Shown here piece by piece: positions 1 to 64,000 of a DNA stretch of 64,000 nt. The position numbers and the translations under genes were made by a program. The notes under the pieces are model-generated. The model was not told the DNA's origin. It saw only the letters and a program-made list of their open reading frames with translations, and searched no databases. The DNA comes from Chitinophaga pinensis. GTDB taxonomy: Bacteria; Bacteroidota; Bacteroidia; 2-12-FULL-35-15. Within the stretch, counting starts at the first letter, position 1; the number at the start of each line of letters is the position of its first letter. Where the stretch lies: assembly GCA_945885475.1 (NCBI GenBank), contig CAMCYR010000010.1, forward strand, positions 10,536 through 74,535. Reading direction: 5' to 3'.

Positions 1-1
1 A

Positions 2-406
2 TACGACAAGTCAATCATTGATTATAATAAAGCCTTGAAGATCAAAGCAGATACCGTTCAAATATTTTATTTGAGAGGATTGGCATACAATGCGGCTTCC
101 AATTGGAAATTAGCCTTTGCCGATTTTTCTGCTGTGATCCGATTGAGCCCAAATTATTATGATGCTTACATGCAACGCGCGATTGCATGTGAAGGCATGG
201 AAAATTTTAGATCTGCAACATACGATTATTCAGAAGCGATTCGTATCAACCCAAAAGACGGACAAGCATATTACAAGAGAGGATTGGCAAATCAGGATGC
301 AAAAGACTTTAGTTACTGCAAGGATTTTAAAATAGCCGCTTCTTTAGGTGTCGATGATGCTAAATCATTGGCTGAAAACTGCGGACCGCCGCCACCAAAA
401 AAATAA
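2..406 (+). CDS. Tetratricopeptide-repeat protein, 5'-partial (reading frame is open to the window edge; the track's TTG at 35 is probably internal)
   Basis: TPR-like repeats (YLRGLAYNAASNWKLAFADFSAVIRLSPNYYDAYMQRAIA..., AYYKRGLANQD). No in-frame stop between position 2 and 35. Confidence 0.6.
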   Translation, partial: YDKSIIDYNKALKIKADTVQIFYLRGLAYNAASNWKLAFADFSAVIRLSPNYYDAYMQRAIACEGMENFRSATYDYSEAIRINPKDGQAYYKRGLANQDAKDFSYCKDFKIAASLGVDDAKSLAENCGPPPPKK

Positions 407-426
407 CAGTTGCTTGAAAAATAACA

Positions 427-460
427 GAGCCGGTTAAATAAATTTTAATCGGCTTTTGTT
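427..460 (+). terminator. Weak intrinsic terminator candidate downstream of the TPR gene
   Basis: gagccgg...cggct stem (5-6 bp, long AT loop) followed by ttttgttttattt. Confidence 0.3.
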
Positions 461-494
461 TTATTTAGCTAATTTTACATTGTAAACTATTCGT

Positions 495-1532
495 ATGTAT
501 AAGTTAATAATAAAACCTCTTTTCTTTTTAGTTCAGCCCGAATGGATTCATCACTTCGTATTTAATTTGATCAAATCCCTTTGCAGCATACCGGGCTTTC
601 CTGCTATTGTCAAAAGTATGTTTGTAGTGAATGATAAACGACTTGAACGCACATTATTCGGACTCACATTCCCAAATCCTGTTGGCTTGGCCGCTGGATT
701 TGATAAGGATGCAAAACTATTTGATGAATTAGCGTACTTCGGATTCGGATTTATCGAGATCGGAACACTTACACCTAAAGCGCAGCCGGGTAACGAGAAG
801 CCCCGCATGTTTCGTTTGCCTGATGATGAGGGATTGATCAACCGAATGGGTTTTAACAACGGAGGAGTTGATGAAGCGGTTGTCCGTTTAAAAAACAGAA
901 AAACAAAGATCATTGTTGGCGGAAACATCGGTAAGAATAAAGTGACTCCCAATGAAGAGGCTGTGCATGATTATGAAAAATGTTTTGAAGCCTTATTCGA
1001 TCATGTCGATTATTTTGTGGTGAACGTGAGTTCTCCGAATACTCCCGGACTAAGGGCGCTGCAAGATAAAGAGCCTTTAACAAAATTATTGTTTCGTGTA
1101 AAAGAGTTGAATGCTCAGAAGAAAAATCCCAAGGCAATCCTTTTAAAAATTGCTCCAGATCTTACAAATGAACAATTGGATGACATTGTTGAAATCGTTA
1201 AGGATACTAAAATTGATGGTGTTATTGCCACCAATACTACCATCGACAGAAGTTCTTTAAAAACGGATAGTTCGAAAGTAGAAGCAATGGGTGCGGGCGG
1301 ACTGAGTGGTAAACCACTTACAAAACGATCTGTTGAAGTGGTGAAATACCTCAGCGATAAATCAAATAAATCTTTTCCTATCATTGGTGTTGGCGGAATT
1401 CATACCGGTAAAGACGCTATTGATATGTTAAAAGCAGGAGCAAGTTTGATTCAGGTGTATACCGGTTTTATTTATGAAGGGCCTGGCATTGTTAATAATA
1501 TCAATAAAGAAATTTTAAAAAACGGATTATGA
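495..1532 (+). CDS. pyrD: Dihydroorotate dehydrogenase (quinone), class 2
   Basis: N-terminal membrane-anchor helix, [17 protein letters not shown], [32 protein letters not shown] and IGVGGI motifs typical of PyrD class 2. Confidence 0.92.
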
Positions 1533-2377
1533 AAATTGTAGAATGTCCACGTGACGCCATGCAAGGTATTCACGATTTTATTTCAACCGAGAAAAAAGTC
1601 GCTTACATTAATTCTATTTTAAAATGCGGATTTGATACGGTTGATTTCGGAAGTTTTGTTTCTCCGAAAGCAATTCCTCAGATGCGTGATACAGCGCAGG
1701 TGCTAGATCAATTGGACCTGTCAGATACGAAATCAAAATTACTGGCAATTGTTGCCAATGTGCGTGGAGCGGAAGATGCTGTTGAATTTCAGGAGATCTC
1801 CTACTTAGGATTTCCATTCTCAATCTCTGAAACTTTTCAGCAACGCAATGCTAATTCATCCATCGCTGAATCCTTGATCCGGGTTGAAGAGATCAATGAC
1901 CTGTGTGTGCGTAACAAAAAAGAATTGGTCGTTTATATTTCTATGGCCTTTGGTAATCCATACGGAGATGAGTGGAGCAGCGATGTCGCAATCGGCTGGA
2001 CAAAGCGATTAGCACAAATGGGAATTAGGATCATCGCCTTGAGCGATACCATTGGTGTTTCCAATCCTGAAAATATTAAACTATTGTTCTCTAAATTGAT
2101 CTCTGAATTCCCAGGAGTAGAGATCGGAGCGCATTTACATACGACGCCTGATACCTGGGAAGAAAAAGTGCTTGCTGCCTATTTAGCAGGATGCAAGCGA
2201 TTCGATAGTGCCATTAAAGGATATGGCGGTTGTCCGATGGCTACGGATAAATTAACGGGAAATATGCCGACAGAAAATCTATTGCATTTCTTTAAGAAAC
2301 ACAATGTAAATACGGGAATTGACGACCGTGCTTTTAATGAAGCGATGTTGTTGTCGGGAAACACGTTTCCTTTGTAA
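1529..2377 (+). CDS. Hydroxymethylglutaryl-CoA lyase (HMGL-like TIM-barrel)
   Basis: [13 protein letters not shown]... N-terminus, [17 protein letters not shown] and GAHLHTT motifs. Its start overlaps the pyrD stop by 4 nt, indicating an operon. Confidence 0.85.
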
Positions 2378-2556
2378 ATTTATTTTCCGACTTTGCTCGA
2401 AACAATCTTGAATTTATTAGTTCGAGTAGCGGAAAGGATTATAGCTTATCGAGAACACTTCTCGATACATTCCTCCTAGAGTCGGAATTACTCGAAGTGA
2501 CAACAGTATTAATAGAAATAAAAAATGCTCCTGTATCAATATAAGCAAAAATAAAA

Positions 2557-3045
2557 ATGCCAAATTCAAAATTTCAGAACTTAGTAAATAACTCATTTTT
2601 GTTCCGCATTTATTTGTTGAAGTCACTGCCAATGGCATTTATGGCAGGTGTTCGTGTGAAAGAATTATCGTCTGACAAAGCCATCACCACTATAAAATTC
2701 GGATGGTTAACACAAAATCCTTTTCGTTCAATGTACTTTGCCTGTCAGGCGATGGCCGCAGAAATGAGTACAGGATTGTTGGTGATGAATGCCATCTATA
2801 ATTCCTCTCCGGCAGTTTCGATGTTGATCATTCAGAATAACGCACGCTTTCTAAAAAAAGCGGTAGGCAAAATTACGTTTACTTGTGCTGATGGAAATCA
2901 TATAAAAGAAATAATCACTAAAGTGAAGCAGGGTGGAGAAGGAGTAACTACCGACCTGATTGCTGTTGGTAAGGATGAAAAAGGAGATATTGTCGCTGAA
3001 TTCGTTTTTACCTGGTCGCTGAAAGCAAAAGCAAATAGTTTTTAA
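2557..3045 (+). CDS. DUF4442 family hotdog-fold (thioesterase-like) protein
   Basis: Family-typical NPFRSMYFACQAMAAEMSTGLLVM segment and size (162 aa). Confidence 0.7.
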   Translation: MPNSKFQNLVNNSFLFRIYLLKSLPMAFMAGVRVKELSSDKAITTIKFGWLTQNPFRSMYFACQAMAAEMSTGLLVMNAIYNSSPAVSMLIIQNNARFLKKAVGKITFTCADGNHIKEIITKVKQGGEGVTTDLIAVGKDEKGDIVAEFVFTWSLKAKANSF

Positions 3046-3120
3046 CAACTTATTTTTAATTAATTAACAAAGTCTGAATTTGTTTATTGATTATCTTTGA
3101 GCAATCAATAAAAAGCAAGC

Positions 3121-4188
3121 ATGCAAAAAGTCAGTTTTAATAATAAGAACAGTGTTTTTTTTAATGCGCTGAAAGAAAAGGTGGATAGTTATTTTAAAAC
3201 AAATAACATCAAAGAAACGGGGAATTTTAAATTGTATTTAAAAACAATCATTCTTGCTGTAACAGCCATTTCTCTGTATACGATCTTAGTTTTTTTTACT
3301 CCGAATAGCTGGATCTCCCTGATCATGTGTGCATTTTTGGGACTTAACTTAGCCGCAATAGGATTTAATACCATGCACGATGGTGCTCACGGTAGTTTTT
3401 CAACAAAAACATGGGTTAATGAAATGATGGGCTATTCGTTGAATGCAATGGGAGGAAGTGTTTACTTATGGAAATATAAACACAATGTGAACCATCATTC
3501 ATTTACAAACATTGAAGGAATGGACGATGATATCGACATCAAACCCTGGATCCGTGTTCACGATGATCAGGAAAAACACTGGTATCACCGTTTTCAACAC
3601 GTTTATTGGGTTGTGTTATATGGTGTAACGTATTTACTTTGGATCTTTGTTCAGGATTTTAAAAAGTATTTCACCGGTAAAGTAGGTGATCTTCCTTTCC
3701 GTAAAATGGATACCAAAGAACACATTATTTTTTGGGTAAGTAAATTATTGTATGTAGCTGCATTTATAGTGCTTCCTATTTTTAAGATCGGAGTAGCAGA
3801 AACAGTGATTGGTTTTTCTGTAATTGCTTTTATTTGTGGTTTTGTTATCGCTGTTGTTTTTCAATTGGCTCATATTGTTGAAGATGCTTCTTTTGAAATG
3901 CCAACATCAGATAATCATAAAGTGGAAACAGAATGGGCGGTTCACCAGATTCAAACCACTGCAAATTTTGCAACAAAAAGTAAAATTGTTTCTTGGTTTA
4001 CCGGTGGATTAAATTTTCAGGTTGAGCATCACTTGTTTCCTCGTATAAGCCATGTTCATTATCCGAAGATCAGCCAATTGGTGCGTGAAACGTGCGAACA
4101 ATTTGGTATAACATACATCGAATTTCCAACCGTGTTAAGTGCTGTGCGCTCACATGTCGTGCATTTAAAGCATGTAGGCAGGAGTTAG
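3121..4188 (+). CDS. Membrane fatty-acid desaturase (acyl-CoA or acyl-lipid desaturase family)
   Basis: Three histidine boxes (HDGAHGSF, HNVNHHSFTN, QVEHHLFP) and multiple transmembrane helices. Confidence 0.88.
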   Translation: MQKVSFNNKNSVFFNALKEKVDSYFKTNNIKETGNFKLYLKTIILAVTAISLYTILVFFTPNSWISLIMCAFLGLNLAAIGFNTMHDGAHGSFSTKTWVNEMMGYSLNAMGGSVYLWKYKHNVNHHSFTNIEGMDDDIDIKPWIRVHDDQEKHWYHRFQHVYWVVLYGVTYLLWIFVQDFKKYFTGKVGDLPFRKMDTKEHIIFWVSKLLYVAAFIVLPIFKIGVAETVIGFSVIAFICGFVIAVVFQLAHIVEDASFEMPTSDNHKVETEWAVHQIQTTANFATKSKIVSWFTGGLNFQVEHHLFPRISHVHYPKISQLVRETCEQFGITYIEFPTVLSAVRSHVVHLKHVGRS

Positions 4189-4220
4189 CAACACAGTTAG
4201 CGAGAAGTCGAAGATATTTA

Positions 4221-4250
4221 AAAGGAACTCGGTTGAGTTCCTTTTTTTGT
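4221..4250 (+). terminator. Rho-independent terminator of the desaturase gene
   Basis: aggaactc-ggtt-gagttcct perfect 8-bp stem followed by T7. Confidence 0.75.
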
Positions 4251-4420
4251 TTATTGACCTTCCTAAAAAAGTAACGAATGTTCTATTCGAAAATAGCAAA
4301 TTCTTTTAAACCCTTCTGAAAGAAAAGCATAAAATGATATAAACAATTTGAAGCAAGAATCAATTTGTAATTAACAACGCTTCATTTTCTAGTAGGATGA
4401 AATTGTGTTTTTAAAGGGTA

Positions 4421-5077
4421 CTACAATGTATATTTACTCTCAACCACATTCGGCTCTTTATCTGTCTTTGCATAAGTCAATCTTCCAATTAGTTGGGTTT
4501 TATGATAGCTATCAAGACCAGAACATGTAATCGTATTTGATTTTTCAAGATCAAGAAATGAATCTTCGAAAAGGCAGTCTTTCGGAAAATATATATGCTG
4601 AACTTGACCAATAATTAAAATGGTTCCGTTAATCGAAAGGTCAACGCGCTCTTTGAATTGAATCCCAAGCTGAACGGAACTTTCTTTCACATACGGTGCG
4701 ACAAAATTATCTTTGTAATTTGCGGTTAAACCCACTGCATCAAATTCAGAAATCTCTTTTGGATATCTTGCTGATGTTTGATGCGCTTTTTTATAAATTG
4801 TTTCATTCACATGGTTCAGCGTGTAGAAGTCTGTTTCAAGAATATTACTTAAGGTATTTCGTTCTACAGAATCTGGTCGTATTACAAATGCAAGGAGTGG
4901 AGGAGATGCACCAATATGAATTATAGAGTTGAAGATGGCTAAGTTAGTTTGACCCACTTTATTTATTGATCCAATTAAGCAAACACTTTTAAAGCCAGCA
5001 ACGGAATTTATCAGATTGCCCCTGAACCTTTTATCCATTGCCATTAAATCAGTAAATGAAAGGTGAGTCTCTATCAT
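4421..5077 (-). CDS. Flavin reductase-like (FMN-binding split-barrel) family protein
   Basis: FKSVCLIGSINKVGQTNLAIFNSIIHIGASPPLLAFVIRP resembles the flavin reductase domain. Confidence 0.75.
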   Translation of the reverse strand: MIETHLSFTDLMAMDKRFRGNLINSVAGFKSVCLIGSINKVGQTNLAIFNSIIHIGASPPLLAFVIRPDSVERNTLSNILETDFYTLNHVNETIYKKAHQTSARYPKEISEFDAVGLTANYKDNFVAPYVKESSVQLGIQFKERVDLSINGTILIIGQVQHIYFPKDCLFEDSFLDLEKSNTITCSGLDSYHKTQLIGRLTYAKTDKEPNVVESKYTL

Positions 5078-5082
5078 CTTTC

Positions 5083-5772
5083 TTATATTTTAATTTTACT
5101 CATCCCTCCATCAACAGATAAAACCTGACCACTTACCCAAGCAGATTCCTCTGAAAGAAGAAACGCTATCGCATTGGCAACATCAATTGGATTACCAATC
5201 TTTTGCAAGGGATTTCTTTTTTTCATTTGTTCTATTTTATCAGGAGTATTTACAAACTTATCGGCCATTGGTGTATTTACCAACGAAGGTGCAATACTGT
5301 TTACTCTTATTGATGGTGCAAATTCTGCTGCTAAGGCCTTCGTTAGTCCTTCTATTCCACCTTTAGCCATCGCTATAGAAGCATGAAAGGGCAATCCGAT
5401 ACTAGCTGCTACTGAACTCAAAAAAACAATTGATCCATTTTGCGATTTTTTAACATTACTTAAATAGGCTTGCGTAAAAGCAAATGCACCTAAACAATTT
5501 ATGTTAAAATCATTTAAAAGTTCTGCTTTTGAAATACGTGCAAACGGTTTAAGATTTATTGTTCCAGGAAAATAAACCAAGCCATCTAAGGGTTCTGAAA
5601 TTTCAGGGAATGTTTCAAAATCATATTTTTCTATTTGATGAAATTCGTTATAAGTTGAATTGTCATTTTTTGTGCTTAGACCGATTACGCGGTGACCTTT
5701 TTCTTTTAGTAGTAATGCTGTTTCTTTTGCGATGGAGCTAGAGGCACCAGCAAATAAATATATTTTGCTCAT
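5083..5772 (-). CDS. SDR-family oxidoreductase
   Basis: Rossmann N-terminus IYLFAGASSSIAKETALLLKEKGHRVIGLS and NAG...SSVAAS...AMAKGGIEGLTKALAAE motif. Confidence 0.85.
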   Translation of the reverse strand: MSKIYLFAGASSSIAKETALLLKEKGHRVIGLSTKNDNSTYNEFHQIEKYDFETFPEISEPLDGLVYFPGTINLKPFARISKAELLNDFNINCLGAFAFTQAYLSNVKKSQNGSIVFLSSVAASIGLPFHASIAMAKGGIEGLTKALAAEFAPSIRVNSIAPSLVNTPMADKFVNTPDKIEQMKKRNPLQKIGNPIDVANAIAFLLSEESAWVSGQVLSVDGGMSKIKI

Positions 5773-6035
5773 TTTCTTTTAGAAATTTTGTTGTGTGAAA
5801 TGCTTCTTTGTAAATTACATTTAAATCTGTCTATGCCACTTACTCTTTTAAAACCGTGCTTTGTTTTGCAATTCTCAACTCGCTTTCGCCACAATTTATA
5901 ACTGCTAAACTTTAATTCCTTTTTCATAAGCTCTTTTACAGCAGCTTCTTTTAAGCCAAATTGAAATTCAATAGCTTCAAAGGGAGTTCGGTCTTCCCAA
6001 GCCATTTCAATTATTCTATCAACTTCTATAGTCAT
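5769..6035 (-). CDS. TIGR03643 / DUF2805 family small protein
   Basis: IEMAWEDRTPFEAIEFQFGLKEAAVKELMKKELK... is characteristic of the family. Its start overlaps the SDR gene by 4 nt. Confidence 0.7.
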   Translation of the reverse strand: MTIEVDRIIEMAWEDRTPFEAIEFQFGLKEAAVKELMKKELKFSSYKLWRKRVENCKTKHGFKRVSGIDRFKCNLQRSISHNKISKRK

Positions 6036-6213
6036 AAATTTTTAAGAATATTAATTAGTTGCTAAGATTTACAATGCCTATAATGATTGCAGACTTACTC
6101 TTTTTTATTCCCTTTTATCTGCAACAATAGTCAAACAAAATTCCGTCATTTTTGTTTAGCGCATTATAAATTTAGAAAAATAGCTGCTCATTGAAATGCA
6201 GAGTGAAAGACAA

Positions 6214-6246
6214 TAAAAAAAGGGAACCCGAATGGGTTCCCTTTTT
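6214..6246 (-). terminator. Bidirectional intrinsic terminator downstream of the large T9SS cargo gene
   Basis: gggaaccc-gaat-gggttccc 8-bp stem flanked by an A7 run and a T5 run. Confidence 0.75.
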
Positions 6247-6265
6247 AAAAGCTAATTTTTAAAAC

Positions 6266-9163
6266 TTATTTCGTCAGTGTTAGTTTACTTACCAGTTTAT
6301 TGTTTTCGTTTCTGATAGCAATAAAGTATGTCCCAGCGTTCAATTCACTCACATTCAACTGAACCGTTTGTCCTTGTATAGGATTTGCAAATGATTCTGT
6401 TTTCACCAATCTGCCTGCAACATCTGAAATTTCAATTACAGTAGCTGAATTCATATTGTAACGGAATGTAACATTTACTTCAGCGCTTGCAGGATTAGGA
6501 AAAATAACAACACCATTGTTTTCGCTTATTGCAGAAATTCCGGTTGTGCTGGTTATGTTTGCAAGAACAGGCACACGTGGGGTGCTGATACAATTGATTG
6601 CTGCACCTTCAATTTTCCAATCGTAGAAGTAATAATAATAAAGCGCTCCCTGGTTAGAACCAGTCAAGGATACTAATCCGGCCAATGTATATGGATATGT
6701 AACACCTGCTCCGCTTCTTTGCATTTTCGGATTGGTAGTACCAAAGCTAGTTGTATTAGTTGCCGCATCAGTTGTTAAGTGATAAGCTGTACCCGGTGTT
6801 AATGCAAAGTTTAAGGTGATAATAGTTGTATCAGCAGGTAAGTTGATCGTTAAACTGTTGATTGTTGTAAGTGATGCATCTTGTAAAATGATTTTACGGA
6901 TTCCTGCAACATTTGTATATACTTTAACTGTTTGAAGCGTACAAGCACCCATGACATCAAAATCAACAGAACCGTTTGTGGTAGCACCTGTTGAATATAA
7001 GCTGGAACCTGTGTGAATTGGCTGACCAGTGTAACCGACTAATCCCGGGTAAACTGTTGTTTCATCAACATAATACGTTGTAGTTGTATTGATAACGGGT
7101 GTCGCAAAACTTGTTCCTGTAGCAATTGAAGCCCCACCTGTAATTGCAGTGTACCAGTTGATTGTTCCACCAGAACCTGCAGCAGATAAAGTGAGAGAGA
7201 TCGGTCCTGATCCGGAAGCACCTGTTCCTGTAGGAGAAGGAGCAGCTAAAACAGTAACCATTGTTGGAGCTGCTGTCCAGTTCTGACACAATCCAGTTGT
7301 TGTTAAATTATAAGTTCCGGAAAGTGTCGGACTAATTATTTGTGTTGTAGCAGTAAATCCACTTGGACCTGTCCAGCTGTATGCAGAAGCAGGTGTACTT
7401 GAAAGCGTTAATATACCTCCACAAGAGCTTGATCCGGAAACGTTAATAGCAGGAGTTTCATCAGGATTTAAAGAAACAGGAACAGTTGCAGAAATATTTG
7501 TGCATCCGCTTGCGTTTGTAACCATTACATTAAAATTACCAGTAGTGCCTACCGAAATTGATTGTGTGGTTGCTCCATTAGACCATAAATACGAAGTGTA
7601 ACCAGCAGGAGCAGTTAATGTAACTGAACCACCTGTACAAAAGGAGTGAGGGCCTGGGATAACATTATCCGCAATCACGCAGCCACCTTCAATAACTGTA
7701 ACAAATTGTCCGGCCGTTAAACTTCCGAATGTATTTGTTAAACCCGAAGGCCATTCAATTAATGCAGAAGTGATCGTTACATCAGATCCTAAACCGAAAT
7801 GCAACTGCAATGAATTTTCTGTTCCGTATGATTCTCCCGCTCTCACTTCACGAACCTGCGTTCCGAATGAGCCTGTGATGGTAACTTTAGCACCGATTGC
7901 GCCATCGTTACTAACTGTTCCGGTTAAATCGAATGTGATAAAGTTGTTTGAATTGGTATTGTTCATCCACAATACATCATCAGTTGCAGTCGGACTGTTG
8001 TATACATTTCCGTAAGAAGCAACTAGATCAATAAAACCATCGTGATTTAAATCACCTGTTGCAAAAGATAAAAAGGAAGCCATTGCACCCCCAAAAGCAT
8101 TTGTTGATGCGGTATACGTTCCGTCATGGTTATTGTGATACATTTTCAGTCCAGGACCCGAGATCAGGATATCTAACCATCCGTCATTATCAAAATCTTC
8201 AACAAAAGACTCGATCGCATTAAAAGGAACCGTAAATCCTGAACCGGCTGTTACATCCGTGAACACGCCAGAACCGTTGTTTGAATAGATCTGACTTGCT
8301 TCTCCATGGTTTGTAAGCACAACATCCTGATCACCATCATTATCCAAATCACCAAAACTGGATGTCCATGTTTGTTTGTAGTTTCCTGGAAGTTCTAACC
8401 CTGTAGAAGCAGCATCTTCTGTGTATACTCCAAAGCCATTGTTCTTGAAAAGACGATCTCTTCTTCTTTGGTCTGTATAGCTGGTTGTACTTTGACGGCA
8501 ATGAGCAATGTATAAATCCATATCACCATCGTTATCAATATCCAGCCAAACGCTTCCGTAATTTCCAGAATCGTATGGGTCGCCACCGTAGGTCAATCCT
8601 GGGTTAATTTCTGTATCGATCAAAGAAGTAGTCAGGGATAATGTTCCCGCATTGTTCTTATAGATCTTCATGTAATCATTATCGTCGCAAACTGCTAAGT
8701 CTACCCATCCATCATTATCTATATCTCCAAAAGTAAGATTTTGAACAAAGTAAGAACCACTCAAAACTGTTGTAGTTTTGGTAATTGTACTTCCTGACCA
8801 AAATAATTTCACCAATGAAGTTGAACCAGCTCCCGTAGCAATATCTTTCCAGCCATTGTGATCAACATCGGCAAGAGCCATTCCCCAAACATTTCCGGCG
8901 CCAACATCACCTAAGTTGTAATGCGTGAACGTTCCGTTTGCTGTTTGCATCTGAATAACTAAATCAGATGCCTGATCCATTTTAACAATATCATCAAGGC
9001 CATCATTGTTGATGTCTACAACCGAAATAGAATTTCCGCAATGCGTTGCAATGGGTGTTAGACTATTTTTGTTTGTAAACGAAAATTGTGCATTCGCTCC
9101 GATTGTACCGAATAAGCAAGCTGTTGCAAGCACGAATGAATTTCGGAATGTAGATTTTACCAT
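6266..9163 (-). CDS. Secreted CRTAC1-like protein: FG-GAP/VCBS beta-propeller repeats, UnbV/ASPIC domain, Ig-like Thr/Ser-rich region and T9SS type-A C-terminal sorting domain
   Basis: Signal peptide. Repeated DxDNDGxxD calcium-binding loops (DINNDGLDDIV, DIDNDGWVDLAV, DLDNDGDQDVV, DFDNDGWLDIL). GESYGTENSLQLHFGLG (UnbV_ASPIC). C-terminus ...TYFIAIRNENNKLVSKLTLTK typical of a Por/T9SS CTD. Confidence 0.85.
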   Translation of the reverse strand: MVKSTFRNSFVLATACLFGTIGANAQFSFTNKNSLTPIATHCGNSISVVDINNDGLDDIVKMDQASDLVIQMQTANGTFTHYNLGDVGAGNVWGMALADVDHNGWKDIATGAGSTSLVKLFWSGSTITKTTTVLSGSYFVQNLTFGDIDNDGWVDLAVCDDNDYMKIYKNNAGTLSLTTSLIDTEINPGLTYGGDPYDSGNYGSVWLDIDNDGDMDLYIAHCRQSTTSYTDQRRRDRLFKNNGFGVYTEDAASTGLELPGNYKQTWTSSFGDLDNDGDQDVVLTNHGEASQIYSNNGSGVFTDVTAGSGFTVPFNAIESFVEDFDNDGWLDILISGPGLKMYHNNHDGTYTASTNAFGGAMASFLSFATGDLNHDGFIDLVASYGNVYNSPTATDDVLWMNNTNSNNFITFDLTGTVSNDGAIGAKVTITGSFGTQVREVRAGESYGTENSLQLHFGLGSDVTITSALIEWPSGLTNTFGSLTAGQFVTVIEGGCVIADNVIPGPHSFCTGGSVTLTAPAGYTSYLWSNGATTQSISVGTTGNFNVMVTNASGCTNISATVPVSLNPDETPAINVSGSSSCGGILTLSSTPASAYSWTGPSGFTATTQIISPTLSGTYNLTTTGLCQNWTAAPTMVTVLAAPSPTGTGASGSGPISLTLSAAGSGGTINWYTAITGGASIATGTSFATPVINTTTTYYVDETTVYPGLVGYTGQPIHTGSSLYSTGATTNGSVDFDVMGACTLQTVKVYTNVAGIRKIILQDASLTTINSLTINLPADTTIITLNFALTPGTAYHLTTDAATNTTSFGTTNPKMQRSGAGVTYPYTLAGLVSLTGSNQGALYYYYFYDWKIEGAAINCISTPRVPVLANITSTTGISAISENNGVVIFPNPASAEVNVTFRYNMNSATVIEISDVAGRLVKTESFANPIQGQTVQLNVSELNAGTYFIAIRNENNKLVSKLTLTK

Positions 9164-9323
9164 GTTTTTTGTTTTTATTATTTATAAGAATCTGATAAAG
9201 AATGTATATTATTTATACTACTAAAAATACATAATTGTGAAGATACAATTGTTTTGTGGTTTATGCAAGTAAATAAATCAAAATCTGCAATATCTAGATC
9301 TTTATGTTGTAATTTCAATAAAC

Positions 9324-9353
9324 AAAAAAGGAACCGGTTGCGGTTCCTTTTTT
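9324..9353 (-). terminator. Bidirectional intrinsic terminator downstream of fabI
   Basis: ggaaccg-gttg-cggttcc stem flanked by an A6 run and a T6 run. Confidence 0.7.
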
Positions 9354-9404
9354 ATTTGTATAGTCTATACTACGCGTTAATTATTTTTTTGTTCTGTTAC
9401 AGGA

Positions 9405-10220
9405 TTACTCAACGCCTAGTTTTGTCATTACTTCTGTGCTCACACCTGTAGAAGAGTAGCCACCATCATGAAATAAATTCTGCATGGTTACCATTCTTGT
9501 CAGATCAGAGAATAAAGTGATGCAATAATTCGCGCAATCTTCAGCGCTTGCATTTCCTAAAGGAGCTATAGAATCAGCAAAATCATAGAAATCGCCAAAA
9601 CCTTTTATTCCAGTTCCTGCGGTTGTTTTTGTAGGAGATTGTGAAACGGTATTGATACGCACTTTTTTATCCAAACCATAATGATATCCAAAACTACGTG
9701 CAATTGATTCTAACATTGCTTTAATATCAGCCATGTCTGTATAGAATGGATATGTGCGTTGTGCAGCCATATATGTAAGGGCTACAACGCTTCCCCATTC
9801 ATTAATCGCATCCATTTTTTTAGCTACAGCAAGCATTTTGTGAAGCGACATCGCAGAAACATCAATTCCTTTCATGAAATAATCGTAATTCGATTCGTCG
9901 TAAGGAATATTTTTACGGATGTTCACACTCATTCCGATTGAATGTAAGACGAAGTCGATTTTGCCACCAAGAACTTCTTGTGATTGCGTAAATAAGTTTG
10001 TTAATTCTTCCACGCTGGTTGCATCAGCAGGAATGATCTGAGAATTTGTTTTTTCAGCTAATTTCTTAATTTCACCCATCCGCATAGCGATTGGCGCATT
10101 TGTAAGCACAAAGGTTGCGCCTTGTTCGTGTGCTTTTTCTGCTACTTTCCAAGCGATTGAATTCTCGTCCAATGCTCCTGTGATGATTCCGCGTTTTCCT
10201 TTTAATAAGTTATATGACAT
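9405..10220 (-). CDS. fabI: Enoyl-[acyl-carrier-protein] reductase (NADH)
   Basis: LKGKRGIITGALDENSIAWKVAE, the Y..K active-site region and overall FabI similarity. Confidence 0.92.
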   Translation of the reverse strand: MSYNLLKGKRGIITGALDENSIAWKVAEKAHEQGATFVLTNAPIAMRMGEIKKLAEKTNSQIIPADATSVEELTNLFTQSQEVLGGKIDFVLHSIGMSVNIRKNIPYDESNYDYFMKGIDVSAMSLHKMLAVAKKMDAINEWGSVVALTYMAAQRTYPFYTDMADIKAMLESIARSFGYHYGLDKKVRINTVSQSPTKTTAGTGIKGFGDFYDFADSIAPLGNASAEDCANYCITLFSDLTRMVTMQNLFHDGGYSSTGVSTEVMTKLGVE

Positions 10221-10275
10221 ATCGTGCTATTTAGTGATGAATTTTTAAATGATGAATACAAATATAATAATAAGT

Positions 10276-11931
10276 TTAACTTTTTAATAACTCTTTTGCG
10301 TTACTGATCGCTGCCAATGTCGGTGTTCCTGCACTTAACATTTTCGCTATTTCTCGGATACGTTCCTCGGAGGATAATTTTTTTATATTACTGTATGTTT
10401 TGTTTTCTTTATCTTCTTTGTAAACAAACAAATGTGATTTTCCTTTACTGGCAATTTGTGGCAAGTGTGTGATGGTAATCACCTGCATGTTTTCTGCCAT
10501 CTGATTCATGATGCTTCCCACTTTATCTGCCACATCACCGGAAACGCCTGTGTCGATCTCATCAAAAATAATTGTTGGTAAGGCTGTCAGTTTCGCGATC
10601 ATCGATTTGATGCTTAGCATTAAGCGCGACAGTTCACCGCCTGATGCAACTTTGTTCAACTCTTTAAATTCGCTGCCTTTGTTTGCAGAGAATAAAAATA
10701 CAACCTTATCGAAGCCATTTACCGTTAATTGCTCGGCTTCTAATTGTTCCACTTTAATTTGTGCATTGGGCATTGATAAAGAGGAGAGGAGTGCGGCAAT
10801 TTCTTTTTCTATTTTCGGAATCGCTTTTTTGCGATTGGCTGTCATCTTTTTTGCAAACAGTACTAATGAATGCTGCAAAGCATTCAATTCCAATTTCACT
10901 TTTTCGATCTCCGTTTCCAATGAACTAAAATCAAGCAGTTTATCACTTAAGTCGTTTTTGATCGCTATTAATTCGTCAATAGTTTTTACTTGATGTTTCT
11001 GTTGCAGTCTATAAATGGCATCTAATCGGTGACCGAGTTCTTCGATACGTTTCTGATCGTAAACAATATCTTGTTCAATGGACTCCAGTTCATTTGTAAT
11101 GTCCTTTAATTCGATAAAAGAGCTAGAAAGTCGGGTGCTTAAGTCGCTGATCTCTCTTTTAAATTTCGCCATAGACGAAAGAATGATCTTTATTTCATTT
11201 AAAGATGTCAGTAGGTTTTGTTCACCACCAGTTAGTCCGAATGCCGCTTTAGAAAGATTTGATTTTATATCTTCAGCATTGTTCAGTGTTTCCAATTCTT
11301 GCTCTATTGCTAACTGTTGGTCTGGTTGCAAATTTGCATCTTCCAATTCATTGAACTGAAACTGGAAATAGTCAAGATCTTTTTTCGCCTGCGATTCTTT
11401 TTCGCTGAGTTCTTTTAACTGTTTTTCAAGTACTTTGTATTTTTTAAATCCAAGGGAATATTCTTCAAGAATTGCTGTGTGATTTGCGAAGGCATCCAAA
11501 ACAGAAAGTTGAAATGCACTGCCGTTTAATGCAGAGGTCTGATGTTGGGAATGGATATCAATCAGATATTCCGCCAACTCTTTTAATAGGTTGAGTGTAA
11601 CCGGTGTATCATTTACAAAGGCACGTGATTTTCCTTCCGGATTTATTTCTCTGCGGATGGATGTTGTTTGTTCATAATCCAATTCATTCGCAGTAAAAAA
11701 ATCTTTTAAAGCATAATCCTTAATATTGAAAAGAGCCTCTACAACGCATTTTTTCGTTTTGTCTTGAAGTGCTTGTGTGTCGGAGCGGCTTCCAGCAATC
11801 AATCCCAAGGCACCTAATAAAATGGATTTTCCGGCACCGGTTTCGCCCGTAATAATTGTAAGACCATCGGTAAACGCTACTTCGAGTTTATCTATGAGGG
11901 CATAATTTTGTATGGAAATCTGTTTCAGCAT
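10276..11931 (-). CDS. recN: DNA repair protein RecN
   Basis: Walker A GETGAGKSILLGALGL, long coiled-coil middle region and a C-terminal ABC signature region. Confidence 0.93.
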   Translation of the reverse strand: MLKQISIQNYALIDKLEVAFTDGLTIITGETGAGKSILLGALGLIAGSRSDTQALQDKTKKCVVEALFNIKDYALKDFFTANELDYEQTTSIRREINPEGKSRAFVNDTPVTLNLLKELAEYLIDIHSQHQTSALNGSAFQLSVLDAFANHTAILEEYSLGFKKYKVLEKQLKELSEKESQAKKDLDYFQFQFNELEDANLQPDQQLAIEQELETLNNAEDIKSNLSKAAFGLTGGEQNLLTSLNEIKIILSSMAKFKREISDLSTRLSSSFIELKDITNELESIEQDIVYDQKRIEELGHRLDAIYRLQQKHQVKTIDELIAIKNDLSDKLLDFSSLETEIEKVKLELNALQHSLVLFAKKMTANRKKAIPKIEKEIAALLSSLSMPNAQIKVEQLEAEQLTVNGFDKVVFLFSANKGSEFKELNKVASGGELSRLMLSIKSMIAKLTALPTIIFDEIDTGVSGDVADKVGSIMNQMAENMQVITITHLPQIASKGKSHLFVYKEDKENKTYSNIKKLSSEERIREIAKMLSAGTPTLAAISNAKELLKS

Positions 11932-12138
11932 CTGACGCTAAATTAAAATTTTTTCAGGCTGATTTTTTATTAAATACTAAAAGAAATGAACAAGGTAACA
12001 AACCGGCTAAATGATATTTTTTTTGTGCGGATCTTAGTTTTGTGCTATCTCAAGCGTATTTTATGAGATTTGCTATATTGTTGGATCAGGAAAGTTTCTT
12101 GCGCAATGATCTCAATCGGATCTGAAAGATCTTGTTTA

Positions 12139-13038
12139 TTATTGACAGGTTTGGATCTTCGTATATTTATTACTATTCGTCGGATCTATCTCGTTCAGCA
12201 TAGTTACAACCCTCGCTTTTTCATCCGAGAATCCTCCACAAAATACATTTACAATTTCATCAGCTTTGGCAATAAAAAATACCTGTAAACTAAAAGAAAG
12301 AGGTTTAACCTGATGTACTTTTTTTAATTCCTGCAAACTTTCTAAAATGACAGCTCTGCCACTTTCTTTATTTTCAGCCATAACATCAAGTCCTTTGCGG
12401 TGGTAATTATACATGCATTCGCGCAAACTCACAAAAGTTGCGTCCAACATATTGTTAACCAACCAATATCTATTTTTATTGCTATCAAATGCTTTCCAGC
12501 CTTGGTATCCCGAGCTTTGAGAATTGTTTACTACAGCCAGCGCCTTTTGAAGATAAGGTGTTCCGCCATTCAATGAAAACGAATCATAATCCAAACCGAT
12601 CAAATAAAAGGCATAGAATCCTAATATTGAAGTAAGATTAGATGTGTATGTATTTTCAACAAATTCGAGTGGTTGACTCTCTAGATATTTAAAGGTAATA
12701 TCGTTATCGTTAAAATTCAACAGTGCTGTGTTATATGATGTTTTATAAACTGGTCTCCGTGCCTGGATCTGAAGTGTCCCTCTGAATTCATCTGTCCCGA
12801 TCCTCTCCGTAATATTAATCAGAATACTACAATCGATGCGTTCCTCGATTTTAAACGTTTCATTGGTCCATTTACGCGTATTCATAAATTCAAAAATAGC
12901 GGTTCGCATCGACTCAAAAACACGTTTATCGGTACCCGCAATCTGGCTGGATAATACCTGAACCTGACAATTCAGTTCTTGTGCAAAAGATGTCTTGAAA
13001 GCACTAATAATAAAAAGGAGGATAATTAGTTTACGCAA
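12139..13038 (-). CDS. DUF4835 family secreted protein (conserved between coaBC and recN in Bacteroidota)
   Basis: Signal peptide MRKLIILLFIISAFKTSFAQ. Position and size match the conserved synteny. Confidence 0.65.
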   Translation of the reverse strand: MRKLIILLFIISAFKTSFAQELNCQVQVLSSQIAGTDKRVFESMRTAIFEFMNTRKWTNETFKIEERIDCSILINITERIGTDEFRGTLQIQARRPVYKTSYNTALLNFNDNDITFKYLESQPLEFVENTYTSNLTSILGFYAFYLIGLDYDSFSLNGGTPYLQKALAVVNNSQSSGYQGWKAFDSNKNRYWLVNNMLDATFVSLRECMYNYHRKGLDVMAENKESGRAVILESLQELKKVHQVKPLSFSLQVFFIAKADEIVNVFCGGFSDEKARVVTMLNEIDPTNSNKYTKIQTCQ

Positions 13039-13039
13039 C

Positions 13040-14242
13040 TTATTTAGATTTATAATTAAGGATCATTTTTAAAATATCTTTCGCCACATCTTCCTTGCTC
13101 TTTAACTCAAATTTAATGATTTTATTGTACTTATCGATGATGGTGATCTTGTTTGTATCGGTCTTAAATCCGGCACCTTTATCCTTGAGTGAATTAAGAA
13201 CAATTAGGTCTAAGTTTTTCTTTTTTATCTTCAACTTTGCATTTTCGATTTCATTTTCCGTTTCCAATGCAAAACCAATAAGCAATTGTTTTTTTGTTTT
13301 TAGTTTTCCTAGTTCAGCAAGTGTATCTTTTGTAGGGATTAGATCGATCACTTTTGTACCATTCGACTTTTTAATTTTCTGACTAGCCGTTTTTGATGGC
13401 TTGTAATCTGCAACAGCAGCTGAGAGTATTGCGATATCCACGTTTTTGAATGCTTTGTGCGAAACATTGAAAAGTTCATCAGCAGAGGTAATATCTACGC
13501 GATTAATATTTTTATTTATTGTTTTTAAACTGTTTGGTCCGCATACCAATGTTACCTCAGCACCTTGATTTGCAAATTCTTCAGCGATGGCAAAGCCCAT
13601 TTTGCCGCTTGAATGGTTCCCAATAAAACGGACAGGATCAATGGCTTCGTAAGTAGGACCTGCAGTCACCAATACATGCTTGCCGGTAAAAGGCAGTTTT
13701 TTAGAAAATTCTTTTTCAAGAAACGAAATAATCTCTTCCGGTTCAGCCATGCGACCTTCACCGAATAAACCGCTTGCCAATTCACCTATACCGGGCTGAA
13801 TGATCTTATTCCCGAATGATTGTAATCGCTTTAAATTATCGACAGTGCTCTTGTGTTTATACATGTCGAGATCCATTGCCGGAGCAAAATAAACAGGACA
13901 TTTTGCGGACAAATAACTTGCAAGCAACAGGTTGTCGCAGATGCCATTTGCCATTTTTGCAAGCGTATTAGCTGATGCCGGAGCAATCAGAAAAGCGTCG
14001 GCCCATAATCCGAGTTCAACATGGTTATTCCATTCACCTTGTTTATTTTTTGTAAACTCAATGAGGACAGGATTTTTTGAAAGGGTAGCGAGTGTAAGCG
14101 GAGTAATGAATTCTGTTGACGCCTCGGTCATGATAACCTTCACATTGGCACCTGATTTAACAAGCAGACGAACCAGAAATGCTGACTTATAGGCAGCAAT
14201 GCTTGCGGTGACACCAATTAATATGTTTTTATTTTTTAACAA
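13040..14242 (-). CDS. coaBC: Bifunctional phosphopantothenoylcysteine decarboxylase / phosphopantothenate-cysteine ligase
   Basis: N-terminal flavoprotein domain (KNILIGVTASIAAYKS) plus a C-terminal DFP/CoaB ligase domain (GKMGFAIAEE...). Confidence 0.93.
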   Translation of the reverse strand: MLKNKNILIGVTASIAAYKSAFLVRLLVKSGANVKVIMTEASTEFITPLTLATLSKNPVLIEFTKNKQGEWNNHVELGLWADAFLIAPASANTLAKMANGICDNLLLASYLSAKCPVYFAPAMDLDMYKHKSTVDNLKRLQSFGNKIIQPGIGELASGLFGEGRMAEPEEIISFLEKEFSKKLPFTGKHVLVTAGPTYEAIDPVRFIGNHSSGKMGFAIAEEFANQGAEVTLVCGPNSLKTINKNINRVDITSADELFNVSHKAFKNVDIAILSAAVADYKPSKTASQKIKKSNGTKVIDLIPTKDTLAELGKLKTKKQLLIGFALETENEIENAKLKIKKKNLDLIVLNSLKDKGAGFKTDTNKITIIDKYNKIIKFELKSKEDVAKDILKMILNYKSK

Positions 14243-14327
14243 ATCAGCAAAAAAAAGCAGTTCGCAATAATAAAATATTTCAGGAGAAATATGTTAAAGC
14301 GAACTGCAAATTTTATTTTATAAATTA

Positions 14328-14660
14328 TTATTTGTTTGTATCATCCACAACAGGGTTGCGGTAATAAATTTTATCGTCAAAAAATTCCTGAATAGCGATC
14401 AATGAAGGTTTTGGCAAACGCTCATAATATTTTGAAATTTCGATCTGTTCACGATTTTCAAAAATCTCTTCAAGATTATCTGTGTTTGAAGCAAACTCAG
14501 CCAATTTGTTTGTCAACTCTTCTTTCATTTCAGCGCTAATTTGGTTTGCACGTTTAGAGATAATAGCAATACTTTCATAGATATTGCCACTTTTACCATC
14601 TAAACTTCTAAGATCGCGAGTGGTAGTTGTTAAATCTGCAGTTGTTTTTTTGTAGTCCAT
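14328..14660 (-). CDS. DNA-directed RNA polymerase omega-like subunit (Bacteroidota RpoZ-like / Rpb6 family)
   Basis: NIYESIAIISKRANQISAEMKEEL resembles the RpoZ core. The position between bamD and coaBC is conserved in the phylum. Confidence 0.6.
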   Translation of the reverse strand: MDYKKTTADLTTTTRDLRSLDGKSGNIYESIAIISKRANQISAEMKEELTNKLAEFASNTDNLEEIFENREQIEISKYYERLPKPSLIAIQEFFDDKIYYRNPVVDDTNK

Positions 14661-14672
14661 TTGATAATTGAT

Positions 14673-15554
14673 TTATAATGTTGGTTTGTTATACTTTTCT
14701 AAATTTTTCAATGCGCTTGAATAAACCATTTCTGCTTGCTCAAGGTATTGACTTTTCGGGAAATTATCCAAAAATTTGATGTACCCGTCAACAGCAGACT
14801 TAAAGCGTTCTTGCTTTTTAGATTCAATGCTATTCAAGGCAAGTAAGTAATAAGAACGGATGATCAGGTAATTTAATTCTTCGACATGTTTGGAGTCAGG
14901 GAATTCTTTTAAATGAATTCCAAATGAAACAACGCAGGCCTTATAATCACTCATATTGTAATACAACATAGTGTTTTCATAAGATTTGCGTTCCAGTTTC
15001 CCTCTTAATTTATCCAAAATATCATTGCATTCCTGAATTCTTGTGCTTTCCGGGTATTGGTTAGTAAAGCGCTGAAACTCTTTTATAGCAAGCTTTGTAT
15101 CTATCTGATCCAAGCTATAATCGGGCGAATTCAGATAAAAACAATAGGCATTCATGTAGGCACATTCTTCAGCGTGTTTGCTTGAAGGGAAGTTCCTTAC
15201 AAAATTTCTGAACTGATAGCCCGCAACTATATAATCATCCAGATTGTAGTTGGAATAGGCATAGTAATAGTGCACTTCTTCTGCTTTTGACGTTCCACGG
15301 AACACACCCATCAATTCTTCAAAAAGAGTAAGAGCTCTGGTATATTCTTCTTTTTCAAAATACTTAATGGCTGCTGCGTATTTAGCATCCATATCGCTAC
15401 TTTTCACTAACTTATTAAACTTCCCTACGGTGAAATCGACGCGCTTTTTTTTAGCATTTCCTGTCGAATCGTATACCCGTTCTTTGGTATTACAAGAGAA
15501 CAAGCTGATGCCGATAAAAACTAAAAGTGTAATATAAAATTGTTTATTTCGCAT
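14673..15554 (-). CDS. bamD: Outer membrane protein assembly factor BamD (TPR lipoprotein)
   Basis: Lipobox LFSC, TPR repeats, KYFEKEEYTRALTLFEEL, and the conserved bamD-rpoZ-coaBC synteny. Confidence 0.85.
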   Translation of the reverse strand: MRNKQFYITLLVFIGISLFSCNTKERVYDSTGNAKKKRVDFTVGKFNKLVKSSDMDAKYAAAIKYFEKEEYTRALTLFEELMGVFRGTSKAEEVHYYYAYSNYNLDDYIVAGYQFRNFVRNFPSSKHAEECAYMNAYCFYLNSPDYSLDQIDTKLAIKEFQRFTNQYPESTRIQECNDILDKLRGKLERKSYENTMLYYNMSDYKACVVSFGIHLKEFPDSKHVEELNYLIIRSYYLLALNSIESKKQERFKSAVDGYIKFLDNFPKSQYLEQAEMVYSSALKNLEKYNKPTL

Positions 15555-15713
15555 ATAAAGGACTGCAAATATAAGATTTTTGACTGAAACAAGCGTAATA
15601 TTTCTGATTAATTAAGCAACCTTATTTTGTTAATTAAAATCCCTTTGAAAATAGGCTCCAAAAGCGTAATTTTGCTTCTCTAAAAAAATAAAAACAACAT
15701 CAATAACGACAAT

Positions 15714-16958
15714 ATGAAGGATTTATTTGAAAAAATAAAAGCAAATCGCGGTCCGATAGGAATGCACGCTAAAGAATCACACGGTTATTTCACGTTTCCG
15801 AAATTAGAAGGTGATATTCAGCCGCGCATGATCTTTCGTGGAAAAGAGCGTTTGAACTGGAGTTTGAACAATTATTTAGGTTTAGCAAATCATCCTGAAG
15901 TGCGTAAAGCAGATGCAGATGCAGCTGCAGCTTATGGATTTGCAATGCCGATGGGGGCTCGTATGATGAGCGGAAACTCGGATTTGCATGAGCAATTGGA
16001 GGCAGAGCTATCCACCTTCGTCAATAAAGAATCTACGATTCTTTGTAATTTCGGATACCAAGCAACCGTTTCATCAATCGACTGTTTGGTAGATCGTCAC
16101 GATGTTATTGTATATGATGCTGAATCACATGCATGTATTTTAGATGGTGTGCGTTTACACATGGGAAAACGATATGTGTTCAAACACAATGATATTGAAG
16201 ATTTTGAAAAACAAATGGTTCGTGCCACCAAATTAGCGGAAGCTCAAAATGGTTCTATACTCGTTATTACAGAAGGTGTATTCGGAATGAGCGGCAGACA
16301 AGGCAAATTAAAAGAGATCATTGAGTTGAAAAAGAAATTTAAATTCCGTTTGTTTGTTGATGATGCTCACGGTTGCGGAACAATGGGTAGCACAGGCGGC
16401 GGAACAGGGCAGGAGCAAGGTTGCCAGGATGGAATTGATATCTATTTCGGAACATTCGCAAAGTCGTTTGCCTTGATTGGTGGATTTATTTCCAGTGAAG
16501 AACAAATTGTTGAATATTTAAGATACAACATGCGTTCTCAGATATTTGCAAAAGCACTTCCTTTACCTTTGGTTGCTGGTGCTTTAAAGCGTCTGGAGCT
16601 AATGAGAAATCATCCTGAATACAAAGATAAATTGTGGGAGATCACACACGCGCTTCAAAATGGATTGAGAACGGCCGGTTTTGAGATCGGTTTAACAAAT
16701 TCTCCTGTAACGCCTGTATTAATGAATGGTTCCATTCCTGAAGCAACAAACCTGATCCTTGATCTTCGTGAAAATTTTAATATTTTCTGTTCAATGGTCG
16801 TGTATCCGGTTGTTCCGAAAGGTGTTATTATCCTTCGCTTGATTCCAACTGCTGTTCATTCAATGGACGATGTGAATTATACGATTGATGCTTTTTCTAA
16901 AATTGTTGGTAAATTAAAATCAGGACAATACATGTCTGATAAAATCGCAGTTCATTAA
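15714..16958 (+). CDS. PLP-dependent alpha-oxoamine synthase family enzyme (KBL/BioF/serine-palmitoyltransferase-like acyltransferase)
   Basis: NNYLGLANHPEV, SGYQATVSSI-like segments and the PLP-lysine region GTFAKSF. It carries an unusual GSTGGGTGQEQGCQDG insertion. Confidence 0.8.
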   Translation: MKDLFEKIKANRGPIGMHAKESHGYFTFPKLEGDIQPRMIFRGKERLNWSLNNYLGLANHPEVRKADADAAAAYGFAMPMGARMMSGNSDLHEQLEAELSTFVNKESTILCNFGYQATVSSIDCLVDRHDVIVYDAESHACILDGVRLHMGKRYVFKHNDIEDFEKQMVRATKLAEAQNGSILVITEGVFGMSGRQGKLKEIIELKKKFKFRLFVDDAHGCGTMGSTGGGTGQEQGCQDGIDIYFGTFAKSFALIGGFISSEEQIVEYLRYNMRSQIFAKALPLPLVAGALKRLELMRNHPEYKDKLWEITHALQNGLRTAGFEIGLTNSPVTPVLMNGSIPEATNLILDLRENFNIFCSMVVYPVVPKGVIILRLIPTAVHSMDDVNYTIDAFSKIVGKLKSGQYMSDKIAVH

Positions 16959-16976
16959 CCATAAAAAAATTATCAG

Positions 16977-17471
16977 ATGAAAAAAATCGTACTTCTAACC
17001 CTACTCGCAACAAGTAGTTTTACTGTTTTTGCTCAGGCAAAAAAGAAAAGTCCAATCGATGGCCGTATTTATGCAATTACCTTAACGGAAGAAGGAAAGA
17101 AAAAAGTTGAACCTATAAAAGACGATATGACTTTTGTAGCTGTAGGAAAGTTTAAAACCAACTATTTGGTGCAGGCTCAGTTCCCTCAATCGGAATATGA
17201 GTATGAAGTAGATTCAACTACGTCACCTGTTTCAATAAAATTTACTGTTGAAGCGAAAGATAGTGACAACGGAAGGTTTTCATGGGAAGGTGTTATTGAG
17301 GGAGATAATGTAACAGGTACAGCAATTATCCGTAAAAAAGGGAAGATTGTTCACTCGTACACATTTGCTGGAACTCAAAAAAACAAAAAGAAAGCGAAAC
17401 CGGCTCCGAAAGCAGCTGCGCCGACAGTTGTTGATTCAACGAAAGTAGAAGAACCTTTAAAGACAGAGTAA
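16977..17471 (+). CDS. Hypothetical secreted protein with a Lys/Ala/Pro-rich C-terminus
   Basis: Signal peptide MKKIVLLTLLATSSFTVFAQA, good coding periodicity and no recognisable domain. Confidence 0.55.
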   Translation: MKKIVLLTLLATSSFTVFAQAKKKSPIDGRIYAITLTEEGKKKVEPIKDDMTFVAVGKFKTNYLVQAQFPQSEYEYEVDSTTSPVSIKFTVEAKDSDNGRFSWEGVIEGDNVTGTAIIRKKGKIVHSYTFAGTQKNKKKAKPAPKAAAPTVVDSTKVEEPLKTE

Positions 17472-17540
17472 TTTATTTTCGTTTTAGATTGCCTCATTTC
17501 GCTCGCAACAACCTTGTTTTATTATTATTTTATAAGGTTA

Positions 17541-17755
17541 TTGACTCCGATCGAACTGACTTAGGACAAACATTTTTCTTACTTATATTAATCTCGTTCT
17601 CGACTCCGCTAGAACTGACTTAGGACAAACATTTTTCTTACTTATATTAATCTCGTTATTTACTCCGCTCGAACTGACAATCGACTCCGATCGAACTGAC
17701 TTAGGACAAACATTTTTCTTACTTAAAGGTTCTCGACTTCGAGCGGAGTCGAGAA
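17541..17755. repeat. Intergenic tandem repeat: three units of about 58 nt plus a partial copy and a terminal inverted copy
   Basis: gactccgatcgaactgacttaggacaaacatttttcttacttatattaatctcgtt repeated at 17543, 17601 and 17682. A partial copy (tactccgctcgaactgaca) lies at 17661. The inverted copy tctcgacttcgagcggagtcgaga lies at 17731-17754. Confidence 0.8.
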
Positions 17756-17756
17756 A

Positions 17757-17792
17757 TAAAAAAGCCTCCCGAAAATTCGGGAGGCTTTTTTA
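17757..17792. terminator. Bidirectional intrinsic terminator (for the csp gene on minus and the 16977 gene on plus)
   Basis: gcctcccg-aaaatt-cgggaggc 8-bp GC stem flanked by an A6 run and a T6 run. Confidence 0.85.
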
Positions 17793-17807
17793 TTAAAGCA
17801 AAATATA

Positions 17808-17996
17808 TTAAGCTCTTTTTACGTTTACCGCATTAAGCCCTTTTTTGCCTTCAGCAACATCAAACGTTACTGTGTCGTTTTCCTTGATTTTGTCTTCCAA
17901 ACCTGTTGCATGAACAAAAATTTCTTGACCTGATTCATCTTTAATAAAACCGAAACCTTTTGCTTCGTTAAAGAATTTTACTGTACCTGTTTTCAT
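17808..17996 (-). CDS. Cold-shock protein (CspA family)
   Basis: GTVKFFNEAKGFGFI RNP motifs. 62 aa. Confidence 0.93.
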   Translation of the reverse strand: MKTGTVKFFNEAKGFGFIKDESGQEIFVHATGLEDKIKENDTVTFDVAEGKKGLNAVNVKRA

Positions 17997-18131
17997 TGTA
18001 ATGTAATTTGATTGTTTTTTTAATTAATTAGGCAAATATATATCAATATTCTTAAAAAGTCAAATTATTTTAATTTATATCGGTTTTATTTTAGAAGATA
18101 TCGATAGATAAGCCTCGCTAAGCGAAACATG

Positions 18132-18806
18132 TTAGCTTCTTAAATTGCTTCTTTCCCCGAAAATAGAGCTTCCTACACGCACCAACGTGCTGCCGTTCTC
18201 AATTGCCAGCGGATAGTCAGAACTCATACCCATGCTCAAATTATTCAGTTCAACGTTGAATGCTGAAAAGCTTCTTGATTTATCATAAAAGCGTTTCAAC
18301 GACCTGAATTCATTCGCAATTTGCTCTTTTTGGCCGGTATTGGAGGCCATTCCCATAAAACCGGTGATCTTTATACTTTTTAGGACAATGAGCTCTTCTG
18401 AATTTATCAATTCTTCCGCTTCTGAAAAACTCAAACCGAATTTAGTGTCTTCATCCGCAATATAAATCTGCAATAAACAATTGATAATCCTGTTGTTTTT
18501 TTCTGCCTGTTTATTGATTTCTTGAAGTAATTTCAAACTGTCAACAGAATGTACCAAGGATATAAATGCTGCAATGTATTTGACTTTATTCGTTTGAAGA
18601 TGCCCAATCAAATGCCATTCAATGTCTTTGGGCAAGGCTTCCTGCTTTTCCACCAATTCTTGAACTTTGTTCTCTCCGAAAATCCTATGTCCTGCGTCAT
18701 ATACCTCCATCAGCTTATCAAGCGGCTGCGTTTTTGTTACCGCAATGAGCGTTACATGCGCTGGTAATGTTGATTTTATAGAGTGGAGATTCTCGCGTAT
18801 GGACAT
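18132..18806 (-). CDS. YggS family pyridoxal-phosphate homeostasis protein (PLPHP)
   Basis: LIAVTKTQPLDKLMEVYDAGHRIFGENKVQE and HLIGHLQTNKVK motifs. Confidence 0.9.
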   Translation of the reverse strand: MSIRENLHSIKSTLPAHVTLIAVTKTQPLDKLMEVYDAGHRIFGENKVQELVEKQEALPKDIEWHLIGHLQTNKVKYIAAFISLVHSVDSLKLLQEINKQAEKNNRIINCLLQIYIADEDTKFGLSFSEAEELINSEELIVLKSIKITGFMGMASNTGQKEQIANEFRSLKRFYDKSRSFSAFNVELNNLSMGMSSDYPLAIENGSTLVRVGSSIFGERSNLRS

Positions 18807-18858
18807 AGTAAATAATATGAATAGTTTAATTTTTTTTGATCCCGTATTGTGATCCGAA

Positions 18859-20103
18859 CTATTCGCTCAGACTATAGATCACCAAGCCACTTCTCATCTT
18901 CGGTTCTACCCAGGTTGTTTTCGGGGGCATAATGTTATTGGTATCTGCAATGTGTTTCAACTGTTCCATTGCAACGGGATATAATCCAAATGCTACCTTG
19001 AAATTCCATTTGTCTACCTGATTTTTCAGCTCTTTCATTCCCTTGATTCCGGAGACAAATCCAATCCGTTTGTCTGTTTTCAGATCATGAACATCTAATA
19101 CAGGAGATAGAATATGTTCGGTCAATATCGATGCATCCAGACTTCCCACCGGTTCTTCATTGTGAATGATCTCTTTTTTTGCATCCAATGAATACCATTT
19201 TCCTTCCAGATACATACTGAAATTGTGCTTTTTTGAAGGCTTGTAAAGTTCTTCTTTTTCTTCGATGATAAATTTTTCGGAAAGTTTTCCCAGAAATTCT
19301 TGTTGTGTTAAATTATTCAAATCTCTTACCACGCGGTTAAAATCAAAGATTTTTAATTGTGTTTCTGGAAAGAATACTCCTAGATAATAATTGTAAGGTT
19401 CTTGTCCTGTATATTTTGGATTTTTCGCTCTTCTCGATTTACCAAGTAATCCGGAGGAAGCCGAGCGGTGGTGGCCATCAGCAATGTAAACCGCAGGTAT
19501 TTTTGCAAATTGCTGACGGATGACTGAAACGGTGTTTGGATCGTTCACCATCCATAATTTATGCCTTACTCTGTCGGTTGTGGTGAAATCGTAAACGGCA
19601 TCCGATTGCATCGAATTGATCGTAATTTCATCAATTGCTTCATCGTTCGGATAGCTGAATAAAACAGGTTCAGCATTAAAATCACACACCTCTAAATAAT
19701 GCATTAATTTTTCCTCACGATCGGTTAATGTTTGTTCGTGAATTTTTATGACTCCGTTAAAATAATCGTCAATACTGCTACAACCAATGATACCCGTATA
19801 AATATGGCCATCTTTTAATTGCTGATAGATATAATAGGTTGGTTTTTCATCTGTCACAAAAACTTCTTCCTCAACAAATTTCAGATATTTTGTTTTCGCT
19901 TTTTGCAAACGTTCGATAGAACCCGGTTTTGATTTTTTTCCATCACTGTAATCCGGACTGATCACATGTAAGAAGGAGTAGGGGTTGCTTGCCAGCTTAT
20001 CGTGTAATTCGGCAGTATTATAGCCATCTACGGAGCGGGAAGCTACGAGATGAACTTTGTCTTTTGCAGGACGAATGCCTTTGAATGGAATAATATTCGC
20101 CAT
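18859..20103 (-). CDS. DUF1015 domain-containing protein
   Basis: N-terminal IIPFKGIRPAKDKVHLVASRSVDGY and ADGHHRSAS motifs typical of the DUF1015 family. Confidence 0.8.
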   Translation of the reverse strand: MANIIPFKGIRPAKDKVHLVASRSVDGYNTAELHDKLASNPYSFLHVISPDYSDGKKSKPGSIERLQKAKTKYLKFVEEEVFVTDEKPTYYIYQQLKDGHIYTGIIGCSSIDDYFNGVIKIHEQTLTDREEKLMHYLEVCDFNAEPVLFSYPNDEAIDEITINSMQSDAVYDFTTTDRVRHKLWMVNDPNTVSVIRQQFAKIPAVYIADGHHRSASSGLLGKSRRAKNPKYTGQEPYNYYLGVFFPETQLKIFDFNRVVRDLNNLTQQEFLGKLSEKFIIEEKEELYKPSKKHNFSMYLEGKWYSLDAKKEIIHNEEPVGSLDASILTEHILSPVLDVHDLKTDKRIGFVSGIKGMKELKNQVDKWNFKVAFGLYPVAMEQLKHIADTNNIMPPKTTWVEPKMRSGLVIYSLSE

Positions 20104-20104
20104 A

Positions 20105-20509
20105 TTAGTTGGTAGCTTCTAGTTGTGGGTTCGTAGACGATTTGCGATTATCGCTGGGGTTCTTTAGGCTATTCAGAAGTCCGCTGTTTAGTTTAGCGAT
20201 CTCTACCAATAGTGTCCTTGATTTTTCATGCGTTTCATCATTAATATATTTTCTTCTATATGCTATTGCTGTGCATACAACACACTCACGTAATGAACGA
20301 TTAGATATTCTGAGGAAATTCATAAACTCTTTTTTTGTATCGCTGCTTCCTTCTCCAATATTCAATGAAATAGATACAGCAGCTCTCCTAAATTGATCTG
20401 TTAAAGAATAAATTTCTTGTTTTGGAAAACGCTCTCTTGTATCGTAAACGAAATCAACATAAATCAATGATTTTTGATAAGTAATAAGTTTCTCAAAATT
20501 AAATTGCAT
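20105..20509 (-). CDS. Four-helix-bundle protein (23S rRNA intervening-sequence protein family, TIGR02436)
   Basis: KLITYQKSLIYVDFVY...FRRAAVSISLNIGEGS...RISNRSLRE signature. Its stop is 1 nt from the DUF1015 start codon. Confidence 0.8.
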   Translation of the reverse strand: MQFNFEKLITYQKSLIYVDFVYDTRERFPKQEIYSLTDQFRRAAVSISLNIGEGSSDTKKEFMNFLRISNRSLRECVVCTAIAYRRKYINDETHEKSRTLLVEIAKLNSGLLNSLKNPSDNRKSSTNPQLEATN

Positions 20510-20595
20510 AATCTTTCTAATACTTTATAACATCTGTTAGACCTCAAACATAATAGTAAACGTCACCGAACTAGCAACTAAAAACTCCTGACTAA

Positions 20596-21516
20596 CTATT
20601 TATTTACTTGAAATTTTGTAACTCCATTCTTGAAAAAATCTACGATCTGATTTGCGGCTGCTAATCCTGCATTGATATTCGCTTCAGCCGTTTCTGCTCC
20701 TTGTTTTTTAGGAGTGCAATAATACCTATTTTCAAACTTAAGCAATTCCTCATGGTTGCCAGGCATAATATCGGAGATGTATTTAAAATCAGGACGATTT
20801 TCAAATACTTGTTTTAATTCCGCTTCGTTGATGACTTCTTTTCTTGCGGTATTAATTACGGTAGCGCCAATTGGCATTTTTGATAGCAATTCTAAATTGA
20901 TTGAGTTCTTTGTTTTCTCAGTTGCCGGAATGTTCAAGGAAATATAGTGGCAAGTGCTGTAAAGTTCTTCAACAGAGTCTACACCTTTGATACCGTCCTT
21001 TTCAATAACTTCTCTCGCAACAAAAGGGTCAAATGCATACACATCCATATCAAATCCTTTTGCAATACGTGCTACATTTTTTCCAACGTTACCATATGCA
21101 TGAATTCCTATTTTCTTTCCTTTTAATTCTGTTCCAGATCCACCTTTAAAATTCCCTCTTGCCATAAAAACGAGCATCCCGAATGTTAACTCGGCCACAG
21201 CGTTTGAATTTTGTCCGGGTGTATTCATTGCCACAATTCCTTTTTCAGTAGCTGCAGCTAAGTCAATATTGTCGTATCCCGCGCCAGCACGCACGATAAG
21301 TTTTAGCTTTTTACCGGCTTCAATTACTTCTTTTGTTGCTTTATCACTTCTGATGATCATTGCATCCACATCGGCAACAGCTTTAATGAGATCATCAGCA
21401 TTCGTATAATTTTCTAACAGGCTGATTTCATAACCAGCTTCTGAAATTATGTTCTTTATTCCTTCAACAGCTGTTTTCGCAAAAGCCTTTTCTGTGGCAA
21501 CTAATATTTTAGTCAT
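20596..21516 (-). CDS. D-isomer-specific 2-hydroxyacid dehydrogenase (D-3-phosphoglycerate dehydrogenase-like)
   Basis: NAD-binding GxGxxG (GIHAYGNVGKNVA), catalytic R/E/H region, 306 aa. Confidence 0.8.
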   Translation of the reverse strand: MTKILVATEKAFAKTAVEGIKNIISEAGYEISLLENYTNADDLIKAVADVDAMIIRSDKATKEVIEAGKKLKLIVRAGAGYDNIDLAAATEKGIVAMNTPGQNSNAVAELTFGMLVFMARGNFKGGSGTELKGKKIGIHAYGNVGKNVARIAKGFDMDVYAFDPFVAREVIEKDGIKGVDSVEELYSTCHYISLNIPATEKTKNSINLELLSKMPIGATVINTARKEVINEAELKQVFENRPDFKYISDIMPGNHEELLKFENRYYCTPKKQGAETAEANINAGLAAANQIVDFFKNGVTKFQVNK

Positions 21517-21824
21517 AATTGGATGTTTAATTCAGTGTAAAAATAAGTTTTTATCGTTGTAAGTGCAAAACAATTCACATTTGCAGTATTCGATAGGATA
21601 ACGTGGGTTTAACCAAATAGAGTCATAGATTTTTTTGCATATGAATAAGGCATTTCTATTAAAAGATCATTTATTTTCTTTAACATTTCTGAATCTTTTT
21701 CGGATGGCTAGATAGTACAGAGGCAAGCTTCTGTTCTAGAGATTTCTCTGTCAAAAAAGTATTTTTCTATGAATTAACACACCTAACCATTCCTTTTTTC
21801 TATGTGTCTATGTAGTTAGATTTT

Positions 21825-23219
21825 TTATTTACGAAGCGCAATGTGAAATTTTAAGTTGTAGCCCAAACGCAATTCTTTGTTTGTAAAATGACTTGTATCG
21901 CTTGCTATCTCGGTTGAATATAGCATTCCTGAAGGTGGCAAGGGATCCAGAAAAATGAGTGTGTCTTTTGTGATCTGTTCATTTAATTCTTTTATTGTCA
22001 TGATCCGTTCATCATTTGCCCGAGCGTATGTTGATGCAATTGAATAGTGATTGATCAGATGAAAGATCAATGTGCAGAATCCTAAAACCAGACTTACATT
22101 TTTAATGATCCTTAGCTGTTTTATAGTTAACAAGCCTTTATAACCTGCATAGAAAAAAATAAGACTGCAATAAATGGAAAGTAAAAAGGAAACCAGGAAC
22201 CAGATTCTTGGCGGACCGGTTTCAACCATTACATAAGCAACCAGCAAAAAAAAGATAAATAATACCGAAACGAAGGCAAAGCTCAGCTGCTTGAAAATAG
22301 ATTTGAAAGAAGTATCGAATAGTTTGTTTTGCTTTTCTTTGAAGGTGTTCCCGAGCAGGAGAAAGGGAACAGTAAAAATTAGGATGTAGTGTAATTTCAA
22401 AGGCAGATAAAACACTCCGAATTTCACAAAGGATTTTGCTGTGATAAAAAAGGAATACCAAAACTGATGCTCAGGGAATAAGCCATCACGAAGATAATTA
22501 CCCGGTGCAACCAAAAAGATCAGAAAGGAAATTGCAAATGGAATTAAAATTATCAAAAGGCGTTTGTGGTATGCTGCAGCAAAAAGAACAGTAAGGCTAG
22601 TTAACTTTTTGTACTGATAAAATAAATAGCTTATCATCAGTAGGCCGTAAATCACTGAATATACTTCAGACGAACCGCCAATATAGATAAAACATAAGAT
22701 GGAGGCGAAGAGTGATCGCTTTGACTTTTTTGTATTCAGCAAAAATGCAATGCCCCATATAAATGCAATGATGCTCCATAAATAGGAACTCATACCACAA
22801 AACCAAAACCATGATTCACCAATATCTATACTGAGAAAAAACAGTAATGCCGAGAAGGAGGCGGCAGCGAGTACAGTTTGGTATTTCGTTAAAGCCAAAT
22901 TGATAATGCTGCATGTTTTTTGAAGTAAAGTATAAAGCCCGGAAAAAAGTAAAAGTGCCGACAGAAAAGGAAAAAAAGAATAGTAGGTGTGTTCAACATC
23001 AAACCATTTATAAAAAATATCCATAAAAAAAGTAGCAGCAAATCGTCCGCACCATTCTAAGTACTGAGAAGTAACACCCTTGATGATCCCGTGATTTCTG
23101 ACATCCCAAATAAAGTAATAATCATCGGTTGCCAGGCGATTGAAATAGCAAAGCATGAGGAGCAAGCAAACAAAAAGGGCAAGAATAGAGGAGAGGAGAA
23201 CCGTATAGCTTTTACTCAT
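21825..23219 (-). CDS. Polytopic integral membrane protein of unknown function (possibly a GT-C-like glycosyltransferase)
   Basis: About 12 predicted TM helices. An N-terminal ATDDYYF acidic loop is reminiscent of GT-C enzymes. No firm family assignment. Confidence 0.5.
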   Translation of the reverse strand: MSKSYTVLLSSILALFVCLLLMLCYFNRLATDDYYFIWDVRNHGIIKGVTSQYLEWCGRFAATFFMDIFYKWFDVEHTYYSFFPFLSALLLFSGLYTLLQKTCSIINLALTKYQTVLAAASFSALLFFLSIDIGESWFWFCGMSSYLWSIIAFIWGIAFLLNTKKSKRSLFASILCFIYIGGSSEVYSVIYGLLMISYLFYQYKKLTSLTVLFAAAYHKRLLIILIPFAISFLIFLVAPGNYLRDGLFPEHQFWYSFFITAKSFVKFGVFYLPLKLHYILIFTVPFLLLGNTFKEKQNKLFDTSFKSIFKQLSFAFVSVLFIFFLLVAYVMVETGPPRIWFLVSFLLSIYCSLIFFYAGYKGLLTIKQLRIIKNVSLVLGFCTLIFHLINHYSIASTYARANDERIMTIKELNEQITKDTLIFLDPLPPSGMLYSTEIASDTSHFTNKELRLGYNLKFHIALRK

Positions 23220-23234
23220 GAAGTAAAAATAAAC

Positions 23235-23268
23235 AAAAAAGGTCTCACATTTCTGTGAAACCTTTTTT
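23235..23268 (-). terminator. Intrinsic terminator candidate after rplT
   Basis: ggtctcaca-tttc-tgtgaaacc stem with one mismatch, flanked by an A6 run and a T6 run. Confidence 0.55.
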
Positions 23269-23289
23269 GTCGTAGCATAAATATTTATT

Positions 23290-23634
23290 CTATTTTACTG
23301 ATTCAACCACAGCTTTAAAAGCTTCCGGGTTGTTCATTGCTAAATCAGCAAGAACTTTTCTGTTTAAATCAATGTTTTTAGCGTGTACTTTACCCATAAA
23401 AACTGAGTAAGACATTCCGTAAGGACGAACACCAGCGTTGATACGTTGGATCCAGATTGCACGGAAATTACGTTTCTTTTGTTTTCTATCGCGGTAAGCG
23501 TAAGTTAAACCTTTTTCTAAAACGTTTTTAGCAATTGTAAGAACATTTTTTCTTGCTCCCCAATACCCTTTTGTTTGTTTTAATACTTTTTTTCTTCTGG
23601 CTCTTGAAGCCACCGAGTTAACCGATCTAGGCAT
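23290..23634 (-). CDS. rplT: 50S ribosomal protein L20
   Basis: [29 protein letters not shown]... is canonical bL20. Confidence 0.97.
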
Positions 23635-23807
23635 GTTGTTTTGTTTTTTGGCTACAGCGTTCTTCTTAAAGAAACTTTGTGCTGATTACCTGGTTTATTA
23701 CTAATTGAACTGTGTTTTAAATTCTAAACTCTTAAAGGAATCTTGTGGAAAATGATTTTATTAGTAAAAATATCAAATCTAAAGTCTAATATCTCACGTC
23801 TAAATAT

Positions 23808-24008
23808 CTACTTACCGATCGTTAACATTGCTTTTACGCGAGGCAAATCTGTAACATCTACTATTGTTGTACCAGTTAAAGCACGTTTGGACTTAGTAGT
23901 TTTTTTTGTCAAGATGTGACTTTTAAATGCATGTTTTCTTTTCACTTTTCCTGTTCCAGTCAACGAAAATCTTTTTTTCGCTCCGGAATGCGTTTTCATT
24001 TTAGGCAT
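23808..24008 (-). CDS. rpmI: 50S ribosomal protein L35
   Basis: [14 protein letters not shown]... is canonical bL35. Confidence 0.95.
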
Positions 24009-24060
24009 CTTACTGAATTATTGATTAAAAATTAAAAATTAAAAAAATTGCAAAAATTGT

Positions 24061-24651
24061 TTATTTCTTTTTCGGTGCAATCACCATGATCATTTTCTTT
24101 CCTTCTAAAACCGGCATCTGTTCAGGTTTTCCGTATTCTTCTAGTTCATTCACAAAGCGCAATAATAATATTTCACCGTGCTCTTTAAATAAAATCGAAC
24201 GGCCTTTGAAAAATACAAATGCTTTTACTTTAGAACCTTCTTGCAAAAACTTAATAGCATGATTTTTCTTGAAATTAAAATCGTGCTCATCTGTTTGCGG
24301 ACCAAAACGAATTTCTTTAATAACCGTTTTTTGCGCTTTAGCCTTTAGTTCTTTTTGTTTCTTTTTCTGATCGTATAAAAACTTCTTATAATCAACTACT
24401 TTACAAACAGGTGGAACAGCATTTGGTGAAATCTCAACCAAATCTAAACCCGCTTCCTTAGCAATTTCCAAAGCTCTATTGATCGGATAAACCCCCGGTT
24501 CAACGCCTTCAAAAACTACACGAACTTCCTTTGCTCTGATCCGTTCATTGATCGCATGAAGTTCTTCTCTTCTTCTTTGTCCACCTCTTCCAAAACGTCT
24601 ATCAACGTTTGCAGCAGGAGCTGCTCCTGTTGCTGAAGTTCCCGGCTTCAC
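24061..24651 (-). CDS. infC: Translation initiation factor IF-3. The true start is probably the AUA at 24714 rather than the GTG at 24651
   Basis: IF-3 N-terminal and C-terminal domains ([13 protein letters not shown]..., [16 protein letters not shown]...). AGGAGGA lies at 24722-24728, 7 nt upstream of an in-frame ATA. A TAG stop immediately precedes the frame. Confidence 0.9.
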
Positions 24652-24743
24652 AAATTTTCCCGGTGCAGGCTTATTAAATTTATTGCCTGAATTGCTGTTA
24701 AATGGAGCTGCTATATCTTGTTCCTCCTAATTTTGTTAATACT

Positions 24744-26681
24744 TTATTTATTAAATCTGTTCTCAATTTCTGTGTTGATGATCTTTGCAAACGCTTCCAA
24801 AGCAAAACTACCCAAATCTCCTTCACCTTGCTTACGCACCGACACTGTATTTTCTGCTTCTTCTTTTTCGCCAACAATCAACATATACGGCACTTTTTGC
24901 AATTCCGTATCTCGTATTTTCTTCCCTATTTTTTCATTTCTGTCGTCTACGAGGCCGCGAATATCGTAATTTTTTAACAATTCTAAAACTTTTTTTGCGT
25001 AATCGTTGTATTTTTCGCTAATCGGCAATACCGCAATCTGATCCGGAGTCAGCCAAAGTGGAAATTTTCCTGCGCAATGCTCTATCAAAACAGCGATAAA
25101 TCGCTCTAAAGACCCAAAAGGAGCACGGTGAATCATTACCGGTCGGTGCTTTTGGTTGTCGCTCCCTGTATACTCTAGTTCGAAGCGCTCAGGAAGGTTA
25201 TAATCGACCTGAATGGTTCCTAATTGCCATTTTCTTCCAATCGCATCTTTTACCATGAAATCAAGCTTAGGGCCATAAAAAGCGGCTTCGCCTAATTCAA
25301 CAACTGTTTTTAAACCTTTTTCAGCTGCCGATTCAATAATCGCACTTTCCGCCAAGGCCCAATTTTCATCGGATCCGATATATTTTGTTTTGTTTTCAGG
25401 GTCACGCAAAGATATTTGCGCTGTAAAATCCTTAAAATCCAATGCATTGAATACATAAAGTACAAGGTCAATTACTTTGCAGAACTCTTCTTTCACTTGA
25501 TCAGGACGGCAAAATAAGTGGGCATCATCTTGTGTAAATCCTCGTACGCGCGTTAATCCGTGTAATTCGCCTGCTTGTTCATATCTGTATACCGTTCCGA
25601 ACTCAGCAAACCGAATTGGTAAATCTTTATATGAACGTGGTGATGTTTTGTAAATCTCGCAGTGATGCGGACAGTTCATCGGTTTTAAGAAAAACTCTTC
25701 TCCTTCATGTGGAGTACGGATCGGCTGAAAAGAGTCAGCACCGTATTTTTCATAATGACCGGATGTGATGTATAGATTTTTATTTCCGATATGCGGGGTA
25801 GCAACCGGTAAATAACCATTTTTTAATTGTTGTTTCTGTAAAAACTGGATCAGGCGTTCACGCAAAGCTGCTCCTTTAGGAAGCCACAAAGGTAAACCCA
25901 TTCCCACTTTTTCAGAAAAAGCGAAGAGTTCTAATTCTTTACCAAGCTTCCGGTGGTCACGCTTTTTTGCCTCCTCCAGCAATACTAAATAATCGGTAAG
26001 ATCTTTTTGTTTTGTGAATGTGATCGCGTAAACGCGGGTCAGCATTTTATTTTTTTCATCACCTCTCCAATACGCTCCGGCAACGTTCATCAACTTTACC
26101 GCTTTTACAAAACCGGTATTGGGAATGTGCGGTCCGCGGCAAAGATCAGTGAAATTACCTTGCTGGTAAAAGGTGATCTGACCATCTTCTAAACCTTCTA
26201 AAAGGTCTAATTTATATTCATCATCTTTCTCTTTGAAATACGTTATTGCATCCGCCTTAGATATTTCAGTCCGCCTGTATTCATTACCCAAACGGGCCAA
26301 TTCAAGCATTTTGTCTTCGATTTTTTTGAAGTCATCCTGAGAAATTGTTTTTCCACCCAGATCAATATCGTAATAAAATCCGTTATCAATCGGAGGTCCG
26401 ATTCCGAATTTTGTTCCAGGATAAATCGATTCCAACGCTTCCGCCATCAAATGCGCTGACGAATGCCAGAGCGTTGATTTTCCTTCAGCATCGTTCATGG
26501 TTAGTAATACTAATTTCGCATCCATATTAATAGCGCGGGTTGCATCCCATACTTCGCCATTCACTTTTGCTGCTAATACATTTCTCGCTAAGCCTTCGGA
26601 GATTGATAGCGCTACTTGAAGCGCTGTTGTTCCTTTTGCGTATTCACGCACAGAACCATCGGGTAGAGTTATTTTAATCAT
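24744..26681 (-). CDS. thrS: Threonine--tRNA ligase
   Basis: N-terminal TGS domain, class II aaRS motifs, and a zinc site near [27 protein letters not shown]. Confidence 0.97.
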
Positions 26682-26873
26682 TTTTTAGTGTTTGCCAAAC
26701 ATCCAAACAAACGGACGCAGGAATTAATAAGGACGCAAAGATAATTGATTATGTGAATGAAATATTAAAAATTTCAAATTTCAGATTTCAGATTGAGATT
26801 AGACTTGTATTTGTCAGCATTTATTTTGATACGAATCATCAATTCGAGGTAAATTTAAGCAGATGCAAACAAA

Positions 26874-27362
26874 TTAGTCTGCCAATTCTTCTTTGCCTGC
26901 ATAGCCAATCAGAAGAACAACACATCCCTTTTTCACTTTTCCATCGATACTTTTTGGTATTTCATATTCAATGAAATAATTACCGGGTTTTGTTGGCTGG
27001 AACGACCAGAAATTATTGTCGACTCCTCGATCATTGTCGTAAAGCTTGTTTCTGCCTTTTTTTACACGGTTGCTTTTATCGTAAATATTCATTTTTACCG
27101 GCTCTTCAAAGCCCGAGGAACAAAAGATCAGACGGTACTTCATGCCATTGAAAGCAGTGAACATCACTTCTTTTTTTTTCTCTTTATCGTCAAAGGTGAA
27201 TTCAGTAACAACATATGCATCATACTTATATGGTTTTGGCACGTTTGGTTTGCAGCTTTTCGTTATCTGCTTTGCTTTGCATTGCCCAAAAGAATTATGG
27301 TTAGTACACAATAGTGCACTAACCATAATAAGTATAGTAAATATAAATTTACTTTTATTCAT
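26874..27362 (-). CDS. Hypothetical small secreted protein (paralog A of a tandem pair)
   Basis: Signal peptide. Shares KYRLIF, NIYDK and GC...GYAGK motifs and cysteine spacing with the adjacent ORF. Confidence 0.6.
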   Translation of the reverse strand: MNKSKFIFTILIMVSALLCTNHNSFGQCKAKQITKSCKPNVPKPYKYDAYVVTEFTFDDKEKKKEVMFTAFNGMKYRLIFCSSGFEEPVKMNIYDKSNRVKKGRNKLYDNDRGVDNNFWSFQPTKPGNYFIEYEIPKSIDGKVKKGCVVLLIGYAGKEELAD

Positions 27363-27368
27363 ATTTTT

Positions 27369-27830
27369 TTATTTATACCCAACCATAAAGATCATGCAGC
27401 CGGTAAGTTTTGCGTTTGTACTGTCAGCAGGAACATCATAGTCAACAAACATTTTGCGTGCACGAGGGGCATCAAATACAAATTCTTTTTCGTCAGCTTT
27501 AGCATCTTTTGTTGAGAAAATTGCTTCTCTCTTTTTAGCTTCTTTATCTTTTGTATAGATATTGATCTTTACATTTTTAGGAAGACCGGACGTGTTAAAA
27601 ACCAAACGGTATTTTTCACCAATAAAAATAGGCACTTCAACCTCTAATTGTTGCGCTTTTTTAGTGAAAATGATCTTTGTGAATTTTTGACTGTCGTATT
27701 TATACTGATCCAGTTTTTTCTTACAACTTGCTGTCATGGCTTTTTTATCACAACTATCGGTTGTTTGAATAGTGGTAAATCCAAAAAGGAATAATAAACC
27801 AACTAAACTTATAAAATATGCTTTTTTCAT
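27369..27830 (-). CDS. Hypothetical small secreted protein (paralog B)
   Basis: Signal peptide. Conserved KYRLVF, NIYTKDK and GCMIFMVGYK motifs matching 26874..27362. Confidence 0.6.
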   Translation of the reverse strand: MKKAYFISLVGLLFLFGFTTIQTTDSCDKKAMTASCKKKLDQYKYDSQKFTKIIFTKKAQQLEVEVPIFIGEKYRLVFNTSGLPKNVKINIYTKDKEAKKREAIFSTKDAKADEKEFVFDAPRARKMFVDYDVPADSTNAKLTGCMIFMVGYK

Positions 27831-27868
27831 AATATCAAATTTAATATTTTTTTTAGTACTTTAAAGAA

Positions 27869-28747
27869 TTAACCATTGATAAATTTAACACGCAACGCTT
27901 CAATTTTTTTAGTTAATTGACTCACTTCATCATCTGTCAGCGTCAATTCTTTTTCAAGATCGTCTGAAGCATCCGGATTGTTTTTTACGGAAGGTAATGC
28001 ATCATAAATATCTTTTACAGTAACCATATCAGCGATTAAACCTGTAATCGCAGGATCTTTTTTCTCTTCCGCTTTTAAAGCATTGATAATGATTCCTAAA
28101 ATGGTCATTTGTTCAGCCAATTTGTTGTTCAACGACTTGTCTTTCCCTTTTTCAAAAACCCTAGACGCGATGTACATACTTTCTATCCAAGCTCCTGAAA
28201 ACACAATTGACGTCACTTGTTGTTGATCGTTCTCATCCAAATACATATCTGTTACCATCTGCAATTCAGCAATAATGTATGCTAATGAATCCTCATTGGT
28301 TAGGTTTTTCTCGAAACGTTTTGATAAGTTCCCTTCATCAAACACAGAGCCCATTCCCAGGTTATCAGCTAACTGACGGCTTAATTTCATATAAGTCATT
28401 GCTTCCTGATTTTGTTTATTCAGAACGGCATATGACAAATCAGCACTATAAACTCCAAGGTTTATCGCTTTATTAAGGTTCGTTGTGTATTTTGCAGGAT
28501 CTTTCAATTCACTGGTGATTCCAGCTTTATATTTTAATCCTGATTTTTTAAAGATAGATGCAATTTGAAGCGGTGAAGGAAGTGAATACGTGATTTCTTC
28601 TGTTTCTGCCTCAGCTACAACTGAATCTTCTACCGGAGTAGTGATGCTTTCTTCTTTAGTATTATCGCTTCCGCAAGCTGCAATGATCATACTTGCTACA
28701 ATAAAGAATGCGCCTTTTAGTGCGAATGATTTTTTCTTTAAAAACAT
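27869..28747 (-). CDS. Hypothetical lipoprotein
   Basis: Lipobox IIAACGSD. Predicted helical. No recognisable family. Confidence 0.55.
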   Translation of the reverse strand: MFLKKKSFALKGAFFIVASMIIAACGSDNTKEESITTPVEDSVVAEAETEEITYSLPSPLQIASIFKKSGLKYKAGITSELKDPAKYTTNLNKAINLGVYSADLSYAVLNKQNQEAMTYMKLSRQLADNLGMGSVFDEGNLSKRFEKNLTNEDSLAYIIAELQMVTDMYLDENDQQQVTSIVFSGAWIESMYIASRVFEKGKDKSLNNKLAEQMTILGIIINALKAEEKKDPAITGLIADMVTVKDIYDALPSVKNNPDASDDLEKELTLTDDEVSQLTKKIEALRVKFING

Positions 28748-28855
28748 TTTTTTCTTTTAATTATGGGTTAATAACGTATTCATAAAATTTTATCAATGGC
28801 TAAACTACAAAAAAATATCATGCTGCAATATCTAAGTACGATAAAATCTTAGAGA

Positions 28856-30124
28856 CTATTTATTGAAATACGATTGTTTCTTGTTAATTATGCCGATTAC
28901 TTTTCCTGTGAATGTTGTCCCGATAAAGGGCGTATTTGATGATTTTGATTGTATGTGCTTCTTCTCGAAAAGCCACTCCTTACTGGGGTTAAAGAGCGTA
29001 AGGTTTGCTATTTCACCCTCCGCAATCTTCGGTTCTTTTAGTTTTAATATTTTCCTTGGATTAGCACTTAGGGTATTGATCACCGTCTCTAATTTAATTT
29101 TTCCTTTATTTGTATTGATCAATCCAAATGCGCTTTCCAATCCGATCATTCCGTTGCCGGCAAAATCGAATTCTACATCTTTCGATTCAATATCCTGCGG
29201 ACGGTGATCGCAGGTGATCACATCGATCGTTCCGTCTATAATACCTTTTTTTATTGCTTCAATATCTTCTTTCGTCCGCAAAGGTGGATTCAGTTTGTAA
29301 TTGCTGTCGAAGCCTGACAATTCTTTTTCATCCAGCGCGATGCTATAAGCGTTTACAGAAGCTGTAATTTTAAGTCCTTTTGCTTTTGCCTGCCGCACTA
29401 ATTCTACTGATTTATGAGTAGAAATGTTCGATATGTGCAGTGGAGCGTTAGTGTATTCTGCCAGAAAAATATTCCTATCTACCATCAATTCCTCCGCCAG
29501 TGCAGGTATTCCTTTCAATCCTAGCTTTGTGGAAACAACACCTTCGTTCATTTTTCCATCATTAGATATCGATTTATCATCACAATGAGTCATGATTAGT
29601 CCATCGAAATTTTGAGAATAGAGGAGGGCCCGCAGGAGAAGTCCTGAGTTGTTCACCGGTTTTTTGTCATCAGAAAAAGCCACTGCTCCAGCCAACTTCA
29701 TGTCATACATTTCAGAAATGTCTTGTCCTTCTTGTTTGTGCGATAATGTGCCTATCGGATAAACGTCTACGATCGAATCGGCCGTTTTATTTTTTATATA
29801 AAATACTTCTGCTTTTGAATGAATTGTTGGATATGTTGAAGAAACTAAGGCAACTCCTGTAAATCCTCCACTGGCTGCTGCTTTTATTCCGCTGTCAAGA
29901 TCTTCTTTGTGCTCAAAACCGGGATCACAAAAACTTACTTGCATATCCAGCCAGCCATTTGAAAGGTGGAGGTTCTCGGCCTCAATAATTTTTACATTTT
30001 TCTCAGGACTGATTCTCGTTTTAATGGATCTTATTGTTCCGTTTTCAATTAAAACATCCATCACTTTTCCGTTGTAAGCAGAGTTCGAGTCGATGATGTG
30101 AGCTTGTTTAATTAGTATATTCAT
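28856..30124 (-). CDS. pyrC: Dihydroorotase (cyclic amidohydrolase family)
   Basis: Amidohydrolase metal-binding His and Asp positions. MDVLIENGTI...LSNGWLDMQVSFCDPGFEHKEDL is typical of Bacteroidota DHOase. Confidence 0.75.
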   Translation of the reverse strand: MNILIKQAHIIDSNSAYNGKVMDVLIENGTIRSIKTRISPEKNVKIIEAENLHLSNGWLDMQVSFCDPGFEHKEDLDSGIKAAASGGFTGVALVSSTYPTIHSKAEVFYIKNKTADSIVDVYPIGTLSHKQEGQDISEMYDMKLAGAVAFSDDKKPVNNSGLLLRALLYSQNFDGLIMTHCDDKSISNDGKMNEGVVSTKLGLKGIPALAEELMVDRNIFLAEYTNAPLHISNISTHKSVELVRQAKAKGLKITASVNAYSIALDEKELSGFDSNYKLNPPLRTKEDIEAIKKGIIDGTIDVITCDHRPQDIESKDVEFDFAGNGMIGLESAFGLINTNKGKIKLETVINTLSANPRKILKLKEPKIAEGEIANLTLFNPSKEWLFEKKHIQSKSSNTPFIGTTFTGKVIGIINKKQSYFNK

Positions 30125-30165
30125 CTTTTAAGATAGATTTTTTTGTACTCAATTTTTTTCGAAAC

Positions 30166-32226
30166 TTATTTCATAAAGCGCAACAAAAGTACTTCTACCG
30201 CTAAAAATAGTAGCGCTAAAATAACACAAAGTTTCCACAATTTTTTTCCTTGATCCAACTCTGCCAGAGATATCGAAATATTTTTTAGATCCATTTCTAA
30301 TAGATTGATATTATTGGCATTAAATCGGATTATTTCTTCTTTTAGTTCGCTTTCATTATAGCAAGTCAGATCCGATTCCTGTCTATTGAAATTAAATGAA
30401 ACTCCCTGAATCTGTTGCGTATTCGCAGCTAAAGTATAATTATCTGCTTCTGCTATCTGGTTGTGAACATAAATAGCTGTTTTTGAATCAAGGACTTTGT
30501 GTTCCGGTATAATATCAAATTTACCCGTACTACTTCTTATATGGAATACATTTTCTCCACTGACCATAATTTTAGCTTCAATCACCTCGTCTTTGCCAAT
30601 CGTATAAAAAAGCGGCTGCGACACTTTACTGTACATGGCTATCTTATAAAGTGTGGGTACAAAAATAGCATGTTTAGGGAAATTACTGAACTTGTCAGAA
30701 ACGCCTACTGCTGAAATATAAAGCTTTCCCTTTTCAACATCGTACTTGCTGAGTAAAATATTGCCATTCTGAATTTTCAAGAGATATTCTTCGTTGCTCC
30801 GGATGTTTTTTGAAAGCACAAAATACTCGTTAATTTTTGGTAGATCGAGGTTGGTTACGCTGAAGGATTTCTTGTCAAATACATCTTTATAAATAGGATG
30901 CTCCAGATTGATCTTATCCGCTTTGGTGTTTGCCGTATCAAATCGTTCGTAATAATTTGCTTTTGATGATAGGAAAAAATCGTTGTAGCTTTTTAATTCT
31001 GCTTCTCGGTTCGGAAAAATAATTATACTTCCGCCATTGATCATAAAGCGCTTCAATTCCTGTCCTAATCCGGACGTGATGGATTTTAGCTCGTTTAAAA
31101 TGATGAGATTGTAATTTCCCAGACTTGAATAGTCTAGTTTATTTTCTTGTGCTTTGCTATAAACAAACAATGAATCCGATGAGAACAGCTTGTTGAGATA
31201 TGGACTTTCTGAATTCGGTTCTGCATTATTGATGCAAAGTACCGGAATGTTTTTAGCTACTTCAAAGCTGAAATAAAACCTATCATCGAATGTGACAGGG
31301 TAGTCATTCAGCTCAATTTTACACTGTTGAACACCAACTTCCTTTGATGAAAATGAAAGTACAATCTCCGTTTCTGAGTTTTTATCAATTGAGTAGCTTG
31401 CAGGTGTCTTTTGGCTACCGTTGATGAAAAGCTTGATAGAGTTGTTTTCTATTATCTTGTCAGATACGTTTTTTACTCTTACGTGGAGTTTTTCTATTTG
31501 ATTGTATTGTCTGACTGGACTTTCAAACCAGCAGGTATCAATGTATACATTGCTCTTTTCGGATGCTTTTAGAGCTATGAACTTAAATTGGACGCTGCTG
31601 TCGTTTTTTAACTTGTCGAGGTTCAGTATGCTTTTTTGAAAATCAGATATAATGAAAGAGAGCTTGCTTTTACTCTCTGTTGCTTGTAAAACATCCAACT
31701 GACGGGATGCTATTTCCGAAAAACTTTTTGTAGCCGGACTGATTTTTACTTCATCAATCAATTCAATAAACTCTTCTTTATTGACCAATCGCTGGTGTTT
31801 TCCTTCAAAATCATTTGTTAAAAGCTGAAAACGATCGGTTGCTTTATAAGCTGATGCTATTTCAGCTGCACGTTTTTTTGCTTCATCTAGCAATGTTCCA
31901 TTTTTGCTGATCGCCTCCATGCTAAAGGAGTTGTCAATAAAAACACTTATCGCTTTGTCTCCTAAAACAATGTTTTTATTATTTGAAGGAATGTATGGCT
32001 GGGAGAACGCCAAAACAAGAAAAATAATTGCTAAAATTCTTGCTGCAAGTACCAATAAATGCTTTAATTTCGACTTTGCCTGTGTTTCTTCTTTTACCTC
32101 TTTTAAAAAACGGACATTACTAAAATAAACAGTTTTGAATTTTCTGAAATTGAATAAATGGATGATGATTGGAAGTGCGATTGCTGAAAGTGCAAAAAGA
32201 AATGCAGGGTAGGTAAAGCTCATCAA
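30166..32226 (-). CDS. BatA-domain (aerotolerance-related N-terminal TM domain) membrane protein
   Basis: N-terminus PAFLFALSAIALPIIIHLFNFRK is the hallmark BatA_N. A C-terminal TM anchor is present. Confidence 0.75.
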   Translation of the reverse strand: MMSFTYPAFLFALSAIALPIIIHLFNFRKFKTVYFSNVRFLKEVKEETQAKSKLKHLLVLAARILAIIFLVLAFSQPYIPSNNKNIVLGDKAISVFIDNSFSMEAISKNGTLLDEAKKRAAEIASAYKATDRFQLLTNDFEGKHQRLVNKEEFIELIDEVKISPATKSFSEIASRQLDVLQATESKSKLSFIISDFQKSILNLDKLKNDSSVQFKFIALKASEKSNVYIDTCWFESPVRQYNQIEKLHVRVKNVSDKIIENNSIKLFINGSQKTPASYSIDKNSETEIVLSFSSKEVGVQQCKIELNDYPVTFDDRFYFSFEVAKNIPVLCINNAEPNSESPYLNKLFSSDSLFVYSKAQENKLDYSSLGNYNLIILNELKSITSGLGQELKRFMINGGSIIIFPNREAELKSYNDFFLSSKANYYERFDTANTKADKINLEHPIYKDVFDKKSFSVTNLDLPKINEYFVLSKNIRSNEEYLLKIQNGNILLSKYDVEKGKLYISAVGVSDKFSNFPKHAIFVPTLYKIAMYSKVSQPLFYTIGKDEVIEAKIMVSGENVFHIRSSTGKFDIIPEHKVLDSKTAIYVHNQIAEADNYTLAANTQQIQGVSFNFNRQESDLTCYNESELKEEIIRFNANNINLLEMDLKNISISLAELDQGKKLWKLCVILALLFLAVEVLLLRFMK

Positions 32227-32330
32227 AGGTCAAATTTAATAATTTTTTATTATATATCAGACCTTTTTTTTAAGTACATCTTAATATACATGAAAATTTA
32301 GCTTCAAGCGTATTATAATGGTTAAAGTAT

Positions 32331-33116
32331 TCAGAATTTTTCGAATACACCCAATCCAAAAAGAGCAAAATCATATTTAACAGGATCTTTTGCATCGAAA
32401 GTAGAAAGTGCTGAAGTTAATTCATCCACTGCCTTCCAATCGTTTTGTGTGCGTATTAATAGGCCAAGCTTTCGAGCTACGTTTCCAGAATGAACATCTA
32501 ATGGACACATCAATTGGGACGACTTTAGATTCGTTTTCCATATTCCGAAATCAACACCCCGTATATCATGCCTAACCATCCATCTTAAATACATACACAA
32601 GCGCTTGGCGGATGAATTTTCTGCCGGATTTGATACGTGTTTCAAAGTTCGATGGGGGTATTCAATTGAAAAAAAGATTCTCCTGAAATTCATTATTGCG
32701 CATAGCGTTTGACCTGTCTTTCTTTTTTTATCGGCAAGGGGAATCTGAAATACATTTTCCAAACCTCCATGGTTTAAATAAATATTTCTCAATGATTTTA
32801 AAAAAAACGCAGCATCCACGCCATTAAAAGTTCGGTGTACAAAATGATCGAATCGTTGTAAATCCTTTGCTTTGGCTGTCATTAAGAAATCATAGGGCTG
32901 ATTGCCCATTAATTTCATCATCTTGTTTGCATTGTTAATTATCGTTATGCGTTGTCCCCACGATATTGTAGCGGCCAAAAAACCTGCAATCTCAATGTCT
33001 TCTTTTTGAGAGAATTGATGAGGAATAGAAATTGGATCGCTCTCAATAAAATCGATGCGGTTGTATTTATCATACTTCTCCTCTAGAAATCCTTTTAGAT
33101 CGTTAATCATTTTCAA
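32331..33116 (-). CDS. TIGR02757 (DUF2400) family protein
   Basis: DPISIPHQF...AATISWGQR and later conserved blocks. Confidence 0.75.
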   Translation of the reverse strand: MKMINDLKGFLEEKYDKYNRIDFIESDPISIPHQFSQKEDIEIAGFLAATISWGQRITIINNANKMMKLMGNQPYDFLMTAKAKDLQRFDHFVHRTFNGVDAAFFLKSLRNIYLNHGGLENVFQIPLADKKRKTGQTLCAIMNFRRIFFSIEYPHRTLKHVSNPAENSSAKRLCMYLRWMVRHDIRGVDFGIWKTNLKSSQLMCPLDVHSGNVARKLGLLIRTQNDWKAVDELTSALSTFDAKDPVKYDFALFGLGVFEKF

Positions 33117-33204
33117 TTTTATAAACTACTTAAAACCTATTTTGCGTGTGCTACAATTATGCAAGTATTGCTGTATTAAAAAAGACTCAGAATTACATTT
33201 AAAA

Positions 33205-34455
33205 TTATTCGATCTTTTTTAAGTCCAGTTTCCTCAACTTTGGCGCAATCTTATACGTTCCGGCAACAATAAGAATGGTCATAACACCACCAAATATAAC
33301 AGAGCGGACAAGCCCCAAAGCATTCGCAGCTAATCCGGATTCAAATCCTCCGATCTCGTTGGAGGAACCTATAAATATGCTGTTTACTGCGGAAACTCTT
33401 CCCCGCATTTCATCCGGTGTTGATAGTTGGAGAATCGTGTGCCGAATAACAACACTTACATTATCGAATGCTCCTGATAAAAATAAAAAGAAAAGCGATA
33501 AATAGTAATTTGTTGAAAGCGCAAACAAGATTGTGGCGAAGCCAAACAAGGCAATGTTTAAAAATAAATTTCTTCCAGCATTTTTTGTTATGGGCTTGTA
33601 AGCTAGTATTATTGCGGTAAAAATTGCTCCTACAGCCGGACTCGCTCTTAAAAAGCCGAGTTCCATCGGTCCGACAAACAGTATCTCACCTGCAAAGGCA
33701 GGAAGCATTGCAACCGCTCCACCAAACAAAACGGCAAAAAGGTCCAAGGATAAGGCTCCCAAAATAATTTGATTGCTGAAAACAAATTTAAGTCCTCCCA
33801 CTAAACTTTGCTGCAGAGTTTCCTTTTTCACTTTTTGAGGAATCGGTTTTGATGCGATGAAGATAAATGAAAAGATGGCGACTACTATAAATACAATATT
33901 CACCGTGTAGGCCACTGAAAAGCTTATTGCACAGATGATACCTGCAATAGCAGGACCTACAACTGCTCCCACGTGCCACACACTGCTATTCCATGTGGCG
34001 GAATTCGCATAATGCTCGCGAGGTACGATCTGCGACATAAATGCTGGGAAGGCAGCAGAAATAAATCCTCTTACAATTCCGATAAAACAGAATACAAGGT
34101 AGATCGGAAGTGTTCCGTAGGTATCAATAACAGTAGATGTATCCAGAGAAAAATAGAGCAGGGCAGATGTGGATACAATCAGAAGAGAAACCGAAACCAT
34201 AATGATCAGTTTGCGGCTAACGATATCAGCAATGTGTCCCGAAAAAAAAGAAATGATAATAAAAGGAATTGCTTCCGATAAGCCAATTAATCCAAGAGCG
34301 AGCTTATCGTGCGTGATCTCATATATTTGCCAGCTGACGATCACGCTTTGCATCTGGATAGCTAGTGTCAGAAAGAATCTTGTGTTTAAGAAAAACAAAA
34401 ATTCTTTTATCCGTAAAGCTGCAAATGGGTCGTGTTTTGAAATGGCTGGCTGCAT
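33205..34455 (-). CDS. MFS transporter
   Basis: 12 TM helices and MFS motif SGHIADIVSRKL. Confidence 0.85.
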   Translation of the reverse strand: MQPAISKHDPFAALRIKEFLFFLNTRFFLTLAIQMQSVIVSWQIYEITHDKLALGLIGLSEAIPFIIISFFSGHIADIVSRKLIIMVSVSLLIVSTSALLYFSLDTSTVIDTYGTLPIYLVFCFIGIVRGFISAAFPAFMSQIVPREHYANSATWNSSVWHVGAVVGPAIAGIICAISFSVAYTVNIVFIVVAIFSFIFIASKPIPQKVKKETLQQSLVGGLKFVFSNQIILGALSLDLFAVLFGGAVAMLPAFAGEILFVGPMELGFLRASPAVGAIFTAIILAYKPITKNAGRNLFLNIALFGFATILFALSTNYYLSLFFLFLSGAFDNVSVVIRHTILQLSTPDEMRGRVSAVNSIFIGSSNEIGGFESGLAANALGLVRSVIFGGVMTILIVAGTYKIAPKLRKLDLKKIE

Positions 34456-34522
34456 AGTTGTTTGTTTCGCAAATTTATAGTTAAATTCGCATCTATATTA
34501 TTTAATCATTCAAAAATTAATT

Positions 34523-34987
34523 ATGAAAAAATTTGTCTTCTTACTTTCTGTCATAATTGCATCAGCTTCTGCTAGTGCTCAGAAAATTACTAAGGAAAAC
34601 CTTCCTCCATCTGTAGCTGCTGCGTTTAAAGCAAAGTTTTCAATTGCAGAAAAAACAACATGGGAGATGGATTACGATAAATATGAAGCGGAATTTACAG
34701 TAGGGAAGGGCGAATTTTCTGCAACATTCGATAAAGAAGGTAAATGGCTGGAGACCGAGACCTATTTAAAACCTTCTGATCTTCCGAAAGCTATTAAGGA
34801 AAAGCTAAGTAAAAAATATGGTGAGTTGAGCGGCTACAAGATTGAAGAAGCTGTAAAAGCGGAAACAGAAAAGGAAACTACATACGAGGTGGACATTAAA
34901 AGAGGTGAGATCTTCTATGAATTAACGTTTGATGAAAAAGGACAATTGTTAAGAGAAGAAAAGAAGTCGGATACTAAGAAGGATTAA
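34523..34987 (+). CDS. PepSY-like (putative beta-lactamase-inhibitor-like) domain protein
   Basis: Signal peptide and duplicated PepSY-like modules (KITKENLPPSVAAAFKAKF... / LPKAIKEKLSKKYG...). Confidence 0.7.
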   Translation: MKKFVFLLSVIIASASASAQKITKENLPPSVAAAFKAKFSIAEKTTWEMDYDKYEAEFTVGKGEFSATFDKEGKWLETETYLKPSDLPKAIKEKLSKKYGELSGYKIEEAVKAETEKETTYEVDIKRGEIFYELTFDEKGQLLREEKKSDTKKD

Positions 34988-35010
34988 GAGTTTATTTATA
35001 TGTTCACAAT

Positions 35011-35038
35011 AAAGCCCTGAGTAATTCAGGGTTTTTTT
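35011..35038. terminator. Bidirectional intrinsic terminator between convergent genes
   Basis: ccctga-gtaat-tcaggg stem followed by T7. Confidence 0.7.
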
Positions 35039-35044
35039 GTGAGC

Positions 35045-35638
35045 TCATTTTTTTGCTCCTTTTTTGGCAGCCTTCGGACTCGAGCTGTTGTATTTTTTTA
35101 AATAAAGAAATTGTTTATTGATGAATTCTCCATAATTATCCCTGTCTGTCTGATATTCTTTCAATATTTCCTTGTCATCGGCAATGTGTTTCTCGAAAGG
35201 AGCCACCGTTAAAGGATCCAGATTTTTTATAAAATAGAAATTAATTTTACCATCGTCCGCTTTGTTGAACCAATATTTTCCTTCTGCATCTATTGTGAAA
35301 GAAGCTTTCGGACTGATTAGCAGATCGATGTGGCCGGTAATTACAATTTTGGCGAAGAACCCATCCATCTGAATGTAATCGCAACTGTCGATATAGCGGA
35401 AGCCCCAATATTTTTCTTTCAGGCAATTGGTCTTGTGTTCCACATTTTTTTTGTCTAAGTAATTTATTACTCCAACATTATAGTTTTCACTTATCTGCAT
35501 TTTCTCTACGATCGTGATCTTTTTTTTCAGATAATCTTCCTTTGTAAGGTAGAAACCGAACTGAGCTTTGCTGCTTGTTGAAACGATTATTAAAGAGAAG
35601 AATAGAAGCAGGGTAGATGAATACGGAATGTTTTTCAT
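35045..35638 (-). CDS. Hypothetical secreted protein
   Basis: Signal peptide, Lys-rich C-terminus, no recognised domain. Confidence 0.5.
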   Translation of the reverse strand: MKNIPYSSTLLLFFSLIIVSTSSKAQFGFYLTKEDYLKKKITIVEKMQISENYNVGVINYLDKKNVEHKTNCLKEKYWGFRYIDSCDYIQMDGFFAKIVITGHIDLLISPKASFTIDAEGKYWFNKADDGKINFYFIKNLDPLTVAPFEKHIADDKEILKEYQTDRDNYGEFINKQFLYLKKYNSSSPKAAKKGAKK

Positions 35639-35743
35639 AAAGAATGAAGTATAGTTTTTTTGATGCTTTCAAAAATGAGCAAAAAAATAGACTGTTTTAG
35701 CAGAACTTTTTAAGTGGCGGAAATAATTACTTGAATGGTTTAA

Positions 35744-35781
35744 TAAAAAAAGATCCGGTAAATTATCTACCGGATCTTTTT
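35744..35781 (-). terminator. Intrinsic terminator of clpC
   Basis: gatccggta-aattatc-taccggatc 9-bp stem flanked by an A7 run and a T5 run. Confidence 0.8.
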
Positions 35782-35785
35782 GTCT

Positions 35786-38320
35786 TTATTCTTCTTTCTT
35801 TGTCTTCTTAGTTTTACTTTCCTTTGGTTTCGTGATCTTAATTTTGATCTCTTGTTTGTCTTTGTCAAAATCAACATCAATGATATCACCTTCGCTTAAG
35901 TTCGATTTGATGATCTCTTCCGCCAAAGGATCTTCAAGATACTTTTGGATCGCTCGTTTTAAGGGACGTGCACCAAACTGAACATCGTATCCTTTATCTG
36001 AGATATAATCTTTCGCTTCTTCAGAAACCTTGATACTATATCCCAATCCGTTGATGCGGCCGTATAAACTGTTCAATTCAATATCAATAATCTTGTGAAT
36101 ATCATCTCTTGTAAGAGAGTTGAAAATAACCACATCATCAATACGATTTAAGAATTCAGGGGCAAATGCTTTTTTCAAAGCACCTTCAATAATACCTTTT
36201 GAATTTTCATCTTCAACTTCTTTCTTAGCGGAAGTTGTAAATCCGACACCTTGTCCGAAATCCTTCAACTGACGTGCACCGATGTTTGACGTCATGATGA
36301 TGATCGTGTTTTTGAAATCGATCTTACGACCCAAACTATCCGTCATCATTCCATCATCCAAGGCTTGTAATAACAAATTGAATACATCAGGATGTGCTTT
36401 TTCGATCTCGTCTAACAATACAACAGCATACGGTCGTCTGCGAACTTTCTCTGTTAATTGTCCACCTTCTTCATAGCCAACATATCCCGGAGGAGCTCCG
36501 ACTAAGCGGGATACAGCAAATTTCTCCATGTATTCACTCATGTCGATACGAATCAATGCATCGTCATTGTCAAATAAATATTTTGATAAGATCTTCGCCA
36601 ATTGCGTTTTACCAACACCTGTCGGACCAAGGAAAATGAATGAGCCGATTGGTTTATTCGGGTCCTTTAATCCAGCACGGTTACGCTGAATCGCTTTTAC
36701 GACTTTCTTCACCGCTTCATCTTGTCCGATAACTTTGCCTTGTAGCAGGTCGGCCATTTTGATCAGCTTTTCACCTTCATTTTGAGCAATACGCTGAACA
36801 GGAACACCAGTCATCATTGCAACCACCTCAGCAACATTGTCTTCGCTCACCATTTCACGGTGCGTTTTACTTTCCTCTTCCCAAGTTTTTTTCGCAGCAT
36901 CCAATTGCTCTAAGAGGGTACGCTCCGTATCGCGCAAACGAGCCGCTTCTTCATATTTTTGTGAACGGACAACCTTGTTCTTTTCTTCTTTGATATCTTC
37001 CAGTTTTTTCTCGATCTCTACAATGTTCTTAGGAACATTGATGTTAGTAATGTGAACGCGGGAACCAGATTCATCCAGCGCATCAATCGCTTTATCGGGT
37101 AAATGACGATCGGTGATATAGCGTGCAGTTAAAGTCACACAGGCTTTGATCGCTTCATCCGTATAGGTAACGTTGTGATGATCTTCGTATTTCGATTTGA
37201 TATTGTTAAGGATCTGAATCGTTTCTTCCGGGGTAGCAGGTTCAACAATCACCTTTTGGAATCGTCTTTCCAATGCACCATCTTTTTCAATGTATTGACG
37301 GTATTCATCTAAGGTGGTAGCACCAATACATTGGATTTCACCACGAGCCAAAGCTGGTTTAAACATATTGGAAGCATCCAGCGAACCCGAAGCGCCACCT
37401 GCACCGATAATCGTATGAATCTCATCAATGAAGAGAATTACATCCGGCGATTTCTCAAGTTCGTTCATCACAGCTTTCATACGCTCTTCAAATTGACCTC
37501 TGTATTTTGTTCCTGCAACCAAAGAAGCAAGGTCTAAGGTTACAACGCGTTTGCCAAACAATACACGGGAAACTTTACGTTGAACAATGCGTAAAGCCAA
37601 ACCTTCAGCAATAGCAGATTTACCAACACCAGGTTCGCCGATAAGGATTGGATTATTTTTCTTTCTGCGGGATAAGATCTGAGAAACGCGTTCAATTTCT
37701 TTATCGCGCCCAACGATTGGATCTAGTTTCCCTTCTTCAGCAGCCTTTGTTAAATCGCGACCAAAATTATCCAACACTGGAGTTTTTGATTTACTGTCAA
37801 TAGGCTTTTTAGCGCTGCTTGCACTAAACTGATCCTCATCCGCATCATCATCGGATGGTGTGCCCGGAAATTCTGCTTTCGGATCGGATTTAGATAATTC
37901 TAATTCACTTTTCATAATTTCATAATCAACTTTAAATTTATTTAATGATTTTGTCGCAACATTATCTTCATCCTTTAATATAGAGAGGATTAAGTGCTCT
38001 GTTCCGATAACGGCACTTTTAAAGAGTTTTGCTTCCAGATATGTTATTTTCAATGCTCTTTCAGCTTGTTTTATCAATGGAATATTTGCAAGGTTGCTTA
38101 CCTTGTGATTGCCGGCTCCAATAGCTTGCTCAACTGTTTTACGCAATTCCTGCAGATCAACGTTAAGTGATTTTAATAAACGAACAGCTGTTCCTTCACC
38201 TTCACGAATAATACCTAATAATAAATGTTCTGTTCCAATATAATCGTGCCCTAAACGCAGCGCTTCCTCTCGGCTGTATGTGATCACATCCTTTACTCTT
38301 GGTGAAAATTTAGCTTCCAT
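35786..38320 (-). CDS. clpC: ATP-dependent Clp protease ATP-binding subunit ClpC (Clp/Hsp100)
   Basis: Two Clp_N repeats, a UVR-like coiled-coil region, two AAA+ modules ([18 protein letters not shown]) and a C-terminal ClpB_D2-small domain. Confidence 0.95.
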
Positions 38321-38646
38321 AATGCATTAATTTAATTGTTTACTTAAACGATACTGTTTCTCAAGAGTTACTCTTTTCCACCAAATATTATAGTTTCAAG
38401 TGTATAATCAAAAGTAATTACTCCATTTAAAGTTGACTTCACACTTACTTTAATTTTATTAACAAAAAAACTGTTAATATGTTAATAATTTAACGATCAA
38501 AATCCGTTTTATCTTCTGTATAATAAGTATTTTCGAACCTCTTAAAAACACAAGTGAAATATCAAGTATTGTGCTAAAAATAAAGCATGACAATACTTCA
38601 TAAAAAACAGCAGAAATAAGTAATAAAAAAATAGAAAAACGAAATT

Positions 38647-41220
38647 ATGGCAGACGGAGAAAAAATTATTCAGATCAACATTGAAGAAGAAATGAAATCG
38701 GCTTACATCGATTATTCGATGTCTGTTATCGTTTCACGTGCATTACCTGATGTGCGCGATGGTTTAAAACCGGTTCACAGACGTGTTCTATATGGTATGC
38801 TTGATTTGGGTGTTATGTCTAATAAGCCACATAAAAAGTCTGCCCGTATCGTTGGGGAGGTGTTGGGTAAGTATCACCCACACGGCGATACGTCCGTATA
38901 TGACGCGATGGTTCGTATGGCTCAGGATTGGAGTTTGCGTTACCCTTTGGTAGACGGACAAGGTAACTATGGTTCTGTTGATGGTGATAGTCCGGCCGCA
39001 ATGCGTTATACCGAAGCTCGTCTGAAAAAGATCGCTGAAGAAATGCTTGCTGACATAGAAAAAGATACTGTTGACTTTCGTCCAAATTTCGATGATTCAT
39101 TGGAGGAGCCAACGGTTTTGCCAACCAAAATCCCAAATTTATTGATCAACGGGGCTTCTGGAATTGCGGTAGGTATGGCAACAAATATGCCTCCTCACAA
39201 TTTAACGGAGATTATAAATGCAACTGTTGCGTATATTGATAACAGAGAAATTGATATTGCAGGAATCATGCAATATGTAAAAGCTCCCGATTTTCCTACA
39301 GGTGGAATTATCTATGGTTACGAAGGGGTAAAGGATGCTTTTGAGACCGGTAGAGGTCGCATCGTGATGCGTGCCAAAACAAATGTGGAAATTACGGATG
39401 CAGGAAGAGAGCGCATTATTGTGAATGAAATCCCATACCAGGTGAACAAAGCGGAGATGATCCGTAAAACAGCTGACCTGATCAACGATAAAAAGATAGA
39501 AGGTATCTCTGATATCCGTGATGAGTCGGATAGAGATGGAATGCGCATCGTTTATGAAATTAAGCGCGATGCGATCACCAATGTGGTTTTGAACAACCTC
39601 TTCAAATATACAGAGCTTCAAACTTCTTTTAGTGTTAACAATATCGCTTTGGTGGGTGGCCGCCCGATGATGCTGAACATCAAAGATATGATCGTTCATT
39701 TTGTAGCTCACCGTCATGAAGTGATCGTTCGCAGAACAAAATATGAGTTGATGCAAGCCGAAAAGCGTGCGCACATTCTTCAGGGATACCTGATCGCTTT
39801 AGATCATTTAGATGAAGTTATTAAATTGATCCGTGCTGCTGCAACTCCTCAGGAAGCGCAGGATGGTTTGATGAGTGGGTTTGGTTTAAGCGAAATTCAA
39901 GCTAAAGCAATACTTGAAATGCGATTACGTGTACTTACTGGTTTAGAGAGAGATAAGATAAAAGAAGAGTTCAATGCCTTGATGGAATTGATCAAGCATT
40001 TAAGAGAAGTGTTAGATGATGAAACATTAAGAATGGGCATCATCAAAGGGGAGTTGATTGAGATGAAAGACAAGTACGGTGATGAGCGCAAAACAGAGGT
40101 AGTTTATGCTTCCGGAGATTTCAGAATGGAAGATATGATTGCTGATGAAGATGTGGTGATCACGATTTCTCATATGGGATACATTAAACGTACCGCTTTA
40201 AGTGAATACCGTACGCAAGCTCGTGGCGGAAAAGGTGCGAAAGGAAGTACCACCCGCGATGAAGATTTTATTGAACATTTATTCATTGCTTCCACCCATA
40301 ATTATCTTTTGCTGTTCACCGAACAAGGAAGATGTTTCTGGATGCGTGCATTTGAAGTTCCAGAAGGAACAAGAATATCCAAAGGACGTGCGATCCAAAA
40401 TATGATTAATATCCCGAGTGACGATAAGGTGAAAGCATATATCAACGTGAAAGACCTTACGGATGCTGATTACATCGCGAACAACTTTATTATCATGTGT
40501 ACGAAGAATGGTATCATCAAGAAAACAACTCTGGAAGCCTATTCCCGTCCACGTCAGAATGGTATCAATGCAATTACAGTAAGAGAAGGTGATACATTAT
40601 TGGAAGTATTGCTTACAAATGGTACCAATGAGATCATGTTGGCTTCAAAAGCCGGGAAAGTGGTTCGATTCAACGAGGCGAATGTTCGTCCAATGGGTCG
40701 AAATGCATCCGGAGTAAGAGGTATCAATCTGGGCGATGAAAAAGGAAATGCAGTGGTTGGTATGATCGCCATGCCGGATCAGTCAAGTAATGTAATGGTG
40801 GTTTCTGAAAAAGGATACGGAAAACGTTCTGAAATTGAGGAATACCGTGTTACAAAACGTGGTGGGAAAGGTGTTAAAACCATTAATATTACTGAAAAAA
40901 CAGGTAATCTGATCGCTATTAAAGATGTAACTGATAAAGATGGCTTGATGATCATCAATAAATCTGGAATCATTATCCGCCTTGCTATCTCCGAATTACG
41001 CGTTATTGGCCGTGCTACTCAGGGTGTTCGCTTGATCAACATGAAAGAAACGGACGAGATTGCCGCGGTAAGTAAAGTAGAAGTAGAGGAAGTAATTGAA
41101 ACGGATGAGACCCTTTCTTCAGAAAATCCAATTGTAGAAAATGGAAATGATGCTCCTGATGCGTCTTTAGGTAATACTGAAAATGATGGCAAGGAACTTG
41201 ATAGTCCTGAAACCGAATAA
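38647..41220 (+). CDS. gyrA: DNA gyrase subunit A
   Basis: [24 protein letters not shown] and the active-site Tyr region (AAMRYTE). C-terminal beta-pinwheel repeats with an acidic tail. Confidence 0.97.
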
Positions 41221-41345
41221 ACCCCAGCCCTTAATCCCCTCTGCAAAGTGGAGAGGGGGCGATAGGTGAGAAGCCAATAAAAAAATAAAATATTTATGAA
41301 ATGCCTGGTGTTCATGAATACATAAAAAATTAAAAAAAAGAAATT

Positions 41346-42608
41346 ATGAGTAAAAAAACAGTCATCTTTTTTATTGCAACAGCCTTTGCTATTAATGGTT
41401 TTGCGCAAAATGTTAAAATTGTAAACGCGAAAAATTATTTGCGTGATTTTGCTGAATCAAAGGACATCGAATCTTTGAACAAAGCTAAAGAGAATATAGA
41501 CTTGGCGGCAGCTCATCCCGATACAAAGGAACTGGCTAAAACGCAGACATTGAAGGCTCAGGTTTACATGACTATCTTTGAAAACAGCCTGCGTTTGGAA
41601 ACTGAAAAGATAATGACCGTAATCACTGATCCGAACAAGCGTAACCTTGCAGCTTACCAAGCAGCTTCTTCTGCTCCTTTAGCTGAAGCTTATGCCGGAT
41701 GCCTTGCTTCAAAAACTTTTGATGCCAAAGGGAATTATACTTCTGAAGTCAATGATTATATTGCCAAAATAGCATCTCATTATGAGAATAAAGCAATTGC
41801 GGATTACAATGCAAAAAAATACGCGGATGCGCTTCCTTCTTTTGAAAAGGCTTACGAGATCAATGGTGCGAAAGACACAACCACTCTTGGGAATTGTGCT
41901 TTAGTGGCTGACAGAGCAGCAATCTTCGATAAAGCAAAGCTGTACTACCAAAAGATGATTGACAACAAGCAAGGTCTTGGAAATACTTATTCTTCATTGG
42001 TTAACGTTTGCCTGATGATGAAAGACAGTGTTGGTGCAATGGAGATCTTGAAAAAAGGCAGAACAGCTTATCCGAGCGATATCAATCTGGTGATAACAGA
42101 AACAAACTATTTCCTGAAAACAAACAATAGTAAGGAGGCGTTAAACAATCTGAACATTGCTATTGGAGCTAAACCAACGGATGCGAATTTGTATTTGGTG
42201 AGAGGGAATATCTATGATAACCTTGCTAATCCGAAAGATGCAAGCAATAAGGATATGGACAAACCAAAGGAGTATGATAACCTAATGAAATCTGCTGAAA
42301 CAGATTATAAAAAGGCAATTGAACTAAAACCTGATTATTTTGATGCTTTGTATAATCTAGGTGTATTGTATAATAATCATGGAGTTGTTTTGAATAAGAT
42401 TGCTGATCAGATAACTGATAATGCAAAATATAAAACTGCAAACGATTTGGCTTTGGCTAAATTTACGAATGCTTTGCCGGTTTTAGAAAAAGCATTGGAG
42501 CTCAACCCGAAAGACAAAAATACAATGTTTGCTTTAAAGCAAATTTATGCACGTACACAACAACCCGATAAAGTGAAAGAAATAAATGAGAGATTGAAGA
42601 ATAACTAA
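41346..42608 (+). CDS. Tetratricopeptide-repeat protein (secreted)
   Basis: Signal peptide and multiple TPR motifs. A TPR protein downstream of gyrA is common in Bacteroidota. Confidence 0.75.
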   Translation: MSKKTVIFFIATAFAINGFAQNVKIVNAKNYLRDFAESKDIESLNKAKENIDLAAAHPDTKELAKTQTLKAQVYMTIFENSLRLETEKIMTVITDPNKRNLAAYQAASSAPLAEAYAGCLASKTFDAKGNYTSEVNDYIAKIASHYENKAIADYNAKKYADALPSFEKAYEINGAKDTTTLGNCALVADRAAIFDKAKLYYQKMIDNKQGLGNTYSSLVNVCLMMKDSVGAMEILKKGRTAYPSDINLVITETNYFLKTNNSKEALNNLNIAIGAKPTDANLYLVRGNIYDNLANPKDASNKDMDKPKEYDNLMKSAETDYKKAIELKPDYFDALYNLGVLYNNHGVVLNKIADQITDNAKYKTANDLALAKFTNALPVLEKALELNPKDKNTMFALKQIYARTQQPDKVKEINERLKNN

Positions 42609-42636
42609 GGCTTCCACCTAGTTAGGATTCATAAAG

Positions 42637-42668
42637 CGGAGAGGTCGAAAGATCTTTCCGTTTTTTTT
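42637..42668 (+). terminator. Intrinsic terminator after the TPR gene
   Basis: cggagag-(10-nt loop)-ctttccg stem with one G.U pair, followed by T8. Confidence 0.6.
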
Positions 42669-42904
42669 GTATTTTAAGAGAAGCTTGTAGTTTGTTTTGG
42701 AAGGTTGTTTTTATATTGTATTTTCTTGTGAAATGGAGGATAGAAAGATTGGGTTTTTAGTGCAGTCCTTTACAGATAGTTCTTTTAGCTACTTAACATA
42801 ATATTAATTATAGGACAAATGGTTATCAGGGAAAATGCTACTTACTGAGAATTATATAGAAAATGTTCTTACAAAATGCTCTTGAGCAATACCATTAAAA
42901 GCGA

Positions 42905-44440
42905 TTATTCTTCTTCGTTTGAAGGCGAAAATTTTTGATTCAGACAGAGACTTAGTTTTCTCTTGTAATCATCTTGAAGCCATTTAACATAATTGTCGGT
43001 GCTCTTGCAAATACAATAGGAAAATTTTTTTACGCGGTATTCAATGTCTTTGTCTAAAAGTATTACCAATTCTGCAGCATCAAAATAATCTACGCTGTTT
43101 TCTGCGCAAATTCTGGCATGTTGCTCGATCGATCTTTCAATTGCTACTTTTGGTCTTAAGCCTTGTTTTGCCACCAAAGCGTATTCATCCTTCATATTGA
43201 AGTCGATGTTTTCCGATTTACTAAATCTAGCCCTTAGGTCGGCAGGCATTTTATAGGTGAACTGGCGCTCAATTTCCTGGTCATTCCAAAGGCTTTCAAG
43301 ATAAAAATCTGGTGAGCGGAAAATGTCGTGCCAATTGATATACGATTCCCACAAGCCAAAACGTGCTGCATTGTTTCCAAGATCTATAACGTCAAAAGTA
43401 GATTTATTAGGCAGAATTCGTGATCCACGACCGATCATCTGGTGGTATAAGGTCAAGGATTTCGTTGCTCTGTTAATGATAATGGTTTCTACTGTTGGCT
43501 CATCGAAACCGGTTGTAAGAATCCCGACAGATGTTAAGATTGCATCCGGTTTTGTTTTGAACCACAACAATATTTCCTTGCGTTCCTGCTCTGTATTGGT
43601 ATTGTCTAAGTGCCGAATCTCATATCCGGCAGCGGTAAAAAGTGAATATACGTGCCGCGATGTATTGATCCCGTTATTAAAGATCAGGGTTTTTTTACCT
43701 TTTGATTGTTCTTCATAAGCACCAACCAATTTTTCCTGCATCAGGTAATTGGTATATAATCTATCCGATGAACTAACTGTGTAGTCACCGTCAATACCTA
43801 CTTTTAATGAACCTAGATTAACATCGTAGCAGTGCGTTGCTGCTTTTGACAAGAATCCCTTTTCTATCAATGATGCGATGGAATGCCCGACAATTAGTTC
43901 GTTGTAGGTTTCCTTCATCGGGAGTTTTATGTTTGAACTTAAAGGCGTTGCCGTCACGCCCAAGATCACACTGCTTTCTAGAAATTTAAATAGTTTTTTG
44001 AAGGAATTGTAATGTGCCTCATCAATGATTACTAGTCCAACTTTTTCTACTTCTAGTTTTTCGTCCTGAAGCCGGTTGTTCAGCGTTTCCACCATTGCGA
44101 CAAAACACTTAAAATCATCCTGATCTGGAAGTGTTTTTACTTTACTGTCGATGATCTTATTTTGGACACCAAATTCGTTGAGCATATTCGACGTTTGTGA
44201 ACAAAGCTCGATCCGATGCGTCAATATCAATACTTTTTTTCCTGTTTCTTTAATATAACGTTTTGCTATTTCAGAGAAGATAACAGTTTTTCCACCGCCT
44301 GTTGGCAGCTGATAAAGGAGATTATACTTTTCGGTGTGATTGTTTATGCGCTCAAAGATCTTGTCTATAGCATCCTGCTGGTAGTCGTACAGCTCCTTAC
44401 CTATTTTCTTTTCCTCTATTTCTGCAGACTCTAATGTCAT
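42905..44440 (-). CDS. Superfamily-2 DEAD/DEAH-box helicase family protein (ResIII-like N-domain, helicase C-domain, Cys-containing C-terminal extension)
   Basis: Walker A PTGGGKT, DEAH box IIDEAHY, motif III TATP and motif VI QMIGRGSR. Confidence 0.8.
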   Translation of the reverse strand: MTLESAEIEEKKIGKELYDYQQDAIDKIFERINNHTEKYNLLYQLPTGGGKTVIFSEIAKRYIKETGKKVLILTHRIELCSQTSNMLNEFGVQNKIIDSKVKTLPDQDDFKCFVAMVETLNNRLQDEKLEVEKVGLVIIDEAHYNSFKKLFKFLESSVILGVTATPLSSNIKLPMKETYNELIVGHSIASLIEKGFLSKAATHCYDVNLGSLKVGIDGDYTVSSSDRLYTNYLMQEKLVGAYEEQSKGKKTLIFNNGINTSRHVYSLFTAAGYEIRHLDNTNTEQERKEILLWFKTKPDAILTSVGILTTGFDEPTVETIIINRATKSLTLYHQMIGRGSRILPNKSTFDVIDLGNNAARFGLWESYINWHDIFRSPDFYLESLWNDQEIERQFTYKMPADLRARFSKSENIDFNMKDEYALVAKQGLRPKVAIERSIEQHARICAENSVDYFDAAELVILLDKDIEYRVKKFSYCICKSTDNYVKWLQDDYKRKLSLCLNQKFSPSNEEE

Positions 44441-44636
44441 AATTTTCTTCGATTTCGAAATCTTGCAAAAATAGTCAATTGTTAGGTTGAAAGGAAATTC
44501 TAGAGGAGAAAAATGTTTTTAATTTGAAGAATTTTCATTAGAGGAACTGCCACTCTTTTTTTTGTCACTTCGAGTACTCTACTTTGATGTAGACATTATC
44601 GAGAAGTTCCAGTTGGAGACCATAATCCTCCATAAT

Positions 44637-44664
44637 GAGATCCCGTATCGTGGCACGGGATGAC
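44637..44664. repeat. Palindromic hairpin element (copy 1 of a dispersed 36-bp repeat)
   Basis: taatgagatcccgtatcgtggcacgggatgac. Near-identical copies occur at 56886, 57038 and 57190. Confidence 0.8.
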
Positions 44665-44692
44665 GATTACGAGTTAGAATGTGCTTATTAAT

Positions 44693-45817
44693 TTACCCTC
44701 TGCGGATTTTTTGAATCTGAATTTTTAATTCATTTTCAATTGTCTTTAATCGTCCCATTTCTGAGCTGGTTACCAAACTAATTGAAAGTCCTTTTTTGCC
44801 GGCACGTCCTGTTCGCCCGCTTCGGTGTGTGTAATATTCTAATTGTTCAGGTAGTTGATAATGAATAACATATTGAAGGTTATCGACATCAATACCTCTT
44901 GCTGCCATATCGGTTGCGACAAGTATCTGAAGCTTCTCATTTTTAAAAGCGCGCATTACTTTTTCGCGATCACGCTGCTGCAGATCTCCATGAATTGCTT
45001 CCGCTGAATGGTTGCGTGCGATCAGTTGTTTTGCCAAGGATTGGGTGCCGTCTTTTGTTTTACAAAATACAATTCCTCTTCCTTTGCCTTGCGTTCTTAA
45101 AAATTCAAGTAAGGTGTTTAATTTGTCTTTTGTATCTATACATTGAACATATTGGTGTTCGATATCACGGTTGACAATATTTTTTACATCCACTTCTACT
45201 TTAAATGCATCATCATCCATATAAGAACGGATGATTTCTTTTAAGGAGTCGGGAATGGTGGCGGAAAACAACCAGGTAAACCGTTGTCCGTTTGTTTGTT
45301 CCAATATCGTATCGATGCTTGCTTTAAAACCCATACTCAGCATTTCGTCAGCTTCATCCAACACAATTGTTTTTACATCTTTTAAACTAATAGCTTTCCG
45401 CTCTAAAAGATCGATCAGTCGTCCGGGAGTTGAGACAACTATATGAGTTGGACGACTCAGATTCTTGATTTGAATTTCGATGGGTTCACCGCCATAAACA
45501 GATTCTACGAATATGCGATTTGGATTGTATCTGGCAACGCGGAACAATTGTTTCGCGATCTGTTGTCCCAATTCACGAGTCGGACATAAGACCAATGCCT
45601 GAACAGACGAACTGCTCGTATCAATTTTTTGTAATAAAGGCAAGCCGAAAGCCATTGTTTTTCCTGTACCTGTCTGCGCCTGCCCTATAAAATCAAATCC
45701 TTCTTTTAATAAAAACGGGATCGATTTTGTTTGAATTTCTGTCGGGTCAAAAATATTATTTTCAATCAGACCTTTGATTAATGCGTCTGATATGCCAAGT
45801 TCGGAGAATGTTGCCAA
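44693..45817 (-). CDS. DEAD-box ATP-dependent RNA helicase
   Basis: Q-motif, GQAQTGTGKT, DEAD, SAT and HRSGRTGRAG motifs. Confidence 0.93.
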   Translation of the reverse strand: MATFSELGISDALIKGLIENNIFDPTEIQTKSIPFLLKEGFDFIGQAQTGTGKTMAFGLPLLQKIDTSSSSVQALVLCPTRELGQQIAKQLFRVARYNPNRIFVESVYGGEPIEIQIKNLSRPTHIVVSTPGRLIDLLERKAISLKDVKTIVLDEADEMLSMGFKASIDTILEQTNGQRFTWLFSATIPDSLKEIIRSYMDDDAFKVEVDVKNIVNRDIEHQYVQCIDTKDKLNTLLEFLRTQGKGRGIVFCKTKDGTQSLAKQLIARNHSAEAIHGDLQQRDREKVMRAFKNEKLQILVATDMAARGIDVDNLQYVIHYQLPEQLEYYTHRSGRTGRAGKKGLSISLVTSSEMGRLKTIENELKIQIQKIRRG

Positions 45818-45980
45818 TTTTTTTTCGTTAAATGAACTGCAAAGATACTATGAATTATTGAGAATGTATTCCCAGCAGATTGGCTGTTGCAGCTGCTGCC
45901 TGTCAGATTTTACATATATCATTGTCCTGCTACTCTTAATTTTATACGTTTACACAACCTTACATTAAAAATACTGATCG

Positions 45981-46187
45981 ATGAAAATCAATAAATACCG
46001 CTTATCGCTTATCGTCTTGTTGATCAGCTATTCTGTAGCAGCTGCGCAGCAATTTATCCGCAAGGAAAGAGGAAAGCCAATGACCTTTGTAGAAATGCAG
46101 CAAAACCTTGGTCTGCCAGCCGGAATGTATTTTGCGAGAATTAAAAACGAGAAGATCAGCGGTGTAAAAAGTTTTGTTGTAAAGTGA
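45981..46187 (+). CDS. Hypothetical small secreted protein
   Basis: Signal peptide MKINKYRLSLIVLLISYSVAAAQ. 68 aa. No similarity recognised. Confidence 0.4.
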   Translation: MKINKYRLSLIVLLISYSVAAAQQFIRKERGKPMTFVEMQQNLGLPAGMYFARIKNEKISGVKSFVVK

Positions 46188-46235
46188 TTTCTTGATCCTT
46201 TTTGATAATTCCGGAACGCGGTATCTGATCAGAAT

Positions 46236-46270
46236 AAAAATCTCCTGAATGAATGTTCAGGGGATTTTTA
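46236..46270. terminator. Bidirectional intrinsic terminator
   Basis: atctcctgaa-tgaatg-ttcaggggat stem with one G.U pair, flanked by A and T runs. Confidence 0.65.
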
Positions 46271-46271
46271 T

Positions 46272-46727
46272 TTAGAGGACATTTTGAATCTCAGTAAGCT
46301 GACCATTAAAATCAAAACGATCGTTTTTTGATAAGCCTTTTAATTTCATGCCAATCGGTGAGGCAATTGAAATTGCATAAAAGAGCTGATCATCAATCTG
46401 TAATTTTCCTGCAGGAATAGCGACGAAGAAATTACCTTTATTTGTAAAAATAATGCTCCCCACCTGAATGGTAGATGATGCAAGATCTAATTTTATTTTC
46501 TTTAATGTTTCTTGAAGCTCATGCGCTTCATGCAGCTGCGCAGCACCTTTTTCTTGTTCGAGCTGTGCCATTGCTCTGCCTGTTTCGTGTTTATCACCCG
46601 CACTGCTTTTTGTATCATCGTTTGCCGATTCTTTTGCATTGTTAATGGCATACTGCGCGTTTGAGATGCGCTGCTCAATGTATTGCTGACAAAGAGTAGC
46701 TAATTGAATCTTCAGATTGTATTTCAT
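46272..46727 (-). CDS. GreA/GreB-like (FKBP-like C-terminal domain) family protein. Start trimmed to the internal Met because the longer ORF overlaps the upstream gene
   Basis: MKYNLKIQLATLCQQYIEQRISNAQYAINNAKESANDDTKSSAGDKHETGRA... matches the Bacteroidota GreA-like family. Trimming removes an 89-nt overlap with 46777..47484. Confidence 0.6.
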   Translation of the reverse strand: MKYNLKIQLATLCQQYIEQRISNAQYAINNAKESANDDTKSSAGDKHETGRAMAQLEQEKGAAQLHEAHELQETLKKIKLDLASSTIQVGSIIFTNKGNFFVAIPAGKLQIDDQLFYAISIASPIGMKLKGLSKNDRFDFNGQLTEIQNVL

Positions 46728-46776
46728 TGAAAGGATAATGAGTGTTGACTTTTTCGGGATGCCGGAAATCGGATTT

Positions 46777-47484
46777 CTACTTTTTCTTGACCATGCTATA
46801 ATAAAACCCGAAACCAAAGCTGATAAACTGTGTAGATACCGCATTGTTCCTGTCGAATTTGGCATATTCGTTCAAAGCGAGGTCGTAGGGATCGAAATGC
46901 GCATCAAAGATGGTATATGAAAGTGTTGCCCCAATGCCGAAATTCGATTCGATCAGAAAAAAAATATTCATCTCCGGCTCAATATAATAGGTGTTGAAGC
47001 TATTGTATTTAGGCGGATTTTTCGCATCCTTTGTTTTTATCCCCGAATATTCTGTCCAGTTATTACCAACCGATAATGCCAAAGAGTAGATCGTTTTATT
47101 TTTCTCTCCGACATAAAAATCGTTGCCGGCTTTTATTGCTACATTATTGATGCTCATGCTGGCATTATAGTCCGCGATCTTATTCTCTGTAATTTTTAAC
47201 AATCCATTTTTTGCTGATGCGCCAATAAAAAAACCTTTGTATAACATCAGGTTTAAACATCCGCTGACTTCATAAATTCCTACAAAACTTTTTTTGAATG
47301 ATTTGTTTCCCATTGGATGAGGAACAGTAACCGAAACTCTGGGGCTCAATAAATAGTACTGCTTTTTTGCAGGAGCTGTTTCGATTGCTGGAGGCGGCGG
47401 AGTTGGCAACGGCTCATCTTGTGAAAAAACACAAGTTGAAATACATAGTAGACTAACAAAAGCACTAAAAGGAATTATTCTCAA
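46777..47484 (-). CDS. Putative outer-membrane beta-barrel protein
   Basis: Signal peptide, Pro-rich linker, alternating hydrophobic beta-strand pattern, and an aromatic-rich C-terminus (FGFGFYYSMV). Confidence 0.55.
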   Translation of the reverse strand: MRIIPFSAFVSLLCISTCVFSQDEPLPTPPPPAIETAPAKKQYYLLSPRVSVTVPHPMGNKSFKKSFVGIYEVSGCLNLMLYKGFFIGASAKNGLLKITENKIADYNASMSINNVAIKAGNDFYVGEKNKTIYSLALSVGNNWTEYSGIKTKDAKNPPKYNSFNTYYIEPEMNIFFLIESNFGIGATLSYTIFDAHFDPYDLALNEYAKFDRNNAVSTQFISFGFGFYYSMVKKK

Positions 47485-47554
47485 TGGTCTATTTTTTACT
47501 AAAATTAATAAAATTTATGTCAAATCAGTAGACGTAATTTATTTTCAAGGTTGC

Positions 47555-48274
47555 TTATACAAACTTCATTTCTTTTGAATGATGAACAGAGAAATAGTCG
47601 TTAGTAAGCGCTAAAGCCACATGCGTTATAAAAGATACTGCTATACTACCAGACGAAATAGTTACATAACAAAGCCGCAAACCGTAAGGTATTGCACCAA
47701 TAGTCTCGTTTAATCCTTTTGGAATATGCGTTGCCGAATAAAATGAAAGGTTAATCGCAACTGCAGGCCAAAAGCCAAAAGAGTAATAACACGTAGTTAA
47801 TAAAATCCCCCTAAACATAAATTCATAGGCAAAAAGATAAGATATCCAAGCAAAAGAATTAATAATAACTCTGCGTTTAGTCCACACCTTTAGCCTCATC
47901 TGAGGATAAACTTTGAGATTTTCTACATTTTTTGTTGCGAAATAATTTATCAAAGCGATTAATACACACATTACTATAATGTAAACGAACGACTGCGAAT
48001 AATTACCCAATTTCAATTCGTAATCAGCTAATGAAAAAGGCAAAAGGAATAAAGCTAAAGAGCCGGGTAGAATTCCTAAAAATAAAACACCCATCATTTT
48101 TTGGAACACCACATAATTGATCCAAGCCGTTTCTTCTTGAAATTTCATAAAATAGGATTCTTTAATTTTGGGGCTCAATGCAAAAAACCAATAAAGTATA
48201 AATCCTATTGTAGATAAAGATATACCTATGAAAGCGTTAAGGTATTCGGGTTTCCAATCATAAAAGTTAGCCAT
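47555..48274 (-). CDS. CPBP family intramembrane glutamic endopeptidase (CAAX protease/Abi family)
   Basis: EFMFRG (EExxxR-like) motif, a FxxxH motif and a conserved His in the last TM helix. Confidence 0.75.
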   Translation of the reverse strand: MANFYDWKPEYLNAFIGISLSTIGFILYWFFALSPKIKESYFMKFQEETAWINYVVFQKMMGVLFLGILPGSLALFLLPFSLADYELKLGNYSQSFVYIIVMCVLIALINYFATKNVENLKVYPQMRLKVWTKRRVIINSFAWISYLFAYEFMFRGILLTTCYYSFGFWPAVAINLSFYSATHIPKGLNETIGAIPYGLRLCYVTISSGSIAVSFITHVALALTNDYFSVHHSKEMKFV

Positions 48275-48362
48275 ATTTTTTTCTTCTTCTACACCAAATG
48301 TAGTGAAAGATAAGTGGTTTCAAAAAAACATTTTAGGAATACAATTTCGGAAACTATAAAAT

Positions 48363-48396
48363 AAAAAAACCTCGCAAATTGCGAGGTTTTTTTGTG
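48363..48396 (-). terminator. Intrinsic terminator immediately 3' of the tRNA
   Basis: cctcgc-aaatt-gcgagg stem flanked by an A7 run and a T7 run. Confidence 0.75.
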
Positions 48397-48468
48397 ACCG
48401 CGAAGGGATTCAAACCCCTAACCTTCTCATCCGTAGTGAGACACTCTATTCAGTTGAGCTACGCAGCC
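48395..48468 (-). tRNA. tRNA-Arg(ACG)-like gene with a non-canonical elbow (possible variant tRNA or pseudogene)
   Basis: Cloverleaf GGCTGCG-TA-GCTC-AACTGAATA-GAGT-G-TCTCA-CTACGGA-TGAGA-AGGTT-AGGGG-TTTGAAT-CCCTT-CGCGGTC-A. Anticodon ACG. G18G19 are replaced by AA and C56 by T. There are four G.U pairs. CCA is not encoded. Confidence 0.55.
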
Positions 48469-48587
48469 ATTAGCTTTTTAAAAAAGCGATGCAAATATAA
48501 ACATTTTCCTTGTATTCAAAAGGCTTTAATATATTTTTATTTAAAAAAAGGTAAATTCAGCAAAGCACTATTTTTTTTGTAATACAT

Positions 48588-49559
48588 TTGTATCCAAACC
48601 AATTAATTTTTTTAAAAATGTCTATATTAACTATTGTTTTCGCTGTATTAATTTTTCTTTTTGTGTTTTTATCTTTTGTAACAGTTGCACAGGGAACAAT
48701 TGCTGTTGTGACTGTTTTTGGTAAATACCGCAGAGTAATGGGACCGGGATTGAACATGAAGATCCCCTTTATTGAGGTTATTTTTAAACGTGTTTCCATT
48801 CAAAATCGCTCTGTTGAATTGGAATTTCAAGCCATCACGATCGACCAGGCAAATGTTTACTTTAAAGCTATGTTGCTTTATTCTGTTATCAATACAAATG
48901 AAGAGAGTATTAAAAATGTGGCCTTCAAATTTATTGACGAACGAAACTTTATGCAAGCCTTAGTAAGAACCATAGAAGGTTCGATAAGAGGATTTGTTGC
49001 TACAAAAAAGCAAGCAGAAGTACTTTCTCTTCGTAAAGAAATTGTAGAAGATGTTAAGGGACAAATTGACCAAAACCTTGAAGAATGGGGTTATCACTTA
49101 ATCGATTTGCAATTAAACGATATCACTTTTGATGAGGCTATTATCAAATCAATGGCGCAAGTGGTTGCTTCTAGTAACTTGAAAGCGGCTGCTGAAAACG
49201 AAGGGCAAGCATTGTTAATTACAAAAACCAAAGCTGCGGAAGCGGATGGTAATGCAACCAAAATTGCAGCGGAAGCAGAACGTTTGGCAGCTCAATTACG
49301 CGGACAAGGTGTTGCGTTGTTCCGTGAAGAAGTGGCTAAGGGTATGAGTCAGGCGGCTAAAGAAATGGAGCAAGCTAATTTAGATACTTCAGTTATTTTA
49401 TTCAGTATGTGGACGGAAGCGATCAAGAACTTTGCTGAATATGGTAAAGGAAATGTAATTTTCTTAGATGGTTCTAGTGAAGGAATGGATCGTACCATGC
49501 GTGAAATGATGGCGATGAATAAGTTGATGGAACCTAAAACACCTGGAGTTAAGAAATAG
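48588..49559 (+). CDS. SPFH/Band-7 domain membrane protein (stomatin/flotillin-like)
   Basis: N-terminal TM helix and SPFH core (TIAVVTVFGKYRRVMGPGLNMKIPFIE...), followed by an Ala/Glu-rich coiled coil. The start may be the second Met, 10 codons downstream. Confidence 0.85.
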   Translation: MYPNQLIFLKMSILTIVFAVLIFLFVFLSFVTVAQGTIAVVTVFGKYRRVMGPGLNMKIPFIEVIFKRVSIQNRSVELEFQAITIDQANVYFKAMLLYSVINTNEESIKNVAFKFIDERNFMQALVRTIEGSIRGFVATKKQAEVLSLRKEIVEDVKGQIDQNLEEWGYHLIDLQLNDITFDEAIIKSMAQVVASSNLKAAAENEGQALLITKTKAAEADGNATKIAAEAERLAAQLRGQGVALFREEVAKGMSQAAKEMEQANLDTSVILFSMWTEAIKNFAEYGKGNVIFLDGSSEGMDRTMREMMAMNKLMEPKTPGVKK

Positions 49560-49585
49560 CAATACATGAATCTCATTTTAAAGAA

Positions 49586-49620
49586 CCTTCAAGCTTATAA
49601 ACTTGGAGGTTTTTTTATTT
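49586..49620 (+). terminator. Intrinsic terminator after the SPFH gene
   Basis: ccttcaag-cttataaa-cttggagg stem followed by T9. Confidence 0.75.
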
Positions 49621-50009
49621 AACAGGCTTTTAATTTGTTTATCTGCTATGTTTTATTAAATTAGCTAAATAATTAGATAAAAAAAAACGCATACATACAT
49701 CTCTTGCCGATTGTTTTACTCCCCTGAGGCACAGAAAATACGAACTGGATTCATTGCATCCCTTATTCTATCGTATTGTATTTTTCAAAAACAAAAAACA
49801 AGTGTTTCACTAAAAAGAAAGGAAATTCAGTTTTATAAAAACAAAAAATACAACGTCTTACTTTCTTTCGCACGAAAGCTCACTTCTAATGCAACTAAAA
49901 GCGTTATTTGGAGTACAAATTATAGTAAATTTGTTAAAGGCAAAGGTGCATCAGTCTCCATCTTAAAATATAAATGACTTACAAATTATTAAAAATCAAA
50001 TCTTAATAA

Positions 50010-50999
50010 TTGAATAAACCTTTTTACATATTATTTTTTGTTTTGATATTGAGTGTGTTTCAATACAAGTATTCTATTGCCCAAACGAATCTTGTTTACA
50101 ATGGTGATTTTGAATTGTTCAGTACTTGTCCTAGTGGAACGGGAGGTTTAAGTGATTGCACAGGATGGTTAAATCCTACAACTGCTACCCCCGATTATTT
50201 TAATGCCTGTGCTGGTGCAAGTATTGTGGGGATTCCGAACAATGCAGGCGGTAGTCAAAATGCTTTTTCAGGTGACGGTTATGCCGGTTTTATTGCATTT
50301 GAATATGTTCCAGGTCCTACGAGTTGGTGGTTTGAATATATTCAGGGGGAATTTATTCAACCACTTTTAGCTGGCCATAAATACGAACTCACATTTTACG
50401 TGAGTTGTGGTGAAGGCTATGCTGACATAGCCATTTCAAAGATAGGAGCTTATTCTTCAGTATTGCCAATTTCTAGAACGGATTCCAATCCTTTTTTGCT
50501 AATACCCCAAGTTGTAAATTCAAATGGAGTCATATCAGATACGGCAGGTTGGACAAAAATATCGGGAACATTCATTGCATCAGGTAATGAACAATTCATT
50601 ACTCTCGGTTATTTTTCTGATACAATAATTACAGATTCATTAAGAATACAAACTTTTTCCTTCAATCCAACTTCTACTCCAAGAACCTATTATTACGTTG
50701 ATGGAATTAATGTGATCGATGTGACACCAGAAATTAATATACCAAACATTTTTTCTCCAAACGGAGATGGAGTTAATGATTTTCTAGATATTTCGAATTT
50801 TGGTCTTTCTGAGATTTCATTTTGCATTTTTAACAGATGGGGTATTAAGGTGTTTGAAACAAATAAGGTAGGCGATAAATGGGATGGAAGAACCACTTCA
50901 GGTATTAGCTGTAATGATGGAACGTATTTCTATGTATTGAAAGCAAAAGACGACAAAACGAATTATGATTTAAAAGGATTTATTCAATTGTTAAGATAA
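50010..50999 (+). CDS. T9SS type-B C-terminal sorting domain (gliding-motility-associated CTD) secreted protein
   Basis: Signal peptide. C-terminal ...IFSPNGDGVNDFL...GTYFYVLKAKDD...GFIQLL is the type-B CTD signature. Confidence 0.8.
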   Translation: MNKPFYILFFVLILSVFQYKYSIAQTNLVYNGDFELFSTCPSGTGGLSDCTGWLNPTTATPDYFNACAGASIVGIPNNAGGSQNAFSGDGYAGFIAFEYVPGPTSWWFEYIQGEFIQPLLAGHKYELTFYVSCGEGYADIAISKIGAYSSVLPISRTDSNPFLLIPQVVNSNGVISDTAGWTKISGTFIASGNEQFITLGYFSDTIITDSLRIQTFSFNPTSTPRTYYYVDGINVIDVTPEINIPNIFSPNGDGVNDFLDISNFGLSEISFCIFNRWGIKVFETNKVGDKWDGRTTSGISCNDGTYFYVLKAKDDKTNYDLKGFIQLLR

Positions 51000-51010
51000 A
51001 ACTTAACAAA

Positions 51011-53836
51011 ATGAAAAATAAATTATTGATTAATATTGCTCTATTGAGCATTGGTTTTAGCTTGCAACAAAATATTGTTGCTCAGCAAGTCCCCACGACT
51101 ACAAGCCCTGCTCTTCCAGCACTTAACGGAAGAGATGCTAGAGATTTTTGGTCTAGAGCAGGCAATTCAGGAATAGGAATTAATAACCAAAATAATATTT
51201 TTGGAACTCTAGGTAGTTTTAACTCACCTATCTATACACAAACCAATGGTGTATTTCGTGAAAAGCTTAATGGAGATTTTACCGGTGGAACCCAATACCC
51301 AATCAACGGTTATACATTTGCAACGGGAGTAAATACCAGTGGCTATTTATTGCTGGGACAAAATAATCCAACACAACCCGGTGGAGCATCTCCGCTATTG
51401 TATAATGCAAAGGGTGCATTTTCACTATTGCATTTAAATGGTCCACAAAGTACAATTCCAGGTGCAGGTTTCACACAAGAATTTGGATATCGCCCTTGGA
51501 TGAAAACTGGAATTACATTTACAGGAAACAATGACTTGATGTACTTTGGAGTGAGAGCTTTACCTTCTGCACCTCAAGACCAAACCGAAATGGTTGTTTC
51601 ATGGAGTGATAACTCAGGAGCAGGTGCTGGACCAGATGATTTCGCTTTTAGATTTATCGGGTTAGGCGCTGGCACAACAATAAGTACAACTTTAAGTGAT
51701 GAAAATGATTTAGACGGAAGACACATTGCCCGCTTTGCACCAACCGGTGAAATGGGTTTAGGAAATACTTTTGGATCGCCAGTAGGTATTTATGTTCGTC
51801 CTCAAAATTTACTTCACATGAGTTTGGATTTGCAAAAACAAGTTTTTATGCAAATTACAAATCAAAATGGAACGGGACAAAATGCTGGTGATGGACTTCT
51901 AGTTGGTTATGCTCCAACAAGTGCAATTAACCTAGAAGCTAGAATAAACCAACAAGAGAACGACCGTTTAAGTTTGTATGCAAATAACGGAGAGCGTATA
52001 CGAATTATGCAAATTGGCGCGTTGAATAATGGTAATGCTTTTAATCCAGGTTCTTTAGCGACAAACTTAACACGTATTGGAGTTAGTCATGACCCCGCAC
52101 AACCAGTTACACGTCCTTTAAGTTTGATGCATTTAGGTTATAATACTGGTGCGACAAATGATGGTTGGAGAAATTGGATGGACGTAGGAACATTTACAGC
52201 CAATGGAACAGATAATATGTATGTTGGATTAAAAAGAGAACCAACAGCTTTTCCAATTGATAGATTTGATGCTGTAATTAATTGGGGAGATAACAGTGGG
52301 CCAGTTGGGCCTTTTGCTATTGGTCCAGATAATCTTAGATTTATTTTTACATCTGCAACTGTTGGAACACCTGGTTTACCACCTTCAAATGGTGTAAACG
52401 GAGTTGAAGGAATGAGAATGACGCCTTCAACTAACGTAGCAGTTACAAATGCTCATGTGTGGACTGGAATTGGCGGTGATCCGACTGTTAATCAATATGG
52501 TCCAGGCGGAACAAGTATTAATCCAACACAAACATTAGAAGTGAATTCTTCTGAAGCTACTACAGTAGTTGGTGGAAGTAGTGGGTTGCGTTTTACGAAT
52601 TTAAATACAACTTCTCCTATAACTGCTACAAATCCTGGGTTAGGAGTTTTAGCTGTAGATGCAGATGGTGATGTTATTTATGTGCCAAGTGGTGGAAATG
52701 CTTTTGGAAATATCTGTGGTGCAGCACCCGTTCCTCTAACCAATAACTGGGAAATTCCTCAAGGAATAAATACATATAATTTTAGTGGAGTTGGCGCAGT
52801 AAATATTACTCGTCTAACAACTTGTGCACCTATCGCTAAATTTCTAGTTGATGATAATTTCTACGCTCGTACTTCCATTGTTAGAAACACTACCAATATA
52901 GCAACAAATATTGCTGGTGTTTTTATTGGTTCTGATGTTGCTAAAGTACATGCAATCGTTGTACCTAATGGAGGAGGCAATGTTGGATTCGGGGTTGGCA
53001 GTCCAAATACTACTTATAGATTACATGTGAATGGAGGGTTTCTTTTAAACGGAAATTTTGATGGAGCTGGAACCCAAACATACGTTTCTGACCAGCAATT
53101 TAAAACGAATATTGATTCTATTCCAAGTGCCTTAAATATTATTAATCAACTAGATCCAAAGTCATTCTATTTTGATACAACAAATGTTTATGGCATGAAT
53201 TTTAGCGATAAAAAACAGTATGGTTTAATTGCTCAAGATGTTGAACTTGTTTTGCCTGAATTGGTAAGCAATCTGAATAAGATAGAAGAGAGAGATAGTT
53301 TAGGTAATATTATTACTGCGTCTGTTTCTTATAAAGCATTAAACTATAACGCTTTTATTACAATTTTAATAAAAGGAATGCAAGAGCAACAATCAAAAAT
53401 TGATAGTTTAAATGATGAAAATGATGAGCATGATTCTATCAATGCTTCTTTACAAAACCAAATCAATTTATTAGCTGACATGATCAACTCTTGTTGCAGC
53501 AGTCATTCGATGCAAACAAACAACAACTCAAACACTTCTGTTACATCTCAGAATTTAGATTTGAAAGATGATCAGTCAATTGTTTTGGAACAAAACGTTC
53601 CTAACCCTTTTGCTGAACAAACAACTATCAATTATTTTTTACCAGACAATGTTGTAAAAGCACAAATGCTTTTTTACAATGCACAAGGTAAATTAATTCA
53701 ATCTGTAGATTTGAATGAAAGAGGAAAAGGTAACTTAAATGTTTTTGCTAGTGATTTAAGCAATGGTATTTATACTTATACTTTAGTAGCTGATGGAAAA
53801 GTTGTTGAGACTAAAAAAATGGTTAAACAACAATAG
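51011..53836 (+). CDS. T9SS type-A CTD cargo protein with an internal duplicated beta-rich domain and a phage tail-fibre-type intramolecular chaperone (peptidase S74-like) domain
   Basis: Signal peptide. Internal repeat (VSWSDNSGAGAGPDDFAFRFIG vs INWGDNSGPVGPFAIGPDNLRFIF). Chaperone-of-endosialidase-type motifs (YRLHVNGG, SDQQFKTNI...LNIINQLDPKSFYFD...YGLIAQDVELVLPELV). A coiled-coil follows, then C-terminal NPFAEQTTINY...GIYTYTLVADGKVVETKKMV. Confidence 0.8.
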   Translation: MKNKLLINIALLSIGFSLQQNIVAQQVPTTTSPALPALNGRDARDFWSRAGNSGIGINNQNNIFGTLGSFNSPIYTQTNGVFREKLNGDFTGGTQYPINGYTFATGVNTSGYLLLGQNNPTQPGGASPLLYNAKGAFSLLHLNGPQSTIPGAGFTQEFGYRPWMKTGITFTGNNDLMYFGVRALPSAPQDQTEMVVSWSDNSGAGAGPDDFAFRFIGLGAGTTISTTLSDENDLDGRHIARFAPTGEMGLGNTFGSPVGIYVRPQNLLHMSLDLQKQVFMQITNQNGTGQNAGDGLLVGYAPTSAINLEARINQQENDRLSLYANNGERIRIMQIGALNNGNAFNPGSLATNLTRIGVSHDPAQPVTRPLSLMHLGYNTGATNDGWRNWMDVGTFTANGTDNMYVGLKREPTAFPIDRFDAVINWGDNSGPVGPFAIGPDNLRFIFTSATVGTPGLPPSNGVNGVEGMRMTPSTNVAVTNAHVWTGIGGDPTVNQYGPGGTSINPTQTLEVNSSEATTVVGGSSGLRFTNLNTTSPITATNPGLGVLAVDADGDVIYVPSGGNAFGNICGAAPVPLTNNWEIPQGINTYNFSGVGAVNITRLTTCAPIAKFLVDDNFYARTSIVRNTTNIATNIAGVFIGSDVAKVHAIVVPNGGGNVGFGVGSPNTTYRLHVNGGFLLNGNFDGAGTQTYVSDQQFKTNIDSIPSALNIINQLDPKSFYFDTTNVYGMNFSDKKQYGLIAQDVELVLPELVSNLNKIEERDSLGNIITASVSYKALNYNAFITILIKGMQEQQSKIDSLNDENDEHDSINASLQNQINLLADMINSCCSSHSMQTNNNSNTSVTSQNLDLKDDQSIVLEQNVPNPFAEQTTINYFLPDNVVKAQMLFYNAQGKLIQSVDLNERGKGNLNVFASDLSNGIYTYTLVADGKVVETKKMVKQQ

Positions 53837-53872
53837 ATGGTATCAGGTATTTAGTATCAGGTATCAAATTAA

Positions 53873-53905
53873 AAAGTCCCGAGCTTAACACTCGGGACTT
53901 TTTAG
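53873..53905 (+). terminator. Intrinsic terminator after the T9SS gene pair (bidirectional with deaD)
   Basis: gtcccgag-cttaaca-ctcgggac stem flanked by an A5 run and a T5 run. Confidence 0.8.
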
Positions 53906-53921
53906 TTTATAACTTATCAGA

Positions 53922-55934
53922 TTAAAATTGTTTTCTAGGACGTCTTTCTCTTGAGAAATTACTTTTTCTATCTCCTCCTCCACTCGATTCGTTTTTAGAA
54001 TAGCTTTTTTCTGCAGATGAATTTTCATTCCCTTTAGATGAACTTCTTTCACGGTCGCTATAGGATTTGCGCTCCGTTGAAGGTCCTCTGTCTGAACGAT
54101 CACCATAAGACTTGCGTTCCCCGGAAGAACTTCCGCTAGAGCGATCACTATAAGATCTACGTTCACCAGAACCTGAACTTCTGCGTTCACCAGATCCGCT
54201 GTTACCTCTATAACCTCCTCTGTCGCTACCTCTATCACGGTTTCCACCGCCATATCCGCCTTTGCGTTCTGCACCACCAAATGATCTTCTGTTTCCACCT
54301 CCTTCATATCCACCACTTGATCTTCTTTCTCCACTGCTATCGCCACGAGATTCAATACGCACATTACGGTTGTTGTAACGTGCATTTTTGAATGTTCCCT
54401 GGATGATCTCAGCCGATTCAGTTTTCACTTCAACAAAAGAGAAACTACTTTTAACTTCAATGCTAACGATCGTTGCAATATCAACACCGGAAACTTCAGC
54501 AATGTACTGCTTCATTGCTGTGCTATCTAAACTATCTAATTCACCTAAGTTTATGAATAATTTAGTAATACCCGGCGTGGATGAAGAACGCTCTCTGTCT
54601 CTTGAAGCACCAGCATTTAGATCAGGAGCATTTTTGTAATAATCTAAAAAGCGGTTAAACTCAGTAGATACAAATCGCTTGATGATATCTTCTCTTGTCA
54701 GTTCTTTTAATTCATCGTAAATGTTTGGCAAGTAAGCTTCAATCGCTTCTTCATTTACTTCAACATTGTGAATTTTTTTCACCAAGCTGAACAATTGTTT
54801 TTCACACGCTTCGAATCCGGTTGGGATCGTACCTTGAATAAACTTCTTTTTGATGATACGTTCGATGATACGAATCTTTCCTACTTCTTTCATGTTGATG
54901 ATACAGATTGAAGTACCGGTTTTACCAGCACGAGCTGTTCTACCAGAGCGGTGCGTATAGTTTTCAATTTCGTCAGGCAAGTTATAATTGATAACGTGCG
55001 TAACATCATTCACATCAATACCACGCGCTGCAACATCAGTAGCTACAAGCATTTGCAAAGAACGAGAACGGTAACGTTTCATAACGTGATCGCGTTGTTG
55101 TTGAGATAAGTCACCGTGCAATGAATCCGCTCCGTAACCATCTTTAATTAATGCATCTGCAATTTCCTGTGTTTCGATACGTGTACGACAAAATACAATC
55201 GCAAAAATATCTGGATTTGAATCCGCGATACGTTTTAATGCTGCATATTTATCACGCGCTTGAACAACATAATAAATGTGTTCGATATTATCGTTACCTG
55301 AATTTTTTGTTCCTGCAGTAATTTCTACTGGTTTTTCCATGTAGTTTTTAGAGATACGCAAAACTTCATCTGGCATTGTTGCAGAAAACAACCAGGTGTT
55401 TTTTTCTTCTGGAGTTTGAGACAAAATGGTATCCAAATCTTCTTTGAATCCCATGTTCAACATCTCATCAGCCTCATCTAATACAGCGAAACGTACGTTA
55501 CTAAAGTTTACACGTCTGCGGTCAATCATATCACATAAACGACCAGGAGTTGCAACAACAATTTGTGCACCTTTCTTAATGTCGCGTGATTGATTATCGA
55601 TACTTGCTCCACCATATACAGCAACGATGTTTGCACCGTCAATGTATTTAGTATAACTCTGCAAATCGCGTGTAATTTGCATACACAGTTCTCGTGTAGG
55701 ACAAATAATTACAGCTTGTGTATCACGTGAAGTGAAATCTACAAGGTGTGTTAAAGGCAAGCCAAAGGCAGCCGTTTTTCCCGTTCCCGTTTGTGCCAAA
55801 GCAACTAAATCGGTGTTACCGGTTAATAATACAGGAATTACTTTTTCCTGGATAGGAGTTGGACTTTCAAAACCCAACTCTGTTACAGCTTTAACAATAG
55901 CATTGTTAAAGCCTAACGCTTCAAATTTGTTCAT
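53922..55934 (-). CDS. deaD: DEAD-box RNA helicase DeaD/CsdA-like with a DbpA RNA-binding domain and a long Arg/Ser/Gly-rich low-complexity tail
   Basis: AQTGTGKT, DEAD, SAT and HRSGRTARAG motifs. The C-terminal approximately 170 aa are (G/S)ERRS / RGG-like repeats. Confidence 0.92.
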   Translation of the reverse strand: MNKFEALGFNNAIVKAVTELGFESPTPIQEKVIPVLLTGNTDLVALAQTGTGKTAAFGLPLTHLVDFTSRDTQAVIICPTRELCMQITRDLQSYTKYIDGANIVAVYGGASIDNQSRDIKKGAQIVVATPGRLCDMIDRRRVNFSNVRFAVLDEADEMLNMGFKEDLDTILSQTPEEKNTWLFSATMPDEVLRISKNYMEKPVEITAGTKNSGNDNIEHIYYVVQARDKYAALKRIADSNPDIFAIVFCRTRIETQEIADALIKDGYGADSLHGDLSQQQRDHVMKRYRSRSLQMLVATDVAARGIDVNDVTHVINYNLPDEIENYTHRSGRTARAGKTGTSICIINMKEVGKIRIIERIIKKKFIQGTIPTGFEACEKQLFSLVKKIHNVEVNEEAIEAYLPNIYDELKELTREDIIKRFVSTEFNRFLDYYKNAPDLNAGASRDRERSSSTPGITKLFINLGELDSLDSTAMKQYIAEVSGVDIATIVSIEVKSSFSFVEVKTESAEIIQGTFKNARYNNRNVRIESRGDSSGERRSSGGYEGGGNRRSFGGAERKGGYGGGNRDRGSDRGGYRGNSGSGERRSSGSGERRSYSDRSSGSSSGERKSYGDRSDRGPSTERKSYSDRERSSSKGNENSSAEKSYSKNESSGGGDRKSNFSRERRPRKQF

Positions 55935-56297
55935 TAAATATTTATTAAGTTAATATTACAGTCGTCACTTACAAGGAAGTACATGTGAGTTGAATCCGAC
56001 AACTGTGTTATAAGGAGCCCACCATCATTGGTCTTGGGGCTTTTTCGGCAATGTTCTACAGTCGTAAATTCGTCTCAGCAAAAATCCTATTTTGACTAAA
56101 ACCGATGCAAAGATAGTATAATTAACTGAATAGATGCTATTTATGAAAAATAAAATGAAATCGTGTCTTCAATCTCTCTTCTATTTTTTTCTATTTTTTT
56201 TCTTGTTCAGCTTGAACGTATCTATTTTTAGGGTGTTTTGAGGTGTTTGTATAAAATTGTTTCTGCAAGAATCGTTACAGTATATCCCGCCTCCTAT

Positions 56298-56876
56298 TTA
56301 TTTACTATAAAAAGAAAATAATTTTCCATTCAGAATAGAAACGATCTTATTGTAAGAACGTGTAGTGACAAGCATTTCGTTCTGTTTAATCAAAAAGGGA
56401 AAGGGACGACTGAGTTGAACATAATTTTTATCTTTAATAAAAAACGCATCGAGTTGTGTAGTTTCACTTTCATCAAACTCTCCAATCAAATAGTTGTTGC
56501 TATTAAAGGATGTATCGATCTGCATGTCCGTATTCATTAAACAGCCTTTGTAATTTCCTTCTTTTACTTTAGTCGAATAATTAGAGTAGAAAAAATAAAC
56601 CGGACAGAAATTGAAATTGGCTTTAAAAGCAGCGATGATCGATCTGTTGTTGTTCTCCTGTTCTTTTCTGATTTCCTCTGCTTCTTTTTCTTTCCCCCTT
56701 TTTTTTAATCCGCTTATTTGCAATTCAGATGTTTTTAAGCGAACGAATAAAGCTCCGTTTTTTAACATAACAATGTTTGTTCGGGCATTATCTTTTGGTT
56801 TTACTTTTTTTTGAGCAAAGCAAACAGAAGAGATTAAAAGAAGAAAAATAGAAAGGTTGCGATTAAGTTTTTTCAT
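56298..56876 (-). CDS. Hypothetical secreted protein (start set at MKKLNRNL...; the track's upstream MPRHGISSLE extension is a translated hairpin repeat)
   Basis: Signal peptide [22 protein letters not shown]. The start codon lies inside repeat unit 1. Confidence 0.55.
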   Translation of the reverse strand: MKKLNRNLSIFLLLISSVCFAQKKVKPKDNARTNIVMLKNGALFVRLKTSELQISGLKKRGKEKEAEEIRKEQENNNRSIIAAFKANFNFCPVYFFYSNYSTKVKEGNYKGCLMNTDMQIDTSFNSNNYLIGEFDESETTQLDAFFIKDKNYVQLSRPFPFLIKQNEMLVTTRSYNKIVSILNGKLFSFYSK

Positions 56877-57316
56877 TTCTAATGATGAGATCCCGTGTCG
56901 TGGCACGGGATGACTGTTAATTAATTATACTTGTCACACAAAGCGTAATTAGTAGAAAAAAAAGCAGGCCTGTAAGCCGGGTTCTGTGGAGTTCTATCAT
57001 TTATCTAGATCTGATTAAGTTTTTTCATTTCTAATGATGAGATCCCGTGTCGTGGCACGGGATGACTGTTAATTAATTATAATTGTCACCCAAAGTGTAA
57101 TTAGTAGAAAAAAAAGCAGGCCTGTAAGCCGGGTTCTGTCGAGTTCTATCATTTATCTGGATCTGATTAAGTTTTTTCATTTCTAATGATGAGATCCCAT
57201 GTCGTGGCACGGGATGACTGTTAATTAATTATAATTGTCACACAAAGCGTAATTAGTAGAAAAAAAAGCAGGCCTGTAAGCCGGGTTCTGTCGAGTTCTA
57301 TCATTTATCTAGATCT
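56861..57316. repeat. Tandem triplication of a 152-bp unit (56861-57012, 57013-57164, 57165-57316). Each unit holds the rnpB 3' end, a T8 run, a spacer, a palindromic hairpin and the ATG of the downstream gene
   Basis: Three head-to-tail copies with about 4-6 substitutions between copies. Each contains gcaggcctgtaagccgggttctgt (the reverse complement of the RNase P RNA 3' end) and gagatcccgtgtcgtggcacgggatgac. Confidence 0.9.
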
Positions 57317-57613
57317 TGCATCACTACAAGACTCAAGCAACCTACCCTCCGAAATCGAGCGAGCAGCTCTAATGCTTCGGTTTATTTGGTCTTTCAACTC
57401 CCAAGGTTTACCCGAAATAATTGTCGCCAACTATTTCCGTGAGCTCTTACCTCACATTTTCACCATCACCAAGTATTGCTACAAGGCTGTATTTTTCTGT
57501 GGCACTTGCTGTCTTCGTATTGCTACGAATCCTTCCTGTTAGGAAGTGGGATGCTCTGTGTTGCCCGGACTTTCCTCTCCGTATTGCTACGCAGCGATAG
57601 AACGGCCTGCTCC
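57268..57613 (-). ncRNA. rnpB: RNase P RNA (bacterial type A)
   Basis: Reading the minus strand: GGAGAGGAAAGTCCGGGC (P4), ACAGAAAAATACAGCC, GGTAAGAGCTCAC, GGGTAAACC...CAAATAAACCG, AGGGTAGGTTGCTTGAG and 3' ACAGAACCCGGCTTACAGGCCTGC. P1 (GCAGGCC/GGCCTGC) and P2 (GTTCTATCG/CGACAGAAC) can pair. Confidence 0.88.
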
Positions 57614-57706
57614 GTAAAGGTAGTCAATTAGTTGATTGCGGGAAGGTTTAATGCCGAATTTAGAATACTCAACATTCTTTGCCTTTGTCCGGATTTCAAA
57701 ATATAT

Positions 57707-58765
57707 TTAATTAATGATTATTTCTGTTGCACCGAAACCGTATTTAGAATACGAACCGTCGTGCATTTTTAGGTTATTGTAAGAAGCGATGATTGCCCTG
57801 ACCTCTTGTTTTAAGCGCCCATTCCCTACTCCATGGATCACTACTAAACTTCTGTATCGGTCGTTGATCGCTTTATCCAGTACATTTTGGAAGTGCTTCA
57901 ACTGGATCTGAATGATTTCGGCATTACTCATTCCCGAATAGTTTTCCATCAACTCTTCGATGTGAAGATCAATTTCCATTTCGTAAGCTGGATTATTGCT
58001 CACATGCGGTTTTGATTTTTTTGATGTCTCCATCTTCGTTTGTTTCTGAAAGAGGATCTTCGACAGGTCCATATCCGGGGGATACAGTTCTTCTGATTTG
58101 ATTCCATTTATTTCCGAGACATTTATGATGAGCGATTTTTCTGAGATAAAACGGTTCTCAGAAAAAGCATTCTCTTTGTATAATTTTATAGGCTTTAACT
58201 TTATCACTTCGCTGATCGGTAACTGATGCGTATGTTCTTTTTCATCAAAAAAAAGTGCGTCAATTTTAAAGGTGGAACTTTCACTTAACAATTTCCGGTC
58301 AATGGTCTCGATCAATTCATGTTCAAATGCATCGATATTTCCCGTTTCAAGTGTTTTAAATCCGTCATTACTGAAGATCGAATAGGTGAATAATACTTGA
58401 TATGATGTGTTGTTGATCATCCAGACGTTAAAGTCGGAATGCGCAATATCGTTTTCTTTTTCAGGAGAAAATGCCAGATAAACACCTTCCGGCTCCACTA
58501 TTTTTGAAGGTTTCAGGTTTTTCTTTTCAAGTAGAGGAACCGATTGTTCTTCCACATATTTAACGGAGGATTGAATTCTTGATTCGTCATAGATCAGCAG
58601 TAATTGTGAAATAGCAAAGGGTAATTCAAAACCGTCTTCAATGGTGATTCCCAGGGTGGTCTTGTTAATTATCTTACTAACAATTCCTTCTCCTTTTTCA
58701 TTCAGAAACCTGACCTTATCACCAATTTTAAAATTCATCCTACAAAAATAAAACTTTAAAATCAT
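57707..58765 (-). CDS. Smr (MutS2 C-terminal-like) domain protein, DUF2027 family
   Basis: C-terminal Smr domain (EIDLHIEEL...VIHGVGNGRLKQEV). The start is probably the MNFKIGDKVRF Met, 9 codons downstream of the track's start. Confidence 0.7.
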   Translation of the reverse strand: MILKFYFCRMNFKIGDKVRFLNEKGEGIVSKIINKTTLGITIEDGFELPFAISQLLLIYDESRIQSSVKYVEEQSVPLLEKKNLKPSKIVEPEGVYLAFSPEKENDIAHSDFNVWMINNTSYQVLFTYSIFSNDGFKTLETGNIDAFEHELIETIDRKLLSESSTFKIDALFFDEKEHTHQLPISEVIKLKPIKLYKENAFSENRFISEKSLIINVSEINGIKSEELYPPDMDLSKILFQKQTKMETSKKSKPHVSNNPAYEMEIDLHIEELMENYSGMSNAEIIQIQLKHFQNVLDKAINDRYRSLVVIHGVGNGRLKQEVRAIIASYNNLKMHDGSYSKYGFGATEIIIN

Positions 58766-58783
58766 TTTTGTACATTTGAAAAG

Positions 58784-59728
58784 ATGAAACTTCGTATTTT
58801 CTTTTATACTTCTATCACTTCTGTCGTATTGCTTTTTTTAAGTTGCAGCAAAGATGTTCCGGTTACAAGCTACAAAACCCAAAATGTAATTGTGGTGGTG
58901 GTGGATGGTGCACGCTTCTCTGAAACGTGGGGTGAACCTACTCATCAGTATATTCCACATCGCTCCGCAATGCTTGCGCAAGGCGTTTTTTGTAGCAATT
59001 TTTATAATAACTGTGTGACTTCAACAACTCCCGGCCATACGTCCATTTGTACAGGCGTTTGTCAGAATATTAATAATGCTGGCGCTGAATATCCTGCTCA
59101 TCCCTCTATCTTTCAATACTGGTTAAAAGCATATAAGCGCCCCAATGACGAAGCGTGGATCATTACAACGAAAGATAAATTAGAAGTACTTTCGGATTGC
59201 ACAGACAGCAAATGGAAAGGTCGCTGCCGACCGATGACTGACTGTGGCGTGAATGGTTTGGGAACAGGATACCGCGAAGACAGTACGACCTTTAAAAGTG
59301 TGTATTCAAAACTTAGTTTGAAACACCTTCGTTTAACACTTGTGAATTTTAAACAACCCGATGCTGCTGGTCATGCAAACAATTGGGGAGCCTATTTGCA
59401 AGGAATCGTTGATACGGATGAGTATATTTATAAATTATGGCAGAAAATCCAAGAAAACGAATTTTATAAAGACCGCACCACCATGATTGTTACAAACGAT
59501 CATGGAAGACATACATCCGGACATTTAGATGGCTTTGTTTCGCATGGTGATGCTTGCGAAGGTTGCAGACACATTGAGTTTTTTGCAATCGGTCCGGATT
59601 TTAAACAGAATTTTATTTGTGATATGCCCTACGATCAGGTAGACATAAATAATACTATCGCTGAATTGATGGGCTTCTCCGCTCCTACTTCCACCGGAAA
59701 AGTAATGCGCGCTATTTTTAAAAATTAA
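58784..59728 (+). CDS. Alkaline-phosphatase-superfamily metalloenzyme-like lipoprotein (specificity unknown)
   Basis: Lipobox LFLSCSK. The VVVVDGARFSE metal-ligand motif and NDHGRH...HGD are typical of AP, NPP and iPGM-type cores. Confidence 0.5.
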   Translation: MKLRIFFYTSITSVVLLFLSCSKDVPVTSYKTQNVIVVVVDGARFSETWGEPTHQYIPHRSAMLAQGVFCSNFYNNCVTSTTPGHTSICTGVCQNINNAGAEYPAHPSIFQYWLKAYKRPNDEAWIITTKDKLEVLSDCTDSKWKGRCRPMTDCGVNGLGTGYREDSTTFKSVYSKLSLKHLRLTLVNFKQPDAAGHANNWGAYLQGIVDTDEYIYKLWQKIQENEFYKDRTTMIVTNDHGRHTSGHLDGFVSHGDACEGCRHIEFFAIGPDFKQNFICDMPYDQVDINNTIAELMGFSAPTSTGKVMRAIFKN

Positions 59729-61828
59729 TTAAAGGATCAATTCCAGCGCGCCTTCATCCTTCACCGCATAATATTCCTGATCTAAAGCTGTGCATTCTTC
59801 TTTCCATTTCCCGATCTTGCTGTCGGAATTGGATGAATCAAAAATGAGCATTTTTGCATGAAAGATTTGTTTTATTTCCTGCACAGTCATCTTCACATTT
59901 CCACTCACAATTAGGTAATCTAGACTTAATGGTTCGCTGTCCGGGGATTTGAATTCAATCGGATATTGCAAGATCATGATGCGTTTATCTAGGAATTGAA
60001 TAAAACCGGATGTTAACTGAAAGGTTTCTGTTTTAAAATCAGCTGAAATTACCCGCGAATCAGTAACTCCCAAGTCCCACCAATTGTGCACGATGTGAAA
60101 CGATAATCTACTTTTGTTTTTTGCAAAAACGGAATCTGTCAGCAACACTGTATTTTTTCCGTTAATAAAATCGATTGCAGACGTTTTAGGAATGTTATAA
60201 ACCATAATTTTCTTTTGCTTGTATTCCGTATACTGCTCAAGGGTTTGGCTGACAAGAATGATAATACCGAACGACAACGACAACATCAGGTATTTGTATT
60301 GCCTTGTGCTTGTATAAACAAACAATAAAATAGTCAAACCATAAAGCAACCAGGTTTCAAAAACTGAAATGGATATTCCTTGTAGCACTGAAAATGGTAG
60401 CGATTCAATCCATTTAACGGAAAAATTTAAGAACCAGATAAGCCATGTAAAGGCTATTGCTAAATAGTTAACGACAAAGGGAATAGGAGAAAAAGTGAAT
60501 ACAGCAATACCGATATAAAGGATAAGTGTAGATATCGGTATAACAATCAGATTTGATAGTAGAAAGTAATTCGGAAATTGGTGAAAGTACTGTAATCCCA
60601 AAGGAAATGTTGCGATCTGAGCAGCAATTGACACAGATGTTATCTTCCAGATCTGATCGAGCAACCAATTGTCGATTTCGAACCATGCATGGATTTTTGG
60701 CTGGATGTATACAATACCTACAACGGCTAGGTATGAAAGTTGAAACCCTACTTCCATTATCAGATAAGGATTGAACAGCAATAATAAAATAGCTGAAGCG
60801 GCAAGTGTATTATAAATATTAGTATGCCTGCTAAATGTTTTTGCAACAATAATAAAACTAAACATTGTTGCCGCTCTTAAAACGGAAGGAGACAAACCTG
60901 TGAGTGCTGCATAAAACCAAAGAAACAAAATTAGAAGAATCGCTTTAATGATTCTACCTCTTTTATGTTTATCTAAAAAAAACAACATCCAGCTGAAAAC
61001 CATATAAACAATGGCTACATGCAATCCAGAAACGGACAATACATGAAGTGCTCCTGTATTGGAATATGCCGAAATGATATCCGCATCTAACTTATCGGTG
61101 TAGCCCAACAGCAATGCTGCTCCAACAGATAATTCATCGCCTGTCAATTGATTCTCCTGAAACACGTCTAATAAATTTTTTCTCAATTGGATGCAACGGC
61201 TCATTATGAAATCGCCTGAATTGCATCCAGCATTCATCCAGCCTTTATCGGATACGTATGCCTGTTGCCAGATATTATGGAAAGAAAGAAAACGTTTGTA
61301 ATTGAACTCACCGGGATTTTGAGGAGCGGGTACTTCTTTAAATTGAGTTTGGATTATCAGCTCGTCACCGTATTTTAAATTAAGCGCAGCATCGTTCTTT
61401 TTGAAATGCAGCATTGCTTTTCCTTTGCTTCTCCTCCATTCATTGCCATCTCTTACTGCAAGAACTTCTACCACCACTTTCAACGATTTTTCTTTTTCAA
61501 TATATGAATCAGCCAGCCTGGCATACACAATATTGTTTTCGGAACAGTACTTGGAAAAATGATTTGGAGAATATTTCTGTGTATGAAAAAGAGTTAGCTG
61601 ATAAGCAAAAATAATAAGCGAGGTGTTTAATAGAAGACCAAACCAAAAAGACCTGCGGTAGACAGTATTGAATTTGGGGATTAAAACGATTGCCGCTATT
61701 ACCACAAAAAGGCAGGAAGCGAATACGAGGATTGTATGCAGCTGAACAGAGAAATAAACAGCAAGTACGATACCTACTAAAAAAGGAAGCAGCAAACGAA
61801 CTAAAGGAGCCTGATTCCAGACTTTCAT
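59729..61828 (-). CDS. comEC: ComEC/Rec2 family DNA internalisation channel protein (no C-terminal metallo-beta-lactamase domain)
   Basis: N-terminal DUF4131-like TM region and the competence domain (ALHVLSVSGLHVAIV). Confidence 0.8.
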   Translation of the reverse strand: MKVWNQAPLVRLLLPFLVGIVLAVYFSVQLHTILVFASCLFVVIAAIVLIPKFNTVYRRSFWFGLLLNTSLIIFAYQLTLFHTQKYSPNHFSKYCSENNIVYARLADSYIEKEKSLKVVVEVLAVRDGNEWRRSKGKAMLHFKKNDAALNLKYGDELIIQTQFKEVPAPQNPGEFNYKRFLSFHNIWQQAYVSDKGWMNAGCNSGDFIMSRCIQLRKNLLDVFQENQLTGDELSVGAALLLGYTDKLDADIISAYSNTGALHVLSVSGLHVAIVYMVFSWMLFFLDKHKRGRIIKAILLILFLWFYAALTGLSPSVLRAATMFSFIIVAKTFSRHTNIYNTLAASAILLLLFNPYLIMEVGFQLSYLAVVGIVYIQPKIHAWFEIDNWLLDQIWKITSVSIAAQIATFPLGLQYFHQFPNYFLLSNLIVIPISTLILYIGIAVFTFSPIPFVVNYLAIAFTWLIWFLNFSVKWIESLPFSVLQGISISVFETWLLYGLTILLFVYTSTRQYKYLMLSLSFGIIILVSQTLEQYTEYKQKKIMVYNIPKTSAIDFINGKNTVLLTDSVFAKNKSRLSFHIVHNWWDLGVTDSRVISADFKTETFQLTSGFIQFLDKRIMILQYPIEFKSPDSEPLSLDYLIVSGNVKMTVQEIKQIFHAKMLIFDSSNSDSKIGKWKEECTALDQEYYAVKDEGALELIL

Positions 61829-61868
61829 AATATACTGATGGATGAAACGCGAATGTAGGAAACTATGC

Positions 61869-61912
61869 TTTACTTCATTAAAATAAATTCATATTTATTT
61901 TAATGAAGTAAA
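61869..61912. promoter_or_regulatory. Perfect 19-bp inverted repeat (6-bp spacer) 41-84 bp upstream of the comEC start. Candidate operator or hairpin
   Basis: tttacttcattaaaataaa-ttcata-tttattttaatgaagtaaa followed by T7. Confidence 0.5.
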
Positions 61913-62178
61913 TTTTTTTCTGTTTCACTTAACACATCCTGTTTTCAGATCAAAACTATGTGACTATCTTTTTTTCTTGATAAGTTTAGAAACCTTCGCA
62001 CTTCTTTTCCACGTCTGCTAATGTAAACTTCCCCAAAGATCAGCGGGATAACCAATCGTTGATTTTCGAATGAATTTTAGCATTCAGCGTATTTTCCATT
62101 GTTTATTTTTTTTGATTGTTTGAACACTGCAAACGTAGGAATGTTTATCTGTATTCTATATGAGCGTTGTCATTTCGG

Positions 62179-62904
62179 CTATTTCCAGCGGTACTTAAAA
62201 CTTTCGTATTTCCCTTTTATTGCCATTACCAATTCGAACTGACTGGCATTTTGGATGAATTCATCACTTAAATTGAGGTATTTTACAAATGCTTCAAACT
62301 CATCATCCTTCAGATCAATTACTTCGTATTTCACATATAAGTGAAATAGATCCTTCAAGATATCACGTTTAAGATCTTCATTTTCCCATTCAGCAACTTT
62401 CTGTTTTGATTTTGAAAACTTGCTGAAGCGCTCATACAATGCCGTGATTGGACTTTCAATTGCATTTATACCTTGAGTAGAATAGCTTTTTCGGAGCCCC
62501 AATTTATCAATATCGTTTTGAATCTCATTCAAACTCCGATTCGCGAAAACACTTACTTCTTTTAATTCAAATTGAAGCTTATGTAAAGCAATCTCGAAAT
62601 ACGAATTTCCATTTGCAAGTGAGTCCTTAAAACAAATAGATCTCACTCTAAATCCGATAGCAGAAAACAGGATGGTATCGGCTGGTTGGATCAGTAGTGC
62701 GAATTTCCCTTCAGCATCCGCAAATGTTCCATTATTTGTTCGTTTGTTAATAATCATTGTCCGGGTAAGTGGCAGCGACTTATTGTCTTTATCGAAAACT
62801 TTCCCCGATATTTTTATTGTTACTTGTGCATCAGCGGAATGTTGAGCCAGCGAAAATGTTATAATTGTAAAGAATTGGAATAAAAAATAAAGTCTTTTTT
62901 TCAT
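62179..62904 (-). CDS. Carboxypeptidase-regulatory-like (CarboxypepD_reg) domain secreted protein
   Basis: Signal peptide. N-terminal VTIKISGKVFDKDNKSLPLTRTMIINKRTNNGTFADAEGKFAL has the CarboxypepD_reg fold signature. Confidence 0.6.
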   Translation of the reverse strand: MKKRLYFLFQFFTIITFSLAQHSADAQVTIKISGKVFDKDNKSLPLTRTMIINKRTNNGTFADAEGKFALLIQPADTILFSAIGFRVRSICFKDSLANGNSYFEIALHKLQFELKEVSVFANRSLNEIQNDIDKLGLRKSYSTQGINAIESPITALYERFSKFSKSKQKVAEWENEDLKRDILKDLFHLYVKYEVIDLKDDEFEAFVKYLNLSDEFIQNASQFELVMAIKGKYESFKYRWK

Positions 62905-62934
62905 TGAGCTAGAAACGCAGTTTATCCGTATTTA

Positions 62935-63618
62935 TTATGACTTTGTTTCTACTTCGAACACTTCAACCACATCGTCTTCCTTTTTCTTTTTCTTTTTCCT
63001 GATGAGTTTCGCTTTTGATTCTTCTTTACGGAGTAAGCGTTCAATGTTTTTCTGATGTGTTATCAATACCATTATGGCAATCAAGATAGAAAAGATGATC
63101 AGTGATGGTACTTTCGTTTGAAACACATAAATAATGATAACCGGAAAACAGATTGCAGAAATCATAGAACTCAAAGAAACATAACTCGAAATAAGTAAAA
63201 TAATAATAAAAATACCTATACTGATCAATGCCCCATAAGGATGAACTCCCAAAACAATACCCAATAATGTAGCAATTCCTTTTCCACCTCTGAATGACGC
63301 AAATACCGGAAAAATATGGCCGACCAAAGAAGCAATACCCAAAACTAATTCCAAATTAATGAACTGATTGGAATTGGGCAGGTACGGACTAAAATCCGCA
63401 AGACTAACAGCCGCGAGTCCTTTCAAAATATCAATTAACAACACAGGGATACCTGCTCTTTTCCCAAGTACTCTGAACGTGTTGGTAGCACCGGCATTTC
63501 CGCTGCCGTACTCACGCACATCAATCTTGTAGAAAAACTTCCCGATCCATACCGCAGTTGGTATGGAGCCCAGTAAGTATCCTCCTAAAAGCAATAATAT
63601 ATTAGAAATGTTTATCAC
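62935..63618 (-). CDS. plsY: Glycerol-3-phosphate acyltransferase PlsY
   Basis: GSGNAGATN, FKGGKG motifs and Lys-rich C-terminal tail. Confidence 0.9.
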   Translation of the reverse strand: MINISNILLLLGGYLLGSIPTAVWIGKFFYKIDVREYGSGNAGATNTFRVLGKRAGIPVLLIDILKGLAAVSLADFSPYLPNSNQFINLELVLGIASLVGHIFPVFASFRGGKGIATLLGIVLGVHPYGALISIGIFIIILLISSYVSLSSMISAICFPVIIIYVFQTKVPSLIIFSILIAIMVLITHQKNIERLLRKEESKAKLIRKKKKKKEDDVVEVFEVETKS

Positions 63619-63986
63619 TATTCTTCTGCGCTTTGAGTTTTACGTAAGAATTGAATTTTCTTTGCTGCTGTTGTGATATTGAAATTATAATTCGGCTCTT
63701 TCTTTTCTTTATCACCATCTTTTTGACGTTTTTCAGGCTTCAATTCCTTGATCGCCGTATTGAATGCTTCATTAGATGAAATGGCCAACATGGTTCCTCT
63801 TGTATAGTTAAAAAAGTACCAGTTGTTTGCATCCAATTCTAAATAAATATTAAGGATGTCGCCACCGCGTTTCTTGATGATCTCTACTCTGCCGTCCACA
63901 TATTTATTGATCTGTGTTTTATTGATATTCCCGATTCCCAATTTACCGGAGGATGTATACGAACGTGTTTCCTTGTTCCATTTCAT
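63618..63986 (-). CDS. Hypothetical protein. The reading frame stays open to the window edge, so it may be 5'-truncated
   Basis: Its stop overlaps the plsY start by 1 nt (operon). No recognised domain. Confidence 0.45.
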   Translation of the reverse strand: MKWNKETRSYTSSGKLGIGNINKTQINKYVDGRVEIIKKRGGDILNIYLELDANNWYFFNYTRGTMLAISSNEAFNTAIKELKPEKRQKDGDKEKKEPNYNFNITTAAKKIQFLRKTQSAEE

Positions 63987-64000
63987 TTTTACGTCGGTCA

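Follow-up and report, generated by a model that had tools for sequence, protein, structure and literature searches.

Background

Two reviews treat the G19-C56 pair of the tRNA elbow as conserved, and they describe the flat outer face of the elbow as the surface that is contacted by uL5, the L1 stalk, RNase P and T-box RNAs (PMC4810234, PMC7912444). Work on human mt-tRNASer(UGA) showed that a G19C mutant loses aminoacylation and that engineering an A19:U56 pair brings it back (PMC10412605). In that system a Watson-Crick A19:U56 pair substitutes for G19:C56 and supports recognition by the synthetase, and it is the structural integrity of the pair that matters and not its identity (PMC10412605).

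Here we describe a tRNA-Arg(ACG) gene with the same replacement, found in a stretch of DNA of 64,000 nucleotides that we call the window. While the mitochondrial pair belongs to a laboratory mutant studied in vitro, the tRNA type of the window is natural, clade-wide, bacterial and cytoplasmic. We conclude, with a probability of about 0.93, that the locus encodes a functional tRNA-Arg(ACG) in a freshwater Bacteroidota bacterium and that its A19-U56 pair is the inherited standard state across much of the Bacteroidota.

The canonical tRNA-Arg(ACG/ICG), represented by E. coli tRNA-Arg2 (argQ/V/Y/Z) and by the Bacillus-type genes, shares with the window gene the anticodon, a 9 nt D-loop with A20, a variable loop of 5 nt and a T-loop with U54-U55 and A58. 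The likeness presumably extends to the role, that of an I34-modified decoder of CGU, CGC and CGA. E. coli tRNA-Arg2 has G15-C48 and A37.

Results and discussion

A complete tRNA-Arg(ACG) gene with an A-U elbow

The gene is 74 nt long and occupies positions 48395..48468 on the minus strand. ARAGORN, which a preliminary description of this DNA had proposed as a check, calls a single tRNA in the 64-kb window, a minus-strand tRNA-Arg (48394-48468) with the anticodon acg. The Rfam model RF00005 matches 48395-48468 over its full length (model positions 1-71 of 71) with 55.5 bits, against a gathering score of 29 and with E=3e-9 for a search of the whole window. Read 5' to 3', the first half of the RNA is GGCUGCG UA GCUC AACUGAAUA GAGU G UCUCA CUACGGA UGAGA, and it continues as AGGUU AGGGG UUUGAAU CCCUU CGCGGUC A, with no CCA encoded. 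These parts correspond to an acceptor stem of 7 bp, a D stem of 4 bp, a D-loop of 9 nt, an anticodon stem of 5 bp, a variable loop of 5 nt and a T stem of 5 bp. The 21 stem pairs comprise only Watson-Crick and G.U pairs, the latter being the four at 2-71, 4-69, 10-25 and 50-64. Folded on its own, the tRNA sequence has a free-energy z-score of -1.31, an unremarkable value that is usual for tRNA and says little.

The anticodon A34-C35-G36 (48432..48434, minus strand) is read from the sequence and from ARAGORN, and it is flanked by U33 at 48435 and G37 at 48431 in a 7 nt loop, CUACGGA, of the kind expected in the tRNA family. The T-loop UUUGAAU has U54, U55, a purine at 57 (G57) and A58 and is closed by G53-C61; U8 and A14 are also present. 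The arginyl-tRNA synthetase (ArgRS) of E. coli recognizes C35, G or U at 36, A20, and A or G at 73. Each of these identity elements is found in the window gene, as C35, G36, A20 (48449) and A73 (48395). The preliminary description, which left the strand unstated, had reported a cloverleaf with anticodon ACG and U33, this D-loop and T-loop, G37 and four G.U stem pairs, and on all of these points the sequence and the two programs agree with it.

To place the loop residues we used the Rfam alignment together with a comparison to canonical genes of equal loop length. In both, the G of the D-loop is G18 (48451, minus strand), which is kept, and the following residue is A19 (48450), in place of the usual G19. 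The canonical class has a D-loop of equal length, and UGGAUAGAG and UGAAUAGAG differ solely in this second G. The Watson-Crick partner of A19 is U56, third in the T-loop (48412, minus strand). A second exchange is found at the Levitt pair, where A15 (48454) faces U48 (48420), with which the variable loop ends, both on the minus strand. Both tertiary Watson-Crick pairs are thus A-U rather than G-C: A15-U48 for G15-C48 and A19-U56 for G19-C56.

Compared with the textbook elbow of G18 and G19 with U55 and C56, the gene has G18 and U55 and keeps the complementarity of positions 19 and 56 as A19-U56; its Levitt pair is of the regular R15-Y48 type. The exchange of G19-C56 for A19-U56 had been proposed before, and re-reading the sequence for standard elbow nucleotides leaves it as it was. 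The loss of G18, proposed at the same time, is not borne out. Of the changes in the D-loop, G19 to A had been noted correctly, and G15 to A15, matched by U48, had been overlooked.

The A19 type is widespread in the Bacteroidota

We scanned genomes, one per GTDB species, with an anchor made only of the A19 D-arm and the anticodon (GCTCANNTGAATAGAGNNNNNNNCTACG), leaving positions 15, 48 and 56 unconstrained. The scan found at least 120 A19-type loci, in about 118 species genomes among the matches listed. Going by the titles of their records, these matches comprise 67 loci of Bacteroidales (Bacteroides, Phocaeicola, Prevotella, Alistipes, Parabacteroides, Muribaculaceae, Paludibacteraceae and others), 33 of Chitinophagales including Saprospiraceae, 5 of Cytophagales, 2 of Flavobacteriales, 1 of Sphingobacteriia, 9 of unclassified Bacteroidota, 1 labelled just 'bacterium' and 2 with labels from outside the Bacteroidota.

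The two foreign labels are of different kinds. One, in an Acidobacteriaceae MAG, is a chance pattern match without a tRNA. The other is a contig with a Bacteroidota-type A19/U56 tRNA-Arg in a bin named Agathobacter rectalis, a Firmicutes name, and is likely explained by contamination of the bin or by gene transfer. The Flavobacteriales are a species-rich order, yet they contribute only 2 of the 120 A19-type matches listed; most of them may keep G19-C56 or have another D-arm.

Although the scan left them free, A15, U48 (in a variable loop NGGUU) and U56 (in a T-loop UUUGARY) are found in 125/125 of the tRNA-Arg(ACG) genes that ARAGORN calls at the loci listed. Where the gene occurs in tandem as 2-4 copies, as in Bacteroides intestinalis and Phocaeicola, every copy has the A19 D-arm. 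As in the window, CCA is not encoded in most of the A19-type relatives (110/125 among the matches listed). Within the 88 distinct A19-type sequences, A15 is present in 88/88 and G37 in 86/88. We define here a Bacteroidota-type group by A15-U48, G18, A19-U56, G2.U71, A73, G37, the D-loop AAYUGAAUA and the T-loop UUUGARY. The window gene has all of these features, and each occurs in 86-88 of the 88 distinct relatives. Departure from the G19-C56 identity does not exclude a gene from the tRNA family, because 125/125 relatives among the matches listed are alike in this respect; within the clade of A19-type genes, that identity is not a valid criterion for exclusion.

Genes of the same length and cloverleaf are found in public genomes of Emticicia agri 17J42-9, Chitinophaga fulva, Bacteroides intestinalis AF14-32 and Prevotella spp., and they have in common with the window gene A15-U48, G18, A19-U56, A20, G37, G2.U71 and A73. 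The tRNA of the cultured species Emticicia agri is a single base away from that of the window, with C25 instead of U25. What sets the window copy apart from its Bacteroidota relatives is this U25 (forming G10.U25), together with two less common wobble pairs, U4.G69 and G50.U64; each of the three is also seen in some relatives. Eight relatives score between 57.6 and 66 bits with the Rfam model, which makes the 55.5 bits of the window ordinary for the group; the cultured species among them reach 57.6 and 57.7 (Bacteroides intestinalis), 58.0 (Emticicia agri) and 60.3 (Chitinophaga fulva).

One explanation offered at the outset for the unusual elbow was that the gene is a decaying pseudogene marked by transitions. 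On this view, G-to-A and C-to-U changes would have built up under AT pressure while the real tRNA-Arg(ACG) sits elsewhere in the genome. Several observations fit this idea: the genome is AT-rich (35-40 % GC), wherever the gene departs from the E. coli-type consensus it does so by a transition to A or T, four stem pairs are G.U, and the Rfam score is slightly lower than the 62-66 bits of canonical relatives. However, the same apparent defects are fixed in all 125 genes listed, across about 118 species that include cultured isolates and multi-copy arrays, and the Rfam score is normal for the group. Together with the pairing, the strain comparison and the expression signals below, these results contradict the pseudogene and leave it very improbable. 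They strongly support a functional variant with a compensated elbow, which had been proposed beside it, and in much of the Bacteroidota the compensated form turns out to be the standard one for tRNA-Arg(ACG).

Gene order gave no additional information on descent. A tblastn search with five flanking proteins of the window against all relative loci examined found no shared neighbourhood, and in a tblastx comparison of the Emticicia agri locus with the window the tRNA is the sole match. With no synteny found among the relatives examined, orthology therefore rests on the tRNA itself.

Positions 19 and 56, and 15 and 48, change as pairs

We scanned metagenomes with positions 15, 16, 19, 48 and 56 degenerate and obtained at least 120 loci, with 123 genes among the matches listed. 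All sequences are of equal length, which makes the alignment trivial, and pair tables were computed directly. Positions 19/56 are G/C in 93 of the 123 genes listed, A/U in 30 and mixed in 0; positions 15/48 are G/C in 28, A/U in 95 and mixed in 0. Canonical genes thus differ from the window gene by G19-C56 (the 93/123 above) and usually also by C2-G71. In contrast, A15-U48 and G37 are already present in many genes from outside the Bacteroidota (65/123 of the metagenome matches listed). The nominal Fisher p value for 19/56 is 2.5e-29, a figure inflated by shared ancestry, as the A19/U56 genes look like one clade. In tRNA-Arg(ACG) the A19-U56 pair probably arose just once, and the covariation reflects long maintenance and not many independent events. 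The changes nevertheless come as matched pairs, with no unmatched combination at 15-48 or 19-56 in the 123 genes listed, which is not what a decaying gene predicts.

A GGY...RYC acceptor with G2.U71 and A73 is found in 30/30 of the A19/U56 metagenome genes listed, and the same Bacteroidota-type acceptor occurs in only two G19/C56 genes among the matches listed, L284 and L340. Because this acceptor goes with A19/U56 30 times and with G19/C56 twice, a routine second, canonical tRNA-Arg(ACG) copy in A19-type organisms seems unlikely. An NCBIfam search of the genes next to L340 gave leucine-rich-repeat matches only.

Across the 88 distinct A19-type sequences the stems are paired at every position, with many double changes. 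Compensatory combinations include CG, GC, UA and AU at 5-68, AU, UA, GC and CG at 49-65, and CG and UA at 28-42. Intact cloverleaf pairs with co-varying stems count against decay of the gene. The G.U pairs of the window gene are shared to different degrees in these 88 sequences: G2.U71 is found in 87, U4.G69 in 18, G10.U25 in 18 and G50.U64 in 5. The G2.U71 wobble (48467 and 48397 in the window), present in 87/88 and always together with A73, is a signature of the lineage.

We also looked at the other tRNAs encoded at the same cellular loci (n=131). A GG D-loop with C56 is found in 127 of them; U56 occurs in 3, each with a GA D-loop, and the combination of GG with U56 in 0. These three have A19/U56 outside tRNA-Arg(ACG). 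Two are a tRNA-Ser(CGA) of Leyella lascolaii and a tRNA-Gly(UCC) of a MAG, Prevotellaceae UBA2448. The third, from a metagenome locus, is a tRNA-Arg(UCG) with A19/U56 and with D- and T-loops that match the Arg(ACG) type; judged by these loops, it looks like an anticodon-shifted derivative of that type.

Viral contigs were scanned for a G37-type tRNA-Arg(ACG) with either elbow state, giving 0 matches. The tRNAs from a second scan of viral contigs serve as a rough comparison set. Among them, phage-contig tRNAs for Ala-UGC, Gly-UCC and Gln-UUG have U56 T-loops and D-loops with GA and without GG, a pattern consistent with the same 19-56 compensation having arisen independently in phages.

It is conceivable that A19-U56, perhaps together with G2.U71, is not a neutral frozen compensation but a Bacteroidota-specific determinant or anti-determinant under active selection. 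Its partner might then be ArgRS, TadA, a modification or elbow-reading enzyme, or the pair might protect against a tRNA-targeting toxin or phage factor. The state is indeed very stable over deep lineages, with no reversion in the genes listed; it is mostly restricted, in the loci read, to tRNA-Arg(ACG) and the derived Arg(UCG), with 127/131 neighbouring tRNAs being GG/C56; and it accompanies the conserved G2.U71 wobble and A73. Against this, nothing specific points to a partner, and trapping in a fitness valley accounts for the stability without any special function. The rare A19/U56 pairs in Ser(CGA) and Gly(UCC) tRNAs favour simple structural equivalence, and an engineered A19:U56 pair is functional in another system (PMC10412605). 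We therefore regard an actively selected determinant as unlikely.

The simplest origin of a structurally equivalent pair would be one ancient double substitution that became fixed and is now kept by selection. It would be held in place because either single reversion breaks the pair.

The gene is invariant in ten assemblies

The Band_7 protein encoded next to the tRNA is found on 18 public contigs, of which we examined 10, from various samples and assemblers. The tRNA-Arg(ACG) gene has zero mismatches in 10/10 of these assemblies, including the NCBI MAG GCA_945922465.1, which is of the same species as the window, while the flanks are 98.4-99.7 % identical to the window. If the tRNA evolved like its flanks, the ten copies together should show about 6 differences; the strains are related, so this is weak support. 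The sequence is not an artefact of assembly or sequencing, and its identity in all ten assemblies is another point against a pseudogene.

The same contigs reveal a strain-variable island at about 49640-53859, just beyond the Band_7 gene and about 1.2 kb from the tRNA. It contains the gene of a CHU_C-domain protein (50010-50999) and that of a 941-aa Peptidase_S74/Por_Secre_tail protein (51011-53836). Both genes are missing from the same-species contigs L002 and L009 and are partly replaced in L003 and L005.

tRNA genes are common targets of integration, and with such an island nearby the locus could be imagined as a tRNA-like remnant that serves as an attachment (att) site or a regulatory element and not as a translating tRNA, as had also been suggested. 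The details do not fit. The gene is full length and not a 3' fragment; its 3' half has no second copy within the window with 3 mismatches allowed; the adjacent genes encode a CPBP/Rce1-like protease and the Band_7 protein and no integrase; and the tRNA and the variable island are not contiguous. By its sequence, moreover, the gene is a normal representative of a tRNA gene family found across the clade. We find this suggestion unsupported and extremely improbable.

Expression signals and demand for the tRNA

Upstream of the gene we find TATATTTG (48492..48499, minus strand), which matches TAnnTTTG and has its first base 31 nt upstream of position 1 of the tRNA. We take TAnnTTTG to be the Bacteroidota -7 promoter motif, as known from the Bacteroides and Flavobacterium literature. 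This motif is present within 60 nt upstream of 106/162 A19-type genes, most starts lying 25-32 nt upstream, compared to 1 match in control windows 240-300 nt upstream (counted only where 300 nt or more lie upstream of the gene). Together with the type of tRNA and with the window's genes for proteins with Por_Secre_tail and CHU_C domains, the motif suggests that the window belongs to the Bacteroidota. A candidate -33 element, TTTG, is suggested by the letters at 48517..48520 on the same strand, 17 nt upstream of the -7 motif. This spacer is slightly below the consensus of 19-21 nt.

A terminator directly 3' of the tRNA, already pointed out in the preliminary description, is recovered by our terminator scan as an intrinsic-terminator-like hairpin, AAAAAAACCUCGC AAU UGCGAGGUUUUUUU followed by AUUUUAU (48363..48393, minus strand). 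The hairpin has 14 pairs and a T-run and begins 2 nt past the discriminator base; the scan gives 1 site, where 0.2 +/- 0.5 are expected in shuffles. It insulates the tRNA from the CPBP/Rce1-like protease gene that lies downstream (47555-48274, minus strand). A gene with its own promoter motif and terminator is again not what the pseudogene explanation predicts.

The long ORFs of the window (n=35) contain 559 Arg codons, and 340 of them (61 %) are CGU, CGC or CGA, the codons that an I34 tRNA-Arg reads, which shows the need for such a tRNA. The gene is almost certainly essential.

From established pathways a life cycle can be proposed for the tRNA. Transcription of this gene alone would start from a Bacteroidota-type sigma-A promoter (TTTG ... 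TAnnTTTG) and end at the tRNA's own hairpin terminator. RNase P, whose RNA is also encoded in the window (57261-57613, minus strand; Rfam RF00010, 256.6 bits), would trim the 5' end. The 3' end would be trimmed and CCA added enzymatically, since none is encoded. TadA would convert A34 to inosine, and G37 is probably methylated by TrmD (m1G37) in its G36-G37 context. ArgRS would charge the tRNA via C35, G36, A20 and A73, and the charged tRNA would decode CGU, CGC and CGA.

[quoted passage not shown]

The RNase P RNA gene is itself overlapped at its 3' end by a tandem repeat (56861-57316; a 152-bp unit repeated 3.0 times with 97 % identity). BLAST offsets suggest that its copy number varies among the strain contigs L001, L002 and L004.

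Conclusions

We found in our literature search no description of an A19-U56 elbow in Bacteroidota tRNA-Arg(ACG), and no expression, modification or charging data for the window gene or any A19-type relative. The gene itself is ordinary, and the clade-wide compensated elbow is a modest and possibly unreported curiosity. For annotation pipelines the consequence is that such genes should be kept as tRNA-Arg(ACG) with no pseudogene flag.

If the unlikely reading of A19-U56 as a selected determinant were true, a major bacterial phylum would have identity information encoded in the outer face of the tRNA elbow, a surface regarded as 'universal'. On the reading that we prefer, a functional tRNA with an inherited and compensated elbow, the clade-wide pattern could be a useful control for studies of elbow recognition. 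The Bacteroidota A19-U56 pair is then a natural and long-running demonstration that an A-U outer elbow face is tolerated by the ribosome, by RNase P, in EF-Tu-delivered decoding and by the enzymes that act on the T-loop.

What the first reader, a model, noticed from the sequence alone, without database searches (positions are those of the whole stretch)
50010..53836. Adjacent T9SS cargo genes: a type-B CTD protein and a tail-fibre-like type-A CTD protein with an S74-type intramolecular chaperone domain
The 941-aa protein combines a signal peptide, a duplicated beta-rich domain and a domain with the hallmarks of the phage tail-spike / endosialidase intramolecular chaperone (S-D-x-x-x-K-x-N-I ... 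IAQDVELVLPELV). It then has a coiled coil and a T9SS type-A CTD. In phage fibres this domain trimerises the fibre and self-cleaves at the Ser. Here self-cleavage would separate the fibre body from the T9SS sorting signal. That makes an interesting possible interplay with CTD removal or attachment. It is preceded by a type-B CTD protein and a 450-bp non-coding gap. Together these look like an accessory surface or adhesin module.
Basis: partly seen in the sequence, partly recalled or inferred. Interest (0 to 1): 0.6.

Follow-up and report, generated by a model that had tools for sequence, protein, structure and literature searches.

The report
Self-cleaving secreted fibre with anchored partner
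Two adjacent genes in an uncultured Bacteroidota chromosome encode a secreted fibre carrying the self-cleaving folding domain of phage tail fibres ahead of its export tag, and a small lectin-like surface protein; the pair is conserved in many species but has never been studied, and it raises the question of how a fibre that cuts off its own export signal is exported and kept on the cell.

Summary
ORF 50010-50999 (329 aa) has a signal peptide, a CBM4-like jelly-roll domain and a T9SS type-B CTD. ORF 51011-53836 (941 aa) has a signal peptide, an internally duplicated beta-rich body, a low-confidence stalk, a Peptidase_S74 intramolecular chaperone domain (S693/K698) and a T9SS type-A CTD. All four domain calls pass curated cut-offs.

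- The two genes form a conserved two-gene cassette. The partner lies less than 150 nt upstream in 45 of 55 complete homologous loci from different species, while the flanking genes differ.
- The Ser-x4-Lys dyad is present in 100 of 100 aligned S74 starts.
- The "coiled coil" is the S74 domain's own C-terminal helix.

The family is large: 512 loci in the species-genome collection and 784 50%-identity clusters, all named records from Bacteroidota. It is annotated only as "tail fiber domain-containing protein", and I found no paper linking S74 with T9SS.

Best reading: a trimeric surface fibre matured by autoproteolysis that detaches it from its export tag, as in eukaryotic MYRF, and functionally tied to the type-B-anchored partner. 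Cleavage, trimer formation, the order of events and partner binding are inferred, not shown.

I file it as a new variant of a known kind, of moderate to high interest.

The parts
49560..50009 (+). Non-coding leader and promoter region upstream of the cassette. A terminator-like hairpin of the preceding Band_7 gene lies at about 49584-49615.
   Evidence: Sequence read. No Rfam family reaches threshold. Promoter-like sites are not enriched over shuffles. Homologous cassettes also have 230-350 nt leaders.
50010..50084 (+). Partner protein, signal peptide (residues 1-25, MNKPFYILFFVLILSVFQYKYSIAQ).
   Evidence: ORF. The N-terminal NKPFYI...AQTNL is conserved in 40 homologues, which supports the TTG start.
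50085..50732 (+). Partner protein, N-terminal jelly-roll (CBM4/9-like, lectin- or adhesin-like) domain, residues 26-241.
   Evidence: AlphaFold2 mean pLDDT 81. Foldseek against PDB: Epf adhesin 4es9 E 5.5e-7; CBM4-2 4bj0 E 3.5e-5, TM 0.58; gingipain cleaved-adhesin domains; Tuc2009 tripod. Weak CBM_4_9 Pfam hits in 9 of 40 family members.
50733..50999 (+). Partner protein, T9SS type-B C-terminal domain (residues 242-329) plus stop codon.
   Evidence: Pfam CHU_C E 1.5e-23, 83.2 bits against 27. TIGR04131 48.4 bits against 35. Translation.
51011..51082 (+). Fibre protein, signal peptide (residues 1-24). The start lies 11 nt after the partner's stop codon, so co-transcription is likely.
   Evidence: The AQ|Q cleavage-site consensus is conserved.
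51221..52444 (+). Fibre protein, family-specific beta-rich body made of two homologous repeats (about residues 71-250 and 317-478).
   Evidence: HHalign repeat 1 against repeat 2: probability 99.8%, E 5e-28. AlphaFold2 pLDDT about 70-85. No Pfam, PDB-sequence or Foldseek relative. 784 cluster representatives carry it, always at the N-terminus.
52445..53086 (+). Fibre protein, stalk (residues 479-692). Presumed trimeric, and variable in length and sequence among homologues. Contains the conserved motif GGSSGLRFTNLN...NPGLGVLAVDADGDVIYV.
   Evidence: pLDDT below 50 as a monomer. It is the most divergent segment, mean distance 0.69. Homologues insert collagen GXY repeats here (PF01391; P0014). 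No phage match.
53087..53497 (+). Fibre protein, S74 / ICA intramolecular chaperone auto-processing domain (residues 693-829). Predicted nucleophile S693 (53087-53089) and base K698. Its C-terminal helix 780-829 is the 'coiled coil'.
   Evidence: PF13884 E 1e-12. PHROG tail-fibre C-termini, best E 7e-21. Family profile against PDB sequences: phage S16 gp37 6f45 E 1.4e-13, MyRF ICA 7dc3 E 1.4e-8. Foldseek: 7dc3 E 2e-4, 3gw6 E 1.4e-3. S, D and K are invariant in 36 of 36 sequences and in 100 of 100 aligned starts. Phage tail fibres match only this part.
53498..53590 (+). Fibre protein, Ser/Asn/Thr-rich linker (residues 830-860) beginning just after conserved Cys residues (C827/C828; C829 column at least 90% conserved).
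   Evidence: pLDDT below 50. Conservation.
53591..53836 (+). Fibre protein, T9SS type-A C-terminal domain (residues 861-941) plus stop codon.
   Evidence: PF18962 29.3 bits against 27. TIGR04183 31.9 bits against 23. Translation. It is the most conserved segment of the family, mean distance 0.38.

Best explanation
The locus is a two-gene operon for a cell-surface fibre system exported by the Bacteroidota type IX secretion system (T9SS).

Shown by sequence or structure tests:
- Both products have Sec signal peptides.
- The 941-aa protein reads, in order: a family-specific duplicated body, a variable stalk, a phage-type S74/ICA intramolecular chaperone domain with an intact Ser693-Lys698 dyad, a linker, and a type-A CTD.
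- The 329-aa protein is a CBM4-like jelly roll fused to a type-B CTD.
- The gene pair is conserved across many species.

Inferred mechanism:
1. After Sec export, the S74 domain's C-terminal helices form a three-helix coiled coil. This trimerises the chains and templates folding of the stalk from C to N, as in phage fibres and MYRF.
2. The three type-A CTDs take the fibre through the SprA/Sov translocon to the PorV shuttle.
3. Trimer-dependent autoproteolysis before Ser693 then detaches the mature fibre (about residues 25-692) from the remnant made of S74 domain, linker and CTD. The export tag is therefore removed by the cargo itself, independently of or in addition to PorU.
4. The co-encoded jelly-roll protein goes out by the type-B route. 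Its CTD is not cleaved and it stays on a PorP/SprF-type outer-membrane shuttle encoded elsewhere. There it acts with the fibre, most likely as its surface dock or adaptor, probably through the fibre's N-terminal body.

My estimates for the steps: secreted T9SS cargo about 0.9; trimeric fibre with active self-cleavage about 0.7; functional coupling of the two proteins about 0.6; partner as physical anchor about 0.3.
For: Domain calls:
- All four domain calls pass curated thresholds.
- The S74 call is supported independently by PHROGs, by a family profile against PDB sequences (6f45 E 1.4e-13, 7dc3 E 1.4e-8, with the S-x4-K residues aligned), and by the predicted fold (7dc3, 3gw6).
- S693, D694 and K698 are invariant in 36 of 36 full-length homologues and in 100 of 100 aligned S74 starts from species genomes. 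That implies selection for catalysis, not only for trimerisation.

Trimeric fibre:
- The stalk is unfoldable as a monomer (pLDDT below 50).
- Homologues place collagen GXY repeats in the stalk. Other variants carry Asn/Gly-rich repeats as their N-terminal body in place of the duplicated domain.
- In MyRF, cleavage needs the trimer, the C-terminal helix forms the triple coiled coil, and cleavage frees the N-terminal trimer from a C-terminal anchor (PMC8326128).

Operon:
- The intergenic distance is 11 nt.
- A homologue of the partner's N-domain lies less than 150 nt upstream on the same strand in 45 of 55 complete loci, while the flanking genes differ.
- The partner is often present as 2-3 tandem paralogues.

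Where the partner couples:
- Divergence of the partner's N-domain tracks the fibre body best: Mantel r 0.32, p 5e-4.
- It does not track the CTD (r 0.10, not significant).
- The physically nearer partner CTD tracks the body less well (r 0.16).

Type-B biology:
- Type-B CTDs are not cleaved and are held by PorP/SprF shuttles (PMC10202324).
- Orphan type-B cargo use a shuttle encoded elsewhere (PMC12618676).

Not a phage gene:
- The context is chromosomal housekeeping genes.
- Only 1 weak hit appeared in 2.9 million viral contigs.
Against: - No experiment or proteomic record shows cleavage, trimer formation or surface location for any family member. None was found in the literature library.
- The order of events is a real problem. 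If the trimer cleaves in the periplasm, the fibre loses its only export signal. The model needs cleavage to be delayed, or the fragments to stay associated until transport is complete.
- The partner-fibre interaction rests only on synteny and a weak mirror-tree signal, which gene linkage could partly explain.
- 9 of 55 loci have no type-B gene nearby.
- 7 of 10 variants without the duplicated body still have the partner. This weakens the idea that the body is the docking site.
- The body has no recognisable fold relative, so the fibre's ligand or activity is unknown.
- Only a monomer could be modelled.
Confidence: 0.55

Rival explanations
1. The fibre is a released, soluble secreted trimer, and the partner is an unrelated adhesin that merely shares a promoter. 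Self-cleavage at S693 sheds the fibre into the medium, for example as a polysaccharide-binding or depolymerising agent. The type-B protein works independently on the cell surface.
For: Cleavage removes every known anchoring element from the fibre (domain order). Many type-A cargo are released rather than anchored (PMC10202324). 9 of 55 homologous loci lack an adjacent type-B gene.
Against: Adjacency in 45 of 55 loci at about 10-15 nt spacing, in otherwise unrelated neighbourhoods and including tandem partner paralogues, is hard to explain without a functional link. Partner divergence co-varies with the fibre body more than with the nearer partner CTD.
Confidence: 0.22
2. The S74 domain serves here only as a trimerisation and folding module and does not cleave, or cleaves inefficiently. 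The fibre stays covalently joined to the linker. PorU removes the CTD and attaches the trimer by its C-terminus to anionic LPS. The result is a C-terminally anchored fibre with the duplicated body at the distal tip.
For: This avoids the paradox of losing the export signal before transport. Non-cleaving S-to-A mutants of phage and MyRF ICA domains still trimerise; this is my recollection for the phage enzymes, and the MyRF S587A protein was crystallised as a trimer (PMC8326128). The type-A CTD is unusually well conserved.
Against: Ser, Asp and Lys of the catalytic motif are invariant in 100 of 100 S74 copies across distant species. Trimerisation alone would not require this. In MyRF, trimerisation is sufficient to activate cleavage.
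Confidence: 0.15
3. The 941-aa gene is a phage, prophage or tailocin tail-fibre gene, or a recent remnant of one, not a bacterial secretion substrate.
For: The S74 domain and PHROG tail-fibre hits. NCBI names relatives 'tail fiber domain-containing protein'.
Against: It has a Sec signal peptide and a T9SS CTD, which virion proteins do not need. The neighbours are gyrA, DEAD-box helicases, Band_7 and an Rce1-like protease, with no phage genes. Phage records match only the S74 part, at 33-36% identity. Only 1 weak hit in 2.9 million viral contigs. There are 512 chromosomal loci across species.
Confidence: 0.03

Closest known systems
MYRF / MrfA membrane-bound transcription factors (eukaryotic ICA domain; PDB 7dc3)
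   Same: The S74/ICA domain is internal, not C-terminal. It is preceded by a beta-helical stalk and followed by a segment that fixes or targets the protein. A Ser-x4-Lys dyad is present. The C-terminal helix forms the triple coiled coil. Trimer-dependent self-cleavage frees the N-terminal trimer from the C-terminal part (PMC8326128). The family profile matches 7dc3 at E 1.4e-8 and the fold matches at E 2e-4.
   Different: MYRF is eukaryotic, sits in the ER membrane and releases a DNA-binding trimer. Here the downstream element is a bacterial T9SS export domain rather than a transmembrane helix, the released part is an extracellular fibre, and a partner gene is co-encoded.
Phage tail fibres and spikes with a C-terminal intramolecular chaperone (endosialidase endoNF CIMCD, PDB 3gw6; phage S16/T2-type gp37, PDB 6f45; T5-like L-shaped fibres)
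   Same: Homologous S74 domain: 6f45 E 1.4e-13; 33-36% identity to Salmonella phage fibres. The upstream fibre is variable. In S16/T2-type phages a separately encoded small adhesin (gp38, neighbouring gene) attaches to the fibre; this last point is from my own knowledge and was not tested here.
   Different: In phages the S74 domain is the extreme C-terminus and folding is cytoplasmic. Here there is a Sec signal peptide, folding outside the cytoplasm, a T9SS CTD after the S74 domain, a non-phage body, and a chromosomal non-prophage context.
Canonical T9SS type-A cargo processed by the PorU sortase (for example gingipain RgpB)
   Same: Signal peptide plus a C-terminal Ig-like type-A CTD that passes the Pfam and TIGRFAM cut-offs. 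Presumably recognised by PorV.
   Different: Known cargo rely on PorU to remove the CTD. This family carries its own protease site about 170 residues upstream of the CTD, implying a second, cargo-autonomous way of shedding the tag, and presumably trimeric cargo.
Type-B CTD surface adhesins held by PorP/SprF shuttles (SprB/SprF; P. gingivalis PG1035/PorP; F. johnsoniae orphan type-B cargo)
   Same: The partner has a bona fide type-B CTD (83 bits). Like the orphan cargo of PMC12618676, it has no adjacent porP/sprF gene.
   Different: It is very small (329 aa) with a single jelly-roll domain, and it is genetically tied to a type-A cargo gene rather than to a shuttle gene.
Autochaperone domain of type Va autotransporter passengers
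   Same: Works alike in principle: a C-terminal passenger module that templates C-to-N folding of a beta-helical passenger outside the cytoplasm without ATP (PMC5767081, listed).
   Different: No sequence or fold relationship. Autotransporter passengers are monomeric and use a different secretion system. This is a functional analogy only.

Membership tests
Peptidase S74 / ICA (intramolecular chaperone auto-processing) domain | Significant match to the family profile above the curated threshold | tested here: met
   PF13884 at residues 693-752: E 1e-12, 48.6 bits against 22. All 36 of 36 homologues match, best E 3.5e-28.
Peptidase S74 / ICA (intramolecular chaperone auto-processing) domain | Catalytic Ser and Lys five residues apart at the N-terminal edge of the domain (endoNF S911/K916; MyRF S587/K592) | tested here: met
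   S693-D-Q-Q-F-K698, aligned to SDRRIK of 6f45 and to the mutated ADLRAK of 7dc3. Invariant.
Peptidase S74 / ICA (intramolecular chaperone auto-processing) domain | ICA fold with a C-terminal helix able to form a triple coiled coil | tested here: met
   AlphaFold2 helix 780-829, pLDDT about 71-79. Foldseek 7dc3 E 2.3e-4 (TM to target 0.62) and 3gw6 E 1.4e-3. Only a monomer was modelled, so the coiled coil itself is inferred.
Peptidase S74 / ICA (intramolecular chaperone auto-processing) domain | Trimer-dependent autoproteolysis actually occurs | not testable with these tools
   Needs protein chemistry. No proteomic data were found for any family member.
T9SS type-A CTD cargo (PF18962 / TIGR04183) | C-terminal about 80-residue Ig-like domain matching the family models above cut-off, at the extreme C-terminus | tested here: met
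   PF18962 29.3 bits against 27. TIGR04183 31.9 bits against 23, residues 864-940 of 941. Predicted beta-sandwich, pLDDT about 66-83 over 870-940.
T9SS type-A CTD cargo (PF18962 / TIGR04183) | N-terminal Sec signal peptide | tested here: met
   Read from the sequence: positive n-region, hydrophobic core, and an AQ|Q site conserved in the family. No dedicated predictor was available.
T9SS type-A CTD cargo (PF18962 / TIGR04183) | Host organism has a T9SS, and secretion depends on it | tested here: inconclusive
   All named homologue records are Bacteroidota. The window holds another Por_Secre_tail cargo at 6266-9163. Core T9SS genes lie outside the window, and dependence on them was not tested.
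T9SS type-B CTD cargo (PF13585 / TIGR04131) | C-terminal CHU_C / Bac_Flav_CTERM domain above cut-off | tested here: met
   PF13585 83.2 bits against 27. TIGR04131 48.4 bits against 35, residues 242-329 of 329.
T9SS type-B CTD cargo (PF13585 / TIGR04131) | Cognate PorP/SprF-family shuttle gene clustered with the cargo gene (usual but not universal) | tested here: not met
   No PorP/SprF family appears among the precomputed Pfam hits for genes of near-identical contigs covering window 1-36680 and 41087-63833. The remainder is clpB and gyrA. This is compatible with the 'orphan' type-B cargo described in PMC12618676.
Phage tail fibre (virion structural protein) | Encoded in a phage or prophage structural module and assembled onto a virion | tested here: not met
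   Housekeeping neighbours and no phage genes. Signal peptide and T9SS CTD are present. Only the S74 part matches phage records. 1 weak hit in 2.9 million viral contigs.
CBM4/9-type carbohydrate-binding module (partner N-domain) | Jelly-roll fold and family profile match | tested here: inconclusive
   Fold match to CBM4-2 (E 3.5e-5, TM 0.58) and to adhesin jelly rolls. The Pfam CBM_4_9 hit is only sub-threshold, in 9 of 40 members, best E 3.4e-4. Sugar binding was not tested.

The most novel reading that the evidence does not exclude
The cassette is a two-signal relay for building an exchangeable surface fibre. The type-A CTD only carries the trimer across the outer membrane. S74 autoproteolysis then acts as a cargo-encoded, PorU-independent release step that hands the mature fibre to the type-B-anchored jelly-roll protein. 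Because type-B cargo ride on PorP/SprF shuttles that are coupled to the gliding track, the partner could load the fibre onto the motility machinery as a modular adhesin. This would be a bacterial counterpart of MYRF-type regulated release, and the first oligomeric, self-processing class of T9SS cargo.
Probability: 0.15. Interest if true: 0.8.

Novelty: new variant of a known kind. Interest (0 to 1): 0.6.

Why it matters
T9SS cargo are thought to lose their C-terminal signal only through the PorU sortase, and no oligomeric self-processing cargo has been described. This family is large and found only in Bacteroidota among named records. It places a phage/MYRF-type trimerisation and autocleavage domain directly between passenger and export tag, with the catalytic dyad strictly conserved.

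That makes three open questions directly testable:
- Does the T9SS translocon carry pre-assembled trimers?
- How are cargo folding and tag removal ordered in time?
- How do type-A and type-B routes cooperate on one structure?

It also documents a third independent setting, after phage fibres and eukaryotic MYRF, in which the ICA domain is used to release a trimer from a tether. Finally, it defines two uncharacterised domains (the duplicated body and the partner jelly roll) for study in cultured carriers such as Fluviicola, Taishania and Paracrocinitomix.

Tried and rejected
- BLASTP self-comparison for the duplication found nothing. HHalign on family profiles was needed.
- phmmer of the whole protein, and of the S74 segment alone, against PDB sequences gave nothing significant. 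The family profile was needed.
- Foldseek of the full-length model against PDB and against viral structures recognised only the S74 domain and Ig-like CTD matches. The body stayed unmatched.
- Prophage or tailocin origin: rejected on context and on the viral-contig scan.
- Regulatory RNA in the 450-nt leader: only a sub-threshold L10_leader match (E 0.077) that overlaps the upstream gene's terminator. Rejected.
- Sigma-70-type promoter scan: fewer sites than in shuffles, so uninformative. Bacteroidota promoters are not covered by that scan.
- An adjacent PorP/SprF partner: looked for and absent.
- Six literature searches found no paper linking S74/ICA with T9SS.
- Organism name: cluster look-up gave no taxon for the window's own proteins.

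Full report
**1. What is in the sequence**

Two same-strand ORFs lie 11 nt apart at 50010-50999 (329 aa, TTG start) and 51011-53836 (941 aa). Upstream is a 450-nt untranslated stretch (49560-50009). It begins with a terminator-like hairpin belonging to the preceding Band_7 gene and contains no Rfam family. Downstream is a convergent DEAD-box helicase gene.

**2. Domain content of the 941-aa protein**

Pfam finds Peptidase_S74 at 693-752 (E 1e-12, 48.6 bits against a cut-off of 22) and the T9SS type-A sorting domain at 864-937 (29.3 bits against 27). NCBIfam TIGR04183 agrees (31.9 bits against 23).

Eleven PHROG tail-fibre and baseplate families match residues about 625-827, always at their own C-termini. 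A profile of 36 full-length homologues matches two solved structures by sequence, with the Ser-x4-Lys residues aligned:
- phage S16 long-tail-fibre distal subunit, 6f45, E 1.4e-13;
- MyRF ICA domain, 7dc3, E 1.4e-8.

The AlphaFold2 monomer has mean pLDDT 61 and divides into these regions:

| Residues | Region | Confidence |
|---|---|---|
| 70-475 | all-beta body | moderate, pLDDT about 70-85 |
| 485-693 | stalk | not foldable as a monomer, pLDDT below 50 |
| about 700-829 | S74 domain, ending in a 50-residue helix (780-829) | fair |
| 830-866 | linker | disordered |
| 868-936 | beta-sandwich CTD | fair |

Foldseek against the PDB recognises only the S74 part (7dc3 E 2e-4; endoNF chaperone 3gw6 E 1.4e-3) and generic Ig-like folds for the CTD. 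The viral structure library returns only S74-bearing fibres.

In MyRF the C-terminal helix of the ICA domain is the trimerising triple coiled coil (PMC8326128).

BLAST could not see the claimed duplication. Profile-profile comparison shows it is real: residues about 71-250 against 317-478, probability 99.8%, E 5e-28. The body has no Pfam, PDB or fold relative. A full scan of 1.84 billion cluster representatives finds it in 784 clusters; in the 150 best hits listed it sits at or near the N-terminus, mostly in proteins of about 900-1300 aa (the shorter entries look like fragments).

**3. The 329-aa protein**

It has a signal peptide, an N-domain of about 215 residues, and a type-B CTD (CHU_C 83 bits against 27; TIGR04131 48 bits against 35). 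Its AlphaFold2 model (pLDDT 81) shows a jelly roll. The closest structures are:
- the Streptococcus Epf adhesin domain, E 5.5e-7;
- CBM4-2 modules, E 3.5e-5, TM 0.58;
- the gingipain "cleaved adhesin" domains;
- the Tuc2009 baseplate tripod.

Nine of 40 family members give weak CBM_4_9 Pfam hits. It is therefore a lectin- or adhesin-like domain on a type-B anchor.

**4. Family and context**

The fibre has at least 416 homologues in the protein collection. Nearly all carry PF13884 plus PF18962, and where they are named at all the name is "tail fiber domain-containing protein". A scan of one genome per species found 512 loci. All named records are Bacteroidota, mostly uncultured Crocinitomicaceae, Vicingaceae, Fluviicola, Lishizhenia and Chitinophagaceae. 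Cultured carriers include Taishania pollutisoli, Ulvibacter antarcticus and Fluviicola chungangensis and Paracrocinitomix mangrovi.

The window's neighbours are housekeeping genes: gyrA, clpB, three DEAD/DEAH helicases, Band_7 and an Rce1-like protease. No phage genes are present. Phage records match only the S74 part, at 33-36% identity. Only one weak hit appeared in 2.9 million viral contigs. A phage or prophage origin for this gene is rejected.

**5. The pair is a conserved cassette**

In three distant homologues checked by gene look-up, a CHU_C protein of 329-355 aa sits directly upstream while all other neighbours differ.

I then took complete S74+CTD genes with at least 1300 nt of upstream sequence from the species-genome loci. 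In 45 of 55, a homologue of the partner's N-domain (not just its CTD) lies less than 150 nt upstream on the same strand, usually 10-15 nt away. One further locus has a different CHU_C protein there. Many loci have two or three tandem partner paralogues.

The partner is also present upstream of 7 of 10 family variants whose N-terminal body is replaced by Asn/Gly-rich repeats. The partner family has at least 524 members.

Across 34 pairs, divergence of the partner's N-domain correlates with each fibre segment as follows:

| Fibre segment | Mantel r with partner N-domain |
|---|---|
| repeat 1 | 0.32 (p 5e-4) |
| repeat 2 | 0.28 |
| stalk | 0.20 |
| S74 domain | 0.15 |
| CTD | 0.10 (not significant) |

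The partner's own CTD, although physically nearer to the fibre gene, correlates with repeat 1 only at r 0.16. This is weak evidence for co-evolution of the partner jelly roll with the fibre's N-terminal body. Linkage cannot be fully excluded.

**6. Catalytic competence**

S693, D694 and K698 are invariant in 36 of 36 aligned full-length homologues. The S-D-x3-K motif is present in 100 of 100 aligned S74 starts from the species genomes, including both copies in proteins that carry two S74 domains. Such conservation is expected for an active Ser-Lys autoprotease and not for a mere trimerisation module.

**7. Most likely mechanism** (inferred except where cited)

Both proteins cross the inner membrane by Sec. 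The S74 helices form the triple coiled coil, trimerise the chains and template the stalk. Collagen repeats in homologous stalks fit an obligate trimer. The type-A CTDs direct the fibre to the translocon and the PorV shuttle. Type-A CTDs are recognised by PorV and normally removed by PorU (PMC10202324, PMC12618676).

Trimer-dependent cleavage before S693 then frees the mature fibre (about residues 25-692) from the remnant made of S74 domain, linker and CTD. MyRF frees its N-terminal trimer from the ER membrane in the same way.

The partner follows the type-B route. Its CTD is not cleaved and it remains bound to a PorP/SprF-type shuttle. No such gene is in the window, which matches the "orphan" type-B cargo that use a shuttle encoded elsewhere. 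The conserved operon suggests that the partner docks or adapts the released fibre on the surface.

The unresolved point is timing. Cleavage in the periplasm would strip the fibre of its export signal. So either cleavage is delayed until after transport, or the fragments stay associated, or folding and trimerisation happen only outside the cell.

**8. Rivals**

- A shed soluble fibre with an unrelated co-transcribed adhesin. The strength of the synteny argues against it.
- A non-cleaving S74 domain giving a PorU- and LPS-anchored fibre. The invariant dyad argues against it.
- A phage remnant. Rejected on context and on the viral scans.

**9. Comparison with what is known, and novelty**

The S74 call passes every membership feature that could be tested by computation. 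Actual cleavage could not be tested. Both CTD calls pass their curated cut-offs. The one usual type-B feature not met is an adjacent porP/sprF gene.

The closest functional analogue is MYRF, with an internal ICA domain that releases a trimer from a tether. The closest homologues of the S74 part are phage fibres.

Six full-text searches found no paper that connects S74/ICA with T9SS or discusses this architecture. Databases annotate the family only generically.

I therefore rate it a new variant of a known kind: known parts, in a combination with a conserved partner that has not been described or explained. The window's genes are ordinary members of that uncharacterised family.

Noticed in passing
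Homologous loci, e.g. L031 1360-4614 (S74 domains at residues 724-839 and 834-970); L051 1200-4883 (670-783 and 950-1113); L065, L068, L072: About 15 of the 80 species-genome homologues carry two S74 domains, either in tandem or separated by a second stalk. Both copies keep the S-D-x3-K dyad. Double cleavage would release an internal fragment, and I know of no phage fibre with this arrangement.
   Followed up: partly
L048 3997-6807, L050 4849-7332, L089 4267-6831 and 8220-10709, L090 5056-7650, L057 13-2655: Family variants keep the stalk motif, S74 domain and CTD but replace the duplicated body with long Asn/Gly-rich repeats (NTFxGxxAGxxNTTGxxNTF...) reminiscent of trimeric-autotransporter head repeats. 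L048, L050, both L089 genes and L090 still have the partner gene directly upstream (L057 starts too near the contig end to tell).
   Followed up: partly
window 53591-53833 (fibre CTD, residues 861-941): The type-A CTD is the most conserved segment of the whole family (mean pairwise distance 0.38, against 0.55-0.69 for body, stalk and S74 domain). This is unexpected for a disposable export tag.
   Followed up: no
window about 23231-23245, compared with L091 13452-15000: A 98-99% identical metagenomic contig carries an extra 1.55-kb segment between rplT and a glycosyltransferase gene. The segment encodes a PKD-domain protein with a T9SS type-A CTD. The window lacks it, so this is a strain-level presence/absence of a T9SS cargo gene.
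   Followed up: partly
window 6266-9163 (-): Another T9SS type-A cargo: a 965-aa protein with FG-GAP/ASPIC repeats, Ig_7 and Por_Secre_tail.
   Followed up: no
window 53922-55934 (-), with overlapping ORF 53885-54385 (-): This DEAD-box/DbpA helicase has a C-terminal tail of about 150 residues rich in Arg, Gly and Ser (RGG/SGERR repeats). The 166-aa ORF listed in another frame over the same DNA is probably spurious. Three DEAD/DEAH helicase genes lie within 13 kb (42905-44440, 44693-45817, 53922-55934).
   Followed up: no
L093 1-1194 (IMG/VR contig IMGVR_UViG_3300000103_000035): This is the only viral-collection hit. It is a 397-aa protein with a signal peptide, a short body, an S74 domain (SDASLK) and a T9SS-type CTD, at the very end of a contig classed as viral. 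It may be bacterial flank or a genuine phage-borne copy.
   Followed up: partly
L009 5735-7987 (Paracrocinitomix mangrovi CP091819); also L015, L034, L040, L049, L056, L064, L083: The partner gene is often present as two or three tandem paralogues upstream of a single fibre gene. This suggests diversification of the jelly-roll component.
   Followed up: no
window 51011-53836, residues 569, 605 and 827-829: Cysteines are conserved in the stalk (C569 and C605, at least 90%) and at the end of the S74 helix (the C829 column at least 90%; the window has C827-C828). They could form intra-chain or inter-chain disulfides in the oxidising periplasm or outside the cell.
   Followed up: no

Follow-up and report, generated by a model that had tools for sequence, protein, structure and literature searches.

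The rnpB locus and its tandem array

The window, i.e. the whole stretch of 64,000 nucleotides analysed here, belongs to an uncultured member of the Bacteroidota whose nearest named records are MAGs from freshwater and groundwater. An inspection of its minus strand revealed an intact gene for the RNase P RNA (rnpB), a tandem array of three 152-bp units that begins within the 3' end of rnpB, and a gene for a 192-aa protein whose start lies in the last unit (Table 1). The neighbouring genes encode an Smr/DUF2027 protein, a phosphodiesterase, ComEC, a DEAD-box helicase and a T9SS cargo protein, and no integrase is found among them.

Table 1 Features of the rnpB locus in the window.
Feature	Position	Strand	Basis
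Intact RNase P RNA gene (rnpB), bacterial class A	57261..57613	-	Rfam RF00010, model positions 1-367
Tandem array of three 152-bp units	56861..57316	-	Tandem Repeats Finder and repeat search
Copy 1: genuine 49-nt rnpB 3' end, T8, spacer, hairpin, decoy start 1	57165..57316	-	Alignment, variant table
Copy 2: pseudo rnpB 3' fragment (57116-57164), T8, spacer, hairpin, decoy start 2	57013..57164	-	Alignment
Copy 3: pseudo rnpB 3' fragment (56964-57012), T8, spacer, perfect hairpin, true gene start	56861..57012	-	Alignment
Hairpin element ATCCCGTGCCACGACACGGGAT	56890..56911	-	Pattern search, DNA fold
Decoy ORF 1, MKKLNQIQINDRTRQNPAYRPAFFSTNYTLGDNYN, 35 codons from ATG	57073..57180	-	Read from sequence and ORF list
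Decoy ORF 2, MKKLNQI-stop	57005..57028	-	Read from sequence
True downstream gene, 192-aa protein with N-terminal signal peptide	56298..56876	-	ORF, signal-peptide prediction

The rnpB gene matches RF00010 over the full model with 256.6 bits (E 1.9e-82, gathering score 100). Both the P4 5' strand and its 3' partner are present, which identifies the gene as a class A RNase P RNA. This covariance-model scan fixed the boundaries of the gene and agrees with the initial annotation, made from the letters alone, that rnpB is intact. The mature 3' end lies at about 57268 and is followed by a T8 run at 57260-57267.

Tandem Repeats Finder returned one array with a period of 152, 3.0 copies, 97% matches, 0% indels and a score of 870. 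The three copies, aligned in register by a repeat search, are 97-98% identical. Contiguous head-to-tail copies of this kind are far beyond chance and mark the array as a tandem duplication or VNTR. In minus-strand direction the unit begins at 57316 with AGATCTAGAT, 49 nt before the end of rnpB; its first four bases are the end of the P18 3' arm, and J18/2 comes afterwards. The 49 nt of rnpB contain the 3' strands of P2 (GAUAGAA, unit positions 15-21), P4 and P1. They are followed by the T8 run, a 44-nt spacer, a hairpin with an 8-bp stem (ATCCCGTG-CCACGA-CACGGGAT) and ATGAAAAAACTTAATC, the first 16 nt of the 192-aa ORF, which closes each unit. With a hyphen at the boundary, the sequences are GATGCA-AGATC at the start of the array, CTTAATC-AGATC between units and CTTAATC-GCAACC at its end, and no microhomology is seen at the junction. 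The initial annotation had given the same picture of a 152-bp unit repeated three times head to tail, with these coordinates and contents, and both the repeat count and the in-register alignment bear it out.

The copies differ in a few positions. C118T in copy 1 leaves a G-T mismatch in the hairpin, copy 2 has T6C, G69A and T75G, and copy 3 has G25C and T83G and is identical to the contig L007 described below. T6C of the adjacent copy falls in J18/2. G25C of the distal copy (CTCGAC to CTCCAC) had been taken as a change that disrupts P2; in the Rfam alignment, position 25 lies outside P2, in the unpaired linker between P2 and P4.

Extra 3' fragments of rnpB

The window contains one P4 5' strand versus three P4 3' strands. 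The two extra rnpB fragments, in copies 2 and 3, have no P4 5' strand and no P1 5' strand of their own and are thus not class A RNase P RNAs. A permissive Rfam scan of 56700-57350 reported only the 3' end of the genuine rnpB gene. The variants point the same way. Across assemblies, unit positions 1-49 show 0 substitutions in all eight first-or-only copies, whereas the later copies carry T6C, G25C, G36T (P4) and G44T (P1), together with C33T (P4) in the contig L022 and T10A in the contig L010. As the changes are confined to non-first copies and only a single P4 5' strand exists, the extra rnpB pieces are pseudo-fragments.

The T8 runs of copies 2 and 3 do not qualify as intrinsic terminators, and 0 terminator-like sites were found in a scan of 56600-57800. 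These runs are without an adjacent hairpin because, at the genuine gene, the long-range P1 helix serves as terminator stem. The P1 5' strand is present only once, and the P1 strands of the extra copies have no partner. The proposal of three alternative 3' ends or terminators for rnpB is therefore not supported, given the missing P1 partner, the missing hairpin-plus-T structure and the restriction of substitutions to later copies. The extra fragments are best read as pseudo-sequences without constraint.

The hairpin, the decoy starts and the downstream gene

A search with the hairpin pattern ATCCCGTGCCACGAYACGGGAT gave four matches in the window versus 0.00 expected. Three are in the array (the two beyond the one in Table 1 are at 57042-57063 and 57194-57215). 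The fourth, at 44640-44661 on the minus strand, lies 32 nt past the stop of a 374-aa ORF, whose gene has DEAD/Helicase_C domains in the contig L004. The DNA fold of the hairpin has -7.9 kcal/mol and a z of -4.1. No Rfam family covers it, and the pattern has no match in viral contigs. Among the relatives, L014 and L024 have kept the hairpin and its 3' flank GGGATCTCATCATTAGAAATG a short way ahead of the 192-aa gene, with a nested insert in L024. A diverged form occurs in L020 as two inverted copies, and the translated N-terminal extension of P0139 implies a hairpin too. It is absent from L016, L018, L023 and L025.

The hairpin had been suggested as the generator of the duplication. It lies at least 29 nt inside the unit rather than at its ends and is therefore not the generator, and it is absent from the separate 222-bp duplication of L016 described below. 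What it represents is either a conserved leader or a dispersed palindromic element. It resembles the dispersed palindromes of the REP type, which occupy many intergenic sites per genome and have an associated transposase, in that it is short, GC-rich, imperfect and intergenic, occurs at two loci in 64 kb, and is conserved across related species, where it may be paired in inverted orientation (L020) or carry a nested insert (L024). It differs from them in its fixed distance upstream of one gene in several lineages, which is more leader-like.

Each of the first two units ends in a start codon that does not lead into the 192-aa protein. The initial annotation counted two such decoy starts, both giving MKKLNQI-stop. 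The starts exist, but only the second gives this peptide, with the TAG of the rnpB-derived ATCTAGAT at junction 2 as its stop. Decoy ORF 1 runs across junction 1 for 35 codons as T6C turns TAG into CAG and the stop is lost. No homologue of this junction-spanning ORF was found in the protein collection, and no other junctions were found that way.

The 192-aa protein matches no Pfam or NCBIfam family and no solved structure. Its structure prediction is confident (pLDDT 83.7), and no PDB fold match was obtained. The protein defines a small Bacteroidia family. Its orthologues come after rnpB in 8/8 other lineages in which DNA was examined, and in two more according to ORF translations. Scans of the unit for sigma-70 promoters and terminators gave background level only. 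The Bacteroidetes -7 motif TAnnTTTG is absent from the window-type unit, and no conserved candidate for it appears across the lineages. With no promoter recognised in the unit, promoter multiplication by copy number is not supported. Folded as RNA, the unit does not stand out (z -1.46). A distance of only about 15-25 nt separates the T run from the ORF start in some relatives, which, as a speculation, hints at read-through or an unconventional promoter.

The array in other assemblies

Assemblies of the same organism were found by exact match to proteins of the flanking genes (the 202-aa, 343-aa, 314-aa and 670-aa forms); the 192-aa and 352-aa forms of flanking-gene proteins gave no exact match. 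The flanks of these assemblies are 99-100% identical to the window. The junction CTTAATC-AGATC occurs in at least six other metagenome assemblies from several studies. This sequence is impossible in a single-copy locus, and the duplication is therefore real.

Copy number varies within the species, between flanks that are at least 99% identical. Three full copies are found in L003, as in the window, two in L008, at least two in L010, and at least two together with a gap in L005; gaps of 100 N lie within the array in L005 and L004. L006, a SPAdes contig with a coverage of 4.9, has a single copy identical to the consensus of all copies, which at this coverage could be a collapse. All assemblies are short-read and metagenomic, and the 152-bp unit is longer than the k-mers of the assemblers, so the counts have to be read as minima. 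In the Logan contigs L009 and L012, the first base lies exactly 30 nt ahead of the unit end, presumably the branch expected at the junction in a Logan graph of k=31.

Four or more copies are hinted at by sample ERZ27280309, in which two MEGAHIT k141 contigs, L001 and L007, break within the array from opposite sides. L007 equals window positions 49922-57097 at 100%, and L001 equals 57076-64000 at 99.94%, with 4 mismatches, all within the array. The partial second copy of L001 reads C6, G69, T75 and G83, whereas the penultimate copy of L007, like copy 2 of the window, reads A69, G75 and T83. This conflict requires at least four copies, or mixed strains, or a middle copy in the window that is a collapsed chimera. 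Copy 2 of the window may thus be an assembly chimera of two middle copies. The three copies of the initial annotation stand as a real array, and the partial copies of L001 and L007 make the exact count of three insecure.

The variants themselves form a mosaic. G25C, T75G, T6C and C118T occur at different copy positions in different assemblies, and the G69A/T75G pair of window copy 2 is the allele of the single-copy sister lineage L014. Such a mosaic points to copies and alleles that have exchanged sequence by unequal crossing-over and conversion rather than to quiet divergence in place.

A second duplication in a related species

A search with the downstream protein yielded at least one locus from metagenome contigs (L022) and four loci from genome contigs. 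Single copies are found in L014/L015 (about 92% nt identity to the window), L018 (about 90%), L020, L023, L024 and L025-L028. P0123 and P0140 also appear single copy, as their ORFs open with the rnpB-derived ATGATAGAAC (MIELDRTRL...) and continue into the protein without interruption. L022, at 96% nt identity, has the junction CTTAAT-ACT-ATCTAGAT, which has the length of the window junction and a different sequence.

A separate array is present in L016, L017 and L019, which represent two independent assemblies of one freshwater MAG species. Compared with the window, its Smr protein is 73% identical and its orthologue of the 192-aa protein 67%. The array has 2.0 copies with a period of 222 bp (copies of 224 and 222 bp) that are 91% identical. 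The unit starts with (A)AGATCTAGAT, at the rnpB nucleotide that also opens the window unit, with a 1-nt ambiguity, and ends with GTGAAGTACTTTTTTTACAT(A), 20-21 nt into the orthologous ORF. The spacer is unalignable with that of the window. The second rnpB fragment has decayed at conserved J18/2 positions (CTAAATAGACG).

Two lines of evidence bear on the relation between these arrays. On the protein tree P0131 (from L016) lies far from P0121 (from the window species), with single-copy lineages in between. In addition, the end of the decoy ORF matches the gene start of its own species (MKKLN... versus VKYFFYI...), and the N-termini share only MK. Because unequal crossing-over keeps the true start in the last copy and decoy ends in all others, it cannot refresh the decoy ends from the true start, and the decoys would postdate the divergence of the N-termini. 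The duplications in the window and in L016 are therefore probably independent as judged from these comparisons. If they are, the coincidence of the breakpoints (0-1 nt on the left, 4-5 nt on the right) needs a cause, and on a rough, uncomputed estimate the chance of it under a uniform expectation would be well below 1%.

Origin of the array

We consider it likely that a locus-specific tandem duplication has grown by unequal recombination into a small array of variable copy number, a VNTR or minisatellite, which is probably near-neutral. In the founding event, a homology-independent (illegitimate) join would have connected base 16 of the ORF to rnpB at the foot of the P18 helix and thereby doubled the intervening 152 bp. 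Unequal homologous exchange of the RecA type and gene conversion, among the copies as well as between the alleles of strains, could then have expanded, contracted and shuffled the units, as the pattern of variants suggests, and left one, two, three or perhaps more copies in different populations. The first copy alone would belong to a working rnpB and the last alone would head a working 192-aa gene. The remaining rnpB fragments and start codons would be drifting, non-functional by-products, and the extra copies would at most add a short upstream ORF and leader sequence to read-through transcripts.

Two features of the L016-type array sit uneasily with a near-neutral accident: it is a separate two-copy duplication that starts at the same rnpB nucleotide in L016, L017 and L019, and its persistence to 9% divergence is left unexplained.

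The spurious expansion of one unit by an assembler is very improbable as an explanation. It would fit the length of the unit, which exceeds the largest k-mer of short-read assemblers, the disagreement of window copy 2 with contig ends from the matching sample, and the N gaps inside the array in several scaffolds. However, the junction found in at least six other assemblies needs more than one unit, each copy has distinct substitutions, and another species has its own junction in two independent assemblies. The earlier view of a genuine and not very recent duplication is upheld. Equally improbable is the remnant of a site-specific integration, in which an element targeting the rnpB 3' end would have left duplicated attachment sites, as islands do at tRNA and tmRNA genes. 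Truncated 3' fragments of a stable-RNA gene do stand as direct repeats behind the intact gene, and the left boundary is at a palindrome, but only the host's own spacer lies between the repeats, and every repeat spans the host intergenic region into the next host ORF. No integrase is encoded within 5 kb or more on either side, the single-copy relatives have exactly one unit and no scar, and the literature searched gave nothing on integration at rnpB. The repeats were accordingly rejected as att sites of an integrative element, since they are contiguous, include the host spacer and ORF start, and have no integrase.

The recurrent breakpoints are the puzzling feature of the locus and set it apart from an ordinary repeat. 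We are doubtful that the P18-J18/2 boundary of rnpB (AGATCTAGAT) acts as a recurring breakpoint from which, in two or more genera of freshwater Bacteroidota, the DNA up to about 16-21 nt into the downstream gene was duplicated in tandem independently, either through a sequence-specific breakage or recombination mechanism or through selection for an array of leaders and upstream ORFs that tunes the downstream gene by its copy number. The candidate causes are the palindromes AGATCT, TCTAGA and GATC, the P18 DNA hairpin at the left breakpoint, breakage after a highly transcribed gene and selection for the unit. An examination by eye in both species showed neither microhomology nor inverted complementarity of the left breakpoint to the right one. 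No motif is common to the right breakpoints, and no recombinase was found.

It is possible, though on balance unlikely, that AGATCTAGAT at the 3' foot of P18, with its overlapping AGATCT, TCTAGA and GATC, is prone to breakage or template switching, for example through a restriction or topoisomerase cut or through a fork stalled at the P18 DNA hairpin behind a highly transcribed gene, and that the same tandem duplication would keep recurring there. The window species and L016/L017/L019 share the same left breakpoint within a 1-nt ambiguity, and their right breakpoints fall 16 nt and 20-21 nt, respectively, inside the ORF. The decoy ends specific to each gene start, and the single-copy lineages between P0131 and P0121, favour independent events, and L022 offers a third junction (CTTAAT-ACT-ATCTAGAT). 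Yet this amounts to only two or three events, and the L022 junction, equal in length to that of the window, could be a mutated copy of it. Moreover, the right breakpoints share neither sequence similarity nor microhomology, no responsible enzyme was found, and eight lineages with the motif AGATCTAGAT or AATCTAGAT remain single copy. A fragile site would concern the origin of the duplication and is compatible with the account of the later array history preferred here. Selection for the array appears rather improbable. Here the extra leader copies, each with a hairpin, a start codon and an upstream ORF of 7-9 codons that ends at an rnpB-derived TAG or TAA, would tune the downstream gene, and changes in copy number would switch its expression slowly and heritably. 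In favour of this, two genera have the array, by recurrence or persistence, with the L016 copies kept to 9% divergence, the order of rnpB and the gene and the hairpin-leader are conserved in several lineages, and one compensatory hairpin pair (G107A with C118T) is found in copy 2 of L003. All three junction types also keep the decoy ORF in frame with ATC-TAG/TAA, but this shared frame carries little weight because the rnpB-derived CTAGATAAATGATAG has stops in all three frames. A single species has one-, two- and three-copy forms side by side, and the related lineages are mostly single copy. No promoter motif was found in the unit, the last-copy hairpin of L008 has two disruptive changes, and the stop of the upstream ORF is lost at window junction 1.

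Comparison with known systems and implications

The mycobacterial MIRU-VNTRs are bacterial intergenic minisatellites that form a dispersed family at many loci. Like them, the rnpB array consists of head-to-tail repeats of tens to a few hundred bp between genes, its copy number is strain-variable, and its units may overlap the ends and starts of flanking genes and create short ORFs. Unlike them, the rnpB unit is unique to one locus, is built from the sequence of the locus itself and is present in 1 to 3 or 4 copies. Classical duplication-amplification spans kilobases to hundreds of kilobases and is selected for gene dosage. The array shares with that model a homology-free founding join, later expansion and contraction driven by homology, the survival of each flanking gene in one intact copy, and an unstable, polymorphic state; the difference is that the rnpB unit holds no complete gene. 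In genomic islands, direct repeats of tRNA or tmRNA 3' ends (attL/attR) flank an insert. Both cases show an intact stable-RNA gene with truncated, directly oriented copies of its 3' end behind it, whereas the rnpB array has no mobile DNA or integrase, is strictly contiguous and extends into the neighbouring ORF. No report of tandem duplications of the rnpB 3' end in bacteria was found in the searchable literature.

In this uncultured bacterium, the array is a small structural polymorphism beside an essential ribozyme gene. Short-read assemblies break at rnpB because of it, and its pseudo rnpB 3' fragments and spurious small ORFs could be miscalled by annotation pipelines. If the parallel duplication is independent, the locus would offer a natural example of tandem duplication that recurs at a specific position, which could be used to study how bacterial duplications choose their breakpoints or whether changes in the copy number of a leader serve as an expression switch.

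Genes downstream of rnpB

The gene directly after rnpB encodes a protein whose AlphaFold model has a mean pLDDT of 83.7; neither a Pfam or NCBIfam family nor a PDB fold was matched by this protein. The gene holds the same position in all of the other lineages for which DNA was fetched (8/8), with spacers ranging from ~15 to 170 nt.

Features located in the window
Feature	Position	Strand	Description
Tandem repeat	17537-17678		59-bp unit, 2.4 copies, 90% matches
Hairpin element, second copy	44640-44661 (with flanks, 44632-44664)	-	GTCATCCCGTGCCACGATACGGGATCTCAT
tRNA gene	48395-48468	-	RF00005, 55.5 bits
DEAD-box/DbpA helicase gene	53922-55934	-	670 aa
Gene 3' of rnpB	56298-56876	-	Signal peptide, conserved alpha/beta protein; orthologues P0121-P0180

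The 670-aa helicase ends in a low-complexity C-terminal tail of ~150 residues, a G-, R-, S- and E-rich stretch containing repeats such as SGERRS, GGYGGG and SDR. Such a make-up is typical of the tails with which cold-adapted helicases bind RNA. In the window, as in the conspecific metagenome contigs L003, L005, L006 and L007, a 941-aa Peptidase_S74/Por_Secre_tail gene and a 314-aa CHU_C gene adjoin this helicase gene. Comparison of the window with two further contigs of the species, L004 and L009, revealed a ~4.2 kb insertion/deletion polymorphism (49641-53858). As window position 53859 is joined straight to 49640 in L004 and L009, both contigs lack the 941-aa and 314-aa genes.

The tRNA gene bears no relation to the rnpB array. 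The 59-bp repeat occupies an intergenic region on which ORFs 16977-17471 (+) and 18132-18806 (-) converge, and is followed by one more partial copy of the core GACTCCG.TCGAACTGAC.

Hairpin element at a second locus and in relatives

The second hairpin copy lies 32 nt past the stop codon of a 374-aa ORF (44693-45817, -), the gene of which carries DEAD/Helicase_C domains in L004, and ~200 nt before the start of the next gene (42905-44440, -). A DEAD-box helicase also follows the array's own gene.

Among relatives with a single-copy rnpB locus, L020 carries two inverted copies of the element separated by 33 nt (2200-2277), and in L024 (345-395) the loop holds an inserted second small hairpin (GTCCCGAA...TTCGGGGAC). 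The inverted pair and the loop insert are reminiscent of mobile palindromic elements. The hairpin element could be a regulatory or leader motif common to both window loci, or a REP-like repeat.
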